From Clostridia bacterium (GTDB lineage: Bacteria; Bacillota; DSM-521; Neomoorellales; SLTJ01): a stretch of DNA of 64,000 nt. Shown in pieces: positions 1 to 64,000 of this stretch. The translations under genes and the position numbers were made by a program. Location of the stretch: NCBI GenBank assembly GCA_004347685.1, contig SLTJ01000024.1, positions 40,622 to 104,621 of the forward strand. Reading direction: 5' to 3'. Every line of letters starts with the position of its first letter. The first letter of the stretch is position 1. A model generated the notes under the pieces. It saw nothing but the letters and a program-made list of their open reading frames with translations. It was not told where the DNA came from and searched no databases.

Positions 1-245
1 GGGTCGGGAAACTTAAATTTCGTCTTGTATACAGGGTCAAGGTTGTTAAGGAACGATGCCGAAAAGACATCCCTGGAGGCATGCCCATCATCTTCATAAC
101 CCCACTGATTTCCATGTCCACCCGCCCGCGAGTTATATCTGAGAAACCGCGCACTACATTTTCCAAACATGTGGAGCAGCGCCGCGATCTCGCCCATGAG
201 GATGGCCTCTTTGTGCGCTTCAATCTTTTTTAAAAGATCATGCAT
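1..245 (-). CDS. Partial CDS (5' end only, runs off the window): possible Cas10/Cmr2-like type III large-subunit N-terminus
   Basis: Absent from the ORF track because it is truncated. My translation from the ATG at 245..243 (ATGCATGA overlap with the upstream TGA at 238..240) reads MHDLLKKIEAHKEAILMGEIAALLHMFGKCSARFLRYNSRAGGHGNQWGYEDDG... and stays open to position 1. AALLH-x-x-GK resembles the Cas10 HD motif (aLLHDiGK), but with HM in place of HD. Confidence 0.35.
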   Translation of the reverse strand, partial: MHDLLKKIEAHKEAILMGEIAALLHMFGKCSARFLRYNSRAGGHGNQWGYEDDGHASRDVFSASFLNNLDPVYKTKFKFPD

Positions 246-1374
246 GGTTGGCCGCCTCCTTCTTTTGGCCAATCAGGCGCTCTACCACCATCTCAAGATC
301 GGTAATATTGTAGATTTGTTCCTCGTAGGCCGCTATTTTGCCGGTACGCCGGCACACCCATTCCTTGCCGTGCTCCTGATACCAGGACTTAAAAGCTTCA
401 AAGATAGCTGTGTCGCCTTCGCGGCGTTTCCTATATTGGCTCTTGCTGAGAGGATTACCGTCGATACCAAGGTAATCACTTTTTACGGCGCCCTGGTCGT
501 CCATAAACTTAAGGAAGGCTACATCGGGTTCCAGGAAAGATTGCTGTCCGGCTTCACTTGTCAAGGCCCCTTTAATTATCAATTTTCCGTTTTCCGGGCC
601 CAGCTCGTTCTGCGCTATGCCCCAGCCGGCGGTTTTCTTAGCCGAAAAACCGTATTCCAGCAGCATGGCTTTTACTGCTTCCGCACTGGCCTGGAGGTCC
701 TCGACTATCTGTTCCGCAGACCAGTCCTTACCCCTGGGATACGGGATGTAAAGCAAGCAAAATATACCCTTTGTCCCTGCTGGGACGACCTCGATGTTGA
801 TTGGTGCCCGGCCCTGGACCGGGGTACGAGTATCACGGTATAGTGGCGTGGCCACCGCCCTGGCAATGTGGCCTTGTTCGTCTTTGCTAACGCTATCCCA
901 AAAAGTGGGGAAGAAGTGCAGCCTGCCGGCTTGTCCGCTCTCGCCCCCCCGGCTGGAGCCGAAAAGTCGGTTGATAGTCGTTTCTTCAATGCCCGCCATA
1001 CCCGCGGCAAAACGCAGATGCCCTTTCCAAGTGGTCGGCTGCACCAGAGGTAAACCGGTCAAGTGGTCCAGGGCGAGGGGGTTATGCATTTCCAACCATC
1101 TTCCTTCGCGTTCTTCAAAAGGATGAAATTCATCCTCAGCCTTGCTGCTAAAAGGTTTGGCCAAATTGAATTCAAGCCGCAAAAGCCAGGAACCAGCAGG
1201 CAACTCCTCAACATCGGCCTTGGTTGGCAAAAACCGGTGTAATTCAGCCCTCCATTCTTCGGCGGCTTTTTCAGCTTCAGAACGGAGCCGATTGCCGAGG
1301 GTGCGTTTCCCGTTTTCTGCGAAATCGGCACCCTCCTCAGTAAGGTACGCATCAAATATGCGCCTTTGCGCCAT
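238..1374 (-). CDS. cmr6: RAMP superfamily protein, Cmr6-like (Cas7 group), with a C-terminal extension
   Basis: 378-aa ORF. PTTWKGHLRFAAG, LFGSSRGGESGQAGRLHFFPTF and the later TAGWGIAQ glycine loops fit RAMP/Cmr6-type signatures. The ATG lies 9 nt after the upstream stop. Confidence 0.6.
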   Translation of the reverse strand: MAQRRIFDAYLTEEGADFAENGKRTLGNRLRSEAEKAAEEWRAELHRFLPTKADVEELPAGSWLLRLEFNLAKPFSSKAEDEFHPFEEREGRWLEMHNPLALDHLTGLPLVQPTTWKGHLRFAAGMAGIEETTINRLFGSSRGGESGQAGRLHFFPTFWDSVSKDEQGHIARAVATPLYRDTRTPVQGRAPINIEVVPAGTKGIFCLLYIPYPRGKDWSAEQIVEDLQASAEAVKAMLLEYGFSAKKTAGWGIAQNELGPENGKLIIKGALTSEAGQQSFLEPDVAFLKFMDDQGAVKSDYLGIDGNPLSKSQYRKRREGDTAIFEAFKSWYQEHGKEWVCRRTGKIAAYEEQIYNITDLEMVVERLIGQKKEAANHA

Positions 1375-1383
1375 GAGCCTTCA

Positions 1384-2622
1384 TCACCCCTTTCCTCCTT
1401 CAACAAGAAGCCCCATTATGTCTGCCGGATATAGAGCAATTCGAACGGCCAGGCCGCCTAAGGCTGCCTGCACTTCAGTTTTGAGCCGGTTCGTATCCGT
1501 AAGGAGCATACGTAGCGCCTTGTCTGCCTCGTTGCCGTCACGGGGTATAAAGCCAAAAATACGCATGGTCCACTGTTGGTTACAACTATCTCTATAAAGG
1601 TGGGTTACAAACACGTCAGAGCCTTTGGGACGATCCTTTGAGGTTTTATCTACAATCTTAAGGTAGGGATCACCCCAAGGCGAGTTGGTTGTCCCCATAA
1701 TCCGGTGCCTTTCGATGGCGAGAGTTTCTTCGTCATACCGCGAAAAGTTACTGGGGGCCCTTAGCCGTTGTCGCAATTGCGCGCGCACGGCCGGGGCGGA
1801 AGGCAGCCAGTTCGTCGTTGCTACCGGAAGCCACCGTCTATAGTTAGCAGTATTTGCGGTAAGGCCAAGCTTTGGCCAGATCTCTTCCGAAGTGAGCTTG
1901 GCATCCTCAAGGATAACCGTAGCTCCAACCAGATTTCTAATGTCCGGTAGGCTTATTGCCTTCTTTGAGGTGTCATTTTCTGTATCAGATTCATGGGCTT
2001 CTGGTTCCTGCTTCAGCCGCTCCTTTTTGTCCAAGACGTCATACCATTTATCAAAATCCATAGAGACTGGCAGGTCATCACCCCAATCCTTGACCCTGAT
2101 CACACCCTGTCCCTGGCTTGTCTTCGCCCCCAGTGCCCCATACCGCTCAATCAGACGAAGGGTATAGTGCAGGGAAGTCCTCTCTACTTCTCTCAGGCCG
2201 CCATGGCGCATGTGCAGCAACGAAAGGCGCAACGGTTCAGCACTTTTTTCCGCCGGGATTCTCCAACCACGGTGCTCGCTGCTGCCTGGATTACTGAGCT
2301 TTATCTCCAGCAGTTCGCCCGTATTGCTGTTGTTATCTTCACTAATTACCAGCCGGAACCGCCGGCTGTAGCCCGTGCAACCGAAGAGTTGGCAAGCCGG
2401 GCAAATGCTCGCCAGCTTACTTTTTCCATTATATAGACACGCTCTCTGGCTGGGGTCGCAGACATGAAACCCCAGCCCACGCAAGATGGCTTCATACCAC
2501 CACCTGAGGGAGCCCAAGATGCCGGTTTCCAAAATGTTTCCCCCTTTTTTCTCAGCATTTGCGGTCCAAAGGGGGGTAAGAAGTTCAATCTGTAACGGCC
2601 TTATTCCCACCTCATCCTTCAA
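1384..2622 (-). CDS. cmr1: RAMP superfamily protein, Cmr1-like
   Basis: 412-aa ORF. LLTPLWTANA..GSLRWWYEAILRG and CPACQLFGCTGYSRRFRL are Cmr1-type motifs, and a second RAMP-like half ends in MRIFGFIP. The track start is the TTG at 2622. The GTG at 2610 (after AAGGATGAG) is more plausible and lies 1 nt after the methyltransferase TGA at 2612..2614. Confidence 0.6.
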   Translation of the reverse strand: MKDEVGIRPLQIELLTPLWTANAEKKGGNILETGILGSLRWWYEAILRGLGFHVCDPSQRACLYNGKSKLASICPACQLFGCTGYSRRFRLVISEDNNSNTGELLEIKLSNPGSSEHRGWRIPAEKSAEPLRLSLLHMRHGGLREVERTSLHYTLRLIERYGALGAKTSQGQGVIRVKDWGDDLPVSMDFDKWYDVLDKKERLKQEPEAHESDTENDTSKKAISLPDIRNLVGATVILEDAKLTSEEIWPKLGLTANTANYRRWLPVATTNWLPSAPAVRAQLRQRLRAPSNFSRYDEETLAIERHRIMGTTNSPWGDPYLKIVDKTSKDRPKGSDVFVTHLYRDSCNQQWTMRIFGFIPRDGNEADKALRMLLTDTNRLKTEVQAALGGLAVRIALYPADIMGLLVEGGKG

Positions 2623-4804
2623 CTCCTGTTCTTGTCAACGCTTGGTCGTACCACATGAGGAGCTTGGGGTCTTCCTGGAGGACATTTTCGGGAATCTTGC
2701 GGGCTACGGTGATGATGGTGGCGTAGTCGCGCTCCTGCCAGGCCTTTTTGAACCCGGCGCGGACGGCCTCCAACCGGAACACCTTCAGGCGCTTTTGCTT
2801 GGATTCCCGGTACTCCTCAAACTCGCGCAGCAGGGCCCGCTCGCGCAGCTTTTCCAGGTCGCCGGCTTTATTCGGGTCGGGCACGTACCAGCGGTCCTTC
2901 GATCGAGTACTGAGTGATGAGGACTGAGGACTGAGTGAAGAGAACTGCAGAGCACCGTTTTCTTCACGAGCGCGACCAGAAGCTAGTTCCTCCTGGATGA
3001 TCTTGCGCATCTCTTCGCTTTGCTTGAGCCAGGAGATAATTTGCGCTGGTACCGGCCCCTGGCCGTCGTAGCGCAGGAAGTTCTGCTCCAGCAGCTCGGA
3101 AAGCTCCAGGGTTTTTTCGTGCTTCAGCCAGCCGCCTTGGGTTTCCCGCATGAACTGGGGCTGGAGTTCCTGGAGGGTCTGCGGCTTTTTTGTAAGCTGC
3201 TGCTTGAGCCATTGGATGGCCGAGGATTCGTCGGTGACAAAGAGTGAAAGCTGCAGCACCTCTTTCACGGTCATGCGCTTCTTGTCGTACTCAGCCACTT
3301 GGTCGGGAAGGAAATACATTCCGTCCCGCTCGGGGAAACGCTGGGTAAGCCCGGTGTAGAACTCGCCTGCAGACAAGGGAACGGTAACCCCGCGCTGGAC
3401 GTGGAAGGCGACCATGCGGTCAAAGAGCAGGTAGTTTTGCCGCTCGGCGATGACTTCAAGATGTTGTACAATGTCCAATGTATCTTGGGCAAGGTCGAAC
3501 TGACTCTGGACCTTGGACCTTGGACCGGAGACCACGGCAACCGGTAGTTGCTTAAGGTGGGTGCGAATGAAATCCCAGACGCCTGCTTCAGTACCTGCTT
3601 CTAGCTTGAAGCGTTCCTCAAGACCGCCGTTGGGCTTGTAGGCGGAGATGACAAGATCCTGCTTAACGGCGGTGCTAGTCACCTGGCGGTAGGAACCTTG
3701 CTGTTTATCCAGCGTTCGCACGTCGGCCACGACAAACCCGGCAGCCTGTATCGCCTCCTGAATGGCGTTCCAGACGGCGTTGCGCGAGTTGTGGAACTCA
3801 ATGGTTATCCAACGGCCTGGCTTGAGGACGCGATATGCCTCCGAGAAAGAAGCAGCCATTATACCTCCATATCGAGAGAGCGTTGTCGGGTTTACAGTCC
3901 GTGCTCTATGAACAACCGCCTCCACAGAGTCATTGGTTGCGATACGGAGCCACCCCTCCCAGATCGAATTGAGATCCGCATAAAAGAGATTGCCGCCGAA
4001 AGGAGGGTCCGTGAAAATGTAGTCTACCGATGAAGATGGAACCATGCTCAAATCGGTAGCTGACCCCGTTGTGATGGCGCATGTTTCATTGCGGGGAACC
4101 AGATTCCATGCTTGTGTAATATCTTGCGCTTTATCGGCGATTAGCCGAAAGGGGTTTTGCTCTTTTTGCAGACTCGGGATCGTGAGTTTTCCTTGTTGTC
4201 CGCCTCCTCCTCCGCTCCGATACCTGTACCTTTGAGAAGCCAGCCATTGACAGGACGTAAGAATAAAGAGAACTCCTTTTCGTGTAGAAAATGTGGGGAT
4301 TGAGCAGGCAATATCCCATATCCGGCCGAGGGTGATGAGATTACGTCGGGTGTAGAAATCCGAAACGCATACAATCCCTCGGAGGTGAAGGGCATCTCGC
4401 TTATATTGTTCGGAGTCTGGGTTGAGATTTAGGGTTGGGCATGATTTGGGCAGCGTATGTAGCGCTATCTTACGGAGTACCTCATGATCGCCGGGACTGA
4501 GTGGTCGAATTGACCTCCCCTTTCCTTTTCCAGCTTCCAATGCAATGGGTGCTTTCTTAATGCGCTTCACTTTAACGCCATGATGGGTAAACGCGGTCTC
4601 TATCTGCCTGTCAAGAGACGATTTCTTAAGATTCGCATTGCAGTGAGGGCACGAGAAGTTTTCCTGGACCGTTCCAGAGTCCTCATCCAGAGCTGCCTCC
4701 CAAAATATGATGTCGCCCTGACATTGAGGGCAGAAGAAGACGTCTGACCAAATAGTGAAATTGATTTCTGATTGAATGGATGGAGTACTTTCACTGATAT
4801 ACAT
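2612..4804 (-). CDS. pglXI: DNA methyltransferase, catalytic/C-terminal part (PglXI-like N6A/N4C MTase with Zn-ribbon insert)
   Basis: 730-aa ORF. Zn ribbon CPQCQG..CPHCN, catalytic motif DYIFTDPPFG, and a long helical C-terminus. The AdoMet motif is carried by the overlapping ORF 4791..5513 in another frame, so the two look like one gene of about 970 aa. Confidence 0.75.
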   Translation of the reverse strand: MYISESTPSIQSEINFTIWSDVFFCPQCQGDIIFWEAALDEDSGTVQENFSCPHCNANLKKSSLDRQIETAFTHHGVKVKRIKKAPIALEAGKGKGRSIRPLSPGDHEVLRKIALHTLPKSCPTLNLNPDSEQYKRDALHLRGIVCVSDFYTRRNLITLGRIWDIACSIPTFSTRKGVLFILTSCQWLASQRYRYRSGGGGGQQGKLTIPSLQKEQNPFRLIADKAQDITQAWNLVPRNETCAITTGSATDLSMVPSSSVDYIFTDPPFGGNLFYADLNSIWEGWLRIATNDSVEAVVHRARTVNPTTLSRYGGIMAASFSEAYRVLKPGRWITIEFHNSRNAVWNAIQEAIQAAGFVVADVRTLDKQQGSYRQVTSTAVKQDLVISAYKPNGGLEERFKLEAGTEAGVWDFIRTHLKQLPVAVVSGPRSKVQSQFDLAQDTLDIVQHLEVIAERQNYLLFDRMVAFHVQRGVTVPLSAGEFYTGLTQRFPERDGMYFLPDQVAEYDKKRMTVKEVLQLSLFVTDESSAIQWLKQQLTKKPQTLQELQPQFMRETQGGWLKHEKTLELSELLEQNFLRYDGQGPVPAQIISWLKQSEEMRKIIQEELASGRAREENGALQFSSLSPQSSSLSTRSKDRWYVPDPNKAGDLEKLRERALLREFEEYRESKQKRLKVFRLEAVRAGFKKAWQERDYATIITVARKIPENVLQEDPKLLMWYDQALTRTGVEG
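2905..2942. repeat. Low-complexity repeat inside the methyltransferase coding sequence, related to the 12116..12148 arm
   Basis: gagtactgagtgatgaggactgaggactgagtgaagag. The 18-mer tgagtgatgaggactgag (2911..2928) is identical to 12122..12139. In frame, it encodes SSLSPQSSSLST. Confidence 0.7.
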
Positions 4805-5513
4805 CCATCCGATCTCGTTTGACTTGCTTGATTATCTTCTTCAAGGAATGGTTTACTGAAGAGCTATCTGCAACACGGCAGTAGTTCGATGAAATGAATG
4901 TAGCAGCAGGAGCAAGGTCATTAAGTATCGGCCTCCTCGCCCCTATCTTTCCGATAACGATGTTATTCAAGTCCCTGATCAAGCCATCCGGCGTAACTTT
5001 GTAGCCAAGCGACTCGATAGTAAAACGTTCACCGCATAGCAGCGAGGCTACTCCCGTCATCCCGGTTCCACAGAACCCGTCAAAAACGACATCCCCCGGT
5101 TCGGTATAATGCAGGATGTACCGCATGATTGCCTTATGCGGCACCTTTGTATGGTAGGAGTGGGCGTTATAGATCGGGTCGTTCTTCCCCTCACTCACGT
5201 CCGCGGCAAACGGCTCACGGCCGTAAGGTATATTCGGGTCATACGGCTTGCCGTAGTACCTGATAAAATCCTCTATGAACGGGTTCGGGCAGGCGGTATA
5301 ATACGGCGGGTCGGACAGGGCCAGGATGTCCTCATCCGAGCCTATTGGGAGCCCCTCAATTTTGCGAAACTCCGGGTCCTTCAGCTTTTCTCGCAGAAGA
5401 CCAAGGAAATGTTCCCGCCGAGCGTTGTCATCTGGGAATGTCATCCCAAGGCATTCAACGGGACCGGTTGGCACGGTTCCTGTTTCGGGATTGAAAAGGC
5501 TCTCCATAGTCAT
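4791..5513 (-). CDS. pglXI: DNA methyltransferase, N-terminal part (AdoMet-binding region), frame-shifted relative to 2612..4804
   Basis: YHTKVPHKAIMRYILHYTEPGDVVFDGFCGTGMTG corresponds to the H-x-T-x-KP plus FxGxG region of N6_N4 MTases. The likely start is the ATG at 5513..5511, which overlaps the herA TGA at 5510..5512 (ATGA). The track start at 5582 would overlap herA by 73 nt. Confidence 0.7.
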   Translation of the reverse strand: MTMESLFNPETGTVPTGPVECLGMTFPDDNARREHFLGLLREKLKDPEFRKIEGLPIGSDEDILALSDPPYYTACPNPFIEDFIRYYGKPYDPNIPYGREPFAADVSEGKNDPIYNAHSYHTKVPHKAIMRYILHYTEPGDVVFDGFCGTGMTGVASLLCGERFTIESLGYKVTPDGLIRDLNNIVIGKIGARRPILNDLAPAATFISSNYCRVADSSSVNHSLKKIIKQVKRDRMDVYQ

Positions 5514-7252
5514 GCTCTGTTTTGCCTCCGCATATTTTCTACCGCTTTTGCGAAGTCCGGAGAATCCGGTTGTTTGCTCCATTCATCCCAGAAATCAATC
5601 GTGGCGCTTAGAGGTTTTTCGTTTGGCGGATGGATTCTAATACGGCTGGGTAACAAGACGGCATCGCCAACAACCAACGCCTCGCCAATGTCCAAAATCG
5701 ACAGTGTTTCCATCAACCCTTCCAAACTCTCCGGCATAAGTTTCCGGACTGTGGCTTGGTCGTCACCATTAGTTAGGCGAAGGGCTATCACATTGTTGCA
5801 TTGACTGAGGATTGTCGCGCTCACATCAGATGGACGCTGGCTGACGACAAGCAACGCAACCCCATACTTTCTGCCTTCTTTCGCTATTTTCTCGAAGTTC
5901 TCAATGGCACGTTGTTCGACGGGATTTCTGCCTTCCTTCTTGGGCAGGTACAAGTGCGCCTCGTCGCACACGAAAGCCATCGGCTTGCGTTTGTCGCGGT
6001 CGCTCCAGAATTGCACTTGATAGATGATGCGCGCCACAAGCCCCACAATAACCGGCAGGATATCTGCCGGGACTTCGGAAAAATCGATGACCTTGATTTG
6101 CGCTTTTGACCCGGAATAATCCATCAGCCGCTTCATCATGTCAGCCATAGAATCGTATTGGTTCTCTGATTCAGGTGATTGGAACAGAAAACCATAGCGC
6201 TTATCACTTACTTTACTATTGAGACGAGGAATCAAGCGATCAAACTCGCCGTTGAAAGGACCCTTTTTCTCGGTGTTAGGTTTTGCCCCTGGAACCATTT
6301 GCTCATTAAGTTCCTTAAGTTTGGCAATGACGTTTTGAATTGAAAAAGGGATTGGGCTATCGAGAGTAAATGCATTCAGCACTTCTTCCTTCTTGAGTAT
6401 TTCGAGCGTTTTTTCCTTCTCCGCGACAACTGTATCCTGAAATGCCATTACCTGGTTGTGGGCGCTGAATTCGCTACGGTCGATGAACATGGCCTGCATC
6501 TCCTCGGTATTAAGGAGCCAATAAGGTAAGTATAACAGCGATGGATCGTCTTTGCCCAATTCTTCCGGTCCTGGAATGCGCAAATGGCGTGCATAGGAAA
6601 GTTCTCGATATTCTCCGTGAAGATCAAATATGATCAGGTTCGCCGATGGGAGTTTCGCGGCTTGTTCAAGAATAGCTGCAACCGTCCAGGATTTGCCGGA
6701 TCCTGTGCTTCCCAAGATTGAGGCATGACGCTGAAAAAACTTGTTCCCGTCCAGATAGGCCGTTGCGTTCTCATCAATGGTATATCGGCCCATTTCCAGG
6801 GAGTGGGCAGTACAGCCTTCCACGGAAAGTAAGTTCATAAAAGCTTGCAGTTGCGCATCGCGCAGAATGTAGCATTCGCCGTCAATCTCGGGTACCTGAA
6901 CGAGAGAACGAGAAAAGCGTGGCCTACTATCTTTGTCTAGTCCAACCGTTCCAACCAAGGTTAGACGTACGGTATTCATTACGCTTTCTCGCGGCAGGAA
7001 CAATTCGGTTACCTCATCGGTGCCCTGTAATCCGGTATCTGTCTCGTCCTCAAGAACAGGTGTTTTTATCACCTTATCTATGATACCGATCAACCATTCC
7101 TCAAGAGCGCCAGGTAAGGCAAGAGCAACCAATTGGCCGACACGCGCTTTTCGTAAATCCTCATCGCTGTGAACCTGAATATTCACTCTACGAGTATCAA
7201 CAGTGCGGACCTTCCCTAGAGAATATGAAGCGTCAAAAGTAAAAAACGCCAT
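5510..7252 (-). CDS. herA: HerA-like (DUF87/FtsK-HerA superfamily) ATPase, partner of SIR2
   Basis: Walker A ILGSTGSGKSW and Walker B FVCDEAHLY, with a HerA-type N-terminal barrel region. I chose the start at ATG 7252 (AGGAGGGTAAAC upstream), 2 nt after the SIR2 stop. Confidence 0.8.
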   Translation of the reverse strand: MAFFTFDASYSLGKVRTVDTRRVNIQVHSDEDLRKARVGQLVALALPGALEEWLIGIIDKVIKTPVLEDETDTGLQGTDEVTELFLPRESVMNTVRLTLVGTVGLDKDSRPRFSRSLVQVPEIDGECYILRDAQLQAFMNLLSVEGCTAHSLEMGRYTIDENATAYLDGNKFFQRHASILGSTGSGKSWTVAAILEQAAKLPSANLIIFDLHGEYRELSYARHLRIPGPEELGKDDPSLLYLPYWLLNTEEMQAMFIDRSEFSAHNQVMAFQDTVVAEKEKTLEILKKEEVLNAFTLDSPIPFSIQNVIAKLKELNEQMVPGAKPNTEKKGPFNGEFDRLIPRLNSKVSDKRYGFLFQSPESENQYDSMADMMKRLMDYSGSKAQIKVIDFSEVPADILPVIVGLVARIIYQVQFWSDRDKRKPMAFVCDEAHLYLPKKEGRNPVEQRAIENFEKIAKEGRKYGVALLVVSQRPSDVSATILSQCNNVIALRLTNGDDQATVRKLMPESLEGLMETLSILDIGEALVVGDAVLLPSRIRIHPPNEKPLSATIDFWDEWSKQPDSPDFAKAVENMRRQNRA

Positions 7253-7254
7253 GT

Positions 7255-8355
7255 TTACCCTCCTAATATTTCTTTTGTAAACTGTGAGATATCCCAAAGG
7301 ACCTTTTCAGGTATGGATAGCCAGTTTGCATACATTTTGTTAAATATGCGTGTTCCGTTACTGTTTGCTTCCTGTGATTTGCAAACAAGCCATAGATTTG
7401 CGGCCTGTAAAAGCAAGGATTCGATGCGAGGATTGGAATCCCGAGTGATAATCAGCCCTGCACAGCCCTGATTTACGAGTTTGCGCTTTATGTACTCTTC
7501 AATGTGCTTATCATTGAAGCCATACCCAAGGAAAAGAAAATGGTGTTCCCGCTCAATAGCGATATCGGCCTTGCTTAGAAGTTCTTGCCTATAGCGTTGC
7601 AGTGTTTCATACTTCGATAAGCCCGGAGTAATCATGACCCGTTGAGCGAAATCGGGTGGATTCCACATCCAAGCATTATTTTCAATCACCACTCCCTGAT
7701 GGAAAAAGTAGTTGAGAGAGCCATGAACTTTATAGAGCCGGACGTGCTTCCGGTTTTTATACGTTGGTTTCATTTTCCCTCGTTGGTAAACTCGTTCGGG
7801 GGATAACAAGGCTCGTTCCACAGCATCCCAATCGATTCTACGCTCAACCCCTCCGACAAATCCGTTTGTATACGGAATGCCAGAGTGATCACAGGCATAT
7901 TCAAACAACATGTCGTAATTCGGTGTGAGAACATGCAGGATTCTGTCGCCTTCCGGAAGTCCACCGACTAGTCGCTTCAGAAAGTGGGTCGCGGGCCACT
8001 CGATTTCGCCATTAGCAATTCGAAAAGCGTACTCGCGGTCAACCGAAGCAACAAAGCACCCTGTAATAGCAGTGATTTTCTGCAACAAAGCGTAATCAGA
8101 AACGCCATCTAAAGCGGATTCCAAATCTGTCCCGCTCCGAAGAGATTGCATAACTCTGTCCCATTCCTCTTGCTGTGTTCTTTTTAGCGAATGTCCGTTC
8201 ATCTGACACAAGAGTTCATCTCTTAGGGCATCCATCCCAAATCGATTGTCCAAAGCGCAAGACATTCCTGTACCAAAGAAAACAAATGGTTTCTCTCGGA
8301 AAAAATTTCTTAGCGCTTCGGCAGCAATATTATAGGTCAAATCGTCTTTACACAT
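7255..8355 (-). CDS. SIR2-like (SIR2_2) NADase-family defence protein
   Basis: FFGTGMS, TPNYD, KVHGS and FLGYGFND motifs match the SIR2_2 layout. The ATG lies 3 nt after the brxC-like stop. Sits directly upstream of herA, as in SIR2-HerA antiphage systems. Confidence 0.75.
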   Translation of the reverse strand: MCKDDLTYNIAAEALRNFFREKPFVFFGTGMSCALDNRFGMDALRDELLCQMNGHSLKRTQQEEWDRVMQSLRSGTDLESALDGVSDYALLQKITAITGCFVASVDREYAFRIANGEIEWPATHFLKRLVGGLPEGDRILHVLTPNYDMLFEYACDHSGIPYTNGFVGGVERRIDWDAVERALLSPERVYQRGKMKPTYKNRKHVRLYKVHGSLNYFFHQGVVIENNAWMWNPPDFAQRVMITPGLSKYETLQRYRQELLSKADIAIEREHHFLFLGYGFNDKHIEEYIKRKLVNQGCAGLIITRDSNPRIESLLLQAANLWLVCKSQEANSNGTRIFNKMYANWLSIPEKVLWDISQFTKEILGG

Positions 8356-8358
8356 ATT

Positions 8359-10224
8359 TCACTCCAATACAATCCGGACTTTTCCGGGTTCTTTGCCCTT
8401 GGTGAGTTGCTCCAGGTATTCCTCAAACCTCTTCTTCATCTCCGCCGGGGTGACCGGTGAGCCGCCAGAGAGCAGCGCCGCGCGCAGGTCGGCAGTCTTG
8501 ACCGATACCTTAAGCAGCCCGGAGAGCACTTCTTTTAGGGCGTGGATGAAATCCTGGTCAAGGTCGTCCGGCAGCGAGCGTTTTTTGATGAAGCCGTCTA
8601 CCAGCTTCCGCGGCTCGGGCTTGAGCAGATCCAAGTTGGCCCGCGTAGTCGGGTCCTCCAGGTTGGTAAGAAGCGTCTGGGTCCAGTTCTCCACCAGCTT
8701 GTCGAGCTCCTCGTCCAGACCGTCCAGCACCGAGCTTGCCGGCGCCGCCGGTGGTTCCGCGGCAGGCTTGTAGTTGCAATGCGGACAAACGGGCGAGGCG
8801 TCAAGGTCCGGCTCGGTGAGCGCGAAGCAGCTCTTTAGACCCGCCAGGCGGTTCTGGTAATCGGTCAGGTGTTGGCGGGGCATGAGGTCAATAGTGGAGA
8901 GTTTTTGCAGGACTTTCAATCGTTCATCCCCCATGAGCCTGGCTTTAGGCTTATCCTCGTTAACGCCCAATCTCGCCTTGGTGTGTAATCCCAGGTACAC
9001 CTGCAGGTAGGCTTTTTTCAGGTCAGAGAGCTTGCGCTGAGTCTCCTGGCGGAAGGCTGCCGCGCCGCGCTTAGCTGGGTCGCCGATCTGTCCGAGGACA
9101 TCTTCGCGCACCGCCTTCATCTTGTCCATCCACTCGTGCCCGCCGGGCAGAACCGCCTCGGCCGTGGAAAGATACGCTGCCATGACCCCGAGGCCGGTCA
9201 CCAGTTTCTGAAGAGAATCAATCTCTTCCAAGGCCTGAAGCCCGTCGCGATGGCCGCTCACCTCTTGGGCTTCGTAACGGAAGTTCTTGAGCTTACCGGG
9301 AGATGTATAGGCCTGGATTGATTCCAGAAAGGTCTTGGTCTCATTAAGCTGGGAGCGCAGCTTCTGAACTTCACTCTCGGCCAGTAAACTCCGGCCCCAG
9401 AAAGACAGGCCTTTTTGCACGCTCTGATGAACAAGTACTAACCTTTCCACCGTGCTGGTTATTGCTTTCTGCAGCTCGTGAACGGGTTCTTCTTTCCCCT
9501 GGGTGACCAGCTGCGCCATGCCTGGTGTGAGCCTGAGCAGCTCAAACAGGGCCTTCAACGCCGGCAGGTTCCAGTCTTTAGGCCGCTCGATGTGCTTGAA
9601 CTGGGTCAGTTCCTCGACGCCGGTCCCGGCCAGTTGGGGAAGCCCTGTGGCGTCGAACTTCTTGCCTGGAATGGCCAGTACCAGCTCGCCGGAGTAAACC
9701 AGTGCCGCCAGGACCACCACGGCCCATTCAGGCTCCAAACGCAGGGTCTGCGGGGCCAGGTATTCCACCCCGAGGATGTCTTGGATCAGCTCAGAGCGGT
9801 TGACCACTTGGCCGGGGCCCTTCTTTTTCGCGATGTCGAGGATGTGCTGGGCGTATTTCGAACGATATGGATCAAGCCTGTCGCCGTCGAGAAGCTCAAG
9901 GGCATCCAGCACCGCGGTTGCTTGCTTGGTCGGCTTTTGCCCCGCGATGGCCCGCAGCGCGTCCTGGGCGGCCTGGGCCCGGTTGGCTCCGGTGATGAGC
10001 ACCGAGAAGCAGGGGTATTCAGGAGCCTGGTCCTGGAAGTACGCCCCGAAACAGATACCGGCGATGGTGTTTATGAGGTCGCGAAAGTTGATCCGCTCGT
10101 TAGGGGCAATGCCGGAAAGCTCGCGGATTGATTTACCCTTGGCCCAATCAACGAGGGGCTTGGTACGCCCCTGGTAGGTTACCTCGAAGGCCGTAATCAT
10201 GTTTTCCCGCAGCCACTGCACCAA
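8359..10224 (-). CDS. brxC: BrxC/PglY-like giant ATPase, C-terminal half (downstream of an in-frame TAG)
   Basis: Same frame as 10366..12087. Codons 10365..10225 are open and read [47 protein letters not shown], running straight into the track ORF. Contains CPHCNYKP and ends in GKVRIVLE. Confidence 0.6.
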
Positions 10225-10365
10225 TTCCCGCAGGAAGCCCGACGCCTTGGATTCATAAACGGACTTGGCCTGCCCCGAGGCGGTGGAAGCCAGATCAAGG
10301 GCCGCGGCATACCCCCGCAGTACTGTGTGAAAGGCTTCATCCTTGTTTATAAGACGCAGGAATAC

Positions 10366-12087
10366 CTAGTCGGGCTTCTTTTCATCCGTGAAGCGCGGCG
10401 CATCGAAGGGCTGGATGAAGTAGAGGTAGAAGTCGCGTGGCGGAACGGCTGTGGAGCGCTCGTTGGGCGCGCCGAAAAAGAGGTACCCCTGGCGCGCGGC
10501 TTTCCGCTCCAGCCATTCCAGCTCGTGTTGCCAGATTTTATAGCCGGTGACGTAGGTCTGGTCTGTGCACTCCATCACCCGTTTCAAGGCCTCGTAGTAG
10601 TAGCGGTCCAACTGGGAGGCATCCAAACTCTCGGCGCGCTTTTCGATCAGGGCGTCGAAGTCATCAGTCTTCTTCAGGTCGAGGTAATACTGGCGGTTGT
10701 CCGGGTTCGATGAGATAAACTGGCCACTCACCGTCTTGTGTATTTCCCGCAGGACAGTTTCCACCTGGGAAAGCAAATCGTCGGCCGGATCGCCGCCCAG
10801 GTCCTCGATGCCGGGCTGGTAGAGGCAGAGGCTGTCGCGCAGTTCCTCCGCCGTTGCGCCCAGAGGGGCGTGGATATCGCCTGTAGTCAACCGGTGAACG
10901 GATAAGGCATGGACCAGCCGCAGCGCCATGGGCTTGTAGGCGGGCCGGGTGAAGGCCTGCTGGATGCGGGCCTCCAGCACCTGGCTGCAGTCGATTACCG
11001 CCTTGATGTCCGGCACTGCGCGGAAGGAGGAGTTTTCACAGAGGTTCAGCCAGTAGCTGTCGTAGGCGATCAGCCCCGGGCGGTCGTCCGGGATATCTTG
11101 ATTAAGCAACCTCTTCATGGATAGGGAAAGGGTCTTGAGCACCTCGCGTTTCTCCGCCGCGGTGACCCGCTCAAAGGTGTCAATGTAGTCGGGATGCACC
11201 GGGAAGAGGCGGACAAACTCGTCCATGCGCTCATTCATGCGCCCGTAGAACTTTGAAAAGGGAGTCAGGTATGCGCGGATTTTCGCCTGCTGTTCGCCGG
11301 TTTTTTTGAGAAGCCGCTCGGATACCACGAACTTGACGTCCTTGCGCGCAATCAGGATTTGCTCGAAACGGTCCTTGACCCGGCGGATACTGTCCGCCAC
11401 GAAGGAAAAGCGGGGGCTGTCAAAAATGGCCTCCTGCACACCGGCGATAAAGCGGAAGCGCAGGTCCTTGCAGACTTCGCCGATCTCCCGGAGGAAGTTC
11501 AGGTCGAGGATAAGTTCCTGATCTTTGCGTGTGCGGAGGTAATCGAGCAATTCATCCACCACCAGGAGCAGGCCATGGTCAGGGTATTCCTGGTGGAAGG
11601 CGGACATCATCTCCTCGAAGGCCCTCTTGTTGTTGGATACTTGCGCCGCTGATGGGAATGTGTAGGTCACTCCTAAGGCCGCCAGGTGCCCCTCCAGTTC
11701 AGCCACTAGGATGTCACGCAAGGACATAGTGGTCGCCCCGATTTCGGTTCGCACCACCTTGAAACGGCCTCCGATTTTGCCCGCGGCGCTGGCAACGTGG
11801 CTATCGTTAAGATGGGAAGAAAGTTCCCCGTTCTCCGCTACGGCGGATATCACCGACATTAGATGAGACTTACCAGTACCGTAGTTGCCGACGACCAGCA
11901 GCCCCTTGTTATCGGTCGGCTGGTCAAACTGAAGCTGGGGAATGACGAGGTTTATCAGCCTCTCAGCCATCTCCTGGGAGATGACATAGGTCTGGACAAA
12001 CTGCCGGGCGGCGGCGGCTTCGTCGGCTTCCCGCAATTGCACTACGGACTCGATAGGTTCGAACTGGATTAGGTCTCCATATTTCAT
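10366..12087 (-). CDS. brxC: BrxC/PglY-like (DUF6079-type) giant ATPase, N-terminal P-loop half, ends at the in-frame TAG 10366..10368
   Basis: [23 protein letters not shown].., Walker [10 protein letters not shown], Walker [12 protein letters not shown]. The start ATG at 12087 is preceded by GGGGGGAACGCG. The first 27 track codons derive from a repeat arm. Confidence 0.65.
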
Positions 12088-12115
12088 CGCGTTCCCCCCA
12101 TGCGGTTTTGCCTGT

Positions 12116-12191
12116 AAGTGATGAGTGATGAGGACTGAGTGATGAGTGTATGTGTCTTTCCTAATCACCCATCACTTTCCACTCATCACTT
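12116..12191. repeat. Low-complexity inverted repeat (perfect 12-bp arms) spanning the brxF stop and the brxF-brxC spacer
   Basis: aagtgatgagtg (12116..12127) is the exact reverse complement of cactcatcactt (12180..12191). The arms are built from gagtgat/gaggact units. The right arm encodes the last codons of brxF. Confidence 0.75.
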
Positions 12192-12660
12192 CTGATTTCT
12201 CCGGACTAACGATCAGCAAATCACTGATCACGTATCGCCGGTATTCAGGGTGTTCCGGCATGGCATAGGTCAAATGGCCACTGTTGGCAGATCCGTTCCA
12301 GGCCACGACCAGCGTCTTGTTTCGTGAAAGTCCTTGGAGGAGCCGCAGAGGGTCCTGTTTGAGGGACACATCAAACAGCAATTCAATGTTATCGAGCAGA
12401 ACCAGGTCACCGCCAGCAGCGTTCACGATCTCTGAGAGCAGGCGGGGAAGCTGCAGTGCCCGCTGGCGCCCGGTGAGTTCAAGCAGGCGGCGAGACAACT
12501 CCAGATTGACGTTGATAAGAGGCGCGCCCGTACGTTCGTGAATATCTTGAAGCGCGGTTGTTTTCCCCGCTCCGGCTGGGGCCACTATGATGATGAGGCG
12601 GTGGTACAGCTCGGCAGCCAGGCCAATTCTATGTATTACCTGATCCGCAAGAATCTCCAT
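12172..12660 (-). CDS. brxF: BREX type 3 small P-loop protein BrxF-like
   Basis: 162 aa. Walker A APAGAGKTT, then NVNLELSRRLLEL and LLDNIELLFD..DPLRLLQGLSRN, matching the BrxF pattern as I recall it. First gene of the island operon. Confidence 0.6.
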   Translation of the reverse strand: MEILADQVIHRIGLAAELYHRLIIIVAPAGAGKTTALQDIHERTGAPLINVNLELSRRLLELTGRQRALQLPRLLSEIVNAAGGDLVLLDNIELLFDVSLKQDPLRLLQGLSRNKTLVVAWNGSANSGHLTYAMPEHPEYRRYVISDLLIVSPEKSEVMSGK

Positions 12661-13522
12661 TTTACTTCATCCCAAGAATCTTGTCACAACAGTTAGTGAC
12701 GGTATATACTCCTTCGGTAAGATTTCCCGTAATCCTGCTACTCAAGGTCCAAACTCTTTGCACTCCGGCCAATGGTGGCACATCTACTTACATGGCAACG
12801 GGAAAACGTTCCGCTTCATTAAACCTATACCCTCAACCCAAATAGCCGCCTTAGAAACGAGAACCAGTAGGGAGATTCCCACTGCCCTATCGAAGAAATG
12901 ACAGGGGTCCCGTTTAGAACCGGCAGAATTTGTATGGCAATGCCAATTTGCAACCCCCAATTTTTCTGCGACTGTTCTGTTCAATGGCCTCGGTTGTGCG
13001 CAGCCGCCGCCTAATCGAACCCGGCTCAGGACATTATCGCCATCGCGTCATGCACGTCCCCTGGCTGAAATCATGGGTATTCCCGGCGGTGATTCATAAA
13101 TAGTCTCTAGCTGATCGGTCGTACAGCCCTTGCCAGATAAGACCTGTTCTTGATCACCTGCGCCAAAAATTCTTCCCCGCCGCGCAGGGCGAGGCTTAGA
13201 AGGATTTAGCGCATCCCCTTACCCTCCCAGTTGCCAGGTGATATCTTCGCCATAATATTCCTCATTTCCTTCCGGCGGCATGGTCGCGAAGAGATTTTCC
13301 CATTAGGCCTCATCACAGACAAGACAGGTCACTTTGCCTGCATCCTCGTCCCACAAATACTGGTCCCGCGGGCGGATGGTACCCCCGCACTGGCCGGCTT
13401 TGCCATAGGACTAGCCTTCTCATCTACTTCCCGCACGTCGGTTACCTTGGATTTTGGCTTTTTGGACATAAAATGGCCCTCCTTGTAGTAGCCAGCGACA
13501 ACCTTGGACGCCATGCCTGAAA

Positions 13523-13798
13523 ATGGCGATAGTAAGCAAGCTGGCGGCAATTATGGGTGAACGTGGGATAAGGCATATCAGTGGGCTTTCTGAGCAAACA
13601 GGCATAGCGAGGAGCACTCTTACAAAGTTGTGGTACAACAGGGTTAAGGGAGTTACCTTTGATATGCTGGAGAAGTTATGTGAAGTCCTGGAGTGCCAAC
13701 CCGGCGATTTGCTGGTCTACGAGCCCGACAACGCCCAGGACGGCCAGCAGGGCACTGACTGGGCTAGGAGCAGAAAGGTGAGGAACCAAGAACGGTAA
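13523..13798 (+). CDS. XRE/Cro-C1 family helix-turn-helix transcriptional regulator
   Basis: 91 aa. LSEQTGIARSTLTKLWYNRVKGVTFDMLEKLCEVLECQPGDLLVY is a typical short XRE HTH. Confidence 0.7.
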   Translation: MAIVSKLAAIMGERGIRHISGLSEQTGIARSTLTKLWYNRVKGVTFDMLEKLCEVLECQPGDLLVYEPDNAQDGQQGTDWARSRKVRNQER

Positions 13799-13803
13799 GG
13801 GAG

Positions 13804-13998
13804 GTGGGTACAGTGTATGCCTACTTTGACGTGGAGCGGGCGGCTAGCGAGGCTGGATTAGCCCCCGAAGTCCTCAAGCAATTGAAAGAGGAGACCAGGC
13901 GGGAGTTTCCGACGGACCAGATGATGTACGAACTGCACTTGCTACGGGCGGTGAAGGCCGCAAAAGAGAAAGCAGGAGGACGGCCTGCCGTTACCTGA
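13804..13998 (+). CDS. Small hypothetical protein downstream of the XRE gene
   Basis: 64-aa ORF starting 5 nt after the XRE stop, with AAGGGAGG upstream. The GTG at 13813 is an alternative start. No motif recognised. Confidence 0.35.
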   Translation: MGTVYAYFDVERAASEAGLAPEVLKQLKEETRREFPTDQMMYELHLLRAVKAAKEKAGGRPAVT

Positions 13999-14069
13999 GC
14001 CGGGAGCGGTGGCGCAGTATGTCACGGTGGGGCGCAGTAGCCCCCGAACCCTGAAACCCTTGTCAAATC

Positions 14070-14145
14070 TGGTGAGCCATCCGGGACTCGAACCCGGGAC
14101 ACCCGGATTAAAAGTCCGGTGCTCTACCGGCTGAGCTAATGGCTC
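14070..14145 (-). tRNA. tRNA-Lys (anticodon UUU), CCA encoded
   Basis: Hand-folded reverse complement: gagccat/atggctc acceptor stem, anticodon loop CTTTTAA, T-arm ccggg-ttcgagt-cccgg, 3' ACCA. Confidence 0.9.
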
Positions 14146-14162
14146 ACTTGTTCCTTATCGGC

Positions 14163-14236
14163 TGGCTGGGGCGGCTGGATTCGAACCAACGATGGCGGAT
14201 CCAAAGTCCGCTGCCTTACCACTTGGCTACGCCCCA
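14163..14236 (-). tRNA. tRNA-Gln (anticodon UUG), CCA encoded
   Basis: Reverse complement tggggcg...cgcccca-g-cca. Anticodon stem gcgga/tccgc with loop CTTTGGA, and a T-loop ttcgaat. Confidence 0.85.
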
Positions 14237-14240
14237 GCGC

Positions 14241-14318
14241 TGGGGTGGGTGAAGGGAGTTGAACCCGCGACCTCCAGGGCCACAACCTGGCGCTCTAACC
14301 AACTGAGCTACACCCACC
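14241..14318 (-). tRNA. tRNA-His (anticodon GUG) with G-1, CCA encoded
   Basis: Reverse complement ggtgggtgtagctcagttggttagagc.. Anticodon stem ccagg/cctgg with loop TTGTGGC, extra 5' G, 3' ..cacccacccca. Confidence 0.85.
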
Positions 14319-14333
14319 ACCGATTACCTTGCT

Positions 14334-14363
14334 ATTATAGCAAACGTATTTGCTTCGTGTCAA
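14334..14363 (-). promoter_or_regulatory. Consensus sigma-A promoter for the tRNA His-Gln-Lys operon
   Basis: The minus strand reads TTGACA (14363..14358), an 18-nt spacer, then TATAAT (14339..14334). This ends about 15 nt upstream of the tRNA-His 5' end. Confidence 0.75.
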
Positions 14364-14553
14364 GGCTCGAAGCGGCCAGACGCCCCGGCTGGTTGCCCTC
14401 CATGCCGGCCGAGCTGGCCCATAGCGGATAAGTAGCGGCAGGCCGTGGTCGCCAGCCGCAGCGCCCCGGGGACCGAAGGAGGGGACAGTTAAGCTCATAC
14501 AACGCCTCTCTCCAGGCCAGAGTCAATGCGCCGAAGGGGGCATGGAGTGTTCC

Positions 14554-15180
14554 CTACGCCGCCCCTGTTTTCCGGCTGGTGGCCCGCACTCCGACGCGAA
14601 AAGCAGCCAGGTTAAGCTGATGCACGCGGCCGCTGAACAAGGACTTAATGACCCGTTCATAGGTCTCAATGGCAAAAGGCATCCAGCCGGTGCCGGCCAG
14701 GGCTCCAGTCATGACTGTATTCTGGGTGACCCAACTCCCCCCCTGCCTGGCCAGTTGGTCTGCGGGCACTTCAACCACCTCGCGGCAGTGTTCCCGGATA
14801 GCCTGCCGCAGTTCATCCAGCGGTGGGTATTCGGCTTCGCCGCACAGTACGGCCAGAGGGTAATTGGGGCGGCTGTTCATCAATACCCGGGTATGGTAGC
14901 CGCCGAAGGTCCGGAGCACCCGGACTGTCTCCAGGGGCTCGAGGCCGACGGCAATATCAGCCTGCCCTGCCGGGATCAACGGGCCGCAAGGTTTGTCCCG
15001 CGACAGGCGTAGGTGGCTCATCACGGCTCCGCCGCGCTGGGAAACGCCAAAGGTATCGGCAGCCGATACCTGCCAGCCCTCCTCAACGGCCGTCATGCCG
15101 ATCATCTGGCAGGCGAGGACGTTGCCCTGGCCACCTACCCCGGCAATGACGATATTGAAGTTGTCTCCGGGGGTCCCCAC
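14554..15180 (-). CDS. iorB: Indolepyruvate:ferredoxin oxidoreductase subunit beta
   Basis: NIVIAGVGGQGNVLA..DTFGVSQRGGAVMSHLRLS. Start placed at the GTG at 15180 after AAGGTGGG, just downstream of the iorA stop. Confidence 0.8.
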   Translation of the reverse strand: MGTPGDNFNIVIAGVGGQGNVLACQMIGMTAVEEGWQVSAADTFGVSQRGGAVMSHLRLSRDKPCGPLIPAGQADIAVGLEPLETVRVLRTFGGYHTRVLMNSRPNYPLAVLCGEAEYPPLDELRQAIREHCREVVEVPADQLARQGGSWVTQNTVMTGALAGTGWMPFAIETYERVIKSLFSGRVHQLNLAAFRVGVRATSRKTGAA

Positions 15181-15182
15181 GG

Positions 15183-17099
15183 CTATCCCACCTTTTCTTG
15201 GTATTGTTCCACCACGATGGCGCCGACCGGACAAAGACTGGCACAAACGCCACAGCGGTTGCAGATAGCTTCATCTATGCGGGCCTTGCCTTGAGCTTTA
15301 TCCCAGATATTGGCGGGACATGCGAAAACCCGGCTGCAGAAGCGGGCGCAGCCGCAGGCGTCGCCACGGCAACGGCTCTGGTCCACATATACCCGCACCG
15401 CTGCCGAAGTCTTAGCGGCTATCAGGGCGCAGGCCCGTCGCATGATGATTACCTTCACTCCTGGGCCCTGCACTGCCTGGTAAACGGCCTGGATGGCCTC
15501 ATCTACCTGGTAGGGGTCCACAGTGGTAACAGGGATATCCAGGCCGCTGACTACGGCTTCCAGGGGAATGGCTGTCAGCGGGTTGCCGTTGGGATCTATC
15601 CCGGTGCCGGGGTGGGGCTGGTGGCCGGTCATGGCCGTGGTCTGGTTATCGAGGATAATGCAGACGAAGTTGGCCTGGTTGTAGCGGGCGTTAATCAAGG
15701 CTGGGACAACGGCGTGGTAAAAAGTTGAATCCCCTACCACGGCCACCGCCGGCTGAGAAAAGCCAAAGCGCCAGAGCTGCCCCAGGCCGCTGGCTATACC
15801 TACCCCGGAGCCCATGGCGTGCATGGTTTGCAGGAGGTAATAGCCGGTGCGGCCCTTGCCCAGGGTATAGCAACCGATATCTCCCAGTACGATGCCCTGG
15901 CGCCCGTCGAGTTCCAGCGCCGCGCGGATAGCCCAGAAGGAGGCGCGGTGCGGGCACCCGGGACAGAAGGCCAGGTCCCGGCCCGCCAGTTCCGGCCACC
16001 CGGGTGGCGCGGGCCGTTCATGGGCGGGGTCCGGACCGCAGACGTTGGCTAGGGCCGCCATTATCTGAGACGGAGTCAGTTCTCCTAGCCCCACCCCGTT
16101 GATCCCGGCCACGTGGCCGGATTTCTTGCCGTAAAACGAGGTTCTCCCGATCTCATCCAGATGCTGAGCGGCCAGGGCCATTACGTTATCCTCAATGAAA
16201 GGCTCCACCTCTTCGACAAAGATCACCTTGAGGGCCGGCCGCAAATAACGCCGGAGCAGCTTCTCCGGCAGCGGCCAGGTCGTCCCCAACTTGAGGACGC
16301 CGACGCTCGTCTGCAGTCCCAACTGGGCCACCGCTTCCTCTGCGTAATAAGAGCCGGGTCCTGCAGCTATGACCAGCGTTTCCGGGCTCTCCGGGCCCGC
16401 ATAGGTGTTGAAGGGGGATTTCTCGGCCCGGTGGGCCGCCCGGCGTAGCTTATCCTCTTGCTCCCGGTGACCTTCGATCCAGGTGATAAACTTGTCCTCC
16501 GGGCCAAGGCAGGCGTTAACCTCTCGCCGGGGAAACTCGCCCAGTACCGCATTGGTGCTGGCATGGCAGACTCTGGTGACCATGCGGATCATAACCGGCT
16601 GGCGGATGTCCTCGGAAAGGTCAAAGGCAGCCTTGACCATTTCCTTGGCCTCCCGGCTATCAGCCGGTTCCCAGACCGGGATATGCGCCACCCGGCCCAG
16701 GTAGCGGGAATCTTCTTCTTTGGCGCTGGAGTGGGCACTGGGGTCATCACCTACAATTATCACCATGCCCCCCCGGGTGCCGGCCATGGACAGACTGGTA
16801 AGAAAGTCCAAGGCCACGTTCAGGCCGTCGCACTTCATGACCGTAAGGGAGCGCAAACCGGCAAAGGAAGCCGCCGCCGCCCCTTCCATGGCCACCTTTT
16901 CGTTGACGGACCACTCCACATATACCCCCAGCATCTCGGCGCCGGCAGCGATACATTCCAGTACCTCGGCCGTGGGCGACCCGGGATACGCCGCCGCGTA
17001 GTTTACCCCTGCTTCCAGGGCTCCCCTGGCCACCGCTTCATTTCCGGTCAACAGGGCTACCTGCCCCGGGGCATCAAGAACTACGCGCATAGTATTCAT
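15183..17099 (-). CDS. iorA: Indolepyruvate:ferredoxin oxidoreductase subunit alpha (TPP- and 4Fe-4S-binding)
   Basis: N-terminus LLTGNEAVARGALEAGV, a TPP region GDSTFYH, and C-terminal ferredoxin CxxCxxCxxxCP motifs. Start at ATG 17099 after GGAGGAGG. The first 49 track codons overlap the upstream gene. Confidence 0.85.
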   Translation of the reverse strand: MNTMRVVLDAPGQVALLTGNEAVARGALEAGVNYAAAYPGSPTAEVLECIAAGAEMLGVYVEWSVNEKVAMEGAAAASFAGLRSLTVMKCDGLNVALDFLTSLSMAGTRGGMVIIVGDDPSAHSSAKEEDSRYLGRVAHIPVWEPADSREAKEMVKAAFDLSEDIRQPVMIRMVTRVCHASTNAVLGEFPRREVNACLGPEDKFITWIEGHREQEDKLRRAAHRAEKSPFNTYAGPESPETLVIAAGPGSYYAEEAVAQLGLQTSVGVLKLGTTWPLPEKLLRRYLRPALKVIFVEEVEPFIEDNVMALAAQHLDEIGRTSFYGKKSGHVAGINGVGLGELTPSQIMAALANVCGPDPAHERPAPPGWPELAGRDLAFCPGCPHRASFWAIRAALELDGRQGIVLGDIGCYTLGKGRTGYYLLQTMHAMGSGVGIASGLGQLWRFGFSQPAVAVVGDSTFYHAVVPALINARYNQANFVCIILDNQTTAMTGHQPHPGTGIDPNGNPLTAIPLEAVVSGLDIPVTTVDPYQVDEAIQAVYQAVQGPGVKVIIMRRACALIAAKTSAAVRVYVDQSRCRGDACGCARFCSRVFACPANIWDKAQGKARIDEAICNRCGVCASLCPVGAIVVEQYQEKVG

Positions 17100-18201
17100 C
17101 TCGCATGACCTCCTCCCCGGCAATGGCCAGTTGATAGTCCACGGGCAGCCGCAGGTAGGGTTCCGGCCGGCCGGCCAGGGCCTCCAGCACCCGCTTCTTT
17201 TTTCGCCAGGCGGCCTCACGCAGCAACGGCAGCCTTTCGGCCCCATATGGTTTTATCTCCAGCACCCGGGCGGTCCGCGCCTCCTGCACCAGCTCCTCAC
17301 CCCTGGCCGAGCGCACGACCAGGGTATTCCATCCCGGTATTGCTTCGGTGGAACCGACAGCCACGTCGGCCAGTTCAGCGGTGGGGTCAAAGCAGGTGTG
17401 GCAGGCGGGCTTGATAAAGGGCCGAACTTCGTCCAGGGAAAGGGACAATGGCCCGCCCGTGGTATCTACTATTACCTCGGCCGGCGTAATATCCATCTTG
17501 GTGACCCGGGAGCGGGTGCGGCTGGTGAGGAAAGCCGAAAAAGCGGCCTCCAGAGCCCAGAAGCAGAAAAGACCAATGACCAGGTTGGGCGCCGGCCCGG
17601 GCGCGGCTTGGTGGTTGTTTTCCAGCCCTTGCAACCGGCGGACGGCCGTGACCTGGCACGGCCGCCCCACCACGGCCGGGCGCGTCAACCCGGTACGGCG
17701 GGCGGTCAACATGTTGGCTAGAGAAGGGACGGCCAGGTATTTGGAGCCGGCGCAGTTGTTTACTCCGGCCGGGGTGGTGGCCAGCCTGGGCAGAGGCTGT
17801 TCCAGGCTGCCGCCCACCAGCAGGGCGCCGTCAATCAGGCCCTGCTCAAAGGCGAAGTTTATCAGGGCCGTGGTCACCCCGCCGTATTGGGCGGCGGCCG
17901 GACGCACGGCCCGGGCGGCGCGGGCATAGTAAATGTCGCGGTGAGTTCCCAGCAGGTGATCTTCCCTGGGCGCGCCGAAAACCTGCACATCCAGGTCCTG
18001 CAGGTCGTGGGGCGTGCGCGGGCAACTGCGGTAGCAATTCCCGTCCTCGAGACCGCAGGAGTAAACTATCCTCACCCTGTCCCCGGCAAACCTGATGTAG
18101 GGGCAAAGGCCGGCGCACATGCCACAGGCGGTACATTGACCGGCAGCCATTACCTGGGCCTGCAATTCCTGCGGGCCGGGTTTCACCCTCATTGTTTCCA
18201 T
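17074..18201 (-). CDS. FrhB/FdhB-family (coenzyme F420 hydrogenase beta-like) Fe-S flavoprotein
   Basis: N-terminal CTACGMCAGLCP cluster motif, followed by FrhB_FdhB-like N and C regions. The ATG at 18201 follows AGAGGTGAG. Confidence 0.6.
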   Translation of the reverse strand: METMRVKPGPQELQAQVMAAGQCTACGMCAGLCPYIRFAGDRVRIVYSCGLEDGNCYRSCPRTPHDLQDLDVQVFGAPREDHLLGTHRDIYYARAARAVRPAAAQYGGVTTALINFAFEQGLIDGALLVGGSLEQPLPRLATTPAGVNNCAGSKYLAVPSLANMLTARRTGLTRPAVVGRPCQVTAVRRLQGLENNHQAAPGPAPNLVIGLFCFWALEAAFSAFLTSRTRSRVTKMDITPAEVIVDTTGGPLSLSLDEVRPFIKPACHTCFDPTAELADVAVGSTEAIPGWNTLVVRSARGEELVQEARTARVLEIKPYGAERLPLLREAAWRKKKRVLEALAGRPEPYLRLPVDYQLAIAGEEVMRDEYYARSS

Positions 18202-18279
18202 ATACTCACCTCTTATCATCAGGCAATAACACCTGCTGCTATTTTATCCCTGAATGGCAGGATTATGCAAGAGGAAATT

Positions 18280-19110
18280 TCATGTGTAAACTATGGGGTG
18301 CATCCTCACCTGGCCGTGGTGGTAATGGCCGAAGCGGTTAAACCCGGCGGCCTCCAGGGTGGCCAGGCCGGTGGACAGGTCAGCTCCCACATCTTCCGGC
18401 CGGTGGGCGTCAGAACCGAGGGTGACTATTTCTCCGCCCAAATCCCGGTACCACCGGAGAATGGTCAATCCGGGCAGGGTATCGCCCAAGCCCTGGCGGA
18501 TCCCGGAGGTATTTACCTCCAGCCCGATCCCCCGCGCGATCGTTTCCTGCAGGATGGCGGTTATTATTTCCCGGAAGCGTTCTGCTTCCAGGGGATAGGC
18601 GTGGTCCAGGTATCTTTTCAGGAGATCCAGGTGGGCCAGAACGTGAAAATTGCCGGCCCGCACGGCCAGCAGTACCTCGGTGAAGTAATCCTGGTAGGCC
18701 TCTTGCCCGGAACAATGCTGACCAAATTCCAGGTGCAGGGCCTCCTTTCCCACCCAGTGGACTGAGCCCAGCAGGAAATCAACTTCTTCGCCGGATTTGC
18801 CGGAAAGAAAGGTCTCGATAGCTTCTCGGTAGAGGTGTGGTTCTCCCAGTTCAAGCCCCAGGCCGATCTCCAGCCTCCCGGCAAACTCCCGGCGCGCGGC
18901 CTCCACTTCCTGGGCGTAGCGGGCAAAATCCAGGTGGTCGAACCCCTCGGCCGCGGGGTTGAGGTCATAGTGTTCGGTAAAGGTAATCCCTGTCAGCCCG
19001 GCCGCGAGGGCGGCCCGGCAGTAATCATGTACCTGTCGTCTCCCGTCTATGGAGTGGTGGGAATGCACGTGACAATCAGCAAGCCACAAAGAACGGTTTA
19101 CCCCCTCCAA
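18280..19110 (-). CDS. PHP-domain histidinol-phosphatase family protein
   Basis: CHVHSHHSIDG, FTEHYD, GSVHW, SDAHRPEDVG, which are PHP metal-binding motifs. The exact start is uncertain (TTG). Confidence 0.7.
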   Translation of the reverse strand: MEGVNRSLWLADCHVHSHHSIDGRRQVHDYCRAALAAGLTGITFTEHYDLNPAAEGFDHLDFARYAQEVEAARREFAGRLEIGLGLELGEPHLYREAIETFLSGKSGEEVDFLLGSVHWVGKEALHLEFGQHCSGQEAYQDYFTEVLLAVRAGNFHVLAHLDLLKRYLDHAYPLEAERFREIITAILQETIARGIGLEVNTSGIRQGLGDTLPGLTILRWYRDLGGEIVTLGSDAHRPEDVGADLSTGLATLEAAGFNRFGHYHHGQVRMHPIVYT

Positions 19111-19174
19111 GCCCGTCCAGGATATTATAGCAGAAAAAAAGAAAGGGAGCCACCGGCTCCCGATTAAATTAGCC

Positions 19175-19363
19175 TCAGCTAAAGCTGGTTCCGCCTGTAG
19201 GGGCCGCTCCGCACCCGCCCGTAGAGAAGTTCAAGCCGCTGAACACCTGCTCCACCTTGTGGCTGCCACATTGCGGGCAAGAGGCTTTGTCGCGCTCTTG
19301 ATACGACATCCTGGCCGTAAACTTACGGCCACATTCCTGACAGCGAAGCTCATAGGTTGGCAA
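19175..19363 (-). CDS. FmdB-family zinc-ribbon putative regulatory protein
   Basis: PTYELRCQECGRKF...CPQCGS matches the CxxC..CxxC FmdB pattern. The likely start is the TTG at 19363, 8 nt after GGAGG (track start GTG 19372). Confidence 0.65.
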   Translation of the reverse strand: MPTYELRCQECGRKFTARMSYQERDKASCPQCGSHKVEQVFSGLNFSTGGCGAAPTGGTSFS

Positions 19364-19392
19364 TACCCTCACCTCCGACTGGTGTTATGCTT

Positions 19393-19421
19393 ATTATACT
19401 ATACAAGGATTTCGCCCGCAA
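19393..19421 (-). promoter_or_regulatory. Sigma-A-type promoter upstream of the FmdB-like gene
   Basis: The minus strand reads TTGCGG (19421..19416), a 17-nt spacer, then TATAAT (19398..19393). Confidence 0.5.
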
Positions 19422-19510
19422 TAGGTATGTCGTCCGGATATCCGCCTCTCCGCCACCGGCACCCTAATAACATACCTTCCCCTTCCCCGTTGCCGCCAGG
19501 CTCGCAGCCC

Positions 19511-19544
19511 AAAAAAAGAGGAGCTTTACGAAGCCCCTCTTTTT
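19511..19544 (-). terminator. Rho-independent terminator (the minus-strand reading gives a 7-U tail)
   Basis: Minus strand: AGAGGGGC-ttcgtaaa-GCTCCTCT followed by TTTTTTT. Stem has one mismatch. Confidence 0.6.
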
Positions 19545-19772
19545 AACCTGCGTTCCTGTGCCGGCTTTTCAACGGTTATGCCGAGCCACTTCAGGTACTT
19601 GAGCCATTTTTCATGCTCCTGTTCTCTGCCTTTGCGAGATGATCCCTTGTTTACCAACGGCGTTTCTAGCGGCAGTTGCATCACCCCCTATTAATTCTAT
19701 TCTAGCACAATGGTACCAAAACTGCAAATTTTTATTTTCACCAACCCGCTGGTTATTTTTGGCAAGAAAGGC

Positions 19773-19925
19773 TTACCAATAACCCCACTGACGGTACTGA
19801 TAAACCTGATAGCATTTCCGGCACAGGGACTTGGGCCCCCAAAACTCCGAGACCAGGCGAAGACCGTCCTTGCGATACAGCTTGCCACAATTACCGCAGC
19901 GAGCAACTTCCGTCACCTTGGCCAT
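19773..19925 (-). CDS. Small (50 aa) CxxC..CxxC zinc-ribbon protein, below the ORF-track cut-off
   Basis: My translation: MAKVTEVARCGNCGKLYRKDGLRLVSEFWGPKSLCRKCYQVYQYRQWGYW. Directly downstream of the cooC-like gene. Confidence 0.4.
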   Translation of the reverse strand: MAKVTEVARCGNCGKLYRKDGLRLVSEFWGPKSLCRKCYQVYQYRQWGYW

Positions 19926-19978
19926 AACTTGATCACCCTGTTTTTCCTTAGGATGCCCCGTTACCGGCCACCTTAATC

Positions 19979-20731
19979 CTATAGCTTGGTCTTTTCGGCA
20001 ATACCGGTGACAGCCCGGACAGCCACTGCATCCTCCGGCAAGTAGAATATTGCCCGACCGTTCAGGTCAGCCTGCATCACCTGGCTATCCAGGGGGATAA
20101 ATCCCGCCAGCGGCAGGCTGGTGGCCTCGATTTCCGGCTGCAGGGCTTCGGCCTGGCCGTCGAGGGTCTTGGTTACGACCAGGTATTTGGCGTTAATGGG
20201 GGTCTTGAGGGTATCGGTAATCTCCTTAACCCGGGCGGCCGCGCGCAGTCCCCTGGCCGAAGCGTCGCTGAGGACAAAGAGGACATCGGCTTTCGGCACC
20301 GTGCGGCGGCTCAAGTGTTCCAGGCCGGCCTCGCTATCCACCACCAGGTAATCGTAATTGACTGCCAGGCGCTCCAGGTAGCCGCGCAGCAAGTCATTGG
20401 CGTAGCAATAGCAACCCGGGCCCTGCGGGCCGCCCATCACGAGCAAGTCAATACGTGGCGTCTCGGTCATCACCTGCTGTAGCTTGTATTCGACAAACAA
20501 ATCTTTGGTCATACCCGGCGGGACACTCCTGCCGTCCTTTACTTCGTCAAGAATGTCCGCAATATTTCCCTTCACCTCTACCCCCAGGGCCTCGTTCAGG
20601 TTGGCGTTGGGGTCCGCGTCCACGGCCAGGATTGTTCCCTTGCCTTTTTCAACCAGATAACGCAACACGAGGGAAGCGAAAGTTGTCTTCCCGGTACCTC
20701 CCTTGCCGGCGACAAAGATTATTTTGGCCAA
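19979..20731 (-). CDS. cooC: CooC/AcsF-type MinD-family nickel-insertion ATPase
   Basis: MAKIIFVAGKGGTGKTT deviant Walker A, a CYCYAND motif (CxC metal site), 250 aa. Confidence 0.7.
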   Translation of the reverse strand: MAKIIFVAGKGGTGKTTFASLVLRYLVEKGKGTILAVDADPNANLNEALGVEVKGNIADILDEVKDGRSVPPGMTKDLFVEYKLQQVMTETPRIDLLVMGGPQGPGCYCYANDLLRGYLERLAVNYDYLVVDSEAGLEHLSRRTVPKADVLFVLSDASARGLRAAARVKEITDTLKTPINAKYLVVTKTLDGQAEALQPEIEATSLPLAGFIPLDSQVMQADLNGRAIFYLPEDAVAVRAVTGIAEKTKL

Positions 20732-20745
20732 AGGTCTACCTCCTG

Positions 20746-20904
20746 TTATTTCCCGGCCTTGCCGGCGGCCTTTTTGGCCGAAGCTGTCTCCGCCTCACCG
20801 GGCTTTTTGATGAAAGTCTCTCTTTCTCCACACTCCTGGCATTTTTTGGGCTGGCAGCGCGCCTCCCTGATACTGCCACATGCCGAGCATTCCCATAGGG
20901 CCAT
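20746..20904 (-). CDS. Small (52 aa) zinc-ribbon protein, below the ORF-track cut-off
   Basis: My translation: MALWECSACGSIREARCQPKKCQECGERETFIKKPGEAETASAKKAAGKAGK. RBS GGAGGG lies 9 nt upstream, and the stop lies 14 nt before the cooC start. Confidence 0.5.
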   Translation of the reverse strand: MALWECSACGSIREARCQPKKCQECGERETFIKKPGEAETASAKKAAGKAGK

Positions 20905-21003
20905 AGGCCTTAATCCCTCCTGAAAAGATTTTTCCAGCAGTAATTTTACCCCAGATCGGCCATGCTTTTATATGACGTAGATCACAACCAAGGGGAAGAA
21001 TTT

Positions 21004-22386
21004 ATGCCACAGGAATTTTACCGTGGCCTCCTAACCGGGGGGCTCCTGTCCGTCCTGGGTTTGTCATTGGCCGGCAGCAAAGTTATAGATAAACTGAGCG
21101 ACATACTCCTGCAGCGAATTATGACCGAGCCATACTTTCGCAACCCCTGGGAACTGGTCTATGCCTTACACCGCACCAGCCCGCAGACTACTGTTGAAAC
21201 CAACCTTCGCTCCCAGTACGGAAAGGTCATTGACCGTCCCCTCTCCGGTCCACGGAAATTCCCCAGCCTGGACGGTCTGGTGTTTAACCCGGCCCAACTG
21301 GCCCGGCCGGCCAGCCCCGCAGATACTGCGGTGAACTTAAAGGTTGTCATTGGCCCCCGAGCCGCCAGGCCCATGGTGATTGACATCCCCATCATGGTTT
21401 CGGCCATGGCCTACGGCCTGGCCCTCAGCGCCCGGGCCAAGATCGCCATAGCTAAGGCTACCGCCAGAGCCGGCACGGCCACCAATACCGGAGAGGGCCC
21501 CTTCGTGCCTGCGGAAAGAACTTCCGCCCGCCACATCATCCTGCAGTGGAACCGGTACTGGTGGAACAAGGAGCCCGAGATCCTAAAGCAAGCTGACATG
21601 ATCGAGATCCAGTTCGGCCAGGGAGCCCGGGGCGGCGCCGGCCATGTCACCGGATTTAAGGCCATTGACCCCCGGATACGAAAGGAACTTGGGCTGGCCC
21701 CGGGACAGGACGCCGTAGCCCACTCCCGGCCGCCGGGCGCAGAGAACCCGAGAAACCTGGCCCGGCTCGTGGCCCACCTGCGGGAGGTTACCGGCGGCGT
21801 GCCCATCGGCGTGAAACTCGCTGCCGGGCAGGATCTGGAAAAAGACCTGTGCCTGGCCGTAGACGCCGGAGTGGATGCCGTGGCCATTGACGGCGCCGAG
21901 GCCGGGACCAAGGGATCGCCGCCTGTTCTCCAGGACGAGTTTGGACTGCCCACATTCTATGCTGTTTCACGGGCTGGGAAATTCTGGAATAAAAACCACC
22001 TACACGGCCAGGTTAGCCTGATCGTCGGCGGCGGCTTAACCACCCCGGGAGACTTCCTCAAGGTCCTGGCCCTGGGGGCTGATACGGTATATATCGGCAG
22101 CATCGCCCTTTTTGCCCTGGCCCACACCCAGGTCCTGAAGGTTTTACCCTGGAAGCCGCCGGTAAGCATCGTCTTCCAGGATAGTCCCGAACACAAACGC
22201 CTGCGTGTCAATCAGGCGGCCACCAGCCTGGCCAATTTCCTTAATTCCTGCGCTCTGGAAATGGCCGAAGGAATCAAGGCGTTGGGCAAAAGTTCGGTGA
22301 CCGAAGTAACGCGCCATGACCTCGTGGCGTTGGACCCCACCACCGCCGCGGCGGCCGGAGTGCCGCTGGCGTATAGGACTCCCTGA
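21004..22386 (+). CDS. Glutamate synthase-related FMN-binding protein (GltB domain-2-like)
   Basis: PIMVSAMAYGLALS..NTGEGP..IQFGQGARGGAGH..DGAEAGTKGSP. The ATG at 21004 is preceded by AAGGGGAAG (track start 20962). Confidence 0.7.
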   Translation: MPQEFYRGLLTGGLLSVLGLSLAGSKVIDKLSDILLQRIMTEPYFRNPWELVYALHRTSPQTTVETNLRSQYGKVIDRPLSGPRKFPSLDGLVFNPAQLARPASPADTAVNLKVVIGPRAARPMVIDIPIMVSAMAYGLALSARAKIAIAKATARAGTATNTGEGPFVPAERTSARHIILQWNRYWWNKEPEILKQADMIEIQFGQGARGGAGHVTGFKAIDPRIRKELGLAPGQDAVAHSRPPGAENPRNLARLVAHLREVTGGVPIGVKLAAGQDLEKDLCLAVDAGVDAVAIDGAEAGTKGSPPVLQDEFGLPTFYAVSRAGKFWNKNHLHGQVSLIVGGGLTTPGDFLKVLALGADTVYIGSIALFALAHTQVLKVLPWKPPVSIVFQDSPEHKRLRVNQAATSLANFLNSCALEMAEGIKALGKSSVTEVTRHDLVALDPTTAAAAGVPLAYRTP

Positions 22387-22397
22387 CCAACCGGATT

Positions 22398-22820
22398 TTA
22401 GGTGCCCATGTTTGTTTCCGCGCGCGTTTCGGCCACGGCCTTACATTCGCGGCAGCGACCATAGAACTCCAGCCGATGGTAGCCTACCTCATATCCCTGC
22501 TGGACCAGGTTCCGGTCCAAATCGGCAACTACCGGCATATCCAAATCCAGGACCCGGCCGCAATCCGCGCAGACGAAATGGTAGTGGTTTGCGGGATTGC
22601 CGTCGTACCGGCTATAGGTGCTGCCGTAGGATAGCTCCATGATGTCCCCGGCTTCTTTCAGGATCCCCAGGTTACGGTAAACTGTCCCCAGGCTGATGTC
22701 CGGGCACTCCTTGCGTACCTGTTCGTAAACCCAGTCGGCCGTGGGATGAGACTTTGTTTGGCGCAGCGTATCCAGGATTATCTTCCGTTGCCTGGTCATC
22801 CTGCGCGTGCCCTTGGCCAT
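22398..22820 (-). CDS. fur: Fur-family metalloregulator (Fur/PerR/Zur type)
   Basis: RMTRQRKIILDTL..HPTADWVY..ISLGTVYRNL..HYHFVCADCG..CRECK. Confidence 0.8.
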   Translation of the reverse strand: MAKGTRRMTRQRKIILDTLRQTKSHPTADWVYEQVRKECPDISLGTVYRNLGILKEAGDIMELSYGSTYSRYDGNPANHYHFVCADCGRVLDLDMPVVADLDRNLVQQGYEVGYHRLEFYGRCRECKAVAETRAETNMGT

Positions 22821-22901
22821 AAAAGTTCCCCCTGCCCCTTAAGAATGATTATCTCTAATCTTTTTACCATCATATGCTTTACTATTTATGGTGTCAAGGC
22901 C

Positions 22902-24146
22902 CTATTCTCTTTTTCGGTCCGGCCGGGAATACAGAGGAAACAGGGCCTGGCCGAATTCCCGGAACAGAACGAGGTTGTGCCTTTTCATGTATACTTCAGC
23001 GGCTGCCAACACCAGGAAGATGATGGTGATCGGAATGTGGGTGGGTGGGTAAACAAATTGTACCAGAAACAAAACCAGCAAGACACTGGCCTGCCGCCAG
23101 CCAAAGCGGAGATCCAGCAAGGCGGCGATGCCGAAAAAGGTCTGGGCCGCCGTAAGCAGTATTTCTTCGACCTGCAGCGGGTTGAGGGGGATGGGCGCTA
23201 GGTGTCCGACGCTCAAGCTGTAGGCCACCGGTATGGTGGCAATGAGGAGGGTCCACTGGTTCAGCTTAGACGACACCAGATTGGCCAGGCCCATGGGGGC
23301 CTTGGCCACTGAATAGGCCCAGATAAATGCGGTCAGGCTTTCCGGAAATTCCGAGAGAAAGGGTGCCACCCACTGGACAAAGAGGTATTCGGATAAACCG
23401 AGGGACACGGCCACGTGCAGCAGGCTGTCAATAAAAGGTTCGGCGCCGAAAAGGATGACAAACGCGCCAAAGGCAAAGAGGGCGGAAACAATAGCCACCT
23501 TTCTCCCGCCGCGGGTTAAGGCGATTTTGGCGGCTATCCCCTCTGCCCTTTCTTCACTGTCTTCCGGCCGGGGTAACCTGAGGGCGGCGAAAACATAGGC
23601 CACGTAAATGGCCACCAACACCGCAGCATCCAGCAAGGTAAGGCTGGCCTTGGCCACAATGATCAAGGAATACAGGGCGGCCAGCAGCAGGAACACTATC
23701 TCCACTGCCTGGTGCCGGTCGAGTTCCACCACGGTAAAGGTCTTGTTGCGGCGGCGCGATCCCAAGAGAGCCATGAAGAAAATGGCCGGCCATCCCAGTC
23801 CCAGGAGCAACCTGTTGGCCCCGGTCATGGTGGCTGCGGCTAGTTCCAGGTGCCGCCCCCAGGCCAGCACTACTTCAAAGGAGTATTCCGGCAGAACCTG
23901 GATCAAGGCTAACACGGCCAAAGCCAGGGTCTGGGATACTACTGTTTCCAAGGACTCGGTGGCCCAGGAGAGGAAATAGGCGGCAGCCACGATGGCCAGC
24001 CCGGCGACCAGGGCCACCAGGGCCGGCTGGCCCCCACCCCACCGGACAAAGACGACCAGGATAAAGGGGATAATGGTTAGGGACAGCAGGAACACCTGGA
24101 GTTTCTCTCCTGCAGTGAGGCGAAACTCCGGAGGGTGAGAAGCCAA
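22902..24146 (-). CDS. Multi-pass membrane protein, probable Ca2+/cation (CaCA) antiporter
   Basis: 414 aa, highly hydrophobic. Two halves with alpha-repeat-like segments (GANRLLLGLGWPA ..). Family assignment is tentative. Confidence 0.5.
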   Translation of the reverse strand: MASHPPEFRLTAGEKLQVFLLSLTIIPFILVVFVRWGGGQPALVALVAGLAIVAAAYFLSWATESLETVVSQTLALAVLALIQVLPEYSFEVVLAWGRHLELAAATMTGANRLLLGLGWPAIFFMALLGSRRRNKTFTVVELDRHQAVEIVFLLLAALYSLIIVAKASLTLLDAAVLVAIYVAYVFAALRLPRPEDSEERAEGIAAKIALTRGGRKVAIVSALFAFGAFVILFGAEPFIDSLLHVAVSLGLSEYLFVQWVAPFLSEFPESLTAFIWAYSVAKAPMGLANLVSSKLNQWTLLIATIPVAYSLSVGHLAPIPLNPLQVEEILLTAAQTFFGIAALLDLRFGWRQASVLLVLFLVQFVYPPTHIPITIIFLVLAAAEVYMKRHNLVLFREFGQALFPLYSRPDRKRE

Positions 24147-24207
24147 GCAGTACCACCTTCTCTATCCGCAAGTTGGAAATTGGCGCCGTTGTAGACGACG
24201 TAGACAC

Positions 24208-24399
24208 CTGGGAGGGTGTTGAAAAAGTGTTCTCCCGGCTGCAGGGCTCCGGCCTCGCTCCAGGGCGGGCGTTCGGACCGGACTACGGCTCGGCTTCGGG
24301 CTCGGCCGGACTTCGCGGCCAATTCGGCGTCCATGCCTCAAATGGCCGCCCTCCGGCATCCATGCCTCCGGGTCCGGCCTCACTCCTCGCCTCGCCTAG
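24208..24399. repeat. Intergenic low-complexity/GC-rich element between flxA and the antiporter gene
   Basis: ctgggagggtgttgaaaaagtgttctccc (5-bp gggag/ctccc hairpin), then ggctcggcttcgggctcggccgg runs, ending in cctcactcctcgcctcgcctag. That end resembles the 26414..26438 end of the flxC-flxB element. Confidence 0.4.
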
Positions 24400-24470
24400 T
24401 CCGGTTACCCTCCGCCACCAAGATCGCTCGGCCTGGAGTCCCTGCAGCCGGCTGGTTTTGCAACGCTCTC

Positions 24471-25289
24471 CTAGTACTCGTCCGGCAGGTTTTGCAACTG
24501 GGCCAGGGTGAACACCGGGCCGTCCAGACAGACATAGCTGCTGCCGATGTTACACCGGCCGCATTTGCCAATACCACATTTCATGCGCATTTCCAGGGTC
24601 GTGACGATATTCTCAGGCGCGTAACGCATTTTGTCCAGGGCCTGGAGGACGAATTTGATCATAATGGGTGGGCCGCAGGTGACGGTGACCTTCCCCGCCG
24701 GGTCTGGGTTTAGCTCCTCCAGATAGGCCGGGACAAAACCCACGTGGCCCTGCCAGTTATCATCTCCTACATCCACGGTTATATTTACTTCTGTATCCGG
24801 CTCATGAGGCCACCGGTCAAAGATTTCTTCCTTGAATACCAGGTCGGCTGGCGAGCGGGCACCGTAGATAATTTGAATATGGCCAAAGTCGGAGCGGTGA
24901 GCCAGGCAGTAGACGATCATGGAGCGCAGCGGGGCCAGGCCAATCCCGCCGCCGATAAAGAGCAAGTCCTTACCCCGGCACAAATCCAGAGGAAATCCGT
25001 TGCCGTACGGGCCGCGCACCCCCACCATCTGCCCGGTTTCGGCCTCGTGGAGGGCCGCCGTGAGCATCCCCGCCTTTTTTATACTGAACTCCAGGTGCTG
25101 CTCTCCCTGGGAGCTGATGGAGAACATCCCTTCGCCCACCGCCGGCAAGGAAACCATGGCCAGTTGTCCCGGCCGCGGGACAAAAGGCTTGCCCCCGGTA
25201 AAGGTCACGTGAAAGGTCTTCACGTCCGGGGTCTCGGTAATAATCCGTTCTATCTGTCCCGCCATGGGGAGCAGGGGATTTTCAGGCAT
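24471..25289 (-). CDS. flxA: FAD/NAD(P)-binding 2Fe-2S oxidoreductase, FlxA/AsrB/PyrK-like
   Basis: FNR-like fold, LLFIGGGIGLAPL, C-terminal CGIGKCGRCNIG..YVCLDGPVF. Confidence 0.7.
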   Translation of the reverse strand: MPENPLLPMAGQIERIITETPDVKTFHVTFTGGKPFVPRPGQLAMVSLPAVGEGMFSISSQGEQHLEFSIKKAGMLTAALHEAETGQMVGVRGPYGNGFPLDLCRGKDLLFIGGGIGLAPLRSMIVYCLAHRSDFGHIQIIYGARSPADLVFKEEIFDRWPHEPDTEVNITVDVGDDNWQGHVGFVPAYLEELNPDPAGKVTVTCGPPIMIKFVLQALDKMRYAPENIVTTLEMRMKCGIGKCGRCNIGSSYVCLDGPVFTLAQLQNLPDEY

Positions 25290-26283
25290 TGGCGACCACC
25301 TCCGCGAGACGGTTAGCTACCTGGGTGATGTCCAGGTTGACCGGGCATTTGAGGACGCAGCGGCCACAGCCGACACACCCAAATTTGCCGTAGCGTTCCG
25401 GCATGAATTGCAGTTTATGCAGGAAGCGGTTGCGCACCCTCTCTTTCTTCGTCGGCCGTGGGTTGGCGCCACCGGCCATGAGGGTGTAGTCGCTGAACAT
25501 ACAGGAATCCCAGCACCGGTAGCGATACCCTTGCACGCCCCGATTGTGGCTCTGGATATCAAAACAGTGACAAACCGGGCACAGGTAGGTACAGGTGCCG
25601 CATCCCAGGCATTTCTGGTACATAATATCCCAGACCTGGTGACGGAACATGGGTCTTAGCCCGGAGGGCAGGTGGTCTACCTTGATCTCCAGGGGAAAAT
25701 CACCGGCAAACTCAGGTGCCGCAGCCTGGCGTTCGACCGGCCCGGCCGGTTTCGCCAGCAAGTCCTGCCCGGCTGGGGAAACCGCCTCCAGCCCCCACTC
25801 CGCCCCCAGGTCGTACAGCATGAGGTCGGCATTGTCCGCCCGGGTGGGGTCCAGGCCGAAACTGGTGCAGAAGCAGGCCGGTCCCGGACGCCGGCACGCC
25901 AGCACGACCAGGAGGGTATTTTGCCGGCGCGAGCGGTAAAGGCTATCTTCATAACCCTTGGTAAGAAAGACATCATCCATGATGCCGGTGGCCGCAGCAT
26001 CGCACGGCCGCAGCCCGAAGATCACCCGCGGGCTGTTTCCTTCGTCCCGGGACAGGATCTCCAGTTGCTGTCCCAGGGTCCGGTACCCGTATAGGACCTG
26101 GGTCTGAGGGAAGAACAATTCCTTGGGGGAGATGACCGGGTTCTCCTCCCAATAAAGCTGAATGCCGGCCTGCCAGGGCACGAACCTGGTCATACCGCCG
26201 GCCTCTGCCGGAACAAAAACGGTTCTCCCGGCAGCCATGGCCTCCAGGAAGGAGGGCAACTGGCTTTTATCTAAAACGTACAC
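25282..26283 (-). CDS. flxB: 4Fe-4S protein, FlxB/AsrA-like
   Basis: CLGCGTCTYLCPVCHC and CVGCGRCVLKCP clusters. GTG start at 26283 after AGGAGGTG. Confidence 0.65.
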   Translation of the reverse strand: MYVLDKSQLPSFLEAMAAGRTVFVPAEAGGMTRFVPWQAGIQLYWEENPVISPKELFFPQTQVLYGYRTLGQQLEILSRDEGNSPRVIFGLRPCDAAATGIMDDVFLTKGYEDSLYRSRRQNTLLVVLACRRPGPACFCTSFGLDPTRADNADLMLYDLGAEWGLEAVSPAGQDLLAKPAGPVERQAAAPEFAGDFPLEIKVDHLPSGLRPMFRHQVWDIMYQKCLGCGTCTYLCPVCHCFDIQSHNRGVQGYRYRCWDSCMFSDYTLMAGGANPRPTKKERVRNRFLHKLQFMPERYGKFGCVGCGRCVLKCPVNLDITQVANRLAEVVANA

Positions 26284-26296
26284 CTAGCCACCTCCT

Positions 26297-26369
26297 AGTT
26301 TCGATTTCCGAGTTTCGAGTTTGGAGTTTCGAGTTTGGGTAAGACGTTGGAGGTTGAAAATCGTCCTCC
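26297..26369. repeat. Tandem heptamer run plus small hairpin in the flxC-flxB spacer
   Basis: agtttcgatttccgagtttcgagtttggagtttcgagtttggg, followed by the hairpin ggagg-ttgaaaatcgt-cctcc (26349..26369). Confidence 0.65.
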
Positions 26370-26434
26370 ATATGGTCCGAGCGCCACCAGAGGCTGAGAA
26401 TAGCAACGGCGGCGCGCCACTCCTCACCGCGACC

Positions 26435-27328
26435 CTAGGCGAAATTATCCGGGTCGTCAGGATTATACCGGCCCAGGGGCGGCTGCTCGCTTGTCTCCAG
26501 GCCGGCTTCGTAGTCGCCAAAGAGCTCGTTGATGTCCTTGATTATCTTGCGGTTTAAGGCCATAATCGGAATGCCCATGGGGCATACCCGCTCGCATTCC
26601 CCGCACTCGACGCACCGGCCGGCCACGTGAAAGGCCCGGGTCAGGGCGTAGAAGGCGTTTTGGGACGGGGCCACTTCCTTATCCAACCAGCGCGGTTCGT
26701 CCAGGTCGAAGCAACAATAAGTGCAGTTACAGGCCGGGCAAACATTGCGGCAGGCGAAGCAACGGATGCAGCGGGCGAATTGTTTTTCCCAAAAGGCATA
26801 CCTATCTTCTATCCCCATTTTTTCTATTTCGTCCACGTGGGCGAACCGCTCACCGGAGGGCTCAACCTCGGGAACAGGCTGCCCCAAGAGGCGGTCGTAA
26901 AGCACTGGGTTGCGGTGCGTGCAGTGGCGACACTTGGACGCCACGGGCAGGTCAGAAGTATCCCCCGGCTTCTGTCCCAGGGCCGCAGCCGGGTCCTTCA
27001 TCCCGGGGCAAGGTACGCCGATCAGGTAAACCCGTTGGCGCGAAAGTTGCTGGTCGCTCAGGAGGCGGACGATGCCCCGGGAATCGCAACCCTTGACAAA
27101 GATGGCTACCCGGTCCTGGCTATAGCGGTCATCCAACAGGTATGAACTCAGGTTGGGCAGGCAAAACTCGTCCCAGACCAGGCGGGAAGCTTCGTCCGGG
27201 GAGAAGATGAAAGCCGGCGCGGACTGGTACCAGAGGGTACCCTTTTCCCAGCCAAGGACGCATTTCACCTCTTGGGCGGTCAGCAATTCAGAAGCTATCT
27301 GCTGCATTTCCTCGGTTATCGGGTTCAT
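26435..27328 (-). CDS. flxC: 4Fe-4S protein, FlxC-like
   Basis: CIRCFACRNVCPACNC and CVECGECERVCP. Its ATG overlaps the flxD stop (ATGA). Confidence 0.65.
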   Translation of the reverse strand: MNPITEEMQQIASELLTAQEVKCVLGWEKGTLWYQSAPAFIFSPDEASRLVWDEFCLPNLSSYLLDDRYSQDRVAIFVKGCDSRGIVRLLSDQQLSRQRVYLIGVPCPGMKDPAAALGQKPGDTSDLPVASKCRHCTHRNPVLYDRLLGQPVPEVEPSGERFAHVDEIEKMGIEDRYAFWEKQFARCIRCFACRNVCPACNCTYCCFDLDEPRWLDKEVAPSQNAFYALTRAFHVAGRCVECGECERVCPMGIPIMALNRKIIKDINELFGDYEAGLETSEQPPLGRYNPDDPDNFA

Positions 27329-27768
27329 CCGGCATCCCTCAACTTCCCGTTCGGCCCCAGAGGCAGCAGGCTTTCGGTGAAATCGGCAATGATCTGGGCA
27401 AATCTAGCTCCCTCGGAGCCGGATACCCAGCGAGCCTGAAAGCGCTGGGGGTCCACCCCCACGTATTCCAGCAGCCGCTGCATGATCAGGAAGCGGCGGC
27501 GGGTAAAATAATTGCCACTAACATAGTGGCAGTCACCCGGGTGTCAGCCGGCCACCAGCACCCCGTCGGCGCCCCTTTGAAACGCCCGCAGCACGAGCTG
27601 CGGGTTTACCCGGCTGGAACAGGGCACCCGTACCAGCCGTACGTTAGGCGGGTAATTCAGCCGGTTCAGCCCGGCCAAATCCGCCCCGGCATAGGCGCAC
27701 CAGTGGCAGCAGAAAGCCACTATTCTGGGCTCCCAGTTGGCATCTACCGTAGCAGCATTCACAGACAT
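27325..27768 (-). CDS. flxD: MvhD/FlxD-like Fe-S subunit, selenoprotein (Sec at TGA 27544..27546)
   Basis: The track ORF stops at ..[12 protein letters not shown]. The same frame continues [50 protein letters not shown].. to the TGA at 27325..27327. The TGA sits where MvhD proteins have the Cys of GC-x-x-GDCHY. Confidence 0.8.
27513..27531 (-). promoter_or_regulatory. Candidate bacterial SECIS hairpin for flxD/mvhD
   Basis: mRNA UGCCACU-AUGUU-AGUGGCA, a perfect 7-bp stem starting 12 nt after the UGA. Confidence 0.5.
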
Positions 27769-29747
27769 ACCACATCCACCTCCGCCAGCAACTGGTCGTC
27801 AGTAAATCCTTTCAAGGTAACAGCCCCGGTCCGGCAGGCTACATTGCAGGCGCCGCAGCCCTGGCACAGGCCGCTGTTGACACTGGCCACCTGGCGCTGC
27901 CGCTGCCCGCCCGGGATACGTTCCTGGATGGTTTTTAATTCGATGGCCTTGTAAGGACATACCGGTACGCACAGGCCGCAGCCCGAGCAAAGCCGTTCGT
28001 TGACCTCGGAAATCAGGGGCTCGGTAGTCATCTCATCCCGGCTGAAGAGAGAGCAAACCTTCGCCGCGGCGGCCCCGGCCTGGGCCACTGTATCCGGGAT
28101 GTCCTTGGGCCCCTGGCAGGCTCCGGCCAGGTACACCCCGGCTGTGAAGGTTTCCACCGGCCGCAGTTTGGGATGGGCCTCCTGGAAAAAGCCGTCCTTG
28201 TCCGTGGCCACCCCTACGGTCCGGGCGATTTGTTCCCACCCCCGGCTGGGAATCATGGCCGTGGCCAGCACCACCAAGTCAGCCGCTACCTCCACCTGCC
28301 GGCCCAGCAGGGTATCCTCGCCGCAGACCATCAGCTTATCGCCCTGGGGATAGATGCGGGATACGCGGCCGCGCAGGTAAACCGCCCCTTCGTGTACCGA
28401 TTTCTGGTAAAACTCATCGTAGGCCTTGCCCGGCGTACGCACGTCCATGTAAAAGACATAGGCCTGGCTGCCGGGTATCTTATCCAGCACCTGGTGGGCG
28501 TGCTTGGCGGTGTACATGCAGCAGGCCCTGGAGCAGTATGCCTTTCCCTTCACCTCGTCCCGGGAGCCGACGCACTTAATAAATGCTACCGTCTGCGGCA
28601 CCTTTGCGTCTGAAGGCCGCACAATGCGGCCGCCGGTAGGCCCGGAGGCATTGTTCATCCGCTCGAACTGCAGCCCGGTGATGACATCGGGATACTTCCC
28701 ATAACCGTACTCGCCGTAAGCTTCCTCCCAGGGGAACAAGTCGTACCCGGTAGCCATTACGATGGCGCCGAATTTTTCCTTTATTACCTGGTCCTGCTGT
28801 TCATAGTCCACCGCCTTGGCCGGGCAGACATTCTGGCAGACCCGGCACTTACCCTTTTCCCGGGTAAAATGGCGGCAGTTGGACCGGTCAATGACCGGCA
28901 CGTTGGGCACAGCCTGCGGGAAGGGCGTGTAGATGGCCTTGCGCTGGGCCAATTCCTGGTCGAACTCGCTGGTGACCTTCTGCGGGCATTTTTCCCAGCA
29001 GGAGCCGCAGCCGGTACAGGCGTCCACGTCAACCGACCTGGCCTTCTGGCGGATGGTCACCTCAAAATTCCCTACGTAGCCTTCTACCTGCTCGACTTCA
29101 GCATAGGTCATTATCTTAATGTTAGGGTGCTGCGCCGCAGCCACCATCTTGGGGGTGCTGATTCAAGCCGAGCAGTCCAAAGTAGGGAAGGTCTTGTCCA
29201 GCATCACCATTTTTCCACCGATGGTGGGTTCCCGGTCCAGCAGCACCACTTCGTACCCGGCGTCAGCCACGTCCAGCGCCGTCTGCATACCGGCGATGCC
29301 GGCACCGATGACCAGCAGCCGGTGTCTTACCGGGATGGACGAAGGGGTCAGCGGGGCGTGCTTCTTTACCTTGGCTACGGCCATGCGCACCAGGTCAATG
29401 GCTTTGGCCGTAGCCCGCTCCTTATCCCCGGCATGCACCCAGGCGCACTGTTCGCGGATATTGGCCATCTCAAAAAGGTACGGGTTTAGCCCGCCGTCGG
29501 CCACCGCCTTGCGGAAGGTGGGCTCGTGTAGGCGCGGGGTGCACGAGGCTACCACCACGCGGTCCAGGTGATGCTCGGCAATGGCCGATTTGATCAAATC
29601 CTGGCCCGGCAGGGAACACATAAACTGGTAGTCAGTGGCGAAGGCTACCTCGGGATAGTCCTTGACAGCTTCCACCACCCGCTTGACATCCACGTTGGCG
29701 GCGATATTGGTTCCGCAGTGACAGATAAAAACCCCTACTCTTCTCAC
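27759..29747 (-). CDS. hdrA: Heterodisulfide reductase subunit A, selenoprotein (Sec at TGA 29163..29165)
   Basis: Track ORFs 29163..29747 and 27759..29147 share one frame. The junction reads [31 protein letters not shown], matching the HdrA FPTxDCSxC motif with the second Cys replaced by TGA. FAD motif [10 protein letters not shown] and C-terminal ferredoxin clusters are present. Confidence 0.85.
29126..29145 (-). promoter_or_regulatory. Candidate bacterial SECIS hairpin for hdrA
   Basis: mRNA GGUGGCUGCGGCGCAGCACC folds as a GC-rich stem (one bulged G) with a G-containing apical loop, starting 18 nt after the UGA. Confidence 0.4.
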
Positions 29748-30643
29748 GTTTCTTCCCTCCTGGTAACGGGGTGGCGCAGGAGTTCCTTGCTTTCCAGCAG
29801 GGGAGCGACAGGGACAAAATGGCGGTTAATCCCCAAGTCTTTCGGCGCATAGGCAAAGGCCAGCCCCATCAACTCGGTAAAGTAAAATACAGGCAGGCTA
29901 AAGCTGGCGTTGTGCTCCCGGCCGACCTGCTCCTGGCGCATGTCCAGGTTCAGAAAGCAGAGAGGGCAGGCTGACACCAAGCAATCGGCACCGGCCGCGG
30001 CGGCCCCGCTGTAGATGCGGTAAAGCAGGCGGGAGGCGATATCCGGCCTGGTGGTGGTATGCCCGGCGCCGCAGCACTCGATCTTAAAGGGCCAGTCAAC
30101 CGGGGTCCCGCCCAGGGATGCCACCAGCCGGTCCATGCTCTGAGGGTTCTCCGGGTCGTCAAAACCGGTTATCTCCGGCGGCCGGACCAGCAGGCAACCG
30201 TAATAGGCGGCCACCTTCAGGCCGGTCAACGGCTTGACTACTTTTTCCGCGATCGTTTCCAGCCCCACGCGGTTAACCATGATATCCAGCAAGGCACAGG
30301 TTTCGTTGCTGGCCCGGTAGTCCATGCCAATGATGTCGTTTATCGTCTGCCTCATGGCCTCGGAGTTGCGGGCAGCCGCCTGGGCGGCCCGCATGCGGTT
30401 AAAGCAAGCGGCGCAGGGAACGGCCACGTCCAGTCCCTCTTGTTCGGCAATGGCCAGGTTGCGAGCCGGCAGGGCCACCGCCAAGGTATGGTTGGTGTTA
30501 TGCGCAGCCGAGGCCCCGCAGCAATTCCAGTCGGGAATCTCCCAGAGTTCTATCCCCAGGTGCTTGGCCACCTGCCGGGTGGACAGGTCGTACTCCAGGC
30601 CGGTGGCGTGTAGGGAGCAGCCGGGGTAGTAGGCGTACTTCAT
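29744..30643 (-). CDS. hdrB: Heterodisulfide reductase subunit B
   Basis: MKYAYYPGCSL..WNCCGA and a second CCG-domain motif ECCGAG. Confidence 0.85.
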   Translation of the reverse strand: MKYAYYPGCSLHATGLEYDLSTRQVAKHLGIELWEIPDWNCCGASAAHNTNHTLAVALPARNLAIAEQEGLDVAVPCAACFNRMRAAQAAARNSEAMRQTINDIIGMDYRASNETCALLDIMVNRVGLETIAEKVVKPLTGLKVAAYYGCLLVRPPEITGFDDPENPQSMDRLVASLGGTPVDWPFKIECCGAGHTTTRPDIASRLLYRIYSGAAAAGADCLVSACPLCFLNLDMRQEQVGREHNASFSLPVFYFTELMGLAFAYAPKDLGINRHFVPVAPLLESKELLRHPVTRREET

Positions 30644-30645
30644 GG

Positions 30646-31200
30646 TTATTCCCCTTCCTGAGAGTGGGCGCGGGCAAAGATCCTAGCTACGGCCTCCCGC
30701 CCGGCTTTTTCGGCCCGAGGGGATATTTTCCCGTCCCGCCAGAGTTTGGGAGCAAAAGCGGCATCCTTAAACCACTTCCCGCTTTTTAGGTTAAAGCGCA
30801 GGATCAGGCCCATTTCGTGGACCCGGCCGTTTTGCTGCACAGACTGCAGGAAAAGATCGTCAAACAACCCCACCGCCTTTTCGGGCACCAGCCCCTGGTT
30901 CTTGGCTTCTATCCGCAGGGTTTCCATAACGCCGGCGATGTTGACTCCCTTTGGACAGCGGGTAGAACAAGTGATACAGCTAGCGCAGAGCCAGGGCGAG
31001 TGGGCCCCGACGGCTTCGTCGTAAAGGCCCAGTTGCAGCAGGCGCATTATCTGCCGGGGGGAATAGTCCATGGCAAAGGCTACCGGGCACCCGGCCGTGC
31101 ACTTACCGCACTGGTAGCAATTCCGTACCTCGACCCCGGCAGCCTTTTCAAGCCTTTGCAGCTCTTTCGCCGCCCCGGCCTTCGTCGCAGTTAGTTCCAC
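30646..31200 (-). CDS. hdrC: Heterodisulfide reductase subunit C
   Basis: CYQCGKCTAGCP and CASCITCSTRCP. Start is uncertain: GTG at 31200 after GAAGGAGGG, while the track ORF starts at 31266. Confidence 0.8.
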   Translation of the reverse strand: MELTATKAGAAKELQRLEKAAGVEVRNCYQCGKCTAGCPVAFAMDYSPRQIMRLLQLGLYDEAVGAHSPWLCASCITCSTRCPKGVNIAGVMETLRIEAKNQGLVPEKAVGLFDDLFLQSVQQNGRVHEMGLILRFNLKSGKWFKDAAFAPKLWRDGKISPRAEKAGREAVARIFARAHSQEGE

Positions 31201-31447
31201 CCCAATCTTTTCCCTCCTTCTATCTCCCGCAGGTATTGCCGCTTTTAAGGCAACAAGAACTTGCAACTATTAGTACTTCAGTACTTCGCGATAAGCAGGT
31301 AATTTCCTGCCGGGCGCAAGAAAATTCCTGGTATAGCCCGGACTGCAGTTTCAGCAGGGCTGGCGGGGACGAGATTCATCCGGGCATAGTCTTGGTCTAA
31401 CCCGGGAATGCTACCAACAGACCATGTTATAAGGGGGCACAAGATTC

Positions 31448-31918
31448 GTGGCTAATACTACCATAGCAGTGTTTAGCGACCAGGACCAGGCGGAAAGGGC
31501 TGTGGCCGCCCTGCGGGAAAACGGCTTTGACCGGGAAATCTCGGTGGTGGCCAAAGAAGGCCGGGAAATCAACGCCGGCGGCGACGTTGACGTGGATACG
31601 GTGAGCGATGGGGCTACCACCGGCGGCGTCCTGGGGGGGCTGGCCGGGCTGGCAGCCGGGGCCGGGGCCCTGGCCATTCCCGGGATCGGTCCCCTGGTGG
31701 CCATGGGACCGATCGCGGGTCTTCTTTCCGGAGCGATGACCGGGGGGCTGGCCGGCGGCTTGATTGACTGGGGCGTGCCCCAACAGGAAAGCCGGGAGTA
31801 CGAACAGGATGTGAAGGAAGGCAAGATCCTGGTCTCGGTCCGTTCGGAACGGCCCAAGGTGGACAACGCGGCCTCCATCCTTCGGAGCTATGCCGCAGAA
31901 GACGTGAAGGTGCACTAA
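31448..31918 (+). CDS. YflT/general-stress-protein-17M-like protein with a glycine-zipper segment
   Basis: N-terminus AVFSDQDQAERAVAALRENGF, central GGVLGGLAGLAAGAGALAIPGIGP, C-terminus YEQDVKEGKILVSV. Confidence 0.55.
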   Translation: MANTTIAVFSDQDQAERAVAALRENGFDREISVVAKEGREINAGGDVDVDTVSDGATTGGVLGGLAGLAAGAGALAIPGIGPLVAMGPIAGLLSGAMTGGLAGGLIDWGVPQQESREYEQDVKEGKILVSVRSERPKVDNAASILRSYAAEDVKVH

Positions 31919-32015
31919 GACCGCACGGCCAGAAGCCAGCTAAGAACCCGCCCGCGCCTGGCGTTCGTCCCTGCCAGCGCGGGCACCTGAAGCAGGCTAG
32001 GGCCCGGTCATTGGC

Positions 32016-32091
32016 GAGGTGAGATTGAGGGGTTGGGAGCGGGACTTCAGGAGAAACTCATCGCTCCTCCATTCTCACCTCTCACCTCCAG
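32016..32091. repeat. Low-complexity inverted repeat overlapping the fdhD 3' end
   Basis: gaggtgaga (32016..32024) pairs with tctcacctc (32073..32081). Arms are built from ggtgaga/ttgagg units. Confidence 0.6.
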
Positions 32092-32862
32092 ATCAACCCG
32101 CTCTGGACAGGTATAAACAATAAATGTTGATTTCCGGTACCGGCCCAGTACGGTGACGCCCAGATCGGCGGCATATTCCAGGGCCAGAGCGGTGGGAGCC
32201 GAGCGGGAGGCTATCAGCGGTATACCCACCCTTGCTACCTTGGTGATAATCTCGGAAGAAATCCGCCCGGTGGTCAGCACAGCCTTATCGCCTGCTTCCA
32301 AATGATCCAAAAGACAACGCCCGATAATCTTGTCCACTGCGTTGTGGCGGCCGATGTCTTCACGAAAGACAAGCAGGCCTTCACTACCGGCCAGGGCGGC
32401 GCTGTGGACACCGTGGGTACGGGCGTATAGTTGCGACCCGTGGTTAAACTCAGACATCCACTGGCCAATACTCTCGGCCGCAAAAATGCACTGGCTGGAG
32501 ACTGGCTGGCAGCGGGCGTCCGCCAGGGTGTAAAACCCCGCCCCGCCACCGCAGCCGGAAGGTAGGTAGCGTTTCAACCCCCCTTGCACGGACAGGCGCG
32601 AGTACGAACCGCTCTCCACCCAGGCCATACCCTTAGTGGAGTCGATATCCAGCCGGGAGATCTCGTCAGTTCCAGATAACACACCCATGGAAAATAGTAA
32701 CCCCACCACCAGGTCTTCCAACCTGTCGGGAGTGCAGAGCACAGTCCCTATTTCCATGTCATTGAGAATAATGGTAAGTGGCAGCTCTGCCGCCACTTCC
32801 ACTGCAGTTGGCGTGGGTATGCCGTCACGTACGGCTACTGCCGGTACCTGTTTGCTGGCCAA
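32047..32862 (-). CDS. fdhD: Formate dehydrogenase accessory sulfurtransferase FdhD
   Basis: PSGCGGG.. and EDIGRHNAVDKIIG motifs. TTG start at 32862 after GGGGGGG. The last ~15 codons (DLEVRGENGGAMSFS) lie in a repeat arm. Confidence 0.85.
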   Translation of the reverse strand: MASKQVPAVAVRDGIPTPTAVEVAAELPLTIILNDMEIGTVLCTPDRLEDLVVGLLFSMGVLSGTDEISRLDIDSTKGMAWVESGSYSRLSVQGGLKRYLPSGCGGGAGFYTLADARCQPVSSQCIFAAESIGQWMSEFNHGSQLYARTHGVHSAALAGSEGLLVFREDIGRHNAVDKIIGRCLLDHLEAGDKAVLTTGRISSEIITKVARVGIPLIASRSAPTALALEYAADLGVTVLGRYRKSTFIVYTCPERVDLEVRGENGGAMSFS

Positions 32863-32877
32863 GAGAACCCCCCCAGT

Positions 32878-32978
32878 CTAGAGGCTGGAAGCTAGAGGCT
32901 GGAGGCTGGAAAAAGGTATTGAGAACGCCAATGCCAAAAATGGATCCAGCGTCAAGCTTCCGGCTTCCAGCTTCCAAG
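32878..32978. repeat. Low-complexity inverted repeat in the fdhD/SASP divergent spacer
   Basis: The left arm tctagaggctggaagctagaggctggaggctggaa and the right arm aagcttccggcttccagcttccaag are imperfect reverse complements in several registers, about 40 nt apart. Confidence 0.65.
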
Positions 32979-33046
32979 ATTATAACATAATCTGGTCCAG
33001 AGCTGCAAATAATGTATCCGGCGGGCAGGCTCGAGGAGGTCTTTCC

Positions 33047-33220
33047 TTGGGTAAAGGCGCGGGTCTGATGTCGGACGCCCTTAAGTGGGAACTGGCTAAG
33101 GAGCTGGGAGTGGACCATATCGTAGCCACCGAAGGGTGGGGCGGGGTGCCATCCCGCCAGTGTGGTCTCCTGGTGCGCAAAGCCATTGAAGTGGCTGAAA
33201 GGAGCATGGCTGGCGAGTAA
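33047..33220 (+). CDS. Alpha/beta-type small acid-soluble spore protein (57 aa), below the ORF-track cut-off
   Basis: My translation from the TTG at 33047 (GAGGAGG 7 nt upstream): MGKGAGLMSDALKWELAKELGVDHIVATEGWGGVPSRQCGLLVRKAIEVAERSMAGE. The K-x-E-x-A-x-ELGV and GWGG..SRQCG..VRK pattern matches clostridial SASPs. Confidence 0.6.
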   Translation: MGKGAGLMSDALKWELAKELGVDHIVATEGWGGVPSRQCGLLVRKAIEVAERSMAGE

Positions 33221-33266
33221 CTAGCCAAGTAACTGCCCGCCTCCAATATTCACCTAATTTCGGGCG

Positions 33267-34367
33267 CTACCCCAGACGCTTAATTCTTTCTTCTGGCCGC
33301 ACTATCCGTTTCACCTGCACCCCGAAGTTTTCGTTAACGACCACGACTTCGCCTTCGGCTATCAGGTAGCCGTTTACCAGTACCTCCACCGGTTCATTGG
33401 CCAGTTTATCCAGCTCGACCACCGAACCAGGTATCAGTGATAGCACTTCCTTGATGGGCCGGCGGGTGCGGCCGAGAATAACCGAGACGTTTAGCGGCAC
33501 GTCGAGGATCAGTTCGATGTTGCGCGGCAACTTCCCGTATTCAGGCGCAGCCGGCGGTGCCGGGGGCTCGGTGACGTAAGGTAAAGGATAATCGGCGCCA
33601 CCTTCCGGCTCGTCGGTGGCGTAAACGGAAGGAGGCCTGGGCTGCGCTTCCTCCGGTTGCGGCCCGCCTTCCAGGATTTCTTCCTCTGCTGGCTGGCCGC
33701 CCGCGTCGCCGAGCAGAAGCTTTACTTCTTCCTGGGCGACAGCCAGCGGCATCACCTGCATGATCTCGCTATCCACCAGTTCGCCGATAACCATGCGGAA
33801 AGAAACTATTACTATCTGGGCATCAGAGCCCCAGGGTATCTCCAGTTCTTCAGTATCAGTGCCCGCGCGGATCTGACTGACCAGTGGCGGAGAGATAACC
33901 ACCCGGCGCTGGAACATGGAGGACATGGCCGTGGCGGCGGAGCCGATCATCTGGTTCATGGCCTCGCCCACAGCGCTTAAGGCCAGCTCACTGAGTTCGG
34001 CGCTAGGATTGGAGCCGTCGCCTCCCATCATCAGGTCAGCAATGACGGCCGCGTCACTGACCTTTATCACCAGCAAGTTGGCCCCGTCCAACCCTTCGGT
34101 ATAGAGTACCTGCACCAGCGCATAAGGGACGGTAAAACTACTAAAGAGTTCACGAATAGTGCTTACCCTTACCCTGGGAGTAGTAATAGTTACCCTCTGG
34201 TTGATTATCTGGGACAGGGCCGTGGCCGCTGAACCCATGGAGATGTTCCCGATTTCCCCCAGGGCATCTTCGTCCATTTGTTCCAGGATCGGGGCAGGCT
34301 GCGCCTGTACCAGGGCCTGGTTCAAGAGGGCATCAATTTCACTCTGGGATAATAGCTCGTCCGCCAC
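33267..34367 (-). CDS. fliY: Flagellar motor switch phosphatase FliY (CheC-like plus FliN domains)
   Basis: LSQSEIDALL, EIGNISMGSAATAL (CheC-like), C-terminal FliN domain LDVPLNVSVILGRT..VVELD. GTG start at 34367 after GGAGGAG. Confidence 0.85.
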   Translation of the reverse strand: MADELLSQSEIDALLNQALVQAQPAPILEQMDEDALGEIGNISMGSAATALSQIINQRVTITTPRVRVSTIRELFSSFTVPYALVQVLYTEGLDGANLLVIKVSDAAVIADLMMGGDGSNPSAELSELALSAVGEAMNQMIGSAATAMSSMFQRRVVISPPLVSQIRAGTDTEELEIPWGSDAQIVIVSFRMVIGELVDSEIMQVMPLAVAQEEVKLLLGDAGGQPAEEEILEGGPQPEEAQPRPPSVYATDEPEGGADYPLPYVTEPPAPPAAPEYGKLPRNIELILDVPLNVSVILGRTRRPIKEVLSLIPGSVVELDKLANEPVEVLVNGYLIAEGEVVVVNENFGVQVKRIVRPEERIKRLG

Positions 34368-35349
34368 CGGGTTGCTCCTCCTCTCTAGCCCAGTCCACAA
34401 TTTGCACTGCCAGGTGGTTTCCGATCAATCCGGGCTGGGCCAAGAACGTCAGCTTGTTTCCAACCAGCAGTTGCAGTTCGTCGTGGACGGTGGTATCCAG
34501 GCTGATAACGTCACCTGGTTCCAGATCAAGGAACTGCTGCACGCTCAATCGCGCCTCGCCGCATACGGCCACCATGTCCAGCTCCACGTCCTGCAATACT
34601 TCATTTACTACCGGACGCCACCTTTCCAAGCCCATGTCTTCCTGGGAGGCAAACCAGTACCTGGCCGTGAGCCTGGGAAGTATTTCCTCCAGAGTTAGAA
34701 ACGGCAGGCACAGGTTGAGCATGCCCTGCTGTCCCTCTACCAAGGTGCTGAGGGTTATTAGAGCCACCGTTTCGTTGGGCGACATGATCTGATTAAACTG
34801 GGCGTTAGTCTCCATGGATTCGATTTGCGGTGAGAACTGGAATATGTCACTCCAGGCATATACCAGTTGCTCGAGCATCTTCCCCACCACCTTGCGGGCT
34901 ACACTGAGCTCAATATCGGTCGGTTCCCGAATCCGCTCCGGCGGCCTTCCCGGCCCGCCGAACAGGAGATCCAGAATGGGGAAAATGAACGCCGGATTCG
35001 TTTCGAGAATGACCGTTCCCTTTAAGGGGTTCATGGAAAAAATGGCCATGATAGTTGGAACCGGTAGAGAAACGACGAAGTCCTCGTAGGTTAACTGATC
35101 TACCGAAGCTATCTTTATTTGCACGTTGGCCCTGACGTAGGCTGAGAGGAAGTTAGAAAGCAAGCGTGAAAAATTGTCGTGGATCATGTGCAAGGTGCGC
35201 AACTGGTCTTTAGAAAACTTGTTTGGCCGGCGAAAATCGTACGGCTTGGCCTCCATACCCGGCTGGCGCATATCTTCTGCGGACACCTCGCCGGTCGAGA
35301 TGGCGCTCAACAGCATGTCTATTTCTTCCTGAGACAGGACTTCCCTCAT
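34339..35349 (-). CDS. fliM: Flagellar motor switch protein FliM
   Basis: MREVLSQEEIDMLL...KPYDFRRPNKFSKDQLRTL. Start at ATG 35349. Confidence 0.9.
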   Translation of the reverse strand: MREVLSQEEIDMLLSAISTGEVSAEDMRQPGMEAKPYDFRRPNKFSKDQLRTLHMIHDNFSRLLSNFLSAYVRANVQIKIASVDQLTYEDFVVSLPVPTIMAIFSMNPLKGTVILETNPAFIFPILDLLFGGPGRPPERIREPTDIELSVARKVVGKMLEQLVYAWSDIFQFSPQIESMETNAQFNQIMSPNETVALITLSTLVEGQQGMLNLCLPFLTLEEILPRLTARYWFASQEDMGLERWRPVVNEVLQDVELDMVAVCGEARLSVQQFLDLEPGDVISLDTTVHDELQLLVGNKLTFLAQPGLIGNHLAVQIVDWAREEEQPGGGRAIIPE

Positions 35350-35359
35350 GTTCCTCCCC

Positions 35360-35722
35360 CTAGGCCAGGGCTTTTTCCAGGGCCTGCAAGACCCGCTCCT
35401 GCTGAAAAGGTTTAACCACAAAATCCCGGGCTCCGGCCTGGATAGCCTCCATCACCATCATTTGCTGGCCCATGGCACTGCACATGACGATCCGGGCCTG
35501 CGGGTCCACCTTCTTTATTTCCTTTACTGCCGCGATCCCATCCATCTCGGGCATGGTAATATCCATGGTGACCACGTCAGGTTTGTGTTCCTGGTACAGT
35601 TCTAGTGCCCGCCGGCCATTCTCAGCTTCGGCCACCACCTCATATCCGTTCTTGCCGAGTATGTCTTTAATCATCATGCGCATAAAAGCAGCGTCGTCCA
35701 CAATCAAAACTCGTTTTCCCAT
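35360..35722 (-). CDS. cheY: Chemotaxis response regulator CheY
   Basis: 120-aa receiver domain: RVLIVDDAAFMR..DITMPEMDG..AKP-type K (VVKPF). Confidence 0.9.
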   Translation of the reverse strand: MGKRVLIVDDAAFMRMMIKDILGKNGYEVVAEAENGRRALELYQEHKPDVVTMDITMPEMDGIAAVKEIKKVDPQARIVMCSAMGQQMMVMEAIQAGARDFVVKPFQQERVLQALEKALA

Positions 35723-35735
35723 GCTGTTTCCCCTC

Positions 35736-36353
35736 CTAAGAGCTTAACCCAACTGCCTTAAGGATAGTCTTGAGTGCCCCTTCCTGGGGGACGAGGAAGA
35801 AGTGGCCGCTAATGGAGTCGTGTTCGTTAAACAAGGTGGTTTCTATCACCAGTACTTGCTCGGAGAAATACCCGCTGGAAATCAAGGCCGTGGTGAGGAC
35901 GGCCCCGAGCATGTCCAGGGCCAAGGCCGGGACTTCCGGGATAAACTTGAGCTGGGTCATCTGAGCGAAGGCGGCCAGGAAAGAGCCGGTCAGGATGTTG
36001 CCTACTTCGGTTAACGTTGACCTCTCCATCTCCCCCATCTCCGTGGTCTCCCCGCTCTGGCGGCCAAGCAGCATATCCACCAGATAATAAGCGCTATCGC
36101 CCTGCAGGATAAAAAGGACGCACGCCGGCGCGGGTCCGGTTACCCGGGTATCAACGCAGGCCACTAGGTCTTCCTCATTGCCGACCAGATGCACGATTTC
36201 GTCAAAAGGGACCAGTCCAGCCCGGGGCACCGACATGTTGATCTTGCGATTTAACAGTTGCGCCAGCGAAGTGGCGGCATTGCCGGCCCCGATATTGCCG
36301 ATTTCACGCAGGGCGTCAACTTCAATGCTATTGAGGGTGCTCCAATCGTCCAG
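35736..36353 (-). CDS. cheC: CheY-P phosphatase CheC (start extended to a non-canonical CTG)
   Basis: The track ORF starts at M 36236. The same frame is open up to the cheR TGA and encodes DDWSTLNSIEVDALREIGNIGAGNAATSLAQLL, the conserved CheC N-terminus. The only plausible start is the CTG at 36353..36351 after GGGGTGAGG. Confidence 0.7.
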   Translation of the reverse strand: MDDWSTLNSIEVDALREIGNIGAGNAATSLAQLLNRKINMSVPRAGLVPFDEIVHLVGNEEDLVACVDTRVTGPAPACVLFILQGDSAYYLVDMLLGRQSGETTEMGEMERSTLTEVGNILTGSFLAAFAQMTQLKFIPEVPALALDMLGAVLTTALISSGYFSEQVLVIETTLFNEHDSISGHFFLVPQEGALKTILKAVGLSS

Positions 36354-36359
36354 GTTTCC

Positions 36360-37127
36360 TCACCCCTTCCGGTAAAACCAGGAAGCAATTTTCTCGTAAC
36401 CAAACTGGCGATACTGCAGGATACTCTCGGTGGCGCCCACGAAAAGAACGCCTCCGGGCCGCAGAGCCTGGTGGAACTTACGGTAAAGGTTTTCTTGCGT
36501 CTCCCGGGTGAAGTAAATGGTTACGTTCCGGCAGACGATGAGGTCGTATCCCTGCCCGAAAGTGTCCAGCAGCAGGTCGTGGTGGCGAAAGACCAGGTTT
36601 TGCTTTAGAATCGGCTTCACCGCATAGAAGCCGTCACTGGGGATAAAGTATTTTTGCCGGTAAGCCTGGCTGAGGTTGCGGAGTAAAGTCTCGGGATACT
36701 TTCCGTCACGGGCTACGGCCAGTACCTGATCGTCAATGTCCGTGGCTTCCAGCAAGTACCCCCCCCGGGGGGCAAGCTCATACAGCAGAATGGCCAGAGA
36801 GTATGGTTCGACGCCGTTGGCGCAGCCTGCACTCCACACCTTAAGCCGCGTGCCGGTTCCGGCCAGCTCCGGCAAAATCTCCTTGGCCAGGTAAGCAAAG
36901 GCTTCAGGGTTGCGAAAGAACTCGGAGACATTGATGGTTATGCGGTCCAGGAATTTCTTTTTCTGCTCGGCATCGCTGGTAATGAGGCGATAATAAGTCT
37001 GATAGTCAGCCACCCCCAGGGAACGCATCAGCCCTTCAATGCGCCGTTTAAGTTGTGTTTCTTTGTAACCCTCCAGGTTAAGGCCAAAAGAGGCGGAAAC
37101 TCGCTTGATGAATTCCTCGAACTCCAT
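36360..37127 (-). CDS. cheR: Chemotaxis protein methyltransferase CheR
   Basis: MEFEEFIKRV..TINVSEFFRNPE..VWSAGCANGVEPYS. Start at ATG 37127. Confidence 0.9.
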   Translation of the reverse strand: MEFEEFIKRVSASFGLNLEGYKETQLKRRIEGLMRSLGVADYQTYYRLITSDAEQKKKFLDRITINVSEFFRNPEAFAYLAKEILPELAGTGTRLKVWSAGCANGVEPYSLAILLYELAPRGGYLLEATDIDDQVLAVARDGKYPETLLRNLSQAYRQKYFIPSDGFYAVKPILKQNLVFRHHDLLLDTFGQGYDLIVCRNVTIYFTRETQENLYRKFHQALRPGGVLFVGATESILQYRQFGYEKIASWFYRKG

Positions 37128-37143
37128 GGCTCCCCCATAAACT

Positions 37144-37644
37144 TTAGAGATAAATGAGCGGATGCCCCAGGGTACGAATGGTGACCTGTCCCGTGGCCAC
37201 ATCCAGAATCATAGTTCGGCCCAGGTTGCCCCCCGTGTGTTCGGCCAGCAACTTTATCTTTAGGCGTTCCAGGGCCTGTTTGGTAGCTTCCACATTCCGC
37301 TGGCCGATATTCAGCATGCCGTTCTTACCGGTAAAGTTAAACATCTGCGCCCCACCAGCAATTTTAGCTACTATCGCGCCGGCCCGGGCCCCTGTCTTGA
37401 CCATTTCCTGGAACGTGAGCGGTATGGCCGTATCCGCGAACTTCCCTGGATTGTTCCTGTCCGGGAAGTTCGCGCTTTCGGGCAACATGATGTGGGCCAA
37501 CCCACCTGTTCGCGTCCCAGCTTCCCACAGGGCAATCCCCACACATGATCCGAGCCCCAGGGTAACTATCCGGGTGTTGCCCCTGGCAACCCACCACTGA
37601 GCGATGCCGACCTTTATTTCAGTGCCTTCAAGGAGCGCTGCCAT
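37144..37644 (-). CDS. cheD: Chemoreceptor glutamine deamidase CheD
   Basis: LGLGSCVGIAL..GLAHIMLP..KIAGGAQMF. Confidence 0.9.
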   Translation of the reverse strand: MAALLEGTEIKVGIAQWWVARGNTRIVTLGLGSCVGIALWEAGTRTGGLAHIMLPESANFPDRNNPGKFADTAIPLTFQEMVKTGARAGAIVAKIAGGAQMFNFTGKNGMLNIGQRNVEATKQALERLKIKLLAEHTGGNLGRTMILDVATGQVTIRTLGHPLIYL

Positions 37645-37659
37645 ATTTGCCCCCTGTGG

Positions 37660-38436
37660 CTATCGCCAGATATTGTTGGCCAGACCCCACATTTCGTCGC
37701 TGATGCTTACAGATCTGGCGGCGATTTGATAAGCTCTGGACATGATAATTACTCTGGCCATCTCCATACCCAGGTCCACATTGCTCGCTTCCACGAACCC
37801 GGCTCGGATTATCCCGGCCCCTTCAGTACCGGGGTCCGCGGTCTTGGCCTGAATGACCCCGCCGGCCAGGCGGAAAAAATTGTGGCCTGCCGGCTGCAGG
37901 TAATCAGGATTAGTTACTTGATACAATTGGATCTGGCCGAGAACGGTTTCCTTCCCGTCGGGCATGATGGCTTTCACCTGCCCGGTCGGCGTTACCTTGA
38001 CGCTGGCGGCGTCAGCCGGGATTTTTACGGCCGGGTACAGGGGATACCCGCTTACCGCATGTACAATTGTCCCGCCTGGCCCAGGCTGAAAACTGCCGTC
38101 CCGGGTAAGGATCAATTCCCCTGACGGTAATTCTAACGCAAAAAAGCCGCTGCCGGCAATAGCCAGATCCAGGTCTCTGCCGGTTAGAATCAGGTTTCCG
38201 GAGCCGAAATCTACGTAATCCATGGTGGCGGCCGTTCCCTGTCCGATTCGTGGCGGATCCTCCGGCCGCACCGGCAAATCCGCCTGGCGCAGTTCTTGGT
38301 TTACCAGTTCGGCAAACACCACCTGGCGGCCCTTGAACCCGTGGGTATTAACGTTGGCCACATTATTGGCCAGAACTCCAAGACCGTGGGCCGCAGCCGT
38401 CAGGCCGCTGGCCCCGGTTTGGATAGCTCTTAACAT
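37660..38436 (-). CDS. flgG: Flagellar basal-body rod protein (FlgG/FlhP-like)
   Basis: N-terminus ANNVANVNTHGFK and C-terminus EASNVDLGMEMARVIIMSRAYQ. Confidence 0.85.
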   Translation of the reverse strand: MLRAIQTGASGLTAAAHGLGVLANNVANVNTHGFKGRQVVFAELVNQELRQADLPVRPEDPPRIGQGTAATMDYVDFGSGNLILTGRDLDLAIAGSGFFALELPSGELILTRDGSFQPGPGGTIVHAVSGYPLYPAVKIPADAASVKVTPTGQVKAIMPDGKETVLGQIQLYQVTNPDYLQPAGHNFFRLAGGVIQAKTADPGTEGAGIIRAGFVEASNVDLGMEMARVIIMSRAYQIAARSVSISDEMWGLANNIWR

Positions 38437-38451
38437 CTTTCTCCCCCCTAT

Positions 38452-39195
38452 CTAGCGTAAGCGTCCGACCTGGTTCACGGCCCGGTCCAGCAACTGATTA
38501 TGCGCCAGCAAGACTCTTTGCCCGGCTTCATATATCCGCAGGGCGGTCATGGCGTCAGCTACCTCAGTCGCCAGATCAATGTTGGATTGTTCCAGATATC
38601 CCTGCATAACCCGGGCATTGGTCACCGTTGTCCCTGATTCGCCCGGCGGCGGGAGGAAAAGGTTTTGCCCCACCTTGGTCATGGCGGCCGAGTTAGTAAA
38701 GCCGGTGAGGCGCAACCTGTCCACGATCTGCCCGCCGCTGATTACCCGGCCGTCACTGGTAATGGTTATCTCATTGGAATTCAGGGTGAGTGGCCCGGAC
38801 TCGCCCAGGACCTGGTACCCCTGGGGGGATATCAGGTGGCCTTGCGCGTTTACCAGGAAGGAGCCGGATCGGGTATATTGAAGGCCCTCGGGAGTCTGCA
38901 ATGTGAAGAAGCCGGGCCCGTCCAGGGCCAGATCAAGCTGCCTGCCAGTTTCCATCGGGGCTCCCTGGGAATAGTCCACCACCACCCCGCCTACCCGCTG
39001 GCCCCAGGAAGCGCCGCCCAGCGGGACAGGATTTCTTTCCAGGCGGGACAGCAAAACTTCGGGGAAGCTTTGAAAGGCGACGACATCCCGCTTATAACCG
39101 TCAGTAGTAAGGTTTGCCAGGTTATTGCTTATCGTTTCCTGGGCGATCTGCTGGGATACCATGCCTGTGGAAGTTATGTACAGGCCGGTAAACAT
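38452..39195 (-). CDS. flgF: Flagellar basal-body rod protein (FlgF/FlhO-like)
   Basis: SNNLANLTTDGYKRD and LEQSNIDLATEVADAMTALRIYEA. Confidence 0.8.
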   Translation of the reverse strand: MFTGLYITSTGMVSQQIAQETISNNLANLTTDGYKRDVVAFQSFPEVLLSRLERNPVPLGGASWGQRVGGVVVDYSQGAPMETGRQLDLALDGPGFFTLQTPEGLQYTRSGSFLVNAQGHLISPQGYQVLGESGPLTLNSNEITITSDGRVISGGQIVDRLRLTGFTNSAAMTKVGQNLFLPPPGESGTTVTNARVMQGYLEQSNIDLATEVADAMTALRIYEAGQRVLLAHNQLLDRAVNQVGRLR

Positions 39196-39237
39196 TACAT
39201 CATCACTTCCTTTCGTATCATAGGCTACCAGCTTGAC

Positions 39238-39693
39238 CTACTGGCCAGGCTCCTGGCCGGACAGGATTCGTATCAGCTTCTCAGGGCTGACCGGCGCTTC
39301 CACCTGATACTCTCCGGCAATCAGCCGGCGACTGAGATCCTTCTCCTGGGCCAGCCTTTCAAAGGCGCCGGCGTCGGCAACCACACCCTGCGCCTGGAGC
39401 ATCTGGGCGATCTGGTGCAGGTTGGCGCCCTGGGGCACTATCACTGTGGCCGCCCGGGGAGGAGAAGGCGGCCCTGGTCCCGGCCCCTCACCTGCACTCT
39501 TTGTGGCCTGGCCGGCAGAACCGGCGTCTGCACTTGCCCGGGCCTCGGTATCGGCAGGCGCCGTGGCCGTGGGCCCGCCTGCCCCCAGTTCTTCCTGGCC
39601 GGGCCGGACTTGGCCTGCCGGCGGCGTCTGGCTCGAGGTTGAAGGCGGCCCTTCCTGATTGCCGTAGATAACCACCTCGTCCCGGTACACCAT
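39238..39693 (-). CDS. Hypothetical protein with a YceG/MltG N-terminal-like domain and a Pro/Gly-rich linker
   Basis: The C-terminus VIVPQGANLHQIAQMLQAQGVVADAGAFERLA..IAGEYQV resembles the MltG N-terminal domain. An in-frame hydrophobic helix (WLAAVTAGAGIGLILAGLLLLVF, about 39819..39750) lies upstream with no ATG/GTG/TTG, so the true start is unresolved. Confidence 0.45.
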   Translation of the reverse strand: MVYRDEVVIYGNQEGPPSTSSQTPPAGQVRPGQEELGAGGPTATAPADTEARASADAGSAGQATKSAGEGPGPGPPSPPRAATVIVPQGANLHQIAQMLQAQGVVADAGAFERLAQEKDLSRRLIAGEYQVEAPVSPEKLIRILSGQEPGQ

Positions 39694-39812
39694 TCCCCTT
39701 TCCCTGGCCAGTAGCTCAATTTCGGCCGGGGATGGCTGCCGGGGCGGAGCAAAAACCAGGAGTAACAGGCCGGCCAGGATGAGGCCTATCCCGGCCCCGG
39801 CGGTTACGGCGG

Positions 39813-40199
39813 CTAGCCACGGTTTTGCTTGAAGTGGCGCAGGTTGAGGATTAACTCTACTTCCCCCTTTCCCCGCTGGAATTCCCGGGCTATCTCGGTA
39901 ATGGTTTTGCCGCTTTCAAAGGCTTGGCAGATAGCACTAAGTTGATCCTTCTCGGCTGTCATCAGCGCCTGGGCAAAGGAGATATGGACATCCGACTTTG
40001 CTTCGCCCTGAACCGGGCTGAGGGCCTCAAGCCTGTGCTCAAGCGAGGCGACCATGGCCTTTATTTCGTCCCGCAGCGCAGTGATTTCCTCCCCATCGCT
40101 AACCGTGGGCTGGGCCGGGGTGGTCCAGGCAAACCTGGCCATCCCCCTCAGGCCGGCCAACAGCAGAACGGCACCCATAACAATAAAGAGAAAGGCCAC
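39813..40199 (-). CDS. Small membrane-anchored hypothetical protein downstream of sigD
   Basis: GTG at 40199 after GGGGGGG. N-terminal TM helix VAFLFIVMGAVLLLAGL and a C-terminal HTH-like segment GKTITEIAREFQRGKGEVELIL. Confidence 0.5.
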   Translation of the reverse strand: MAFLFIVMGAVLLLAGLRGMARFAWTTPAQPTVSDGEEITALRDEIKAMVASLEHRLEALSPVQGEAKSDVHISFAQALMTAEKDQLSAICQAFESGKTITEIAREFQRGKGEVELILNLRHFKQNRG

Positions 40200-40216
40200 T
40201 TCAGTCCCCCCCCATC

Positions 40217-40954
40217 TCAGGCCCAGCCCCGGCTGGCCATGGCCGCCCGCAGGCGAATTACGGCCCGCCCGCGCAACTGGCATACCCTGGATTCGCTGAC
40301 CCCCAAGATCTGGCCAATTTCCTTCAACGTAAGCTTTTCAAAGTAGTAAAGGGTGAGTACCAGCCGGTCCTGCTCCTCCATCGAGGCCAGGGCCCGGGCC
40401 AGGCTCCGGCGTAATTCCTGCTCTTCAAGGATCGTTACCGGATCAGGGCTTTCCGGGTCGGCGACATTCTCACCCAAGCGATGGACATCATCAGCGAGAA
40501 ACTCCTCCAGGGACACCAGGGACACCTGGTGCGCCTGTTCATAGACGCGATTGAGTTCATCCGCGGATATGCCCAGGGCCGATGCCAGTTGCGCATCCGT
40601 GACCATCCCTCCCTGGCCCTGCTCCAGGCGCGCTTGAGCTGCGGCTACCTGGCGTAGACGCTGGACCAGACTGCGCGGGGCCCACCCGGCGGCGCGCAGG
40701 GCGTCCAGCATGGCCCCCCTGATCCGGGTGGAAGCAAAGGTTTCAAATTTTACTCCCCGCCGCCAGTCGTACCTGTCCACCGCCTCGATAAGCCCTAGAA
40801 CCCCGGCCGCAACCAGGTCCTCAAAATCCATTACCGGGGGCAGCCGTGTGCCCATGCGGCCGGCTATGTATCTGACCAGGGGAAGGTTCTTGAGAATCAG
40901 TTCTTCCCTGGCGGCTAGATCCGGATTGCTGCTTGGCGATAAGGGCCGGCTCAT
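40217..40954 (-). CDS. fliA: Flagellar sigma factor FliA/SigD (sigma-28)
   Basis: Region 2 (LPLVRYIAGRM.., FETFASTRIRGAM) and region 4 (LTLKEIGQILGVSESRVCQL). Confidence 0.9.
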   Translation of the reverse strand: MSRPLSPSSNPDLAAREELILKNLPLVRYIAGRMGTRLPPVMDFEDLVAAGVLGLIEAVDRYDWRRGVKFETFASTRIRGAMLDALRAAGWAPRSLVQRLRQVAAAQARLEQGQGGMVTDAQLASALGISADELNRVYEQAHQVSLVSLEEFLADDVHRLGENVADPESPDPVTILEEQELRRSLARALASMEEQDRLVLTLYYFEKLTLKEIGQILGVSESRVCQLRGRAVIRLRAAMASRGWA

Positions 40955-41625
40955 GTCAATCCCTTCTGACGATCTTCCACCATTTTGCGGAAGACGAAAT
41001 TGATGACGGCTTCCTGGTCGTGGACTGAGATATCTTCAAAGGCCATGCCGGTAAAATACCGGGGCGGCCCGGCCTCGGCCCTGGGAACAGAGCGCTTTAC
41101 CCGGGCGGTGGCCCGGATGGCCTTTTTCGGCGGTAGCTCAAACTGCACCAGAAGCAAGGTGTCTATCGCTAGCTGCTCCTTCGTCAGCAACTGCATGCCG
41201 CCGCCGCTGAGGTCAATGGTAGGGGCTTTTTTATGTAGTTTCACCAGGTGGAGCACGTCCTTATCTTTATCCGTAATGACCTCATACCCCACGTCCACGG
41301 CCACCCGCCAGCGCACGTATTCCCGCAGGTTCAGGCGCTCGGCCTGTGAGGGGATAGCCAGGCGGTAAAGGGGGATGCCCTGGGGGTCAGTGGTTCTCCC
41401 GAGCACCGGCGCGGTAAAGTGGTAGCGCATGCCTTCGGCGTAGAGGTCGGTCTCAACTTCATCTCCCGGGTGCAGGCGCATCTCTATTCCCCGAATGGTG
41501 GGCACCTGGACGGTAAACCAGTTTTCGCCGACATCCTGTACCAGGCTGTGATAAACTTGGGGATCGCTCTGGTGCTTGAGGGCTACCCGCTGGTTCACAG
41601 TGATGACCCTGGGCCATGATGGCAA
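40951..41625 (-). CDS. PilZ-domain flagellar brake protein (YcgR-like)
   Basis: RxxxR (LREYVRWR) and DxSxxG (DLSGGGMQL) c-di-GMP-binding motifs, with a PilZN-like N-terminus. Confidence 0.75.
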   Translation of the reverse strand: MPSWPRVITVNQRVALKHQSDPQVYHSLVQDVGENWFTVQVPTIRGIEMRLHPGDEVETDLYAEGMRYHFTAPVLGRTTDPQGIPLYRLAIPSQAERLNLREYVRWRVAVDVGYEVITDKDKDVLHLVKLHKKAPTIDLSGGGMQLLTKEQLAIDTLLLVQFELPPKKAIRATARVKRSVPRAEAGPPRYFTGMAFEDISVHDQEAVINFVFRKMVEDRQKGLT

Positions 41626-41675
41626 TATCCTACCCCCCTATCCGGCGTTGAAAAACTTCGCCTGGCTTTGCCGGG

Positions 41676-42560
41676 TCAGCCATCCCAGAATTTAAACAAC
41701 CGCTGTAAAAAGCTCCCCCCGCCACGCGACCTGGCTGTGGTCGTCCGTGTCTCGCCGACTAGCCGCAGGGCAATTTGCTGCAGGTTCCCGGCGGCATGGC
41801 AGGAAGGGTATTCCAGGACAAACGGTTTCTGGTTACAAACCGCCTGGTGAACCCGGGCGTCTTCCTGGACAAATCCAAGGAATTCAGGTTGCAGGGCCAG
41901 GAAGCGGCGCGCCACCAGGTTTATTTTTTCAGCCGTGCGCCTGGCTTCGGCTTCACCGGATACCCGGTTTACCACCAGACGTATGACCTTGCGGCTTTCT
42001 TGCTGTAAAAGCACCTTGATTAAACCATAAGCGTCGGTAATGGAGGTCGGTTCTGGCGTAAGGACGACAATGACTTCGTCTGCCGCCAGCAGGAAGCCCA
42101 GGACGTTGTTGGAGATACCGGCCCCGGTATCCACCAGCATGATGTCGGCCCGGAGGTCAGCCCCGGAAATATCGCTCACGAGGCGTTCCCGCTGAACACT
42201 GCTGAGATTGGCCAGTTCCTGGATGCCCGAACCGCCGGGGATGATGCGCAGTCCCAGCGGCCCGACCACGACGATTTCCTCCAGCGTCTTCTGGCCGGTA
42301 ACCACCTCATACAGGGTGTAGCGCGGTACCAGGCCCAGGAGAACATCAACATTGGCCAGGCCCAGGTCGGCGTCAAAAACTATCACTTGTTTACCCATTC
42401 TGGTCAGGGCCAGGGCCAGGTTTAGTACCATGTTGGTCTTGCCTACCCCGCCCTTACCGCTGGCCACTGCCAAGGTACGCGGCCAGGGCCGGTTCTCTCT
42501 CTCACCTGGCCGGATATTCTTCTGTACCAGCTCCCGCAGACGAAAGGCCTGATCCTTCAT
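41676..42560 (-). CDS. flhG: MinD-like ATPase FlhG/YlxH
   Basis: Deviant Walker A ASGKGGVGKTN and DADLGLANVD. Confidence 0.85.
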   Translation of the reverse strand: MKDQAFRLRELVQKNIRPGERENRPWPRTLAVASGKGGVGKTNMVLNLALALTRMGKQVIVFDADLGLANVDVLLGLVPRYTLYEVVTGQKTLEEIVVVGPLGLRIIPGGSGIQELANLSSVQRERLVSDISGADLRADIMLVDTGAGISNNVLGFLLAADEVIVVLTPEPTSITDAYGLIKVLLQQESRKVIRLVVNRVSGEAEARRTAEKINLVARRFLALQPEFLGFVQEDARVHQAVCNQKPFVLEYPSCHAAGNLQQIALRLVGETRTTTARSRGGGSFLQRLFKFWDG

Positions 42561-43618
42561 GGCTGTCCTGCCTCCACTATCAGCCGGGCCAGTTCCCTGG
42601 GGCTGGCCACCAGAAGATCGTCAGGGACGTTCTGTCCGTTACTTAGATAGGCTACGGGCAGCCCGGTGGCCCGGACGACGTTTAAAATAGGGCCCAGAGA
42701 AGTGGTTTCGTCCAGTTTGGTAAAGATCAGCTTATTAACATTGAATTCCTGGTAGCTCTCAGCGATCCGCAGCAAATCGCGATTTTTTGTGGTACAGCTT
42801 AACACCAGAAAAGTTTCACCGGGTTGGGCCGAGGCCAGATAGCTCAAGAGTTCCTGGCGATAGATAGGGTTGCGCGGGGAGCGCCCTGCCGTATCTATCA
42901 ACACAGCGTCCCGGTCACGGTGGCGATCCACAGCCTGGCGCAATTCCCTGGGGGTCATTACTACTTCCACCGGCACGCCGAGGATTTCGGCGTATGTTTT
43001 TAACTGCTCTGTCGCCCCGATGCGGTAGGTGTCAGTAGTAACCAGGGCCACCTTCTTCTTTTCCCCCAGCAGCATGTGCGCGGCTACCTTGGCCAGGGTG
43101 GTGGTCTTGCCAACGCCGGTTGGACCCAGGAAAGTGGCTACCTGGCTGCTTAACTGGCAGCCCCCCTCAGGAAAGCCCAGTATGTCCGCCAATTCATAAA
43201 CTACGGCCTGCGGCGCGATTTCTTGTTCCAGGCCGGTATGGCTGGCCACCTTCTGCAGAACTTCGTCAATTATCTCCTGGTTCACTTCCAACTGCTCCAG
43301 GATATTCTTCCATTTGGCCACGGTGGCCGGCAGCCCTTGGTCGCTTTCGCCGAGGAGCTTGGTGCTGATAATATTCTTCAACTGGAGGAGTTCTTCCTGC
43401 AGCTTCTGGTATTCCCTGGACGGCTCGCCACCTGCGCTGGCCGGAAGCGGGGTATCCACAGCCGCAGTCACTTCAAGTTTCTTCGGCAACAGCCATCCCA
43501 AAGGAGAATTTTGGCGCACGCGACGGCTGGAGACTATCATCGCGTCCGGGCCCAGGTCACGCCGGATAGCCTCTATTGCTTCAGGCATGGCACTTACCAG
43601 ATAGCGTTTGACCCTCAA
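42557..43618 (-). CDS. flhF: SRP-type GTPase FlhF
   Basis: GPTGVGKTTTLAKVAA, TDTYRIGA, DTAGRS. Confidence 0.9.
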   Translation of the reverse strand: MRVKRYLVSAMPEAIEAIRRDLGPDAMIVSSRRVRQNSPLGWLLPKKLEVTAAVDTPLPASAGGEPSREYQKLQEELLQLKNIISTKLLGESDQGLPATVAKWKNILEQLEVNQEIIDEVLQKVASHTGLEQEIAPQAVVYELADILGFPEGGCQLSSQVATFLGPTGVGKTTTLAKVAAHMLLGEKKKVALVTTDTYRIGATEQLKTYAEILGVPVEVVMTPRELRQAVDRHRDRDAVLIDTAGRSPRNPIYRQELLSYLASAQPGETFLVLSCTTKNRDLLRIAESYQEFNVNKLIFTKLDETTSLGPILNVVRATGLPVAYLSNGQNVPDDLLVASPRELARLIVEAGQP

Positions 43619-45672
43619 TCCAACACCACCGTCCCTACGGATTTGACCTCCAGCTCCGGGATAAGTTCCTGGTACGAAATTATGGCCACGTTCGGCAGGA
43701 GCCGATCGAGCAGCCGGCGCAGAGCCGCCCGGACCCGGCCGGAACAGAGGATAACCGGCGGCCTTCCCCGTTGCATAAGCTCCTGTACCAGGTTGCCGAG
43801 GCGGCTCACCAGCTTTTCGCTCACCTCAGGGGCCAGGATGGGCATGAGGCCTTGCGAGGTGGGCTGGGAAACGTCGGCCAGGACTTGTTCCAGCCTTGGG
43901 TGCAGGGTGATCACGAGTAACTGCCCGTCTTCGGCATAGAGCCGGGAGATGGTACGAGCCAGGGCCTGGCGCACGGACTCGGTCAGGGCGTCCAGGTCCC
44001 GGGTTTGCCTGGCTGTATCGGATAGGGTTTCCAGGATAGTCACTAGATCCCGGATGGGCACCTGTTCCCGCAACAGGTTTTGCAATACTCTCTGGACCTC
44101 GCCCAGAGAAAGGACCTCTGGAATGAGGTCTTCCACCACCGCCGGGTTACTCTGTTTGATCACCTCCAACAGCTCTTTTACTTCCTGCCGGCCCAGCAGC
44201 TCATGGGCATGCTGCTTGAAGAATTCACTGAGATGCGTGATGAGAACCGTACCGGCATCTACTACCGTGCAGCCCGCGGCTTCAGCTTCCTCCTTTTTGG
44301 CGGCCGGTATCCACCAGGCCGGTAGGCCGAAAGTCGGCTCACGTGTCTCTCTGCCACCTATGGCCACCTGCTCCCCGGCCGGGTGCATGGCCAGAAACTG
44401 CCCCGGGTAGATCTCACCCCGGGCCGCCTCTACGCCCCGCACCTTAAACACATACTCATTGGCCCCCAGCCGGAGGTTGTCACGTATTCTGATCGGGCGG
44501 ACGTAGAGCCCGAGATCGGTAGCCGCCTGACGCCGGATGGCAGCCAGGCGGTCCAAAAGGTCGCCACCGCCAGCTTCGTCGGCCAGGGATACCAGGCCGT
44601 AGCCGAGTTCCACTTCCACCGGGTCAAACTGAAAAACGCTCAGGACATCCTCTGGCTGGCGTCGTCTGGCCACCACCTGTTCCTCCTCCTGTTTCTTCTT
44701 GCTCTTCTCCTCGGTCGTGAGCAGGTACGCGGTATAGGCCACCGCCAGCGCCAGGATAAAGAAAGGCAGTTTGGGCATGCCCGGAATCAGCCCTAGGGCC
44801 ACCAGGATGGCGGCAACCAGGGCCACTACCCGCGGGTAAGAAAAGATCTGTTGTGACAACTGCTGGCCGAAATTGCTCTGGGCCCCGGAACGGGTAATGA
44901 GGATACCGGTGGCGGTGGATACGAGCAGGGCTGGAATCTGGCTGACCAGGCCGTCTCCCACGGTCAGGATGGTATAAGTTGTCAGGGCCTCCATCAGCGG
45001 CATGCCCATCTGCCAGGCACCAATGACCAGCCCGCCGACGATGTTCACCGCGGTGATAATCAGACCGGCAATCGCATCTCCCCGGACAAACTTGCTGGCG
45101 CCGTCCATGGCTCCGTAGAAATCGGCCTCCTGCGAGAGTCCGGCCCGCCGCTGCCTGGCCTCGGTCTCGTCAATCAATCCTGCGTTTAGGTCGGCGTCAA
45201 TGCTCATCTGCTTTCCTGGCATGGCGTCCAGGGTAAAGCGGGCCGTCACTTCAGCCACCCGCCCGGCACCGTTGGTAATTACTACGAACTGGATAATAGT
45301 GATGATAGCGAAAATGATAATGCCAACCACGTAGTTACCCCGGACCACGAACTCGCCGAAGGTCTGGATGACCTGCCCGGCCGCGGCCTGGCTCAAGATC
45401 AGCCGGGTAGAAGATATATTAAGCGCCAGGCGGAACAAGGTTACCACCAGCAGCAGGGTGGGAAAGACCGAGAAATCCAGGGGCCGGGTAACAAAAAGAG
45501 TCGTGAGGAGAATCATCAGGCTGATGCTCAGGCTGAAGGTCAGCAAAATGTCCATCAGCCCAGGCGAAACCGGGACCACGATCAGGAGGACGATGGCCAC
45601 CACCAGTGCCCCGGTAATCATATCCCGATAAGGTACCAGTTTTCGTGCTTGGTCGGCTAAAGGCGCAGCCAA
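43615..45672 (-). CDS. flhA: Flagellar export apparatus protein FlhA
   Basis: 685 aa. FHIPEP-region motifs (VITNGAGRVAEVTARFTLDAMPGKQMSIDADL). Confidence 0.95.
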   Translation of the reverse strand: MAAPLADQARKLVPYRDMITGALVVAIVLLIVVPVSPGLMDILLTFSLSISLMILLTTLFVTRPLDFSVFPTLLLVVTLFRLALNISSTRLILSQAAAGQVIQTFGEFVVRGNYVVGIIIFAIITIIQFVVITNGAGRVAEVTARFTLDAMPGKQMSIDADLNAGLIDETEARQRRAGLSQEADFYGAMDGASKFVRGDAIAGLIITAVNIVGGLVIGAWQMGMPLMEALTTYTILTVGDGLVSQIPALLVSTATGILITRSGAQSNFGQQLSQQIFSYPRVVALVAAILVALGLIPGMPKLPFFILALAVAYTAYLLTTEEKSKKKQEEEQVVARRRQPEDVLSVFQFDPVEVELGYGLVSLADEAGGGDLLDRLAAIRRQAATDLGLYVRPIRIRDNLRLGANEYVFKVRGVEAARGEIYPGQFLAMHPAGEQVAIGGRETREPTFGLPAWWIPAAKKEEAEAAGCTVVDAGTVLITHLSEFFKQHAHELLGRQEVKELLEVIKQSNPAVVEDLIPEVLSLGEVQRVLQNLLREQVPIRDLVTILETLSDTARQTRDLDALTESVRQALARTISRLYAEDGQLLVITLHPRLEQVLADVSQPTSQGLMPILAPEVSEKLVSRLGNLVQELMQRGRPPVILCSGRVRAALRRLLDRLLPNVAIISYQELIPELEVKSVGTVVLD

Positions 45673-45684
45673 AATATCCCCCTC

Positions 45685-46839
45685 CTAGGACATGGCCGCC
45701 CGGTTGAGGCGGTACACCATGGCCAGGATTTCAGCCATCGCCTGGTAGAGTTCGGCCGGAATCTCCTGGTCAATCTTGACGCTCCTGTACAGCGCTTGGG
45801 CCAGCGGCGGGTTCTCAACTACCGGGACGTTGCTGGCCCTGGCCTTTTCTATGATGCGCCGGGCCAGGAAGTCGGCTCCCTTGGCTACCACGGTCGGGGC
45901 ATTGTCTTCCCCCATTTTGTATTTCAAAGCCACGGCCAGGTGGGTTGGGTTAGTAATGACCACCGTGGCCTGGGGCACCTTCTGCATCATCCGCTGCCGG
46001 GCCAGTTGCCGCTGCCTTTCCCGCAACCGCATGCGCACGTAGGGATCTCCCTCGGTTTGGCGCATTTCTTCTTTGAGCTCAAAGCGGCTCATCCGGAGGC
46101 GCTGCTGGAACTGGCGCCGCTGGAAAATGAAATCTATCAAGGCCAGGCCGAGGAATACCGCCATGACCATGACCGCCAGCCGCAGCACGACCTCGACAAT
46201 GGTGGCCACTATCTGGGGTGCTCCTACGTAAGCCAGGCGCAGGAGGACGGGAAAATCGCTGCTCACTACCAGGTAGGTTACCAGCCCTACCAGGACTACC
46301 TTGGCTATGGACTTAGCCAGTTCCATCAGGGAACGCCGGGAAAAGATGCGTTTAAAGCCCTCTACCGGATTGATGTTTTCCAGCTTGGGACGCAGCGGTT
46401 CGGCGGAGAAAATGAAGCCCACCTGGAGGTAATTGGCAGCCACCCCGGCCGCCATGGCCAGGGCAAAGATCGGGAGCAGGAGGCTGAGGCCGGTCAGGGC
46501 CACCTGGGTCAGCCAGGCCATCAGGTTTTGCGCGGTCACTTCATGGCCGAGGGGTTCCCGCCAGAGCCATACCAGTTCGTTTCCGAGTTGGCGCAGGAAA
46601 TCGTCCCAGGTCCACCACAGGAGCATGACCACCGCCGCCATCACTACGGCTGCGTTCAGGTCGGCACTGCGGGGAGCCTGGCCCTTGCGCCTTACCTCCT
46701 GCAAGCGGTGAGGGGTGGCTTGTTCCGTTTTTTCTTCCCCATCGGCAAACAACTGCAGGTCCAGCCGCAGGCGGGTAGTCACTGCCAGCCCGGGCGAAGA
46801 CGTCGGATGGCCGCACCTTTGTAGCCAGCGCTTGCTCAT
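45685..46839 (-). CDS. flhB: Flagellar export apparatus protein FlhB
   Basis: DLQLFADGEEKTEQATPHRL and the NPTH autocleavage site (VVITNPTHLAVAL). Confidence 0.9.
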   Translation of the reverse strand: MSKRWLQRCGHPTSSPGLAVTTRLRLDLQLFADGEEKTEQATPHRLQEVRRKGQAPRSADLNAAVVMAAVVMLLWWTWDDFLRQLGNELVWLWREPLGHEVTAQNLMAWLTQVALTGLSLLLPIFALAMAAGVAANYLQVGFIFSAEPLRPKLENINPVEGFKRIFSRRSLMELAKSIAKVVLVGLVTYLVVSSDFPVLLRLAYVGAPQIVATIVEVVLRLAVMVMAVFLGLALIDFIFQRRQFQQRLRMSRFELKEEMRQTEGDPYVRMRLRERQRQLARQRMMQKVPQATVVITNPTHLAVALKYKMGEDNAPTVVAKGADFLARRIIEKARASNVPVVENPPLAQALYRSVKIDQEIPAELYQAMAEILAMVYRLNRAAMS

Positions 46840-47603
46840 GGCTGCATCGCCGCCAGCACCGTGGCCAGGTCTTTCTCCATTTGCCCCATCATGACCCCCA
46901 CCAGCGCCGCCAGCACCGGCGTCAAAAGGGAAAGGAGCAGGATGGCCAGCCCGGCCTTGATAGGAAATCCCAGGATAAAAACATTAAGTTGGGGCACGGT
47001 GCGGGCGACCAGGGCCAGGGCGATATCACTTACCAGCAACACCGCTACCACTGGCGCGGCCAGGCGCAGTCCCAGGACAAAAACGCCGATAAAGATCGTG
47101 ATCACCGAAGAAGTCAGCGGGCCGCCGAAACTACCCTTTCCCAGGGGGAGCAGGCTGAAACTGTCCGCCAGGGCGCGGATAAGCAGGTGGTGACCGTCTA
47201 ACTCCAGAAAAACGAGTATACCGAGGGTAGAGAGGTACTGCCCCAGCAGACTGGTGCTGCTCCCGGTGACAGGGTCAAACAGGTTGGCCATGCCGAACCC
47301 GGTCTGCAGGTCAATGAGTTCGCCCGCCGTGCGCAAACTGTTATATACCATGGTGGAAACTATCCCCAGGGTGAGGCCGACAAAGATTTCCTTGGTCACC
47401 AGGAAGACATATTCCAGCCACGGCCCCGGCAGATCCGCCGGCAACGGCACGGCCGTAAAAAGGAGGAGAGCAACAAGCACTCCCAGGCCCGTACGGGCGA
47501 GGGCCGGAATGTCCCGCAGGGAAAAAAGCGGCGAACTCACCATAAAAGCAGTTACCCTGCTGGAAACCAGAAGAAACGCTTCCAGCCGCAGCGCCTCGGG
47601 CAT
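46836..47603 (-). CDS. fliR: Flagellar export apparatus protein FliR
   Basis: 255-aa polytopic protein between fliQ and flhB, with FliR-like helices. Confidence 0.85.
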   Translation of the reverse strand: MPEALRLEAFLLVSSRVTAFMVSSPLFSLRDIPALARTGLGVLVALLLFTAVPLPADLPGPWLEYVFLVTKEIFVGLTLGIVSTMVYNSLRTAGELIDLQTGFGMANLFDPVTGSSTSLLGQYLSTLGILVFLELDGHHLLIRALADSFSLLPLGKGSFGGPLTSSVITIFIGVFVLGLRLAAPVVAVLLVSDIALALVARTVPQLNVFILGFPIKAGLAILLLSLLTPVLAALVGVMMGQMEKDLATVLAAMQP

Positions 47604-47641
47604 ATTACCACCCTCAATCAGAAGTAGGCGTCATGGCGCCC

Positions 47642-47911
47642 CTAGCGAATCATACCGGGCAGGTTGCCAAAGATGTTCTGGGTAAAGTTCAGTATGGTAT
47701 TCAGCATCCAACCGCTGAACAGGAGCATGGCCAGCAGCACGGCAATGATCTTCGGCACAAAGGTCAGTGTCTGCTCCTGGATTTGGGTGGTAGCCTGGAA
47801 GATACTGATAGCCACGCCTACCACCATCCCAACTCCCAGCGCCGGGAGGGACAGGAGCAAGGCTACAATCAGCCCCTGACGGGCCAAGCTTAGAACCAAT
47901 TCCTGCGACAT
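47642..47911 (-). CDS. fliQ: Flagellar export apparatus protein FliQ
   Basis: 89 aa, AISIFQATTQIQEQTLTFVPK. Confidence 0.9.
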   Translation of the reverse strand: MSQELVLSLARQGLIVALLLSLPALGVGMVVGVAISIFQATTQIQEQTLTFVPKIIAVLLAMLLFSGWMLNTILNFTQNIFGNLPGMIR

Positions 47912-47923
47912 GGGCTCACCCCG

Positions 47924-48721
47924 CTAAAAGCTTTCTAGCAACGACTTCACTATTAGATACCACCCGTCCACCAGCACGAACAACAAAATCTTGAAAGGAA
48001 GTGAAATCATGATCGGTGGCACCATAAACATACCCATGGACATCAAGGTGCTGGCCACCACCAGGTCTATTACCAGAAAAGGTATGTAGATAAGAAAGCC
48101 CATCTCAAAGGCAGTTTTCAGCTCGCTGATGGCAAAGGCTGGAATAAGTACGTACATGGGCACATCGTCAGGGGAAGCCGGCCTGTCCATTTTAGAAACA
48201 TTGATAAATAGGGCCAGATCCTTTTCCCGCGTCTGCCGCAACATAAACTCCCGCAGGGGCTGCTCTCCCCTGGAAACAGCCTCCTCTTGCGCAATCTCCC
48301 CGGCCAGATAGGGTTGCAAGCTCTGGCTGTTGATTTGCTGCCAGGTGGGGTACATGGTAAAGATTGTCAAGAACAAAGCCAGTCCGATCAATACCTGGTT
48401 TGGCGGGATCTGCTGGGTGGCCAGCGCGTTGCGGACGAAGGCCAGCACCACCACGATCCTGGTAAAGGAAGTCAGCATGACCAGAAAGGCCGGGGCCAGG
48501 GCCAAGGCCGTAAGGAGCATCAAGATCTGCAGGGTGTCCACTACACCCTCAGGCTCGTTGCCGGGCCCAATCTGCACCTGCACCTCCGGCAATGGCTGGG
48601 CCAACGCAGGCCCTGCCGGAAGCATTGCCAGGGTGGTGGCCAGGAGCAGCATTAGCAGAACAACCGTTTTTGCCTTCACTGCTCCCGCCCATCCCTGAAC
48701 CTGGCAATCCAGTCCAGCCAC
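47924..48721 (-). CDS. fliP: Flagellar export apparatus protein FliP
   Basis: LLTSFTRIVVVLAFVRNALATQQIPPNQVLIGLALFLT. Confidence 0.95.
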   Translation of the reverse strand: MAGLDCQVQGWAGAVKAKTVVLLMLLLATTLAMLPAGPALAQPLPEVQVQIGPGNEPEGVVDTLQILMLLTALALAPAFLVMLTSFTRIVVVLAFVRNALATQQIPPNQVLIGLALFLTIFTMYPTWQQINSQSLQPYLAGEIAQEEAVSRGEQPLREFMLRQTREKDLALFINVSKMDRPASPDDVPMYVLIPAFAISELKTAFEMGFLIYIPFLVIDLVVASTLMSMGMFMVPPIMISLPFKILLFVLVDGWYLIVKSLLESF

Positions 48722-49038
48722 CGGTTAACCGGCCAGGGGATCCCCGCCCTGCCCGCGCCGTCGTCCTCTACTTCGCCGCCATATTCCTCCAGCTCGCGCA
48801 ACAACCTGGTGCCGCCCTCTCCGGTAGCGATCAGGTAATAGTGTCCGACCACCTTTACTATGCTGAGATAGCTCTTCGGACCTATGGCTATCTGCTCAAG
48901 CAACCTCATTTGCCGGGAATGGGACATCCGGCCGTTCCGGTAGCCGAGGCCATAGCGGACGGCCCAGTAAGCCAGAAACATCACCACGGGCAGGAAGATG
49001 GCCAGCCGGATGATTGCCTTCCAGAGTTCCCAGTCCAC
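48676..49038 (-). CDS. fliO: FliO/FliZ-like flagellar biosynthesis protein
   Basis: 120 aa with a single N-terminal TM helix. Its position immediately upstream of fliP supports the call. Confidence 0.6.
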   Translation of the reverse strand: MDWELWKAIIRLAIFLPVVMFLAYWAVRYGLGYRNGRMSHSRQMRLLEQIAIGPKSYLSIVKVVGHYYLIATGEGGTRLLRELEEYGGEVEDDGAGRAGIPWPVNRWLDWIARFRDGREQ

Positions 49039-49040
49039 GG

Positions 49041-49361
49041 CTACCCCACCCCTTCCAGGGCATTTATCCTGATGCTCAGCGATTCGTTAATGATGACAAC
49101 TTCACCGCTGCCCACGAGCCTCTCGTTGACCAGCAGGTCTATCCGGTCGCCGGCCAGCTTATCAAGCTTGATCAGGGAGCCGGGTTCGATCTCCAGGATC
49201 TCCCGGACGGTCATCTTGGCCTCCCCCAGCACTGCGGTGAGGGTGACTTCCACCTCCTTGAGCAGGTCAATACCGGCTTTGGCCGGCGCAACACCCGTAA
49301 CCGGCTGCAACGGCTGGAAACGCGCCTTTTTGATGGCTACCCCTTCTGGCATTACGGCCAC
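49041..49361 (-). CDS. fliN: FliN-domain-only switch protein paralogue
   Basis: VTLTAVLGEAKMTVREILEIEPGSLIKLDKLAGDRIDLLVNERLVGSGEVV matches the SpoA/FliN domain. Confidence 0.75.
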   Translation of the reverse strand: MAVMPEGVAIKKARFQPLQPVTGVAPAKAGIDLLKEVEVTLTAVLGEAKMTVREILEIEPGSLIKLDKLAGDRIDLLVNERLVGSGEVVIINESLSIRINALEGVG

Positions 49362-49373
49362 GGTTAAACTCCC

Positions 49374-49946
49374 TCACTGGATGATGAATTCTTCAAAGTA
49401 AAGGCCAGTTATCTTCCCTTGCAAAACATTATTAATGGCGCCCATGAGTTCCTCACGCAGCTTGTCAGTGGCCGAGGCCGGCAAGTCGGCCACGTGTTTA
49501 GTCCGCAAAGTAGCGATAACGGCGTCCCTCACCCGATACTTCCGTTCGGCTAGTTCCTTTTCCAGGTTCGGATCCGTATACTCGAGAGTTATGGTTGCTC
49601 GCAGGTAATGTCCTTGATCAGCCAGGTTCACCACGAAGCTTTCAATTTGCATGACCTTGAGGTTTTTATCATTGACCACCGCTGGAGCTGTCTGGCCGCC
49701 GGGATTGCCGCCGCCACTACCAAAAATGTTACGGACGGCACCCACGACCCCACCGGACGAACCGCCCTGCGCACCCGAGGACCTTCCAGATAGGAAGTAG
49801 ACCAGCCCGGCGCTGGCCACCAGGACGACCAGGAGAATGATCAGCAGGCGCCCTCTACCGCCGGACTTTTTGGTCTCGCTACTGGCCTGGGGGGCCGGAT
49901 TTACCGTCTGGGGCAAACTGTTGCACCTCGCTTCCGTAGACATCAC
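49374..49946 (-). CDS. fliL: Flagellar basal body-associated protein FliL
   Basis: TM helix LLIILLVVLVASAGLVYF, then FVVNLADQGHYLRATITLEY. The start may be downstream of 49946, since the track ORF overlaps motB by 68 nt. Confidence 0.8.
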   Translation of the reverse strand: MMSTEARCNSLPQTVNPAPQASSETKKSGGRGRLLIILLVVLVASAGLVYFLSGRSSGAQGGSSGGVVGAVRNIFGSGGGNPGGQTAPAVVNDKNLKVMQIESFVVNLADQGHYLRATITLEYTDPNLEKELAERKYRVRDAVIATLRTKHVADLPASATDKLREELMGAINNVLQGKITGLYFEEFIIQ

Positions 49947-50685
49947 GGATATGGATTACCATAACCACCCGCCGGTTCAGGGCCATATTGGCCTCGCTGT
50001 CGTTGGGGGCTACCGGGCGAAACTCGCCGAAGCCAACGGCCGCAAACCTGCGGGGGTCGAGGTTGTGGCTGCTGCTCAGATACCTTACTACCTGGGCCGA
50101 ACGGGCGCTGGAAAGTTCCCAGTTAGAGGGAAACTCCATGGTATTTATCGGCCGGCTGTCGGTATGCCCCTCTACCGAGATCTGGTAGGGAATACGCTGG
50201 AAAAACTGCGCTAGGCGGTCCAGGACCGGCAGGGCTTCGGGTTTGAGGTCGGCCCTGCCCGTATCGAAAAGGATGCGTTCCTTTATGTCCAGGGCCACCC
50301 CCCGGTCTTCCATACGCACCTCCACCACGTCGGCCAGCCCCGCTTCGGACAGGAAGCTCTGTAGCTGGTTAAATACCTGCATGATCTCGGCCCGGATGCG
50401 CTGTTCTTCTTGCAGCATGGCTTCCATATTCGGCGCTGGCGGCGGCAGGGGTTTTTGCTCTTGTCCTTGCTCAATACCCTGCCCCTCCAATGGTTGCGGT
50501 CCCATGTTCAAGATGCCGACCCCCTGGAAGGAGGCGATAAAGGCCTTGAACTTCTCCACATCCAGGATGGAGAAGGAATAGATGAGGACAAAAAAGACCA
50601 GCATCAGGGTAATCATGTCGGAAAAGGTGGTCATATAATAAGGAGCGCCCTTTTGCTCAGTTGATATCTTGCGGCGTTTAGGCAC
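49879..50685 (-). CDS. motB: Flagellar stator protein MotB (OmpA-like C-terminus)
   Basis: YMTTFSDMITLMLVFFVL plug/TM region and GHTDSRPI..SNWELSSARSAQVVRYL. Confidence 0.9.
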   Translation of the reverse strand: MPKRRKISTEQKGAPYYMTTFSDMITLMLVFFVLIYSFSILDVEKFKAFIASFQGVGILNMGPQPLEGQGIEQGQEQKPLPPPAPNMEAMLQEEQRIRAEIMQVFNQLQSFLSEAGLADVVEVRMEDRGVALDIKERILFDTGRADLKPEALPVLDRLAQFFQRIPYQISVEGHTDSRPINTMEFPSNWELSSARSAQVVRYLSSSHNLDPRRFAAVGFGEFRPVAPNDSEANMALNRRVVMVIHIRDVYGSEVQQFAPDGKSGPPGQ

Positions 50686-50687
50686 AC

Positions 50688-51482
50688 CTATTCCCTCCTC
50701 TCCTGCTGAGCCGTGGCGGACGCGAGCCGGGCTGCCGGAGATTGGAAAGCCCTCAGCTTGTCTTCCAGTATCCTGGGGTTGATACCGGACTGGATAGAGG
50801 TAATGGCCTCGATCATCAGTTCCTTGGCCGCCATTTCTTCCTCGTGCCGCAGGGCCAGTTTATTGGCCATAGGGATAAGGATCAGGTTGGCCAAGATGGC
50901 TCCGTAAAAGGTAGTTATCAAGGCCACGGCCATCCCAGGCCCAAGTTTACTTGGATCCTCTAGCTGCGCCAGCATCTGGATCAGTCCGATCAGGGTTCCG
51001 ATCATGCCAAAGGCCGGCGCCAGCTCGGCCCAGGTTCGCAGCAGGCGCTGGCCAAGTTCGTGCCTCTGGGTGGTGTAATCCATTTCCGCTTCCAGCACAC
51101 TGCGAATGACCTCAGGCTCAATGGCGTCAACCATCATCCTGATACCCTTCTGGTAAAAAGGATCGTCCAGCCGGCCGATGTCGTCCTCCAGGGCCAGGAG
51201 TCCTTCGCGTCTGGCCTTGCGGGCCAGTTCGTAAAATATGGCTATCAGATTATCAATATCCCAATTCTTGGTAAGAAGCACCTGACGGGCCACCTGAAAG
51301 GCACCGCGCAGTTGGGCGATGTCAAAGCTTATCGTAACTCCAGCCAGCGAACCGCCAATGGTTATCAATACCGACGGTATGTTCCAGAACAACAGGATGT
51401 TACCGCCGAGCATCAAGGCCGTCACGATAACCGCCACTCCGGCCACAATACCTACCATGGTTGTCCGGTCAGATCGCTGCAT
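50688..51482 (-). CDS. motA: Flagellar stator protein MotA
   Basis: 264 aa, four TM helices, PAFGMIGTLIGLIQML. Confidence 0.9.
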   Translation of the reverse strand: MQRSDRTTMVGIVAGVAVIVTALMLGGNILLFWNIPSVLITIGGSLAGVTISFDIAQLRGAFQVARQVLLTKNWDIDNLIAIFYELARKARREGLLALEDDIGRLDDPFYQKGIRMMVDAIEPEVIRSVLEAEMDYTTQRHELGQRLLRTWAELAPAFGMIGTLIGLIQMLAQLEDPSKLGPGMAVALITTFYGAILANLILIPMANKLALRHEEEMAAKELMIEAITSIQSGINPRILEDKLRAFQSPAARLASATAQQERRE

Positions 51483-51616
51483 CCAGTACCCTCCACCAGG
51501 CGGAAGATGTCTTTCCTGGCGTCACCGCCTGTTTCTCCACTCTGCCGTTTTTCCATGCCATGAGAGACAATCATGATGCCGGCTGCAGCGGGGATGGCCG
51601 CCGCCTAACCTTTAGC

Positions 51617-51654
51617 TCCCGGAGATCCGGGGCAGACCCCGGACTCTCCGGGGA
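51617..51654. other. Very stable near-perfect palindrome (about 16 bp with one bulge) in the flbD-motA spacer
   Basis: tcccggagatccgggg-caga-ccccggactctccgggga. It can also fold as three mutually exclusive short GC hairpins. No U-tract follows on the minus strand. Confidence 0.6.
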
Positions 51655-51683
51655 ACGGCAGCCACCCCTCGCCGCTATAACTA

Positions 51684-51911
51684 TTATCTATGCCGGTAAA
51701 AACGATCTCCGCAGCGGCAATGCACCACTGCCCCGCTTATCGCCCGCCGGTGTTTATGCATGCGCCGCACCACTTCGTCCAGGGTTTCCCTTACCAGCAC
51801 CTTCTTGCCGTTGGTCAGGGTAATGACCGTTTCCGGCATCCTCTCCACCCTTTCGATATGGTCTGGATTGAGCGCGATCTCGCGCCTATCCAGGGTAGTA
51901 AATTTCACCAT
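51684..51911 (-). CDS. flbD: Flagellar protein FlbD (SwrD-like)
   Basis: MVKFTTLDRREIALNPDHIERVERMPETVITLTNGKKVLVRETLDEVV. Confidence 0.85.
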   Translation of the reverse strand: MVKFTTLDRREIALNPDHIERVERMPETVITLTNGKKVLVRETLDEVVRRMHKHRRAISGAVVHCRCGDRFYRHR

Positions 51912-51968
51912 GGATTATCCCCTTTCCTCCTGGTAGACCAGGAAAGGAGGAATAATTTTTATTGCCGC

Positions 51969-52790
51969 CTACCGCTTCAGGTTAACAACCTCTTGCAGCA
52001 TCTCGTCGGAAACGGTGATAATGCGCGCGTTGGCCTGGAAACCCCGCTGGGTGGTGATCATGTCGGTGAACTCCTGGGCCAGGTCCACGTTGGACATTTC
52101 CAGGGAGCCTGGGACCAGGGTGCCGAGGCCGTCGTATCCAGGAACACCGCCCTCACCCAGCGTCAACGGCTGACCTGACGTCACTGTCTCCTTGAACATG
52201 GTCTCCCCTACCTTCTGCAGGCCTTCCGGGTTGGCAAACTTAGCCAGCTTGATGTTATCTACAGTGGTAGTAGTTTCGTTGAGATCGGTGACACTTACGG
52301 CTCCGTTCCGGTCAATGCTGAAGGAGGCTATGTCTTCTATGTTCCCCAGGACGATCTGGTTATCGTTAACGCCGGCCACATACAGCCCGTTGGCCTTATT
52401 GATAAGCCTTCCTTCGGTATCTATCCCAAAGACGCCAGACCTGGTATAGTACGTATTTCCGTCGGTATCGGTAAGGATGAAATAGCCGTCGCCGGAAATC
52501 ATCGCGTCGGTCGGTGCCCCGGTATACATTACCGCTCCCTGGGTATGCAAGGTATCCGTGCTGCCGACTCCGACGCCGATACCGACGAACTGGCCATTAA
52601 CTCCGCTTTGGGTCCCGGCCTCGGGCGGCGGCGCGGGTGCCACTAGCATCTGGTAAAAGACGTCCTGGAAATTAACCCGGTCTTTCTTAAAACCCACGGT
52701 ATTTACATTGGCGATATTATTGCCGATCACGTCCATGCGGGTCTGGTGGTTGCGCAGGCCCGAGACCCCGCTGTACAGTGAACGCATCAT
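51969..52790 (-). CDS. flgE: Flagellar hook protein FlgE (short Firmicute type)
   Basis: MMRSLYSGVSGLRNHQTRMDVIGNNIANVNTVGFK and C-terminus LEMSNVDLAQEFTDMITTQRGFQANAR. Confidence 0.8.
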   Translation of the reverse strand: MMRSLYSGVSGLRNHQTRMDVIGNNIANVNTVGFKKDRVNFQDVFYQMLVAPAPPPEAGTQSGVNGQFVGIGVGVGSTDTLHTQGAVMYTGAPTDAMISGDGYFILTDTDGNTYYTRSGVFGIDTEGRLINKANGLYVAGVNDNQIVLGNIEDIASFSIDRNGAVSVTDLNETTTTVDNIKLAKFANPEGLQKVGETMFKETVTSGQPLTLGEGGVPGYDGLGTLVPGSLEMSNVDLAQEFTDMITTQRGFQANARIITVSDEMLQEVVNLKR

Positions 52791-52944
52791 ATTCTATCCC
52801 CTCCTGTCATATCATACAGGCCTTATTGCACCGGGTCACTGCCGCAAGGCAGTTGCCGCCCACCCTGATACGGCTATAGTCCACGCCACGCTACTACTGG
52901 GCGGAGATAAATCTATCATGGCCGGTTTTCTCGGTTCCATCCTA

Positions 52945-53074
52945 CAACTTCTAACCTCTAACCTCCAGACCGGGCCGCTTCGGTCAATCCGCGGCCCGGG
53001 GCCCCCTCGGCTGAGGTCCGGCCCCTGAACTGGGAGTTAGAGATTGAAAATCGCAGAAACTGGCGATGCCAGTT
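52945..53074. repeat. Multi-hairpin element between the flagellar-operon protein gene and flgE
   Basis: Outer low-complexity arms are ctctaacctccag (left arm ends at 52968) and ctgggagttagag (53030..53042), pairing 11 of 13. Inside is a perfect 9-bp GC hairpin ccgggccgc (52970..52978) with gcggcccgg (52991..52999), then ggggcc (52998..53003) with ggcccc (53020..53025), then aactgg-cgatg-ccagtt (53058..53074). Confidence 0.65.
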
Positions 53075-53124
53075 CGAGAGTACGCCTGCCCGCTTCCTCC
53101 TAACGATTCCACCTAATCTCTTTT

Positions 53125-53493
53125 TCACCGGCGGATTATCACCGCGCTGTCAATGTTGGTAAATACGCGCTCCTCCGCCTGGCCCAGGTCCACCGCTGTG
53201 ATCACGGTGCGGCTGGGCACGCTGACCACCATGGCCGTATCGTCCATGATCACTAGGGATTCCCGGGCGCCCTTGCTGGCGGCCAGGTCCAGGGCAGACT
53301 GCAGGCGGCTCAGGTTTTCTGCCTCCAGCCCTATCCGCCGTGCCTGCAGGCGCGCTGCAGCGTGGCGGGAAAGGCGGATTTCCTGCTCCAGCACCCGGGC
53401 GAAGGCGGATCCCTTGCTCTCTCCCGTCTTTTGCCCGCCGGCGGGAGCTTCTGTTCGACCCGGCGGCGCCGGGGCTCCTACACGGGCAATCAT
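53125..53493 (-). CDS. Conserved flagellar-operon protein (the small protein found between flgD and flgE in Firmicutes)
   Basis: Start at ATG 53493..53491, overlapping the flgD TGA (ATGA) after GGAGGGG. MIARVGAP...RLSRHAAARLQARRIGL..VVSVPSRTVITAVD. The track ORF extends to 53724, but only as an overlap with flgD. Confidence 0.6.
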   Translation of the reverse strand: MIARVGAPAPPGRTEAPAGGQKTGESKGSAFARVLEQEIRLSRHAAARLQARRIGLEAENLSRLQSALDLAASKGARESLVIMDDTAMVVSVPSRTVITAVDLGQAEERVFTNIDSAVIIRR

Positions 53494-53990
53494 GGTGTCC
53501 CCTCCGGCCCCAGGGTGTCGGAGACGTCTGCGTCCGGGCCGCTCTCGGGCAAGGCCGCCTGCCTTACTTCCAGCAACTGGCTGAGGCTGATCTCCTTGTC
53601 GCCGAGTAACAGCCGCAAGTTTCCGTCCACCATGCGCACCCCGGTGACCACTCCCTGGAGCAAGCCGCCGTCCTGGTTCTGTCCCGTGACCTCCATCCCC
53701 ACCAGGTTCAGGGCTTGCTGCCACTTCAGGGTTTGCAGGTCTTCCTGCACCTTGGCCACCTTGTCGCTCAGGTTCACGATCTCCTGCACCATGGTAAATT
53801 GAGAAAGCTGCGTGAGAAGCTGCGTCGTGTCATTTGCCGGCTGCAGCGGGTCCTGGTACTGCAATTGAGCCACCATCAGCCGCAAGAAGTCGGTTGTCTG
53901 CAGTTGCCCCGGCATGGAAGTGGCCCCGCCAGGTACCGGCTGGCTGCCGGTCCCTGCGGCACCTATGGTGTTGCTCACGTCCATCACCAT
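53490..53990 (-). CDS. flgD: Flagellar hook assembly/capping protein FlgD
   Basis: DFLRLMVAQLQYQDPLQP. Confidence 0.85.
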   Translation of the reverse strand: MVMDVSNTIGAAGTGSQPVPGGATSMPGQLQTTDFLRLMVAQLQYQDPLQPANDTTQLLTQLSQFTMVQEIVNLSDKVAKVQEDLQTLKWQQALNLVGMEVTGQNQDGGLLQGVVTGVRMVDGNLRLLLGDKEISLSQLLEVRQAALPESGPDADVSDTLGPEGTP

Positions 53991-54018
53991 CCTCTCTGTC
54001 GCGATTGCCTGTTCCCAT

Positions 54019-56184
54019 TTACACCAGATAGTCTATGGCCCCGGATGCCAGTGGCGCCACCGGGGGCTCCGCCAGTATGGCCCCGGAGAAATAACCTCCG
54101 AGAGAGGTTGTCGGGTACCAGCCGCGGTGCTCCCCGCCCTGGTGATTGCCGCCCCCTTGCTGGTGGCCCCAGTATCCGAAATTATTCTGGCCCGCGTCCA
54201 CGTCTACTGAAATACGGTCAAAATGCAAGCCATGCGGTTGCAAGTTGTGGTTGAGTTGCATCAGATTGGCTTCCACCATTTGTTTTACCTGGTGGCTCTG
54301 CACCAGCAGGTGGGCCGTTAGTTTGCCCGCCTCGGCGGTAACCTGCACCTCTATCCGGCCCAGGGATTTGGGCTCCAGTTGGATTTCCAGCTTTGTCCGG
54401 CCCGGCGCCTGCCACAGGTGGCTTCTGGCAACCAGGGCTTCGGTAATCTGTCTGGCCACTAGCAGTCCGGGAGAAGTGGGGGGAACAGCGGCCTTTTCAG
54501 GCTGGTGCCAGATGCTGCTTTCGCCTGTGGCCATGTTGCTCTCCGGCCGCCTGGTGCGTTCCAGGGCTGCCATAGGCTCTGGATAGTCACCGGCCGGCAG
54601 CGGTACCGGTTGCAGTGTAGTGGTGCCTGGTTCCGGTCGGGCTGCCAAGGAGTTGCTCGGGACCGGCCTGCTGTCGGTAATCGTAGAGCCGTCAGCCGCA
54701 CCCTGGCCACGGCCGGGCAGGTAATCCTGACCCTGTGCCCGGCCAGTCGCGGCCGGAGCCCGGATAGTAAGGGGAGACCGGCCGGAAGTATCCGACGGCA
54801 GAGCCGACTCGGGGCCGACAACAACTGCCTGGCCCGACTGGGCAGAACTGGCAGGTCTGGCCGGCAGTTCCTTCCCTTTTAGGCTAAAAGCTGACTCAGA
54901 CGTCACTGCCGGGGCAACCTTGCCAGACTCCGCCTGCGCACCAGCCAAGGTGGTGGGTGAGGACTGCACCCTGGGCCCTGAACGGACCGGTCCCTCCCCG
55001 GGACTGGGGGCAATGTTCTCACTGGTGTCCTGAACCTGCCCGGCCACAGGAGAAGCAGCCCGGACGGGTTCGCCCCTCCCCGGCAACGGCTGCCAGGTGG
55101 CCAAAAGCACCGTCTCCTGTGGGCCGCCGGTCCGGACCGGGAAGCTGCTATCTACCCCGGCCGTGCCCGGTACGCCGGTTTGCCTGGCCAGCGGCAGTCT
55201 GGGAGAAGTCGTGGGCCCGGCGACCTTTTCAGGCTGCTGCCAGATGTTGCTGCTTTCGCCTGCGGCCATATTGATCCCTGGCCGCCTGGTGCGCTCCGGT
55301 GCTGCCACAGGCTCTGGATAGCTGCCGGCCGGCAGCGGTGCCGGTTGCAGCACAGTGGCACCTGGCGCCGGTCCAGGATTGCCCGGCCGGGGTTCGCCGG
55401 CAGTTCTGGCTGGCACATTCTTCTCTTCCGGGCCAGAAGTTGGAGCGGGCGTGGCTGCCGTAGCGGCAGTTTCGCCGGAACCAGCCTGCTGGCCGGGCAG
55501 GATTGCGGGTGAGGACAGTACCCTCGTTGCCGCATGGACCGGTTCCACGGAACTGGAGGTACCGGGTTCACGGGCGCCTGGGCCCTGCCCGGCCACAGGA
55601 GAAGCAGCCCCTCCGGGTTCGCCCCTCCCAGGCAACGGCTGCCAGGCGAGCAAATGTGCCGGCTCGTGCAGACCACCGGCCTGAAACTGAGGGGTGCTCT
55701 GTCCCCCAGCCGCCCCTGGCACGCTAGCCTGCTCCCGGCCAACGGGGAAACTGCCGTTATTTACGGCCAATGTGTGTGGCCCCTCGGCGGCTGGCCGGAC
55801 CACCTGGGGGTCAGGCTGCGCCTGTGGCCCTCCGGCCTCTCCCCTGTCTCCAGGGCTCACGCCGGTCGGCGGGGCCTGCGCCGGCGAGGGCAGTCCCTGG
55901 ATCAAGGCGGATATGCCATCTTCCAGTTCTCCCCGGGCCAGCGGGGTAGCCCTTACTTCAGGGGCAAGGGGCCCGTTTGCGTTGCCACTATCCTCGGTTC
56001 CCACGGCCCAGATCTGTACGGCAGGCGGCAGCACCGCCCTGTTGCCGGCGGCAAGGGCAGAGTAGAGTTGCCGGAGCAGAGTGGCGAAGTCACCCCTGGT
56101 TCCTGCTCCCGGCTGCCTGGTATCCCCGGCTGCGGCCGGGACGGCAACTTGCGGTTGGCCTTCAATTATGTTTGCTTGCCACAT
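54019..56184 (-). CDS. fliK: Flagellar hook-length control protein FliK with a duplicated Pro/Gly-rich ruler region
   Basis: C-terminal Flg_hook-type domain (LEPKSLGRIEVQVTAEAGKLTAHLLVQSHQVKQMV). The rest is P/G/A-rich with two long repeats. Confidence 0.75.
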   Translation of the reverse strand: MWQANIIEGQPQVAVPAAAGDTRQPGAGTRGDFATLLRQLYSALAAGNRAVLPPAVQIWAVGTEDSGNANGPLAPEVRATPLARGELEDGISALIQGLPSPAQAPPTGVSPGDRGEAGGPQAQPDPQVVRPAAEGPHTLAVNNGSFPVGREQASVPGAAGGQSTPQFQAGGLHEPAHLLAWQPLPGRGEPGGAASPVAGQGPGAREPGTSSSVEPVHAATRVLSSPAILPGQQAGSGETAATAATPAPTSGPEEKNVPARTAGEPRPGNPGPAPGATVLQPAPLPAGSYPEPVAAPERTRRPGINMAAGESSNIWQQPEKVAGPTTSPRLPLARQTGVPGTAGVDSSFPVRTGGPQETVLLATWQPLPGRGEPVRAASPVAGQVQDTSENIAPSPGEGPVRSGPRVQSSPTTLAGAQAESGKVAPAVTSESAFSLKGKELPARPASSAQSGQAVVVGPESALPSDTSGRSPLTIRAPAATGRAQGQDYLPGRGQGAADGSTITDSRPVPSNSLAARPEPGTTTLQPVPLPAGDYPEPMAALERTRRPESNMATGESSIWHQPEKAAVPPTSPGLLVARQITEALVARSHLWQAPGRTKLEIQLEPKSLGRIEVQVTAEAGKLTAHLLVQSHQVKQMVEANLMQLNHNLQPHGLHFDRISVDVDAGQNNFGYWGHQQGGGNHQGGEHRGWYPTTSLGGYFSGAILAEPPVAPLASGAIDYLV
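54463..55655. repeat. Diverged tandem duplication inside fliK
   Basis: 54463.. cagtccgggagaagtggggggaacagcggccttttcaggctggtgccagatgctgc aligns with 55197.. cagtctgggagaagtcgtgggcccggcgaccttttcaggctgctgccagatgttgc. The ends around 55050-55105 and 55600-55655 also align (gaagcagccc..gggttcgcccctccc.ggcaacggctgccagg). Confidence 0.8.
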
Positions 56185-56191
56185 TCATATC

Positions 56192-56635
56192 TCACCCCCT
56201 TTCTTGACCATTTCCCCTCTGTGTCACTACCAGCTCGTCCATCTCCTTCTGATTCCTGTTTTCTTCCTCGCGGCGGAATTCGCTCCACTGCCTCTCCCTT
56301 AGTTTTTTCAATGTTAGGCAGTCCCGCCGCGCCGCCACCACCTCCTTTAAGCAGTTACCGGTCCTGTTTTCAGCTTGCCGCAGTTCTGTAGTTTGGAGCC
56401 CGACCCTTGTATACAGGCGCTCCAGGTATAGATCGTTGTACTGGCAGCCCTTCACGTCCATGCTGCCAGGCGGTACCGGCACCTGGTGGCTGGCCAGTTC
56501 ATGGCTGGTCAGCTCGAGCTGCCGGCGCACAGCGTTTTCCTGCTGCCTGGCCCGGGCCAGCAAGGCCGCCTTATTTTCCTTGTCCGCTTCTTTATACCTC
56601 AAGACGCCTTCCAGGGTAAAATGAAAGTGCGCCAA
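56192..56635 (-). CDS. fliJ: Flagellar export chaperone FliJ
   Basis: 147-aa coiled-coil protein following fliI. FHFTLEGVLRYKE start. Confidence 0.75.
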   Translation of the reverse strand: MAHFHFTLEGVLRYKEADKENKAALLARARQQENAVRRQLELTSHELASHQVPVPPGSMDVKGCQYNDLYLERLYTRVGLQTTELRQAENRTGNCLKEVVAARRDCLTLKKLRERQWSEFRREEENRNQKEMDELVVTQRGNGQERG

Positions 56636-56650
56636 CCCTACTGTTGCCTC

Positions 56651-57958
56651 CTAATTAAACAGCTTCTGAAGTTCGCCTATGGTGCCGGCAAAGGAGCTGT
56701 ATACTTCAACATCCTGTTTCAGGAAGGTCATGATCGGCTCATAGTATTTCAGGGCCGCGTCAACGCGCGGATTGTTTCCTGCCTGATAAGCTCCGATGTT
56801 GATAAGATCCTCTGCGCTCTGGTAGGCGGCCAGGCTGTCCCGCACCTGAGCCGCCAGATCCTGGTGTTCTTTTGAGGTGATATCCGGCATCAGCCGGCTC
56901 ACGCTGGCCAGGATGTCTATGGCCGGGTAGTGGTTGCGGTCGCCCAGCTTGCGGGAAAGTACGATGTGCCCGTCCACGATGGCCCGGACAGCATCGGTAA
57001 TGGGTTCGGTGAGGTCGTCGCCGTCCACCAGCACCGCATACAACCCGGTGATGGACCCGGTTCTGGTGTTGCCGGCCCGCTCCAGCAGCCTGGGCAGGAG
57101 GGCGAAGACCGAAGGGGTGTAGCCCCGGCTGGTAGGCGGCTCGCCGATGGCCAGGCCGACTTCCCGCTGGGCCATGGCAAACCGGGTGAGAGAGTCCATC
57201 ATCAGCATTACGTGCCGGCCCTGATCCCGGAAGTACTCGGCAATAGCGGTGGCTACGAAGGCTCCCTTGATGCGCACCAGAGCCGGCTGGTCGGAAGTGG
57301 CCACCACCACCACCGACCGGGCCAGACCGGCCGGCCCCAGGTCCCGTTCCAGGAAATCGAGGACCTCCCGCCCCCTTTCCCCGATGAGACCGATAACGTT
57401 TATCTCAGCTTCGGAGTTGCGCGCAATCATGCCCATCAAGGTGCTCTTCCCCACTCCGCTCCCAGCGAAGATGCCGATTCTCTGCCCCCGGCCGAGGGTT
57501 AAGAAGGCGTCTATAGCGCGGACGCCAGTGGGCAAGATGGTGTTAATCCGCTGTCTGGCCAGCGGGTCCGGCGGATGGTTGTCCACCGGGTAATTGCCGC
57601 CACTCGTAACCAGTTCTCTGCCGTCCATCGGTTGCCCCAGGCCGTCAACTACCCGGCCCAGAAGTTCCAGCCCTACGGCCACGGTGTGGTACCTGCCGGT
57701 GGGCAGGACCGGGCACCCCGGGCCGATGCCCTCCAGTTCGCCTAGTGGCATGAGCAGACTCGTATGATCGCGGAAGCCCTTTATTTCCGCCTGGACAACC
57801 TGGCCCGAGCCCTTGTTTTCGATCAGGCAAAGCTCCCCCACCGGCACGTTCAGTCCGGCCACCTCGACCGTAAGCCCCACCACCTTGGTAACACGGCCCA
57901 CGCACCTTAGCGGGTTAGTTTTAGCCACTAACCGCTGGTACGGCTCCAGGCTAATCAC
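56651..57958 (-). CDS. fliI: Flagellum-specific ATPase FliI
   Basis: Walker A GSGVGKSTLMGMI and Walker B VMLMMDSLTR. Confidence 0.95.
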   Translation of the reverse strand: MISLEPYQRLVAKTNPLRCVGRVTKVVGLTVEVAGLNVPVGELCLIENKGSGQVVQAEIKGFRDHTSLLMPLGELEGIGPGCPVLPTGRYHTVAVGLELLGRVVDGLGQPMDGRELVTSGGNYPVDNHPPDPLARQRINTILPTGVRAIDAFLTLGRGQRIGIFAGSGVGKSTLMGMIARNSEAEINVIGLIGERGREVLDFLERDLGPAGLARSVVVVATSDQPALVRIKGAFVATAIAEYFRDQGRHVMLMMDSLTRFAMAQREVGLAIGEPPTSRGYTPSVFALLPRLLERAGNTRTGSITGLYAVLVDGDDLTEPITDAVRAIVDGHIVLSRKLGDRNHYPAIDILASVSRLMPDITSKEHQDLAAQVRDSLAAYQSAEDLINIGAYQAGNNPRVDAALKYYEPIMTFLKQDVEVYSSFAGTIGELQKLFN

Positions 57959-58727
57959 TCTCCGCTTCCTCCCGCTTGTCAGCCAGGTACCGTTGCCTCG
58001 CCTGCTCCTTGATCACCCGGCTGATTTCCGCCAACTGGGCGTCCAGCGTCGCATCCAGGAAACCGTTTTCGGTTTCCACCCGGCAACTACCCCGGGGCAT
58101 CTCCGGGTCGGCGATTACCCGCAGTTCAGCCCTGGCGTCTGCTTCGCTCAGGACGGCGTCCCTGTGACTGTACAGCATCTCTACATCATCCGGGTGGGCA
58201 AAGATAAAGAAGGCCTGGCTGCGGCAGAGTTCGTGGACGGCGGCCCTGGCTATCCGCAGTACGGTTTCGCTGTCACGGGCCACCTCGCGGCGAAGAATCT
58301 TGGCGGCAATTTCCGCGGCCAGTTGCACCACCTCTGTCTCACAGGCCCGGATAATATCCTCACGCTCTTGCCGGGCCTGGCGCAAGACTTCTCGCGCTTC
58401 CTGGCGAATCCTGCCGGCCTCGTCCCTGGCTGCGGCTAGTCCGGCCGCGAATCCTTCCTCCCGGGCCTGACTTAAGGTCTGCTGCTTGAGTGCTTCTACC
58501 TGGGCCTTGGCCTGGTTCAGAATATCTCCGGCCTCCTGCCTGGCCGCGCGAATAATTTCCTCCCGCTCCAGCAGCCATTCCCGGGGCCATGAACTGTCTT
58601 CACTCATGCCAGGCTGGCCGGAGGCGAAAACACGGCTATCCCTGATGGCGATCTCCACCTCCTGGCTCTCCGGTACGAGCCGGCCGCCCCCCTTAATGAG
58701 CCTATATGACCAGGGCATCTTCGCCAC
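57951..58727 (-). CDS. fliH: Flagellar assembly protein FliH
   Basis: 258 aa, central E/A/R-rich coiled coil, position between fliG and fliI. Confidence 0.8.
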   Translation of the reverse strand: MAKMPWSYRLIKGGGRLVPESQEVEIAIRDSRVFASGQPGMSEDSSWPREWLLEREEIIRAARQEAGDILNQAKAQVEALKQQTLSQAREEGFAAGLAAARDEAGRIRQEAREVLRQARQEREDIIRACETEVVQLAAEIAAKILRREVARDSETVLRIARAAVHELCRSQAFFIFAHPDDVEMLYSHRDAVLSEADARAELRVIADPEMPRGSCRVETENGFLDATLDAQLAEISRVIKEQARQRYLADKREEAESD

Positions 58728-59742
58728 CCCGGGAAATGATTATCTCGCCGGTTTCGTCCAGCCGCCTGATTACCTGCACTATTTTCTGCTGCGCCTGTTC
58801 AACTTCGCGCAGCCGTACCGGTCCCAGCATTTCCATATCCTCAAGGAGCATTTCTCCAGCCCGCTGCGAAATATTCTTGAGGACGCGGTTGCGCACATCC
58901 TCACTGGCCCCCTTCAGGGCAATGGCCAGATCCTTCATGTCAATTTCCCGCAGGATGCGCCTGATGGAATTGTCGTCCAGGGTGATCATATCCTCAAAGA
59001 CGAACATGCGCTTGCGTATTTCATCGGCCAGTTGCGGGTCCTTTTCCTCCAGTTCCTCCAGGATAGTTTTCTCTGTACCTCTATCCACCCGGTTAAGGAT
59101 GTCAACCACCGTCTTTATCCCGCCTACCGCCGCAAAATCTTGGCTTACCAGGGATGAAAGTTTCCGGTTGAGCACTGTTTCCACTTCCCGCACCATCTCC
59201 GGGGAGGCCCGCTCCATCATGGCCACCCGGTGGGCAATATCGCTTTGTTGTTCATCCGGGAGGGCACCCAGGACCATGGCCGCCTGCTCCGGTTCCAGGT
59301 AAGCCAGGATCAGGGCGATGGTCTGGGGGTGCTCGTTGCTGATAAAGTTTACCAGTTGTTTGGGATCAGTCTTCCGCAACAGGGAAAAGGGCCGGATCTT
59401 GGAACTCTCGGTGAGCTTGCGGATGATCTCCGTAGCCCTCTGGGGGCCGAGCGTCTTTTCCAGCAGTTCGCGCGCGTACTTAATCCCGCCATGCAGCAGA
59501 AACTGCTGGGCCTCGTTCAACTGCAAGAACTCTTCTATGACTTCCTTTTTTATTTCCGGGGAGACAGTGGTGGTATTGGCGATGGTGGAGCTGACCCGCT
59601 CAATATCGTCCTGTGGCAGGAGACGCAGGATATTGGCAGATAACTCCGGCCCCAGGGTTATTAGTAATATAGATGCCTTCTGCAGGCCCGTCAGAGGACC
59701 TTGCCTGGCCATTGTCTCACCCCGCTTGCTGGCGAAAATCAA
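58702..59742 (-). CDS. fliG: Flagellar motor switch protein FliG
   Basis: LTGLQKASILLITLG.., EEKDPQLADEIRKRMFVFEDM, MLLEDME. The start is probably the ATG at 59712. Confidence 0.9.
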   Translation of the reverse strand: MIFASKRGETMARQGPLTGLQKASILLITLGPELSANILRLLPQDDIERVSSTIANTTTVSPEIKKEVIEEFLQLNEAQQFLLHGGIKYARELLEKTLGPQRATEIIRKLTESSKIRPFSLLRKTDPKQLVNFISNEHPQTIALILAYLEPEQAAMVLGALPDEQQSDIAHRVAMMERASPEMVREVETVLNRKLSSLVSQDFAAVGGIKTVVDILNRVDRGTEKTILEELEEKDPQLADEIRKRMFVFEDMITLDDNSIRRILREIDMKDLAIALKGASEDVRNRVLKNISQRAGEMLLEDMEMLGPVRLREVEQAQQKIVQVIRRLDETGEIIISRGGEDALVI

Positions 59743-59781
59743 GGATCAGAAGACACGGTGTCGCTGGGGCACCCTAAGGCA

Positions 59782-61335
59782 TCACTCTTCTCCCAGCCAC
59801 GTCTTTACCAACTGGGCCGCTTCTTCCGGATGCTGCTTGACGATGTCCCGGATTTGGTCCTGTTTTCTCTTTACTTCGTCGTCAATCCGCGCTGCTACAG
59901 GCATTGGAGACACAACCTCGGCCGGGACCATTTCTTCGATGCTGGGGGCCAGTTCCAAAAGCGGCTGCGGTTGCCTCCGGCGCAACAACATAAAAACTAT
60001 CAGAAAAGCCATCAGGATGACCGCGGCGGTGACTCCCAGGGAAATATACTGCTGCAGGCGCTGTTGCCGTTCGCTTTCCTGGGCCAGGCGGGTCATCTCG
60101 GCCTGGGCATCCTGGATGTACGTCCGGTCAAAGGCCATGGGTACCACCGAGATTTGATCCCCGCGTTGCTGCTGGTAGCCCACCGCCGTCCGCACGATGT
60201 TTTCCACCTGCTGGACGGTGTTGGCCGCCAGAGGGCCGTTGACAGCCACCGAGGTAGAGATGGACCGCACTTCGCCCGGCGGGTAGGTGATTTTTTCCTG
60301 GGTCTCGTTAACTTCATAGTTACGTGTCTGCTGGTCCCGGCTGTAATTGGATTGGCCTGTCCCGGTTACGGCTCCGTAGACAGGGGGTTGCCGGTTAGGG
60401 TCCCCCACCTGAGGTGGTAGGGCCCCGCCGGTACCGCTGCCCTGCTCCTGCGTCGTCTGCTCGCTGCGAACAGTGCCGTTACCGTACTCGGTGCGGCTGA
60501 CCTCGCGGCGGCTGAAGTCCAGATCAGCGGATACCATGACCACCACGTTGCCAGGCCCGAGGATTTGCTCCAGCTTTTGTTGGATGCGCTGTTCCAGTTG
60601 TCTTTCAAAGTCTCGTTTCTGCTCCTGTTGCTGAGCCGTAAGGGCCGAAGCCATCCCAGCCTCCGCGTTGGTCAGTACTCCTTCGCTGAGGACACGGCCC
60701 TCGGTGTCAATGACCCGGACGTTTTCGGGTTTCATCCCTTCTACGCTGCTGGCCACCAGGTACATGATGCTTTTTACCTGTTCCGGCGCGAGGGTGGCCA
60801 GGGGCCGGAGTTTGAGAACCACAGCGGCCTGGGCCGGGCTCTCGTTCTTGATGAAGACGCTGGGCTGGGGAATGACCAGGTGGACCCTGGCCTGCTCTAT
60901 CTGGTCATACTGGGTGATGGTACGGCGCAGCTCTTCCTGCAGGGCCCGCTGGTAATTGAGGTACCATTGCGTATCGGTCATGCCGAGCTGGGTCTTGTCA
61001 AAGAGCTCGAAGCCCACTCCGCTGCCGTTGAGCAGACCACTCGCGGCTACCTGCAAGCGGAGGTCGTAAACTTGTTCCTGCGGGACCAGTATCGTGCCTT
61101 CGCCCTGTAACTGGTAGGGCACATTGTTTTCCTTGAGGTAGGCGACCACACCGGCGGCTTCTTCCATTTCTACATTGGTAAACAGGGGGGCGTATTGCGG
61201 GCGCCCCAGCCACTGGCTCAGGAAAATAAGGACGGCCAGTATCGTGGCCCCGCCCACGATTATCCCCGCCTGGGTGCCTGCTGAATGCCCCCGCCACCAA
61301 TCGCCTATTTGTCTAAGCCATCCTGTGGGGTTCAA
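59782..61335 (-). CDS. fliF: Flagellar M-ring protein FliF
   Basis: 517 aa, with an N-terminal TM helix, YscJ/FliF family motifs, and a C-terminal TM helix. Confidence 0.9.
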   Translation of the reverse strand: MNPTGWLRQIGDWWRGHSAGTQAGIIVGGATILAVLIFLSQWLGRPQYAPLFTNVEMEEAAGVVAYLKENNVPYQLQGEGTILVPQEQVYDLRLQVAASGLLNGSGVGFELFDKTQLGMTDTQWYLNYQRALQEELRRTITQYDQIEQARVHLVIPQPSVFIKNESPAQAAVVLKLRPLATLAPEQVKSIMYLVASSVEGMKPENVRVIDTEGRVLSEGVLTNAEAGMASALTAQQQEQKRDFERQLEQRIQQKLEQILGPGNVVVMVSADLDFSRREVSRTEYGNGTVRSEQTTQEQGSGTGGALPPQVGDPNRQPPVYGAVTGTGQSNYSRDQQTRNYEVNETQEKITYPPGEVRSISTSVAVNGPLAANTVQQVENIVRTAVGYQQQRGDQISVVPMAFDRTYIQDAQAEMTRLAQESERQQRLQQYISLGVTAAVILMAFLIVFMLLRRRQPQPLLELAPSIEEMVPAEVVSPMPVAARIDDEVKRKQDQIRDIVKQHPEEAAQLVKTWLGEE

Positions 61336-61358
61336 CTATAACACACTTCCTGCGCCAG

Positions 61359-61658
61359 CTATATTTGCATGCGGAAGATCTCCTGGTAAGCCTCGATCAG
61401 CTTGTTGCGCACCTGTACGGTCAATTCCAGGGCCAGTTGGGCCCGCTCGGTCGCCAGTACCACCTCGTGCAGGTCTGTAACCTGGCCGGCGACAAAACCC
61501 TGTACCAGCGCGTCGGCCTGTTTTTGCATGTCGTTTACTTCGGCCAGCTTCTCCCGCAGCACATCCGCGAAGGGAATTGCCTTGTCGGCAGAGCGCCCGG
61601 ATTGATCAGTTGCCGGGCTTCCCTTGGGGAGAAGAGGCCCGATGCCACTGACGGACAT
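61359..61658 (-). CDS. fliE: Flagellar hook-basal body protein FliE
   Basis: FADVLREKLAEVNDMQ..LHEVVLATERAQLALELTVQVRNKLIEAYQEI. Confidence 0.9.
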   Translation of the reverse strand: MSVSGIGPLLPKGSPATDQSGRSADKAIPFADVLREKLAEVNDMQKQADALVQGFVAGQVTDLHEVVLATERAQLALELTVQVRNKLIEAYQEIFRMQI

Positions 61659-61670
61659 TTTTCCTACCTC

Positions 61671-62093
61671 CTAGGCTCTGGCCAGTTCCAGCGTGGTCAG
61701 AGCCAAGTTTTTGCTGGCGTTAAGTACAGTAGAATTCGCCTCATAAGCCCGGGTCGCGGTTATCAAGTCCACCATTTCGTTGACGATATTAATATTAGGG
61801 TAGCTGACATATCCCCGGGGGTCAGCGTCGGGGTGGGAGGGATCGTAGACCTGACGTGGAGCAGTTGGGTCTTGATAAATCCCGGAAACCATTACCCCCC
61901 TTCCGGCGGTAGGGGTTCCGGCGCCGGCCCGGATCACCATGGCGCTAAAAATCGGGACGCGCCGCCGGTACGGTCCGCCGTCCGGCGTCCGGGTAGTGTT
62001 CATGTTCGCAATATTGCCGGCTACCAGGTCTAGATGCAGGCGTTCGGCCGTTAACGCGGAAGCGCTCGCGGCCCATCCAGGCAAAAGGTCCAT
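61671..62093 (-). CDS. flgC: Flagellar basal-body rod protein FlgC
   Basis: VAGNIANMNTTRT and YPNINIVNEMVDLITATRAYEAN. Confidence 0.9.
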   Translation of the reverse strand: MDLLPGWAASASALTAERLHLDLVAGNIANMNTTRTPDGGPYRRRVPIFSAMVIRAGAGTPTAGRGVMVSGIYQDPTAPRQVYDPSHPDADPRGYVSYPNINIVNEMVDLITATRAYEANSTVLNASKNLALTTLELARA

Positions 62094-62094
62094 G

Positions 62095-62526
62095 TTATCT
62101 TCTCCCTTCGCTGATCACATGGCCCAGCATGGTAATGCGTTTGCTGAGTTGCTGGGACAAAAACTGGTAGTTAAAGGTGTTCATGGCCAGGTCCACCATT
62201 TCCTCTTCCAGGTTGACGTTGTTGCCGTCCGGCCGCATGGAAGTGGTGGTGTCATAAATAATCCGCGGCTCGACATTGGCCATGTCGGGTATATTCTTCA
62301 TGTGCTGCGGGTTAGTGGTGACCAAAGCTAACGAAGACCGCTCCTGGGCCGCGCGGCGGTACTCCTCTTCAAAGCTAACCGCAGCCCTTTTAAAACCAGG
62401 GGTGTTGAGGTTGGCGACGTTATCGGCAATGACTTCCTGCCTGAGGCTGGAGGCCTGCATGCTTTTCTCCAGCGCCCGGATGGCCGGGGAACTTAACAGA
62501 TCCAAAGCCTCACCTCCAGAAACCAA
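62095..62526 (-). CDS. flgB: Flagellar basal-body rod protein FlgB
   Basis: IADNVANLNTPGFKR. First gene of the long flagellar operon. Confidence 0.9.
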   Translation of the reverse strand: MVSGGEALDLLSSPAIRALEKSMQASSLRQEVIADNVANLNTPGFKRAAVSFEEEYRRAAQERSSLALVTTNPQHMKNIPDMANVEPRIIYDTTTSMRPDGNNVNLEEEMVDLAMNTFNYQFLSQQLSKRITMLGHVISEGRR

Positions 62527-62833
62527 TTAGTAACTGCTCAGCAACCTGTCGCCGGAAACGAGAGGCCGCGCCCAGGTTGCTCCTTGCGCCTTACTCCGTA
62601 CAGCCGGAGCGGCCCCCCAGCGTACAGGCGTCAACGGGATAGGCGCTAGGCTGAGTAGTTATAATCATTATCACAGCAAACCTTATTCCATCTGGCGACA
62701 GAAAGCAATCGGTCGAAAGACCGAGAACCATGACCAAAGGGTCAAGGCTATCCTTAGATGTTATTCAACAAGGAACTACCAATTCCTCCATTTTTTCCGG
62801 GCCTGGAGGCAAAAATTCGTTTACTCCAAAATG

Positions 62834-62856
62834 AAAAAGCCCCTATAGGGCTTTTT
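62834..62856. terminator. Bidirectional A-tract/hairpin/T-tract terminator downstream of fliS
   Basis: aaaaagcccc-tata-ggggcttttt-type structure (gccc/gggc core extended by A:T pairs). Confidence 0.5.
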
Positions 62857-62907
62857 GGGAACGCACCGTCAATTGATCTTCCCGCCTCACCACCAGGGTG
62901 GCTCTGT

Positions 62908-62940
62908 TGAAAATGGGCCACCGGCCTGGCGCCAGGCCGG
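62908..62940 (-). terminator. GC-rich palindrome downstream of the fliS stop, possible terminator
   Basis: ccggcctggcgccaggccgg (62921..62940) is a perfect 20-nt palindrome. The minus strand continues TGGCCCATTTTC. Confidence 0.4.
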
Positions 62941-62970
62941 GTGAGGATGCTCCGGGTGCCAGTGGCATGG

Positions 62971-63342
62971 CTAGTGGCTCTTAGTGGTTGCCTCCTCCCA
63001 TGTGTCCCGTAACTCCTTTATCAACCTCTCTACCTGGCGCATCATGGCCGGGTCTTTCTTGACGTTGGCCTGGACCAGCCACCGGTACATAAAATCGTAC
63101 AGGTTATACAGGTTCTCGGCTATTTCCCCGCCGGCCTCCCGGTCCAGAGTAACCATGAGTTCGGCGATAATGTCTTCGGCCCGGCCCAGGTAGTAATTAG
63201 CCTTTTCGAAATCATGGCGCTCTACCGCCGGCACGGCTTGGGAGATAAACCTGGCCGCCCCGTCATACAGCATGGTGACCAGCTTCTCCGGTGGCTGGGT
63301 TTGGATCTGATTCTGCTGGTAGAGCTGGATTTTGTCAATCAT
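62971..63342 (-). CDS. fliS: Flagellar export chaperone FliS
   Basis: YQQNQIQTQPPEKLVTMLYDGAARFI. Confidence 0.9.
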   Translation of the reverse strand: MIDKIQLYQQNQIQTQPPEKLVTMLYDGAARFISQAVPAVERHDFEKANYYLGRAEDIIAELMVTLDREAGGEIAENLYNLYDFMYRWLVQANVKKDPAMMRQVERLIKELRDTWEEATTKSH

Positions 63343-63589
63343 CGCGAACGCCCTCTTCCATATCTGCTTATACCTGCCTCTTGATATTGCTCAGACGGGT
63401 CTGCGGTGGCAAGACCGCAGCATGACCGCAACGGTACGCGGTGCCTCTGAGGTCATTGACCGGGGCACCTGCAAGAACAACTAGTTCCCCTGGCGTCAGG
63501 GACCGCCCGGCCAGAAGCGACAGGACCAGTCAACCAGTATCCCTGCGGGTGGAGTTCTTCCTGCCCGCGCGTTGCGGTGGGCCCCTGAG

Positions 63590-63964
63590 CTACACCAGTT
63601 CGTCCAAGAGCAGTCCTACCATTTCCTGCATTTGGGAGGCTGTCTTGAGGATGTTGTCCGGCGGGATGCGGCGGATTATCCGGCCTTCTTCCCGGTCAAT
63701 GACCAAGACGTAAATTTCCCCCGTATCCTCGTCCAGTTTGAAGCGCAGGCGGATGTTGAAGATGTCGCTGGTCTGGTTCAACTGCCGCACCGACCGCTCC
63801 AGCTCCTGCCGGAAATCACCGGCCGGCCTCTGCCTTTGCCGCTCTCTCTGTTCCTCCGCTTCGATGCGGACGCGCTCCGTTTCCTGGACAACTGGTTTGG
63901 TAGTTTTCTCCTCTATCCTGTCCAAGACTACCCGGTCTACGCCTTCGACTTTCAAGCCGATCAC
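63590..63964 (-). CDS. flaG: Flagellar protein FlaG
   Basis: NIRLRFKLDEDTGEIYVLVIDREEGRIIRRIPPDNIL. GTG start after AAGGTGAGG. Confidence 0.8.
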   Translation of the reverse strand: MIGLKVEGVDRVVLDRIEEKTTKPVVQETERVRIEAEEQRERQRQRPAGDFRQELERSVRQLNQTSDIFNIRLRFKLDEDTGEIYVLVIDREEGRIIRRIPPDNILKTASQMQEMVGLLLDELV

Positions 63965-63991
63965 CTCACCTTCTTTTGGATGCTACTAGAT

Positions 63992-63999
63992 GTATCGGC
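63992..63999 (-). promoter_or_regulatory. Possible sigma-28 (SigD) -10 box upstream of flaG
   Basis: The minus strand reads GCCGATAC, against a consensus of GCCGATAT. The -35 element would lie beyond the window end. Confidence 0.3.
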
Positions 64000-64000
64000 A

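Follow-up and report, generated by a model that had tools for sequence, protein, structure and literature searches.

The 64-kb window analysed here (the whole stretch of DNA examined), from a Clostridia MAG, very probably carries a BREX type 3 phage-defence operon that adjoins a tRNA cluster and holds SIR2-HerA and type III-C cassettes in cargo slots, a known pattern and not a new composite system. The defence genes of the window lie on the minus strand in the order brxF, brxC, sir2, herA, pglXI, cmr1, cmr6 and the 5' end of cas10, and their families were assigned by HMM (PADLOC, Pfam, NCBIfam). The region likely covers the first (5') two-thirds of a defence island on the chromosome, for which the BREX type 3 operon (brxF-brxC-pglXI ... 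brxHII ...) would be the scaffold. The locus was compared with 80 BREX-3 relatives and with a second assembly, a 22.7 kb Logan contig of SRR7821207, which agrees with the NCBI MAG assembly in locus structure. The main features are:

14070..14317 (-), cluster of tRNA-Lys, tRNA-Gln and tRNA-His at the island boundary
13523..13798 (+), Cro/C1-type HTH gene, 91 aa (Pfam HTH_26, 78 bits)
12172..12660 (-), brxF, 162 aa, P-loop protein of BREX-3, opening the gene row
12088..12171 (-), brxF-brxC spacer, 84 nt
8359..12087 (-), brxC, DUF6079 / BrxC-PglY ATPase of BREX-3, with one premature stop
10366..10368 (-), in-frame TAG in brxC, at a conserved Glu position (nonsense change from GAG)
7255..8355 (-), sir2, 366 aa, cargo slot 1
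5510..7252 (-), herA, 580 aa, SIR2-HerA cassette
2612..5513 (-), pglXI, BREX-3 N6_N4 methyltransferase, frameshifted
4791..4829 (-), pglXI frameshift site: K-Q-V-K at 4829-4818, an extra c at 4817, E-I-G-W-M-Y at 4816-4799
1384..2610 (-), cmr1-like RAMP gene (Cas7 group), first III-C gene, cargo slot 2
238..1374 (-), cmr6-like RAMP gene
1..245 (-), cas10 (type III-C), 81 codons from its start; the full product on the extended contig L001 has 1007 aa

The HTH gene is divergent to brxF, 860 nt upstream of it, and is possibly a local regulator. The Logan contig ends at the tRNA-Lys/Gln/His cluster, past which the G+C content is approximately 62%, up from 52-58%; by module it is approximately 60% in brxC, 46-48% in sir2-herA, and then 55%. 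Extension past position 1, proposed in a first-pass annotation of this DNA, yields on L001 the rest of cas10, then cmr4, cmr5, cmr3, five small genes and approximately 40 first codons of brxHII, with an HTH-M78 peptidase gene and PIN toxin-like genes past cmr3. That annotation had also raised the prospect of an array or further BREX genes there: the brxHII 5' end (an N-terminal Tudor segment) closes L001, 3.5 kb past cmr3, and no CRISPR array was found in the 64 kb plus 9 kb (73 kb) searched.

Sequence comparison indicates that the brxC/pglXI and pglXI/brxHII junctions are variable cargo slots. Slot 1, from brxC to pglXI, holds the two-gene SIR2-HerA cassette of the window, and slot 2, from pglXI to brxHII, the six-gene III-C module. 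The brxC-pglXI gap is below 250 nt in 15 of 66 relatives and 0.4-4.8 kb in the others, and the gap from pglXI to brxHII or pglZ ranges from 35 nt to 9.7 kb (71 relatives). Inserts are nearly all co-oriented and very diverse; the commonest, Schlafen+HATPase+wHTH (30 loci), is the top slot-1 occupant in the relatives, and others include OLD/GajA-like (Gabija-like), GajB-like, NsnB, HEC-02, Ppl, PDC-S02 and PDC-S28. Most relatives carry other cargo or none at both slots. Such diversity fits the 'auxiliary and backup effectors' that sit embedded within BREX loci (PMC12839542). The cassettes may be autonomous systems riding on transcription of the host BREX operon and swapped through recombination in the conserved termini of the BREX genes on either side. 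Recombination scars are seen in L073 (a second pglXI 3' end, with 92% amino-acid identity to the window allele), L017 (repeated brxHII 5' ends), and L001 and L003 (HTH_M78 3' fragments); the brxHII 5' end in L001 could be a scar like the repeats of L017.

The sir2 product matches PADLOC SIR2 PDLC04086 (500.8 bits) and Pfam SIR2_2, contains both catalytic motifs, NYD and VHGS, and weakly matches the Sir2 chains of Sir2-HerA structures 8yhx and 8j4u/8sxx in the PDB. The herA product matches PADLOC HerA PDLC04105 (761.4 bits) and Pfam DUF87 and HerA_C, contains Walker A (GSTGSGKS) and Walker B (VCDEAH) motifs, and matches PDB HerA chains 9c1m and 8ziq at 283 and 259 bits, respectively. By homology, the pair would act in abortive infection, with Sir2 as an NADase that depletes NAD+ once activated by a HerA hexamer. 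L059, whose BREX-3 is intact and complete, has the same insertion with junction sequences near-identical to those of the window and 87% nucleotide identity to positions 12101-4996, and a distant SIR2-HerA occupies the other slot of L056. Homologues with 66-77% identity are free-standing in L088 and L090. The cassette also lies inside an SNF2/MTase/ResIII operon (L089) and, flanked by hsdS and hsdR, in a type I R-M operon (L092/L093), nested there with overlaps of 4-8 nt with the host genes.

The cmr1-like product matches TIGR01894 cmr1 (61.6 bits, cut-off 28.65), Pfam RAMPs (58 bits) and PADLOC Cmr1/Csm3, and the cmr6-like product PADLOC Cmr6 PDLC00988 (152 bits), PDLC01535 (III-B/III-C, 145 bits) and Pfam RAMPs. 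The Cas10 N-terminus in the window matches PADLOC Cas10c (E = 2e-8), and the full proteins of L001 score 522 (Cas10c CAS-III-C), 173 (Cmr4), 92 (Cmr5) and 215 bits (Cmr3), giving a complete III-C effector module, cmr1-cmr6-cas10-cmr4-cmr5-cmr3. A GGDD/GGDE motif is absent from all 1007 aa of Cas10, and because this cyclase motif is missing, the protein most likely performs crRNA-guided RNA binding and cleavage, possibly with an HD domain, and not cyclic-oligoadenylate signalling. There is no array, cas6 or adaptation gene near the module (no cas6 within 73 kb), so its crRNAs would have to come from an array elsewhere in the genome. The nearest Cas10 relatives (L083-L086, 48-54% identity) have no BREX genes within 7.5 kb; CRISPR arrays are found at L083 and L085, and in L085 the III-C genes are nested in a type I-D operon adjoining cas6, cas1, cas2, cas4 and the array. 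A different III-C lineage (25-39% identity) occupies slot 2 of L019, L042 and L067, upstream of pglZ-brxA or brxHII, and the III-C module of L043 (Cmr1 and Cmr6 matched before the locus end) begins right after brxA. As judged from these relatives, SIR2-HerA and III-C are each an independent, mobile cassette. The repeated capture of III-C modules in BREX-3 slots is mildly novel, and more than slot promiscuity may lie behind III-C capture (at least two divergent lineages) together with SIR2-HerA capture (two lineages).

Among the BREX core genes, brxF matches NCBIfam NF033453 BREX_3_BrxF (194.8 bits, cut-off 50) and PADLOC BrxF (243.9 bits). The first-pass annotation had listed the genes correctly, save that brxC is not one ORF: the in-frame TAG splits it into two parts that share one reading frame, covering positions 1-570 (1139 bits) and 619-1231 (846 bits) of PADLOC PDLC02482 and matching Pfam DUF6079 at 1043 and 766 bits. 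The TAG position is Glu (GAG/GAA) in 56 of 59 relatives and Asp in 3 of 59, and TAG is an ordinary stop in this genome, since it closes 20 of the 52 long ORFs of the window. BrxC shares 92-95% identity with its L017 counterpart, and the Logan assembly of SRR7821207 has the same split. For pglXI, the two frames reported earlier are real, covering positions 2-236 (359 bits) and 241-917 (923 bits) of PADLOC PDLC02541, and reflect a true frameshift at approximately 4817; the N-terminal frame stops at TGA 4791-4793, the C-terminal frame holds GWMY, the zinc-finger TRD and the HTH domains, and relatives read KEVEDECGWMY here in a single frame. Nucleotide homology to the TRD region (4996-3457) was sought in the relatives and found in none. 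Because of the premature TAG and the frameshift, BREX-3 is probably non-functional in this genome, and both lesions appear to be recent.

It is unlikely, if conceivable, that the cassettes are nested cargo in a functional BREX-3, the lesions being minority variants or consensus errors, or bypassed by read-through, re-initiation (TTG 10224/ATG 4804) or split active proteins. The source is a MAG, within which the lesions might be population variants, but the NCBI MAG and the Logan contig both carry both of them, TAG is in regular use as a stop, and the pglXI frameshift site is not a long homopolymer. The flanks of each lesion are still fully conserved (the residues around the TAG are identical to L017), so no further decay is seen at either. 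Candidate restart codons lie shortly past each lesion, but restart in brxC would lose 47 conserved BrxC residues, and in pglXI it would split the protein within the methyltransferase fold, ahead of the TRD insert. In L067 both of these genes carry true lesions of independent origin, which also argues against a functional BREX-3. Of 5 III-C-bearing loci, 2 have both genes disrupted, vs 0 of approximately 53 others, a mildly novel coincidence that the cargo model leaves unaccounted for.

The junctions read as follows:

brxC/sir2: brxC TGA, AAT, sir2 ATG
sir2/herA: sir2 TAA, AC, herA ATG
herA/pglXI: ATGA overlap
pglXI/cmr1: pglXI TGA 2612-2614, cmr1 start GTG 2610 or TTG 2622
cmr1/cmr6: 9 nt
cmr6/cas10: 8-nt overlap, ATGCATGA

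All are as the first-pass annotation had them, its description of operon-like packing was right, and HMMs place the ORFs in the families it named (BrxF, BrxC/DUF6079, SIR2, HerA, PglXI, Cmr1, Cmr6 and Cas10c). In the brxF-brxC spacer, the heptamer AGTGATG is repeated (4.6 copies, 12117-12148), and the brxC ATG at 12087 is preceded by a GGGGGGA ribosome-binding site. A consensus scan for promoters and terminators gave a result no better than shuffled sequence; from the gene arrangement, co-transcription of the BREX and cassette genes is plausible. Tight or overlapping junctions are the usual seating of cassettes in host operons and not evidence of functional fusion, since nested cassettes overlap hsdS by 8 nt in L092 and the SNF2 gene by 4 nt in L089.

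The first-pass annotation had instead proposed a new composite system. That the nine genes form one integrated, undescribed system under translational coupling, in which BREX-3 recognition/modification, SIR2-HerA NAD depletion and RAMP/Cas10 cooperate and RAMP genes replace brxHII, pglZ and brxA, is very improbable. Co-orientation, the gaps or overlaps of 1-9 nt at six junctions, the lack of any convincing internal terminator and the brxC-sir2-herA-pglXI arrangement kept in L059 would suit it, but each module occurs alone or in unrelated host operons, and the same slots carry dozens of other cargo families or nothing. III-C does recur in BREX-3 loci (L019, L042, L067, L043), as does SIR2-HerA (L056); the III-C module of the window is, however, nearer to non-BREX modules (48-54% identity) than to other BREX-nested ones (approximately 25%). 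BREX-embedded effectors have been argued to be a functional back-up layer (PMC12839542). The BREX partners that an integrated system would need, brxC and pglXI, are both disrupted at this locus. As reported earlier, brxHII, pglZ and brxA are absent from the 64-kb window (tblastn); RAMP genes do not take their place, since III-C precedes brxHII or pglZ in L019, L042 and L067 and the brxHII 5' end is present here too. The annotation had named independent loci in relatives, with separate promoters, as grounds against its proposal; synteny shows slots with diverse cargo or none and cassettes that occur elsewhere, and the claim fails because the modules are independent units there.

An assembly chimera, in which a metagenomic bin joined BREX, SIR2-HerA and CRISPR fragments of different organisms, is barely credible: the source is a MAG and G+C content shifts across the modules (60% to 47% to 55%), but an independent assembler gave an identical 22.7-kb contig, the brxC/sir2 and herA/pglXI junctions recur at nucleotide level in L059, another organism, the pglXI/cmr1 adjacency recurs in L019 and L042, and the junctions fall exactly at stop/start codons with ribosome-binding sites.

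BREX type 3 reportedly has the order brxF-brxC-pglXI-brxHII-pglZ-brxA (Goldfarb et al. 2015). The nested-cargo locus resembles it in having BrxF, a DUF6079-type BrxC and PglXI in canonical order (domain analysis PMC12839542), the last carrying HTH domains at its C-terminus and a zinc-finger TRD as an internal insert, along with the N6_N4 MTase fold. It differs in the nonsense codon of brxC, the frameshift of pglXI, the foreign DNA between brxC and pglXI (2.8 kb) and between pglXI and brxHII (approximately 11 kb), and in that the sequence searched holds no pglZ or brxA and only the first codons of brxHII. Modules embedded inside BREX include PARIS, GmrSD/BrxU, Shedu, HEPN and Schlafen-kinase (PMC12839542). 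As in such BREX operons and in type I R-M operons with nested defence genes, the cassettes share the orientation of the core genes and are inserted among them with minimal spacers, and slot content differs between close relatives, whose commonest slot-1 occupant is the Schlafen+HATPase+wHTH protein of PMC12839542. That survey has 0 occurrences of SIR2 or Cas10/RAMP, whereas this locus carries SIR2-HerA and a type III-C effector module of six genes; a literature search found no paper on SIR2-HerA or III-C combined with BREX-3.

In the SIR2-HerA anti-phage system, the Sir2 NADase is activated in a HerA-Sir2 supramolecular complex (PMC11514289). The cassette resembles this system (structures 8sxx, 8yhx, 8wld) in being a sir2-herA gene pair separated by 2 nt, with strong PADLOC subfamily matches, catalytic Asn/His and Walker A/B motifs, and the same gene pair in homologues of other genomes (66-77% identity). 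It differs in that its Sir2 is only distantly related to the studied proteins (PDB E-values 1e-12 to 1e-6), its scores fall under NCBIfam equivalog cut-offs, and it lacks its own promoter region here, because sir2 starts 3 nt past the brxC stop. Type III-C has a Cmr-like effector and a Cas10 with an inactivated cyclase domain (Makarova et al. 2015 classification, via PMC6013697). The module of this locus shares its gene order (cmr1-cmr6-cas10-cmr4-cmr5-cmr3), a Cas10 and Cmr5 that match III-C-specific PADLOC models, a Cas10 lacking GGDD and the lack of cas1 or cas2. It differs in having no array or cas6 within 73 kb and in lying inside a BREX-3 operon; its closest relatives have arrays nearby or lie in a type I-D locus.

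Profile searches assigned all open reading frames in the minus-strand row at positions 1-12660 without ambiguity, and the families proposed by the first-pass annotation (BrxF, BrxC, SIR2, HerA, PglXI, RAMPs and Cas10) were upheld by the profile HMMs.

Genes of the minus-strand defence row in the window
12172-12660, minus strand: BrxF (NCBIfam NF033453, BREX_3_BrxF; 194.8 bits against a cut-off of 50)
8359-12087, minus strand: BrxC, DUF6079 type (PADLOC, 1139 + 846 bits)
7255-8355, minus strand: SIR2 (PADLOC, 501 bits)
5510-7252, minus strand: HerA (PADLOC, 761 bits)
2612-5513, minus strand: PglXI (PDLC02541, 359 + 923 bits)
1384-2610, minus strand: Cmr1-like (TIGR01894, 62 bits against a cut-off of 28.65)
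238-1374, minus strand: Cmr6-like (152 bits)
1-245, minus strand: N-terminus of a type III-C Cas10

On direct reading, the junctions are all as tight as had been described: brxF and brxC are separated by 84 nt, brxC and sir2 by 3 nt, sir2 and herA by 2 nt, and cmr1 and cmr6 by 9 nt, herA and pglXI share an ATGA overlap, cmr6 and cas10 overlap by 8 nt, and the pglXI-cmr1 spacer is 1 nt provided that cmr1 starts at the GTG at 2610. Ribosome-binding sites are located within the preceding genes of the row, and the brxF-brxC spacer contains a tandem heptamer (AGTGATG, 4.6 copies, 12117-12148). A promoter and terminator scan of 1-14500 gave counts equal to the shuffled expectation and is uninformative on operon structure. 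A divergent Cro/C1-type HTH gene (13523-13798) lies 860 nt upstream of brxF. A tRNA-Lys/Gln/His cluster (14070-14317) marks the boundary of the island; GC climbs to ~62% there and the Logan contig covering the same locus breaks, and no integrase was seen on this tRNA side. Positions 14500-64000 are ordinary chromosome (~62% GC), where a large flagellar cluster (FlhA 43615-45672, FliK 54019-56184, FliF 59782-61335) is found along with pyruvate:ferredoxin-oxidoreductase-like and F420-type oxidoreductase genes, and 46 of the 52 long ORFs of the whole window are on the minus strand.

The Logan contig of SRR7821207 (L001/L002, 22.7 kb) was used to extend the locus beyond the window edge. Its Cas10 has 1007 aa and matches PADLOC PDLC01314 ('CAS-III-C effector_LS') over its full length (522 bits), and is followed by Cmr4 (173 bits), Cmr5 (92 bits, III-C model) and Cmr3 (215 bits). 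Together with the genes in the window these form a complete type III-C effector module, cmr1-cmr6-cas10-cmr4-cmr5-cmr3, which we take to be the gene order of the subtype. A sequence search of Cas10c against the PDB returned no match. Five genes follow cmr3, namely a 76-aa ORF, an HTH + M78-peptidase gene, a DUF3368/PIN gene, a 90-aa ORF and a PIN gene, and the final ~120 nt of L001 encode the N-terminal Tudor segment of BrxHII (~40 residues; 45% identical to BrxHII of the canonical BREX-3 locus L020 and closely similar by eye to those of the relatives L073 and L017), so that the BREX-3 operon resumes ~3.5 kb past cmr3. The absence of brxHII, pglZ and brxA from the window, as first reported, was confirmed by tblastn; PglZ and BrxA also have no match in L001, which stops at the brxHII start with only the first ~40 residues of that protein. 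Deletion of the 3' half of the BREX operon, which was considered as an explanation, is weakened by this brxHII 5' end. The contig extension suggested by the first-pass annotation thus yielded the remaining Cas10, cmr4, cmr5, cmr3 and the start of brxHII, and no array. More widely, no CRISPR array (Rfam, TRF and direct-repeat searches), cas6 or adaptation gene was found in the 64-kb window or the L001 extension; III-C modules are commonly without a local array (PMC6013697).

The HTH + M78-peptidase (ImmA/IrrE-like) gene, usually paired with DUF3368/PIN, is found repeatedly next to BREX-3 and type I R-M islands (L001:17229-18765; L073:2858-3919; L092:2002-3378) and is 94% identical between the window island and Moorella sp. 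UBA4076; it may have a regulatory role or act as a toxin-antitoxin-like companion.

To place the two sets of non-BREX genes, 80 BREX-3 loci from species-representative genomes were retrieved with the C-terminal part of PglXI, and the window proteins together with BrxHII, PglZ and BrxA of L020 were mapped onto them. GTDB representatives contain at least 428 BREX-3 loci. The brxC-pglXI gap (slot 1; 66 loci) is shorter than 250 nt in 15/66 and 0.4-4.8 kb in the rest, and the gap from pglXI to brxHII or pglZ (slot 2; 71 loci) ranges from 35 nt to 9.7 kb. Genes within both gaps are nearly all co-oriented with BREX and belong to dozens of unrelated families. The commonest cargo is a Schlafen(AlbA_2) + HATPase_c_4 + wHTH protein of ~540-650 aa, which 30 loci carry, mainly in slot 1 (e.g. 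L044:7503-9131), and further occupants include OLD/GajA, GajB-like helicases, NsnB, HEC-02, Ppl, PDC-S02, PDC-S28 and HD/dGTPase-like proteins. In close relatives the positions are empty or filled with unrelated genes, slot 1 being reduced to a 36-nt spacer in L003 and L073. Because these gaps vary and hold unrelated co-oriented genes, we interpret both positions of 'foreign' modules in the window as the two habitual cargo positions of BREX-3.

The slot 1 cargo is a SIR2-HerA pair in which SIR2, with its catalytic Asn/His motifs (NYD, VHGS), stands beside a HerA with Walker motifs (GSTGSGKS, DEAH), as read in the sequence, and both proteins match solved Sir2-HerA components. In this family HerA-dependent activation of the Sir2 NADase leads to abortive infection (PMC11514289), and by analogy the pair in the window likely acts as a HerA-activated NADase that depletes NAD+. 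The cassette has a GC content of 46-48% vs ~60% for brxC. The same insertion is present in a Bacillota MAG (L059) at 87% nucleotide identity, continuous over window 12101-4996 and near-identical at both cassette boundaries, and there BREX-3 is intact and complete (single-ORF brxC and pglXI, then brxHII, pglZ and brxA). A distant SIR2-HerA pair (28-33% identity) occupies the other slot in L056, directly after pglXI. Genomic context was examined for four homologues of the window SIR2 (66-77% identity): two are free-standing pairs (L088, L090), and two are embedded in operons. In L089 (5158-15334) the neighbours are an SNF2 helicase gene on one side and an N6_N4 MTase/ResIII pair on the other, and there is an overlap of 4 nt; in L092 (3566-16256, and L093) the cassette separates hsdS from hsdR in a type I R-M operon and overlaps hsdS by 8 nt. 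The nested cassettes of L089 and L092/L093 are 66-70% identical to that of the window; the L092/L093 operon also contains Fic and an OLD-like ATPase/DUF4276 pair. Judged by these contexts, SIR2-HerA is an independent cassette.

The III-C module is likewise found in other operons. A metagenome scan with the Cas10 of the window locus gave five relatives, four of which have the whole six-gene module (41-67% identity over the six proteins; Cas10 48-54%), and no BREX genes were found in their available flanks. Two of them (L083, L085) have CRISPR arrays with 37-nt repeats, and in L085 (2000-22873) the module is nested in a type I-D operon between cas5d and cas3, in the order cas10d-cas11d-cas7d-cas5d-(PDC-S05)-[III-C]-cas3-cas6-cas1-cas2-cas4-array, the array having at least 25 repeats. 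A different III-C lineage (25-39% identical) occupies slot 2 of three BREX-3 relatives (L019, L042 and L067, the last with a Cas10c of 537 bits), followed by pglZ-brxA in L019 and by brxHII in L042 and L067. In a fourth (L043), Cmr1- and Cmr6-like genes begin 45 nt downstream of brxA, close to where the locus ends. Capture of array-less III-C modules by BREX-3, in or beside the pglXI-brxHII slot, has involved at least two divergent lineages across the window locus, L019/L042/L067 and L043. None of L019, L042, L067 and L043 has a local CRISPR array; short tandem repeats in L067, L043 and L059 were rejected as CRISPRs. L067 has GTCACGG-type heptamer repeats after brxC (8622-8677) and inside pglXI (9852-9906), the latter encoding an insert, HGSTGHESTGHGS. 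Since it is found both in a type I-D operon and in slot 2 of BREX-3 relatives, the III-C module behaves as a compact cassette without an array that settles in the operons of other defence systems. The RAMP genes had been thought to stand in place of brxHII, pglZ and brxA; in relatives III-C is inserted ahead of brxHII or pglZ, and here too the 5' end of brxHII follows.

An intact BrxC and an intact PglXI (PF01555 type, with an inserted TRD) are expected of a BREX type 3 system, and in this locus both genes carry lesions. The family match of BrxC is unambiguous, but the gene, first described as a single ORF, has an overlooked in-frame TAG at 10366-10368. The site encodes Glu (GAG or GAA) in 56/59 relatives and Asp in 3/59, the TAG differs from the relatives' GAG by a single G-to-T change, and both flanks are perfectly conserved, with residues identical to the closest relative. 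Recoding of TAG (e.g. as pyrrolysine) was rejected, as TAG terminates 20 of the 52 long ORFs in the window and relatives have Glu at the site. Because relatives encode Glu, the flanks are intact and this genome uses TAG as a regular stop, we interpret the codon as a recent GAG-to-TAG nonsense mutation. The two frames noted for pglXI reflect a real frameshift at ~4817, where the sequence reads K-Q-V-K, an extra c, then E-I-G-W-M-Y, and relatives read KEVEDECGWMY in one frame. A recombinant break point was considered as its cause, since nucleotide homology between the window and L059 does end within pglXI, at 4996; a chimeric gene is unneeded, as the TRD insert, which is generally hypervariable, begins at 4996, and over the conserved 3' parts the gene resembles every relative to the same degree. 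At the nucleotide level the insert (3457-4996) matches none of the 80 relatives, while identity is 79-88% in the methyltransferase and C-terminal HTH parts on either side; this suggests that the specificity domain turns over rapidly, as has been described for Type-3 MTases.

Owing to the brxC nonsense codon and the pglXI frameshift, BREX-3 is probably inactive in this genome. That the lesions are artefacts, or are bypassed, is conceivable for a MAG, and unlikely here: both are also present in the Logan assembly of SRR7821207, and an independent pair of genuine lesions affects the same two genes in L067 (a brxC frameshift at L067:6030, and in pglXI a TGA for a Cys of the CPxC zinc finger at L067:10043-10045). 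A 100% identical SIR2 protein is on record from the NCBI MAG 'Clostridia bacterium' (D9V47_05580).

Among scorable relatives, brxC is broken in 4/58 and pglXI in 2/75, and only L067, a III-C carrier like the window locus, has both genes broken. Both are thus broken in 2/5 III-C-bearing loci vs 0/~53 others, in a count that is post hoc and small. Together with the capture of divergent III-C lineages, such a count could mean that III-C modules are linked specifically to BREX type 3 and are not random cargo, which we consider quite improbable; if true, it could reflect functional replacement, incompatibility between BREX-3 activity and III-C, or reuse of a dead BREX operon as a platform for cargo expression.

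The first-pass annotation had proposed a new composite system in which BREX, SIR2-HerA and III-C act as one, and had named synteny in relatives as a check. That check went against the proposal: relatives have the modules separately, in variable slots or in other operons, and the three occur together in no other locus among 80 BREX-3 relatives, 5 III-C relatives and 4 SIR2 contexts, so that they are never co-inherited as a set among the loci compared. With every module independent elsewhere, both slots variable and the supposed BREX partners broken in this very locus, a single integrated system is very unlikely. A chimeric assembly joining the modules can in practice be dismissed, since an independent assembly shows the same structure and other organisms have identical junctions.

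The arrangement is best explained as a BREX type 3 operon serving as scaffold, with slot 1 occupied by SIR2-HerA and slot 2 by the III-C module, HTH-M78 and PIN genes. SIR2-HerA and III-C would each be autonomous and probably transcribed with the host operon; sir2, which starts 3 nt past the brxC stop, has no room for its own promoter. Cassettes were probably exchanged via the conserved ends of flanking BREX genes, as three kinds of apparent scar suggest: duplicated gene-end fragments that look like recombination scars lie beside cargo as a second pglXI 3' end (L073:12700-12966, 92% identical to the window allele), as repeated brxHII 5' ends in L017 (16825-16974 and 18155-18306; three such ends in all) and as HTH_M78 3' fragments (L001:16908-17054; L003:12103-12303). 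Given the nonsense codon, ~2 kb of brxC upstream of sir2 would be untranslated or translated only after re-initiation, and the resulting polarity could lower cassette expression. The crRNAs of the III-C complex would have to come from another part of the genome; without GGDD, the complex would work by RNA targeting, possibly with the HD domain, rather than by cyclic-oligoadenylate signalling.

BREX type 3 operons thus have two fixed cargo slots acting like small defence-island hotspots, which can accommodate as much as a six-gene CRISPR effector module, or an abortive-infection pair that depletes NAD, at junctions as tight as those within an operon. Genome scans call for caution here, as tight coupling of defence genes is not evidence for a new composite system.

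Literature searches gave no description of BREX nested with type III-C or of SIR2-HerA nested with BREX, and neither SIR2 nor Cas10/CRISPR effectors occur among the BREX-embedded effectors of a 2026 survey (PMC12839542); matches to 'type III-C' in CoCoNuT papers appear to be CoCoNuT subtype names and not CRISPR. No GGDD/GGDE motif occurs in the 1007-aa Cas10, in keeping with the cyclase inactivity attributed to subtype III-C (PMC6013697). The 2026 survey (PMC12839542) describes a 'Schlafen RNase fused to a minimal histidine kinase and wHTH' as a back-up effector embedded in BREX, and the commonest slot cargo of the relatives is that Schlafen-kinase-wHTH protein. The locus adds one more example to this known pattern, in which defence cassettes sit within a BREX operon.

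What the first reader, a model, noticed from the sequence alone, without database searches (positions are those of the whole stretch)
1..2622. Type III-C-like gene order (cmr1, cmr6, cas10) with no array in view and a Cas10-like HD motif reading HM
A Cmr1-like RAMP is followed by a Cmr6-like RAMP and then a large-subunit-like start. That is the order I associate with subtype III-C rather than III-B. The visible 81 codons of the third gene carry AALLHMFGK where Cas10 HD domains have (a)LLHDIGK, so the catalytic Asp appears to be missing. No repeat-spacer array, cas6 or cas1/cas2 occurs anywhere in the 64 kb. The first RAMP gene starts within a few nt of the methyltransferase stop, which suggests the module is expressed as part of the BREX-like operon. 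This could be an array-less or trans-acting type III effector recruited to a modification-based system.
Basis: partly seen in the sequence, partly recalled or inferred. Interest (0 to 1): 0.7.

Follow-up and report, generated by a model that had tools for sequence, protein, structure and literature searches.

The report
Type III-C CRISPR cassette inside decayed BREX

Summary
On the minus strand, cmr1 (1384-2610/2622), cmr6 (238-1374) and the first 81 codons of a Csx11-family Cas10 (3-245) follow the pglXI stop codon directly. An identical public contig (L001) extends past window position 1. It shows the full cassette: cmr1-cmr6-csx11-cmr4-cmr5-cmr3. That order was found wherever the contig was long enough among 67 other Csx11 loci.

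The HM-for-HD reading is correct but belongs to a whole clade. Of 120 Csx11 cluster representatives, 58 have HM together with CH..TSADEKG. Another 36 have HD together with CD..DSADDKG. None is mixed. The GGDD cyclase motif is absent from all 27 aligned Csx11 sequences.

The window has no array, cas6 or cas1/2, and neither do the 8.6 kb beyond it. This is normal for III-C, both in published work and in the relatives examined here.

Recruitment by BREX is not supported. In this genome brxC carries a TAG stop, pglXI is frameshifted, brxHII survives only as a 29-aa remnant and no pglZ was found. The position after pglXI holds different defence cargo in related loci. The same cassette also nests inside type I CRISPR operons elsewhere.

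The most likely function is crRNA-guided RNA cleavage by Cmr4, with guides supplied in trans. This is a new member of a known kind, of modest interest.

The parts
3..245 (-). 5' end (81 codons) of csx11/cas10, the III-C large subunit. Carries AALLHMFGK in place of the HD motif. The gene continues beyond window position 1 (full length 1007 aa on L001:11130-14153).
238..1374 (-). cmr6 (Cas7-family RAMP, 378 aa)
   Evidence: PADLOC Cmr6 5.6e-45; Pfam RAMPs 1.1e-9; 88% identical to its L073 orthologue
1384..2622 (-). cmr1 (RAMP, 408-412 aa). Start is GTG 2610 or TTG 2622, abutting or overlapping the pglXI stop.
   Evidence: TIGR01894 1e-16, above cut-off; PADLOC Cmr1; gene call on L001
2612..5582 (-). 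pglXI (BREX type 3 methyltransferase), split into ORFs 4791-5582 and 2612-4804 by a net 2-nt deletion near 4817. Probably inactive.
   Evidence: PADLOC PglXI 1e-107 and 5.3e-278; nearly all listed homologues are single proteins of about 920-1180 aa; junction alignment
5510..8355 (-). herA (5510-7297) and sir2 (7255-8355). An intact SIR2-HerA defence pair inserted between brxC and pglXI. GC 46.9%.
   Evidence: PADLOC HerA 1.6e-229, SIR2 5.8e-151; GC; absent from L083 and L081
8359..12168 (-). brxC (DUF6079-type), interrupted by an in-frame TAG at 10366-10368 (GAG in relative L083)
   Evidence: PADLOC BrxC
12172..12660 (-). brxF
   Evidence: PADLOC BrxF 1.7e-73
13523..13798 (+). Cro/C1-type HTH gene at the edge of the island
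   Evidence: Pfam HTH_26 6.5e-22
14070..14317 (-). tRNA-Lys, tRNA-Gln and tRNA-His cluster marking the boundary between the defence island and housekeeping genes
   Evidence: housekeeping genes beyond

Best explanation
The window holds the first 2.3 genes of a complete six-gene subtype III-C CRISPR-Cas effector cassette: cmr1, cmr6, csx11/cas10, cmr4, cmr5, cmr3. It belongs to a widespread Csx11 clade in which the Cas10 HD site is remodelled (HM plus CH..E) and the cyclase motif is absent.

The cassette has no array, cas6 or adaptation genes of its own. It sits in the variable cargo slot between pglXI and brxHII of a type 3 BREX locus that has since decayed in this genome.

Inferred mechanism:
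- The complex is loaded with Cas6-processed crRNAs made from an array elsewhere in the genome.
- It binds complementary transcripts and cuts them with the Cmr4 backbone, whose catalytic Asp is retained.
- It produces no cyclic-oligoadenylate signal and has no HD DNase.
- Transcription probably runs through from the upstream operon, because no gap or terminator separates pglXI and cmr1.

Shown here: identity, completeness, motif states, context, purifying selection. Inferred: guide source, RNA cleavage, co-transcription.
For: Identity and completeness:
- Csx11 scores 409 bits (cut-off 249) and Cmr4 133.8 bits (cut-off 87).
- The best Cmr5 match is a III-C-specific model, and Cmr3 scores 3e-64. 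Cmr1 and Cmr6 are supported.
- The Cas10 fold is confirmed.
- The same gene order appears wherever the contig is long enough among 67 Csx11 loci.

Motifs:
- HM/CH..E occurs in 58 Csx11 cluster representatives and HD/CD..D in 36, with none mixed.
- The GGDD position reads xxSP[VL] or a similar non-GGDD sequence in all 27 aligned Csx11. A weak palm2 match maps it.
- The Cmr4 catalytic Asp is kept: GRVDMSIV against P. furiosus GVVDQPIQ.

Selection:
- dN/dS is 0.19-0.41 for all six genes against L073.

CRISPR membership of the HM clade:
- L007 has cas1, cas4, csa1 and a 10-repeat array.
- L084 is nested in a type I locus that includes cas6, and L087 in a type I-D locus that includes cas6, cas1, cas2 and cas4.
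- Repeats next to HM-clade loci end in ACTGAAA[G/C].

Array-less state is normal:
- 14 of 67 loci have an array within the held flank. Among the 13 with adequate flank, 6 do.
- PMC12669027 and PMC11229360 say the same.

Cargo slot and decayed BREX:
- Intact relative L083 reads brxF-brxC-pglXI-[PDDEXK_3]-brxHII-pglZ-brxA.
- L081 and L082 carry PDC-M23 and PDC-S68 after pglXI.
- In L007 a pglXI 3' remnant and a brxHII 5' remnant flank the cassette.
- The window has the brxC TAG and the pglXI frameshift, and L001 has only a brxHII remnant at 18900-18986.
Against: - The rest of the genome could not be read, so no array, cas6 or crRNA source has been shown for this organism.
- The contig that extends the window ends 3.7 kb after cmr3. 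An array or pglZ further on cannot be excluded.
- The brxC stop and the pglXI frameshift rest on assemblies that probably derive from the same reads, so a sequencing error is not excluded.
- No III-C system was found to be experimentally characterised in the searched library. RNA cleavage as the only output is therefore inference from III-A and III-B.
- The strict conservation of the remodelled HM site suggests a retained function that this model does not explain.
- The pglXI-cmr1 junction recurs in L073, L070-72 and L007. pglXI and the cmr genes share a GC of 53%, against 58% for brxF-brxC. This is more linkage than random island packing would give.
Confidence: 0.72

Rival explanations
1. The III-C effector has been functionally recruited by the BREX type 3 system. 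It is co-expressed with pglXI and acts with, or in place of, the brxHII-pglZ-brxA effector arm, possibly without its own guides.
For: - The pglXI stop and the cmr1 start are adjacent or overlapping.
- The same junction is present in L073 (77% Cas10 identity). It is present with a 2-kb insertion in L070-72 (70%), and as a remnant in L007 (51%).
- pglXI and the cmr genes share a GC of 53% and a history distinct from brxF-brxC.
- brxHII and pglZ are missing where the cassette sits.
Against: - brxC and pglXI are themselves disrupted here, while the cmr genes are intact and under purifying selection.
- The closest full-length pglXI genes (74-76% identity) are followed by other cargo and not by cmr.
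- Cas10 relatives at 48-57% identity show no BREX genes.
- L088 (76% identity) has no pglXI tail in the 214 nt upstream of cmr1.
- The cassette also nests inside type I CRISPR operons.
- A 2026 BREX survey (PMC12839542) contains no occurrence of 'Cas10' or 'RAMP' and no CRISPR partner in the passages retrieved.
Confidence: 0.1
2. The cassette is an orphan in this genome. It has no usable crRNA source and is a silent or decaying passenger of a dying defence island.
For: - No array, cas6 or cas1/2 was found in 72.6 kb.
- Neighbouring genes are broken: brxC, pglXI, the brxHII remnant, and an apparently frameshifted ORF at L001:16343-16851.
Against: - All six cmr ORFs are intact.
- dN/dS is 0.19-0.41 against L073, with dS 0.2-0.39.
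- Catalytic and invariant residues are retained.
- Array-less III-C loci are the rule, and such type III loci are generally thought to use arrays in trans (PMC12669027; PMC11229360 notes in-trans sharing between CRISPR-Cas loci).
Confidence: 0.13
3. The HM/CH..E site is a new active or ligand-binding centre. It would give this III-C clade an output other than RNA cleavage, for example a different metal-dependent activity or an effector-docking site.
For: - HD-to-HM is perfectly coupled with CD-to-CH and DD-to-DE. There are 58 representatives with one state, 36 with the other and none mixed.
- The motif is near-invariant down to 45% identity, and the same pattern recurs in distant cyanobacterial Csx11.
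- The N-terminal domain is modelled with high confidence.
Against: - No activity data exist.
- No conserved accessory gene follows the cassette.
- The coupling could simply stabilise a metal-free fold.
Confidence: 0.05

Closest known systems
Subtype III-C CRISPR-Cas (Csx11-type Cas10; formerly MTH326-like)
   Same: - Csx11 family Cas10 scoring above the curated cut-off.
- Gene order cmr1-cmr6-cas10-cmr4-cmr5-cmr3.
- No GGDD cyclase motif.
- No ancillary cOA effectors, and no array or adaptation genes in the locus.
   Different: Nothing categorical. This member belongs to the HD-less half of the subtype (HM/CH..E clade). It lies inside a BREX locus, not beside a type I locus or an array.
Subtype III-B Cmr complex (e.g. 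Pyrococcus furiosus Cmr1-6)
   Same: - Same six subunit families.
- The Cmr4 catalytic Asp is conserved.
- It often relies on Cas6 and arrays encoded elsewhere.
   Different: - III-B Cas10 (Cmr2) normally has an active GGDD cyclase and often an HD nuclease.
- The gene order differs.
- The Csx11 profile found no sequence relative among solved structures.
Type 3 BREX (brxF-brxC-pglXI-brxHII-pglZ-brxA)
   Same: brxF, brxC and pglXI are present in canonical order. BrxC is 87% identical to that of an intact locus (L083).
   Different: - brxC has a stop codon and pglXI a frameshift.
- brxHII is reduced to a 29-aa remnant, and pglZ and brxA were not found.
- Two foreign systems are inserted: SIR2-HerA and III-C.
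Defence genes embedded as cargo in BREX and other defence loci (variable slots in defence islands)
   Same: Related loci carry different defence genes at the same two positions, brxC|pglXI and pglXI|brxHII. The GC content is mosaic.
   Different: The cargo here is a whole CRISPR type III effector cassette. This was not mentioned in the BREX survey consulted (PMC12839542).

Membership tests
Subtype III-C CRISPR-Cas effector module | Large subunit of the Csx11 family (TIGR02682) | tested here: met
   409.4 bits, E 3.9e-122, curated cut-off 248.95. An identical protein is named Csx11 by NCBI.
Subtype III-C CRISPR-Cas effector module | Cas10 fold of the large subunit | tested here: met
   The AF2 model has pLDDT 86.9 and pTM 0.88. 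The top 50 Foldseek PDB hits are all Csm1/Cas10/Cmr2 chains, best E 1.7e-8 and TM 0.42-0.56.
Subtype III-C CRISPR-Cas effector module | Gene order cmr1, cmr6, cas10, cmr4, cmr5, cmr3 | tested here: met
   L001 gene calls and family matches. The same order is seen in 67 Csx11 loci wherever the contig is long enough.
Subtype III-C CRISPR-Cas effector module | Cyclase (GGDD) site of Cas10 inactivated | tested here: met
   There is no GGDD or GGDE anywhere in the protein. The position just upstream of the palm2 match (residues 750-806) reads AFSPVF, and it reads xxSP[VL] or similar in all 27 aligned Csx11. The mapping rests on a weak HMM match plus motif context.
Subtype III-C CRISPR-Cas effector module | RNA-cleaving Cas7 backbone (Cmr4 catalytic Asp) | tested here: met
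   TIGR02580 at 1e-38, above cut-off. The Asp aligns with D26 of P. furiosus Cmr4. The numbering D26 comes from my own knowledge.
Subtype III-C CRISPR-Cas effector module | Use of crRNA from a CRISPR array (own or in trans) | not testable with these tools
   No array was found in the window or L001. The rest of the MAG was not retrievable. HM-clade relatives do lie next to arrays, cas6 or cas1.
HD-nuclease-active Cas10 | His-Asp dyad and downstream acidic ligands of the N-terminal HD domain | tested here: not met
   The protein has H25-M26 and CHRMTSADEKG, where HD-type Csx11 have HD and CDxxDSADDKG.
Type 3 BREX (functional system) | Intact brxF, brxC, pglXI, brxHII, pglZ and brxA | tested here: not met
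   brxC has a TAG and pglXI is frameshifted. Only a brxHII remnant is present, and no pglZ or brxA was found in the window or L001. Sequence beyond L001 is unknown.
SIR2-HerA defence system | Adjacent SIR2-domain and HerA ATPase genes | tested here: met
   PADLOC SIR2 5.8e-151 (3-361 of 361) and HerA 1.6e-229 (1-574 of 576).

The most novel reading that the evidence does not exclude
HM-type III-C cassettes are array-less plug-in modules that probably lack a promoter of their own and spread by nesting inside other defence operons: type I-D, other type I, and BREX type 3 between pglXI and brxHII. Their strictly conserved, co-varying HM/CH..E site would be a new functional centre that replaces HD nuclease activity. 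The pglXI+III-C block would be exchanged between BREX loci because the two act together.
Probability: 0.12. Interest if true: 0.6.

Novelty: new member of a known kind. Interest (0 to 1): 0.3.

Why it matters
The result mainly closes the question. The locus is a standard subtype III-C effector cassette, and its missing array, cas6, HD aspartate and cyclase motif are all known properties of that subtype.

Three smaller points could be useful:
- III-C appears to be experimentally uncharacterised, and no solved structure is related by sequence to Csx11. A compact, intact cassette with clear orthologues is a reasonable candidate for biochemistry.
- The HD site is not decaying. It switches between two strictly coupled states (HD/CD..DD and HM/CH..DE), which is a testable hint of a retained role.
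- The cassette repeatedly sits inside other defence operons with almost no intergenic space. This includes the pglXI|brxHII slot of type 3 BREX, and illustrates how defence cargo is exchanged.

Tried and rejected
- Exact-protein look-up of the 412-aa cmr1 ORF found nothing, because the public gene call starts at a different codon. cmr6 worked.
- The NCBI 175-kb contig of the source MAG could not be reached. Look-ups returned only the 22.7-kb Logan contig, and the MAG is not a species representative in genome contigs.
- The metagenome scan with the single protein gave only relatives at 38-54% identity and no new BREX-linked loci.
- The viral contig scan found no Csx11 relatives.
- I suspected that the high DNA identity of the pglXI 3' end in Pelotomaculum marked a conserved promoter or RNA element. 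This was rejected. The same stretch is equally conserved in pglXI genes with no cmr downstream, and no promoter-like site was found on the minus strand there.
- Repeats from arrays next to related loci have no match above chance in the window or L001, so there is no stand-alone repeat or mini-array.
- Genes downstream of pglXI in L081, L082 and L070 share nothing with the sequence downstream of the cassette here.
- The Csx11 profile found no sequence relative among PDB chains. Fold comparison was needed.
- Model coordinates are not exposed, so the geometry of the HM site could not be examined.
Full report
**What is in the window**

All the relevant genes are on the minus strand. Reading in the direction of transcription, they run as follows:
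- brxF (12172-12660).
- brxC as two ORFs (10366-12168 and 8359-10224).
- sir2 (7255-8355) and herA (5510-7297).
- pglXI as two ORFs (4791-5582 and 2612-4804).
- A 408-412-aa RAMP (1384-2610/2622) and a 378-aa RAMP (238-1374).
- An ORF that starts at 245 and runs off the window.

PADLOC and NCBIfam identify the first RAMP as Cmr1 (TIGR01894 at 1e-16, above its cut-off) and the second as Cmr6 (5.6e-45). The 81 visible codons of the third gene read MHDLLKKIEAHKEAILMGEIAALLHMFGKC.... They match the N-terminus of the Csx11 model, and weakly the Cas3'' HD model. The pglXI stop codon is at 2612-2614. The cmr1 start is either one base after it or 11 bases before it.

**Extending past window position 1**

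The Cmr6 protein is encoded on a public 22.7-kb contig, fetched as L001. L001 is identical to the window at all 11,374 overlapping bases and adds 8.6 kb.

The third gene is 1007 aa long. It scores 409 bits on TIGR02682 Csx11 against a cut-off of 249. It is followed by:
- Cmr4 (TIGR02580 at 1e-38).
- A 140-aa protein whose best match is a III-C-specific Cmr5 model (1.2e-26).
- A 305-aa Cmr3 (3e-64).

An identical protein is already named 'CRISPR-associated protein Csx11 [Clostridia bacterium]' at NCBI. The Csx11 profile has no sequence relative among solved structures. A confident AlphaFold model (pLDDT 86.9, pTM 0.88) nevertheless matches only Cas10/Csm1/Cmr2 chains among its top 50 hits. The refutation condition 'the third ORF is not Cas10-like' therefore fails.

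**Subtype**

I collected 67 Csx11 loci from species-representative genomes. Wherever the contig is long enough, they show cmr1-cmr6-cas10-cmr4-cmr5-cmr3 in that order. At the position that aligns just upstream of a weak Cas10 palm2 match, the protein reads AFSPVF. All 27 aligned Csx11 proteins lack GGDD there. This agrees with published statements that the III-C polymerase/cyclase is inactivated (PMC8730458, PMC12669027, PMC11229360).

**The HM motif**

The family consensus is LLGEIGALLHDxGK. Among 120 cluster representatives the states are strictly coupled:
- 58 have H-M together with C-H...(T)S-A-D-E-K-G.
- 36 have H-D together with C-D...(D)S-A-D-D-K-G.
- None is mixed.

The HM state holds from 100% down to about 45% identity, in Clostridia, Chloroflexota, Aquicultor and Pelotomaculum. 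It reappears in distant cyanobacterial Csx11. It is thus a clade property under strong conservation, not a lesion of this gene. It matches the published figure that half of III-C Cas10 proteins have no recognisable HD domain (PMC11229360). What the remodelled site does is unknown.

**Array, cas6 and adaptation genes**

No array was found in the window or in L001 by tandem-repeat, direct-repeat or k-mer periodicity scans. Rfam found only three tRNAs.

The 57 ORFs tested between 13.5 and 64 kb hit no Cas family in PADLOC. The ORFs after cmr3 are:
- An unassigned, apparently frameshifted ORF.
- An HTH-peptidase M78 protein (RmrA-like).
- A DUF3368/PIN protein.
- A YlcI/VapC pair.

This is normal for the subtype. 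The classification paper states that most III-B, III-C, III-E and III-F loci lack arrays (PMC12669027). In my sample, 14 of 67 loci have an array within the held flank. Among the 13 loci with adequate flank, 6 do.

The HM clade is nevertheless a bona fide CRISPR clade:
- In Pelotomaculum propionicicum (L007) the cassette is followed by cas1, cas4, csa1 and a 10-repeat array.
- In Aquicultor (L084) it is nested in a type I locus that includes cas6.
- In L087 it lies between csc1 and cas3 of a type I-D locus that includes cas6, cas1, cas2 and cas4.
- Repeats beside HM-clade loci end in ACTGAAAG or ACTGAAAC. This resembles the usual 8-nt crRNA handle, a comparison that rests on my own knowledge.

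**Is the cassette functional?**

All six ORFs are intact. Against the orthologous cassette in L073, dN/dS is 0.19-0.41 with dS 0.2-0.39. Cmr4 keeps the Asp that aligns with the catalytic residue of P. furiosus Cmr4.

The most likely activity is crRNA-guided binding and cleavage of transcripts. There would be no cOA signalling and no HD DNase. The guides would have to come from an array and a Cas6 elsewhere in the genome. I could not check that, because only 72.6 kb of this organism was accessible.

**The BREX question**

A related intact locus, L083, shows the canonical type 3 layout:
- brxF.
- brxC (1277 aa, one ORF).
- pglXI (960 aa, one ORF).
- A small PD-(D/E)xK gene.
- brxHII, pglZ and brxA.

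Its BrxC is 87% identical to the window's, in a single alignment that runs across the window's stop codon. In the window the locus is damaged:
- brxC carries TAG where L083 has GAG.
- pglXI is a net 2 nt shorter than its closest relatives, which splits it between its SAM-binding and DPPF motifs. Nearly all listed homologues are single proteins of about 920-1180 aa.
- brxHII survives only as a 29-aa remnant at L001:18900-18986.
- No pglZ or brxA was seen.

The host system the cassette was supposedly recruited to is therefore apparently dead here, while the cassette itself is intact.

**A cargo slot**

The position after pglXI holds different genes in related loci:
- PDC-M23A/B in L081 (pglXI 76% identical).
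- PDC-S68 in L082 (74%).
- A PD-(D/E)xK gene in L083.
- A NucS-like gene plus DUF6236 ahead of the III-C cassette in L070-72.

The brxC|pglXI junction is a second slot. It holds SIR2-HerA here (GC 46.9%), a DUF2188 gene in L081 and nothing in L083.

In Pelotomaculum the cassette is bracketed by two remnants: a frameshifted 164-nt remnant of the pglXI 3' end, and a remnant of the brxHII 5' end. It therefore once sat exactly between those two genes. Wadjet genes now lie upstream.

The pglXI-cmr1 junction is also present in L073. It is absent from the 214 nt upstream of cmr1 in L088, and from relatives at 48-57% identity.

GC content and identity patterns suggest that pglXI and the cassette (53% GC; pglXI 61-71% identical to L083) have a different history from brxF-brxC (58% GC; 83-87% identical to L083). 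There is real, repeated linkage between pglXI and this cassette. It is best explained by shared descent and recombination within a cargo slot. Functional coupling is not excluded, but nothing here requires it.

**Island context**

The island ends at a tRNA-Lys/Gln/His cluster (14070-14317) with a Cro/C1-type HTH gene beside it. Beyond that lie housekeeping genes at 59% GC.

**Verdict**

- The subtype call and the 'trans-acting, array-less' idea are reasonable, but they describe the known norm for III-C.
- Recruitment to BREX is not supported.
- This is a new member of a known kind.
- Two modestly interesting side results emerged: the coupled HD/HM switch, and the habit of this cassette of nesting inside other defence operons.

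Noticed in passing
window 5510-8355 (-): An intact SIR2-HerA defence pair (GC 46.9%, against 58-59% around it) is inserted between brxC and pglXI. Related BREX loci have nothing (L083) or a DUF2188 gene (L081) at this junction, so it is a second cargo slot.
   Followed up: partly
window 10366-10368 (-) and about 4805-4830 (-): brxC has an in-frame TAG where relative L083 has GAG. pglXI is a net 2 nt shorter than L081/L082, which splits it into 263-aa and 730-aa ORFs. Both look like recent point lesions. Read-level support was not checked.
   Followed up: partly
L007 (Pelotomaculum propionicicum) 7535-7694 and 15296-15559: The III-C cassette is flanked by a frameshifted pglXI 3' remnant (84% nt identity to the window) and a brxHII 5' remnant (68% aa identity to L083). 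Wadjet jetA/C/D lie upstream, and cas1/cas4/csa1 plus an array lie downstream. This is a fossil of a BREX locus deleted from around its cargo.
   Followed up: yes
Csx11 family (P0001-P0120); window 3-245 for this member: There are two strictly coupled states of the N-terminal site. HD goes with CDxxDSADDKG (36 representatives) and HM with CHxxTSADEKG (58 representatives). None is mixed, and HM also occurs in distant cyanobacterial members. This suggests remodelling, not decay.
   Followed up: partly
L084 7730-15209; L087 7724-15210: HM-clade III-C cassettes are nested inside type I operons. In L084 the cassette lies after cas3-cas8-cas7-cas5 and before cas6. In L087 it lies between csc1 and cas3 of a type I-D locus, with an 8-nt overlap at the upstream junction.
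   Followed up: partly
L001 16343-16851, 16941-17054, 17229-18762, 18900-18986: Four features lie downstream of cmr3:
- An unassigned ORF that appears frameshifted.
- A short duplicate of the C-terminus of the HTH-M78 protein.
- An HTH-peptidase M78 plus DUF3368/PIN pair, 94% identical to the pair that lies upstream of brxF in L083.
- A 29-aa brxHII remnant.
Together they indicate a rearrangement.
   Followed up: partly
window 14070-14317 (-) and 13523-13798 (+): A tRNA-Lys/Gln/His cluster and a Cro/C1-type HTH gene mark the edge of the defence island. No integrase was seen in the held sequence.
   Followed up: no
window 2612-5582 versus 8359-12660: GC content and identity are mosaic. brxF-brxC have 58% GC and are 83-87% identical to L083. 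pglXI and the cmr genes have 53% GC, and pglXI is only 61-71% identical to L083 but 76% to L081. The methyltransferase and the cassette seem to have arrived together.
   Followed up: partly
window 14.5-64 kb: The rest of the window looks like housekeeping genes: 2-oxoacid:ferredoxin oxidoreductase, F420-type dehydrogenase subunit, glutamate synthase-like and Fe-S proteins. One MotB-like ORF hits the ZorB models, and single ORFs hit MzaA and mad2. None was examined further.
   Followed up: no
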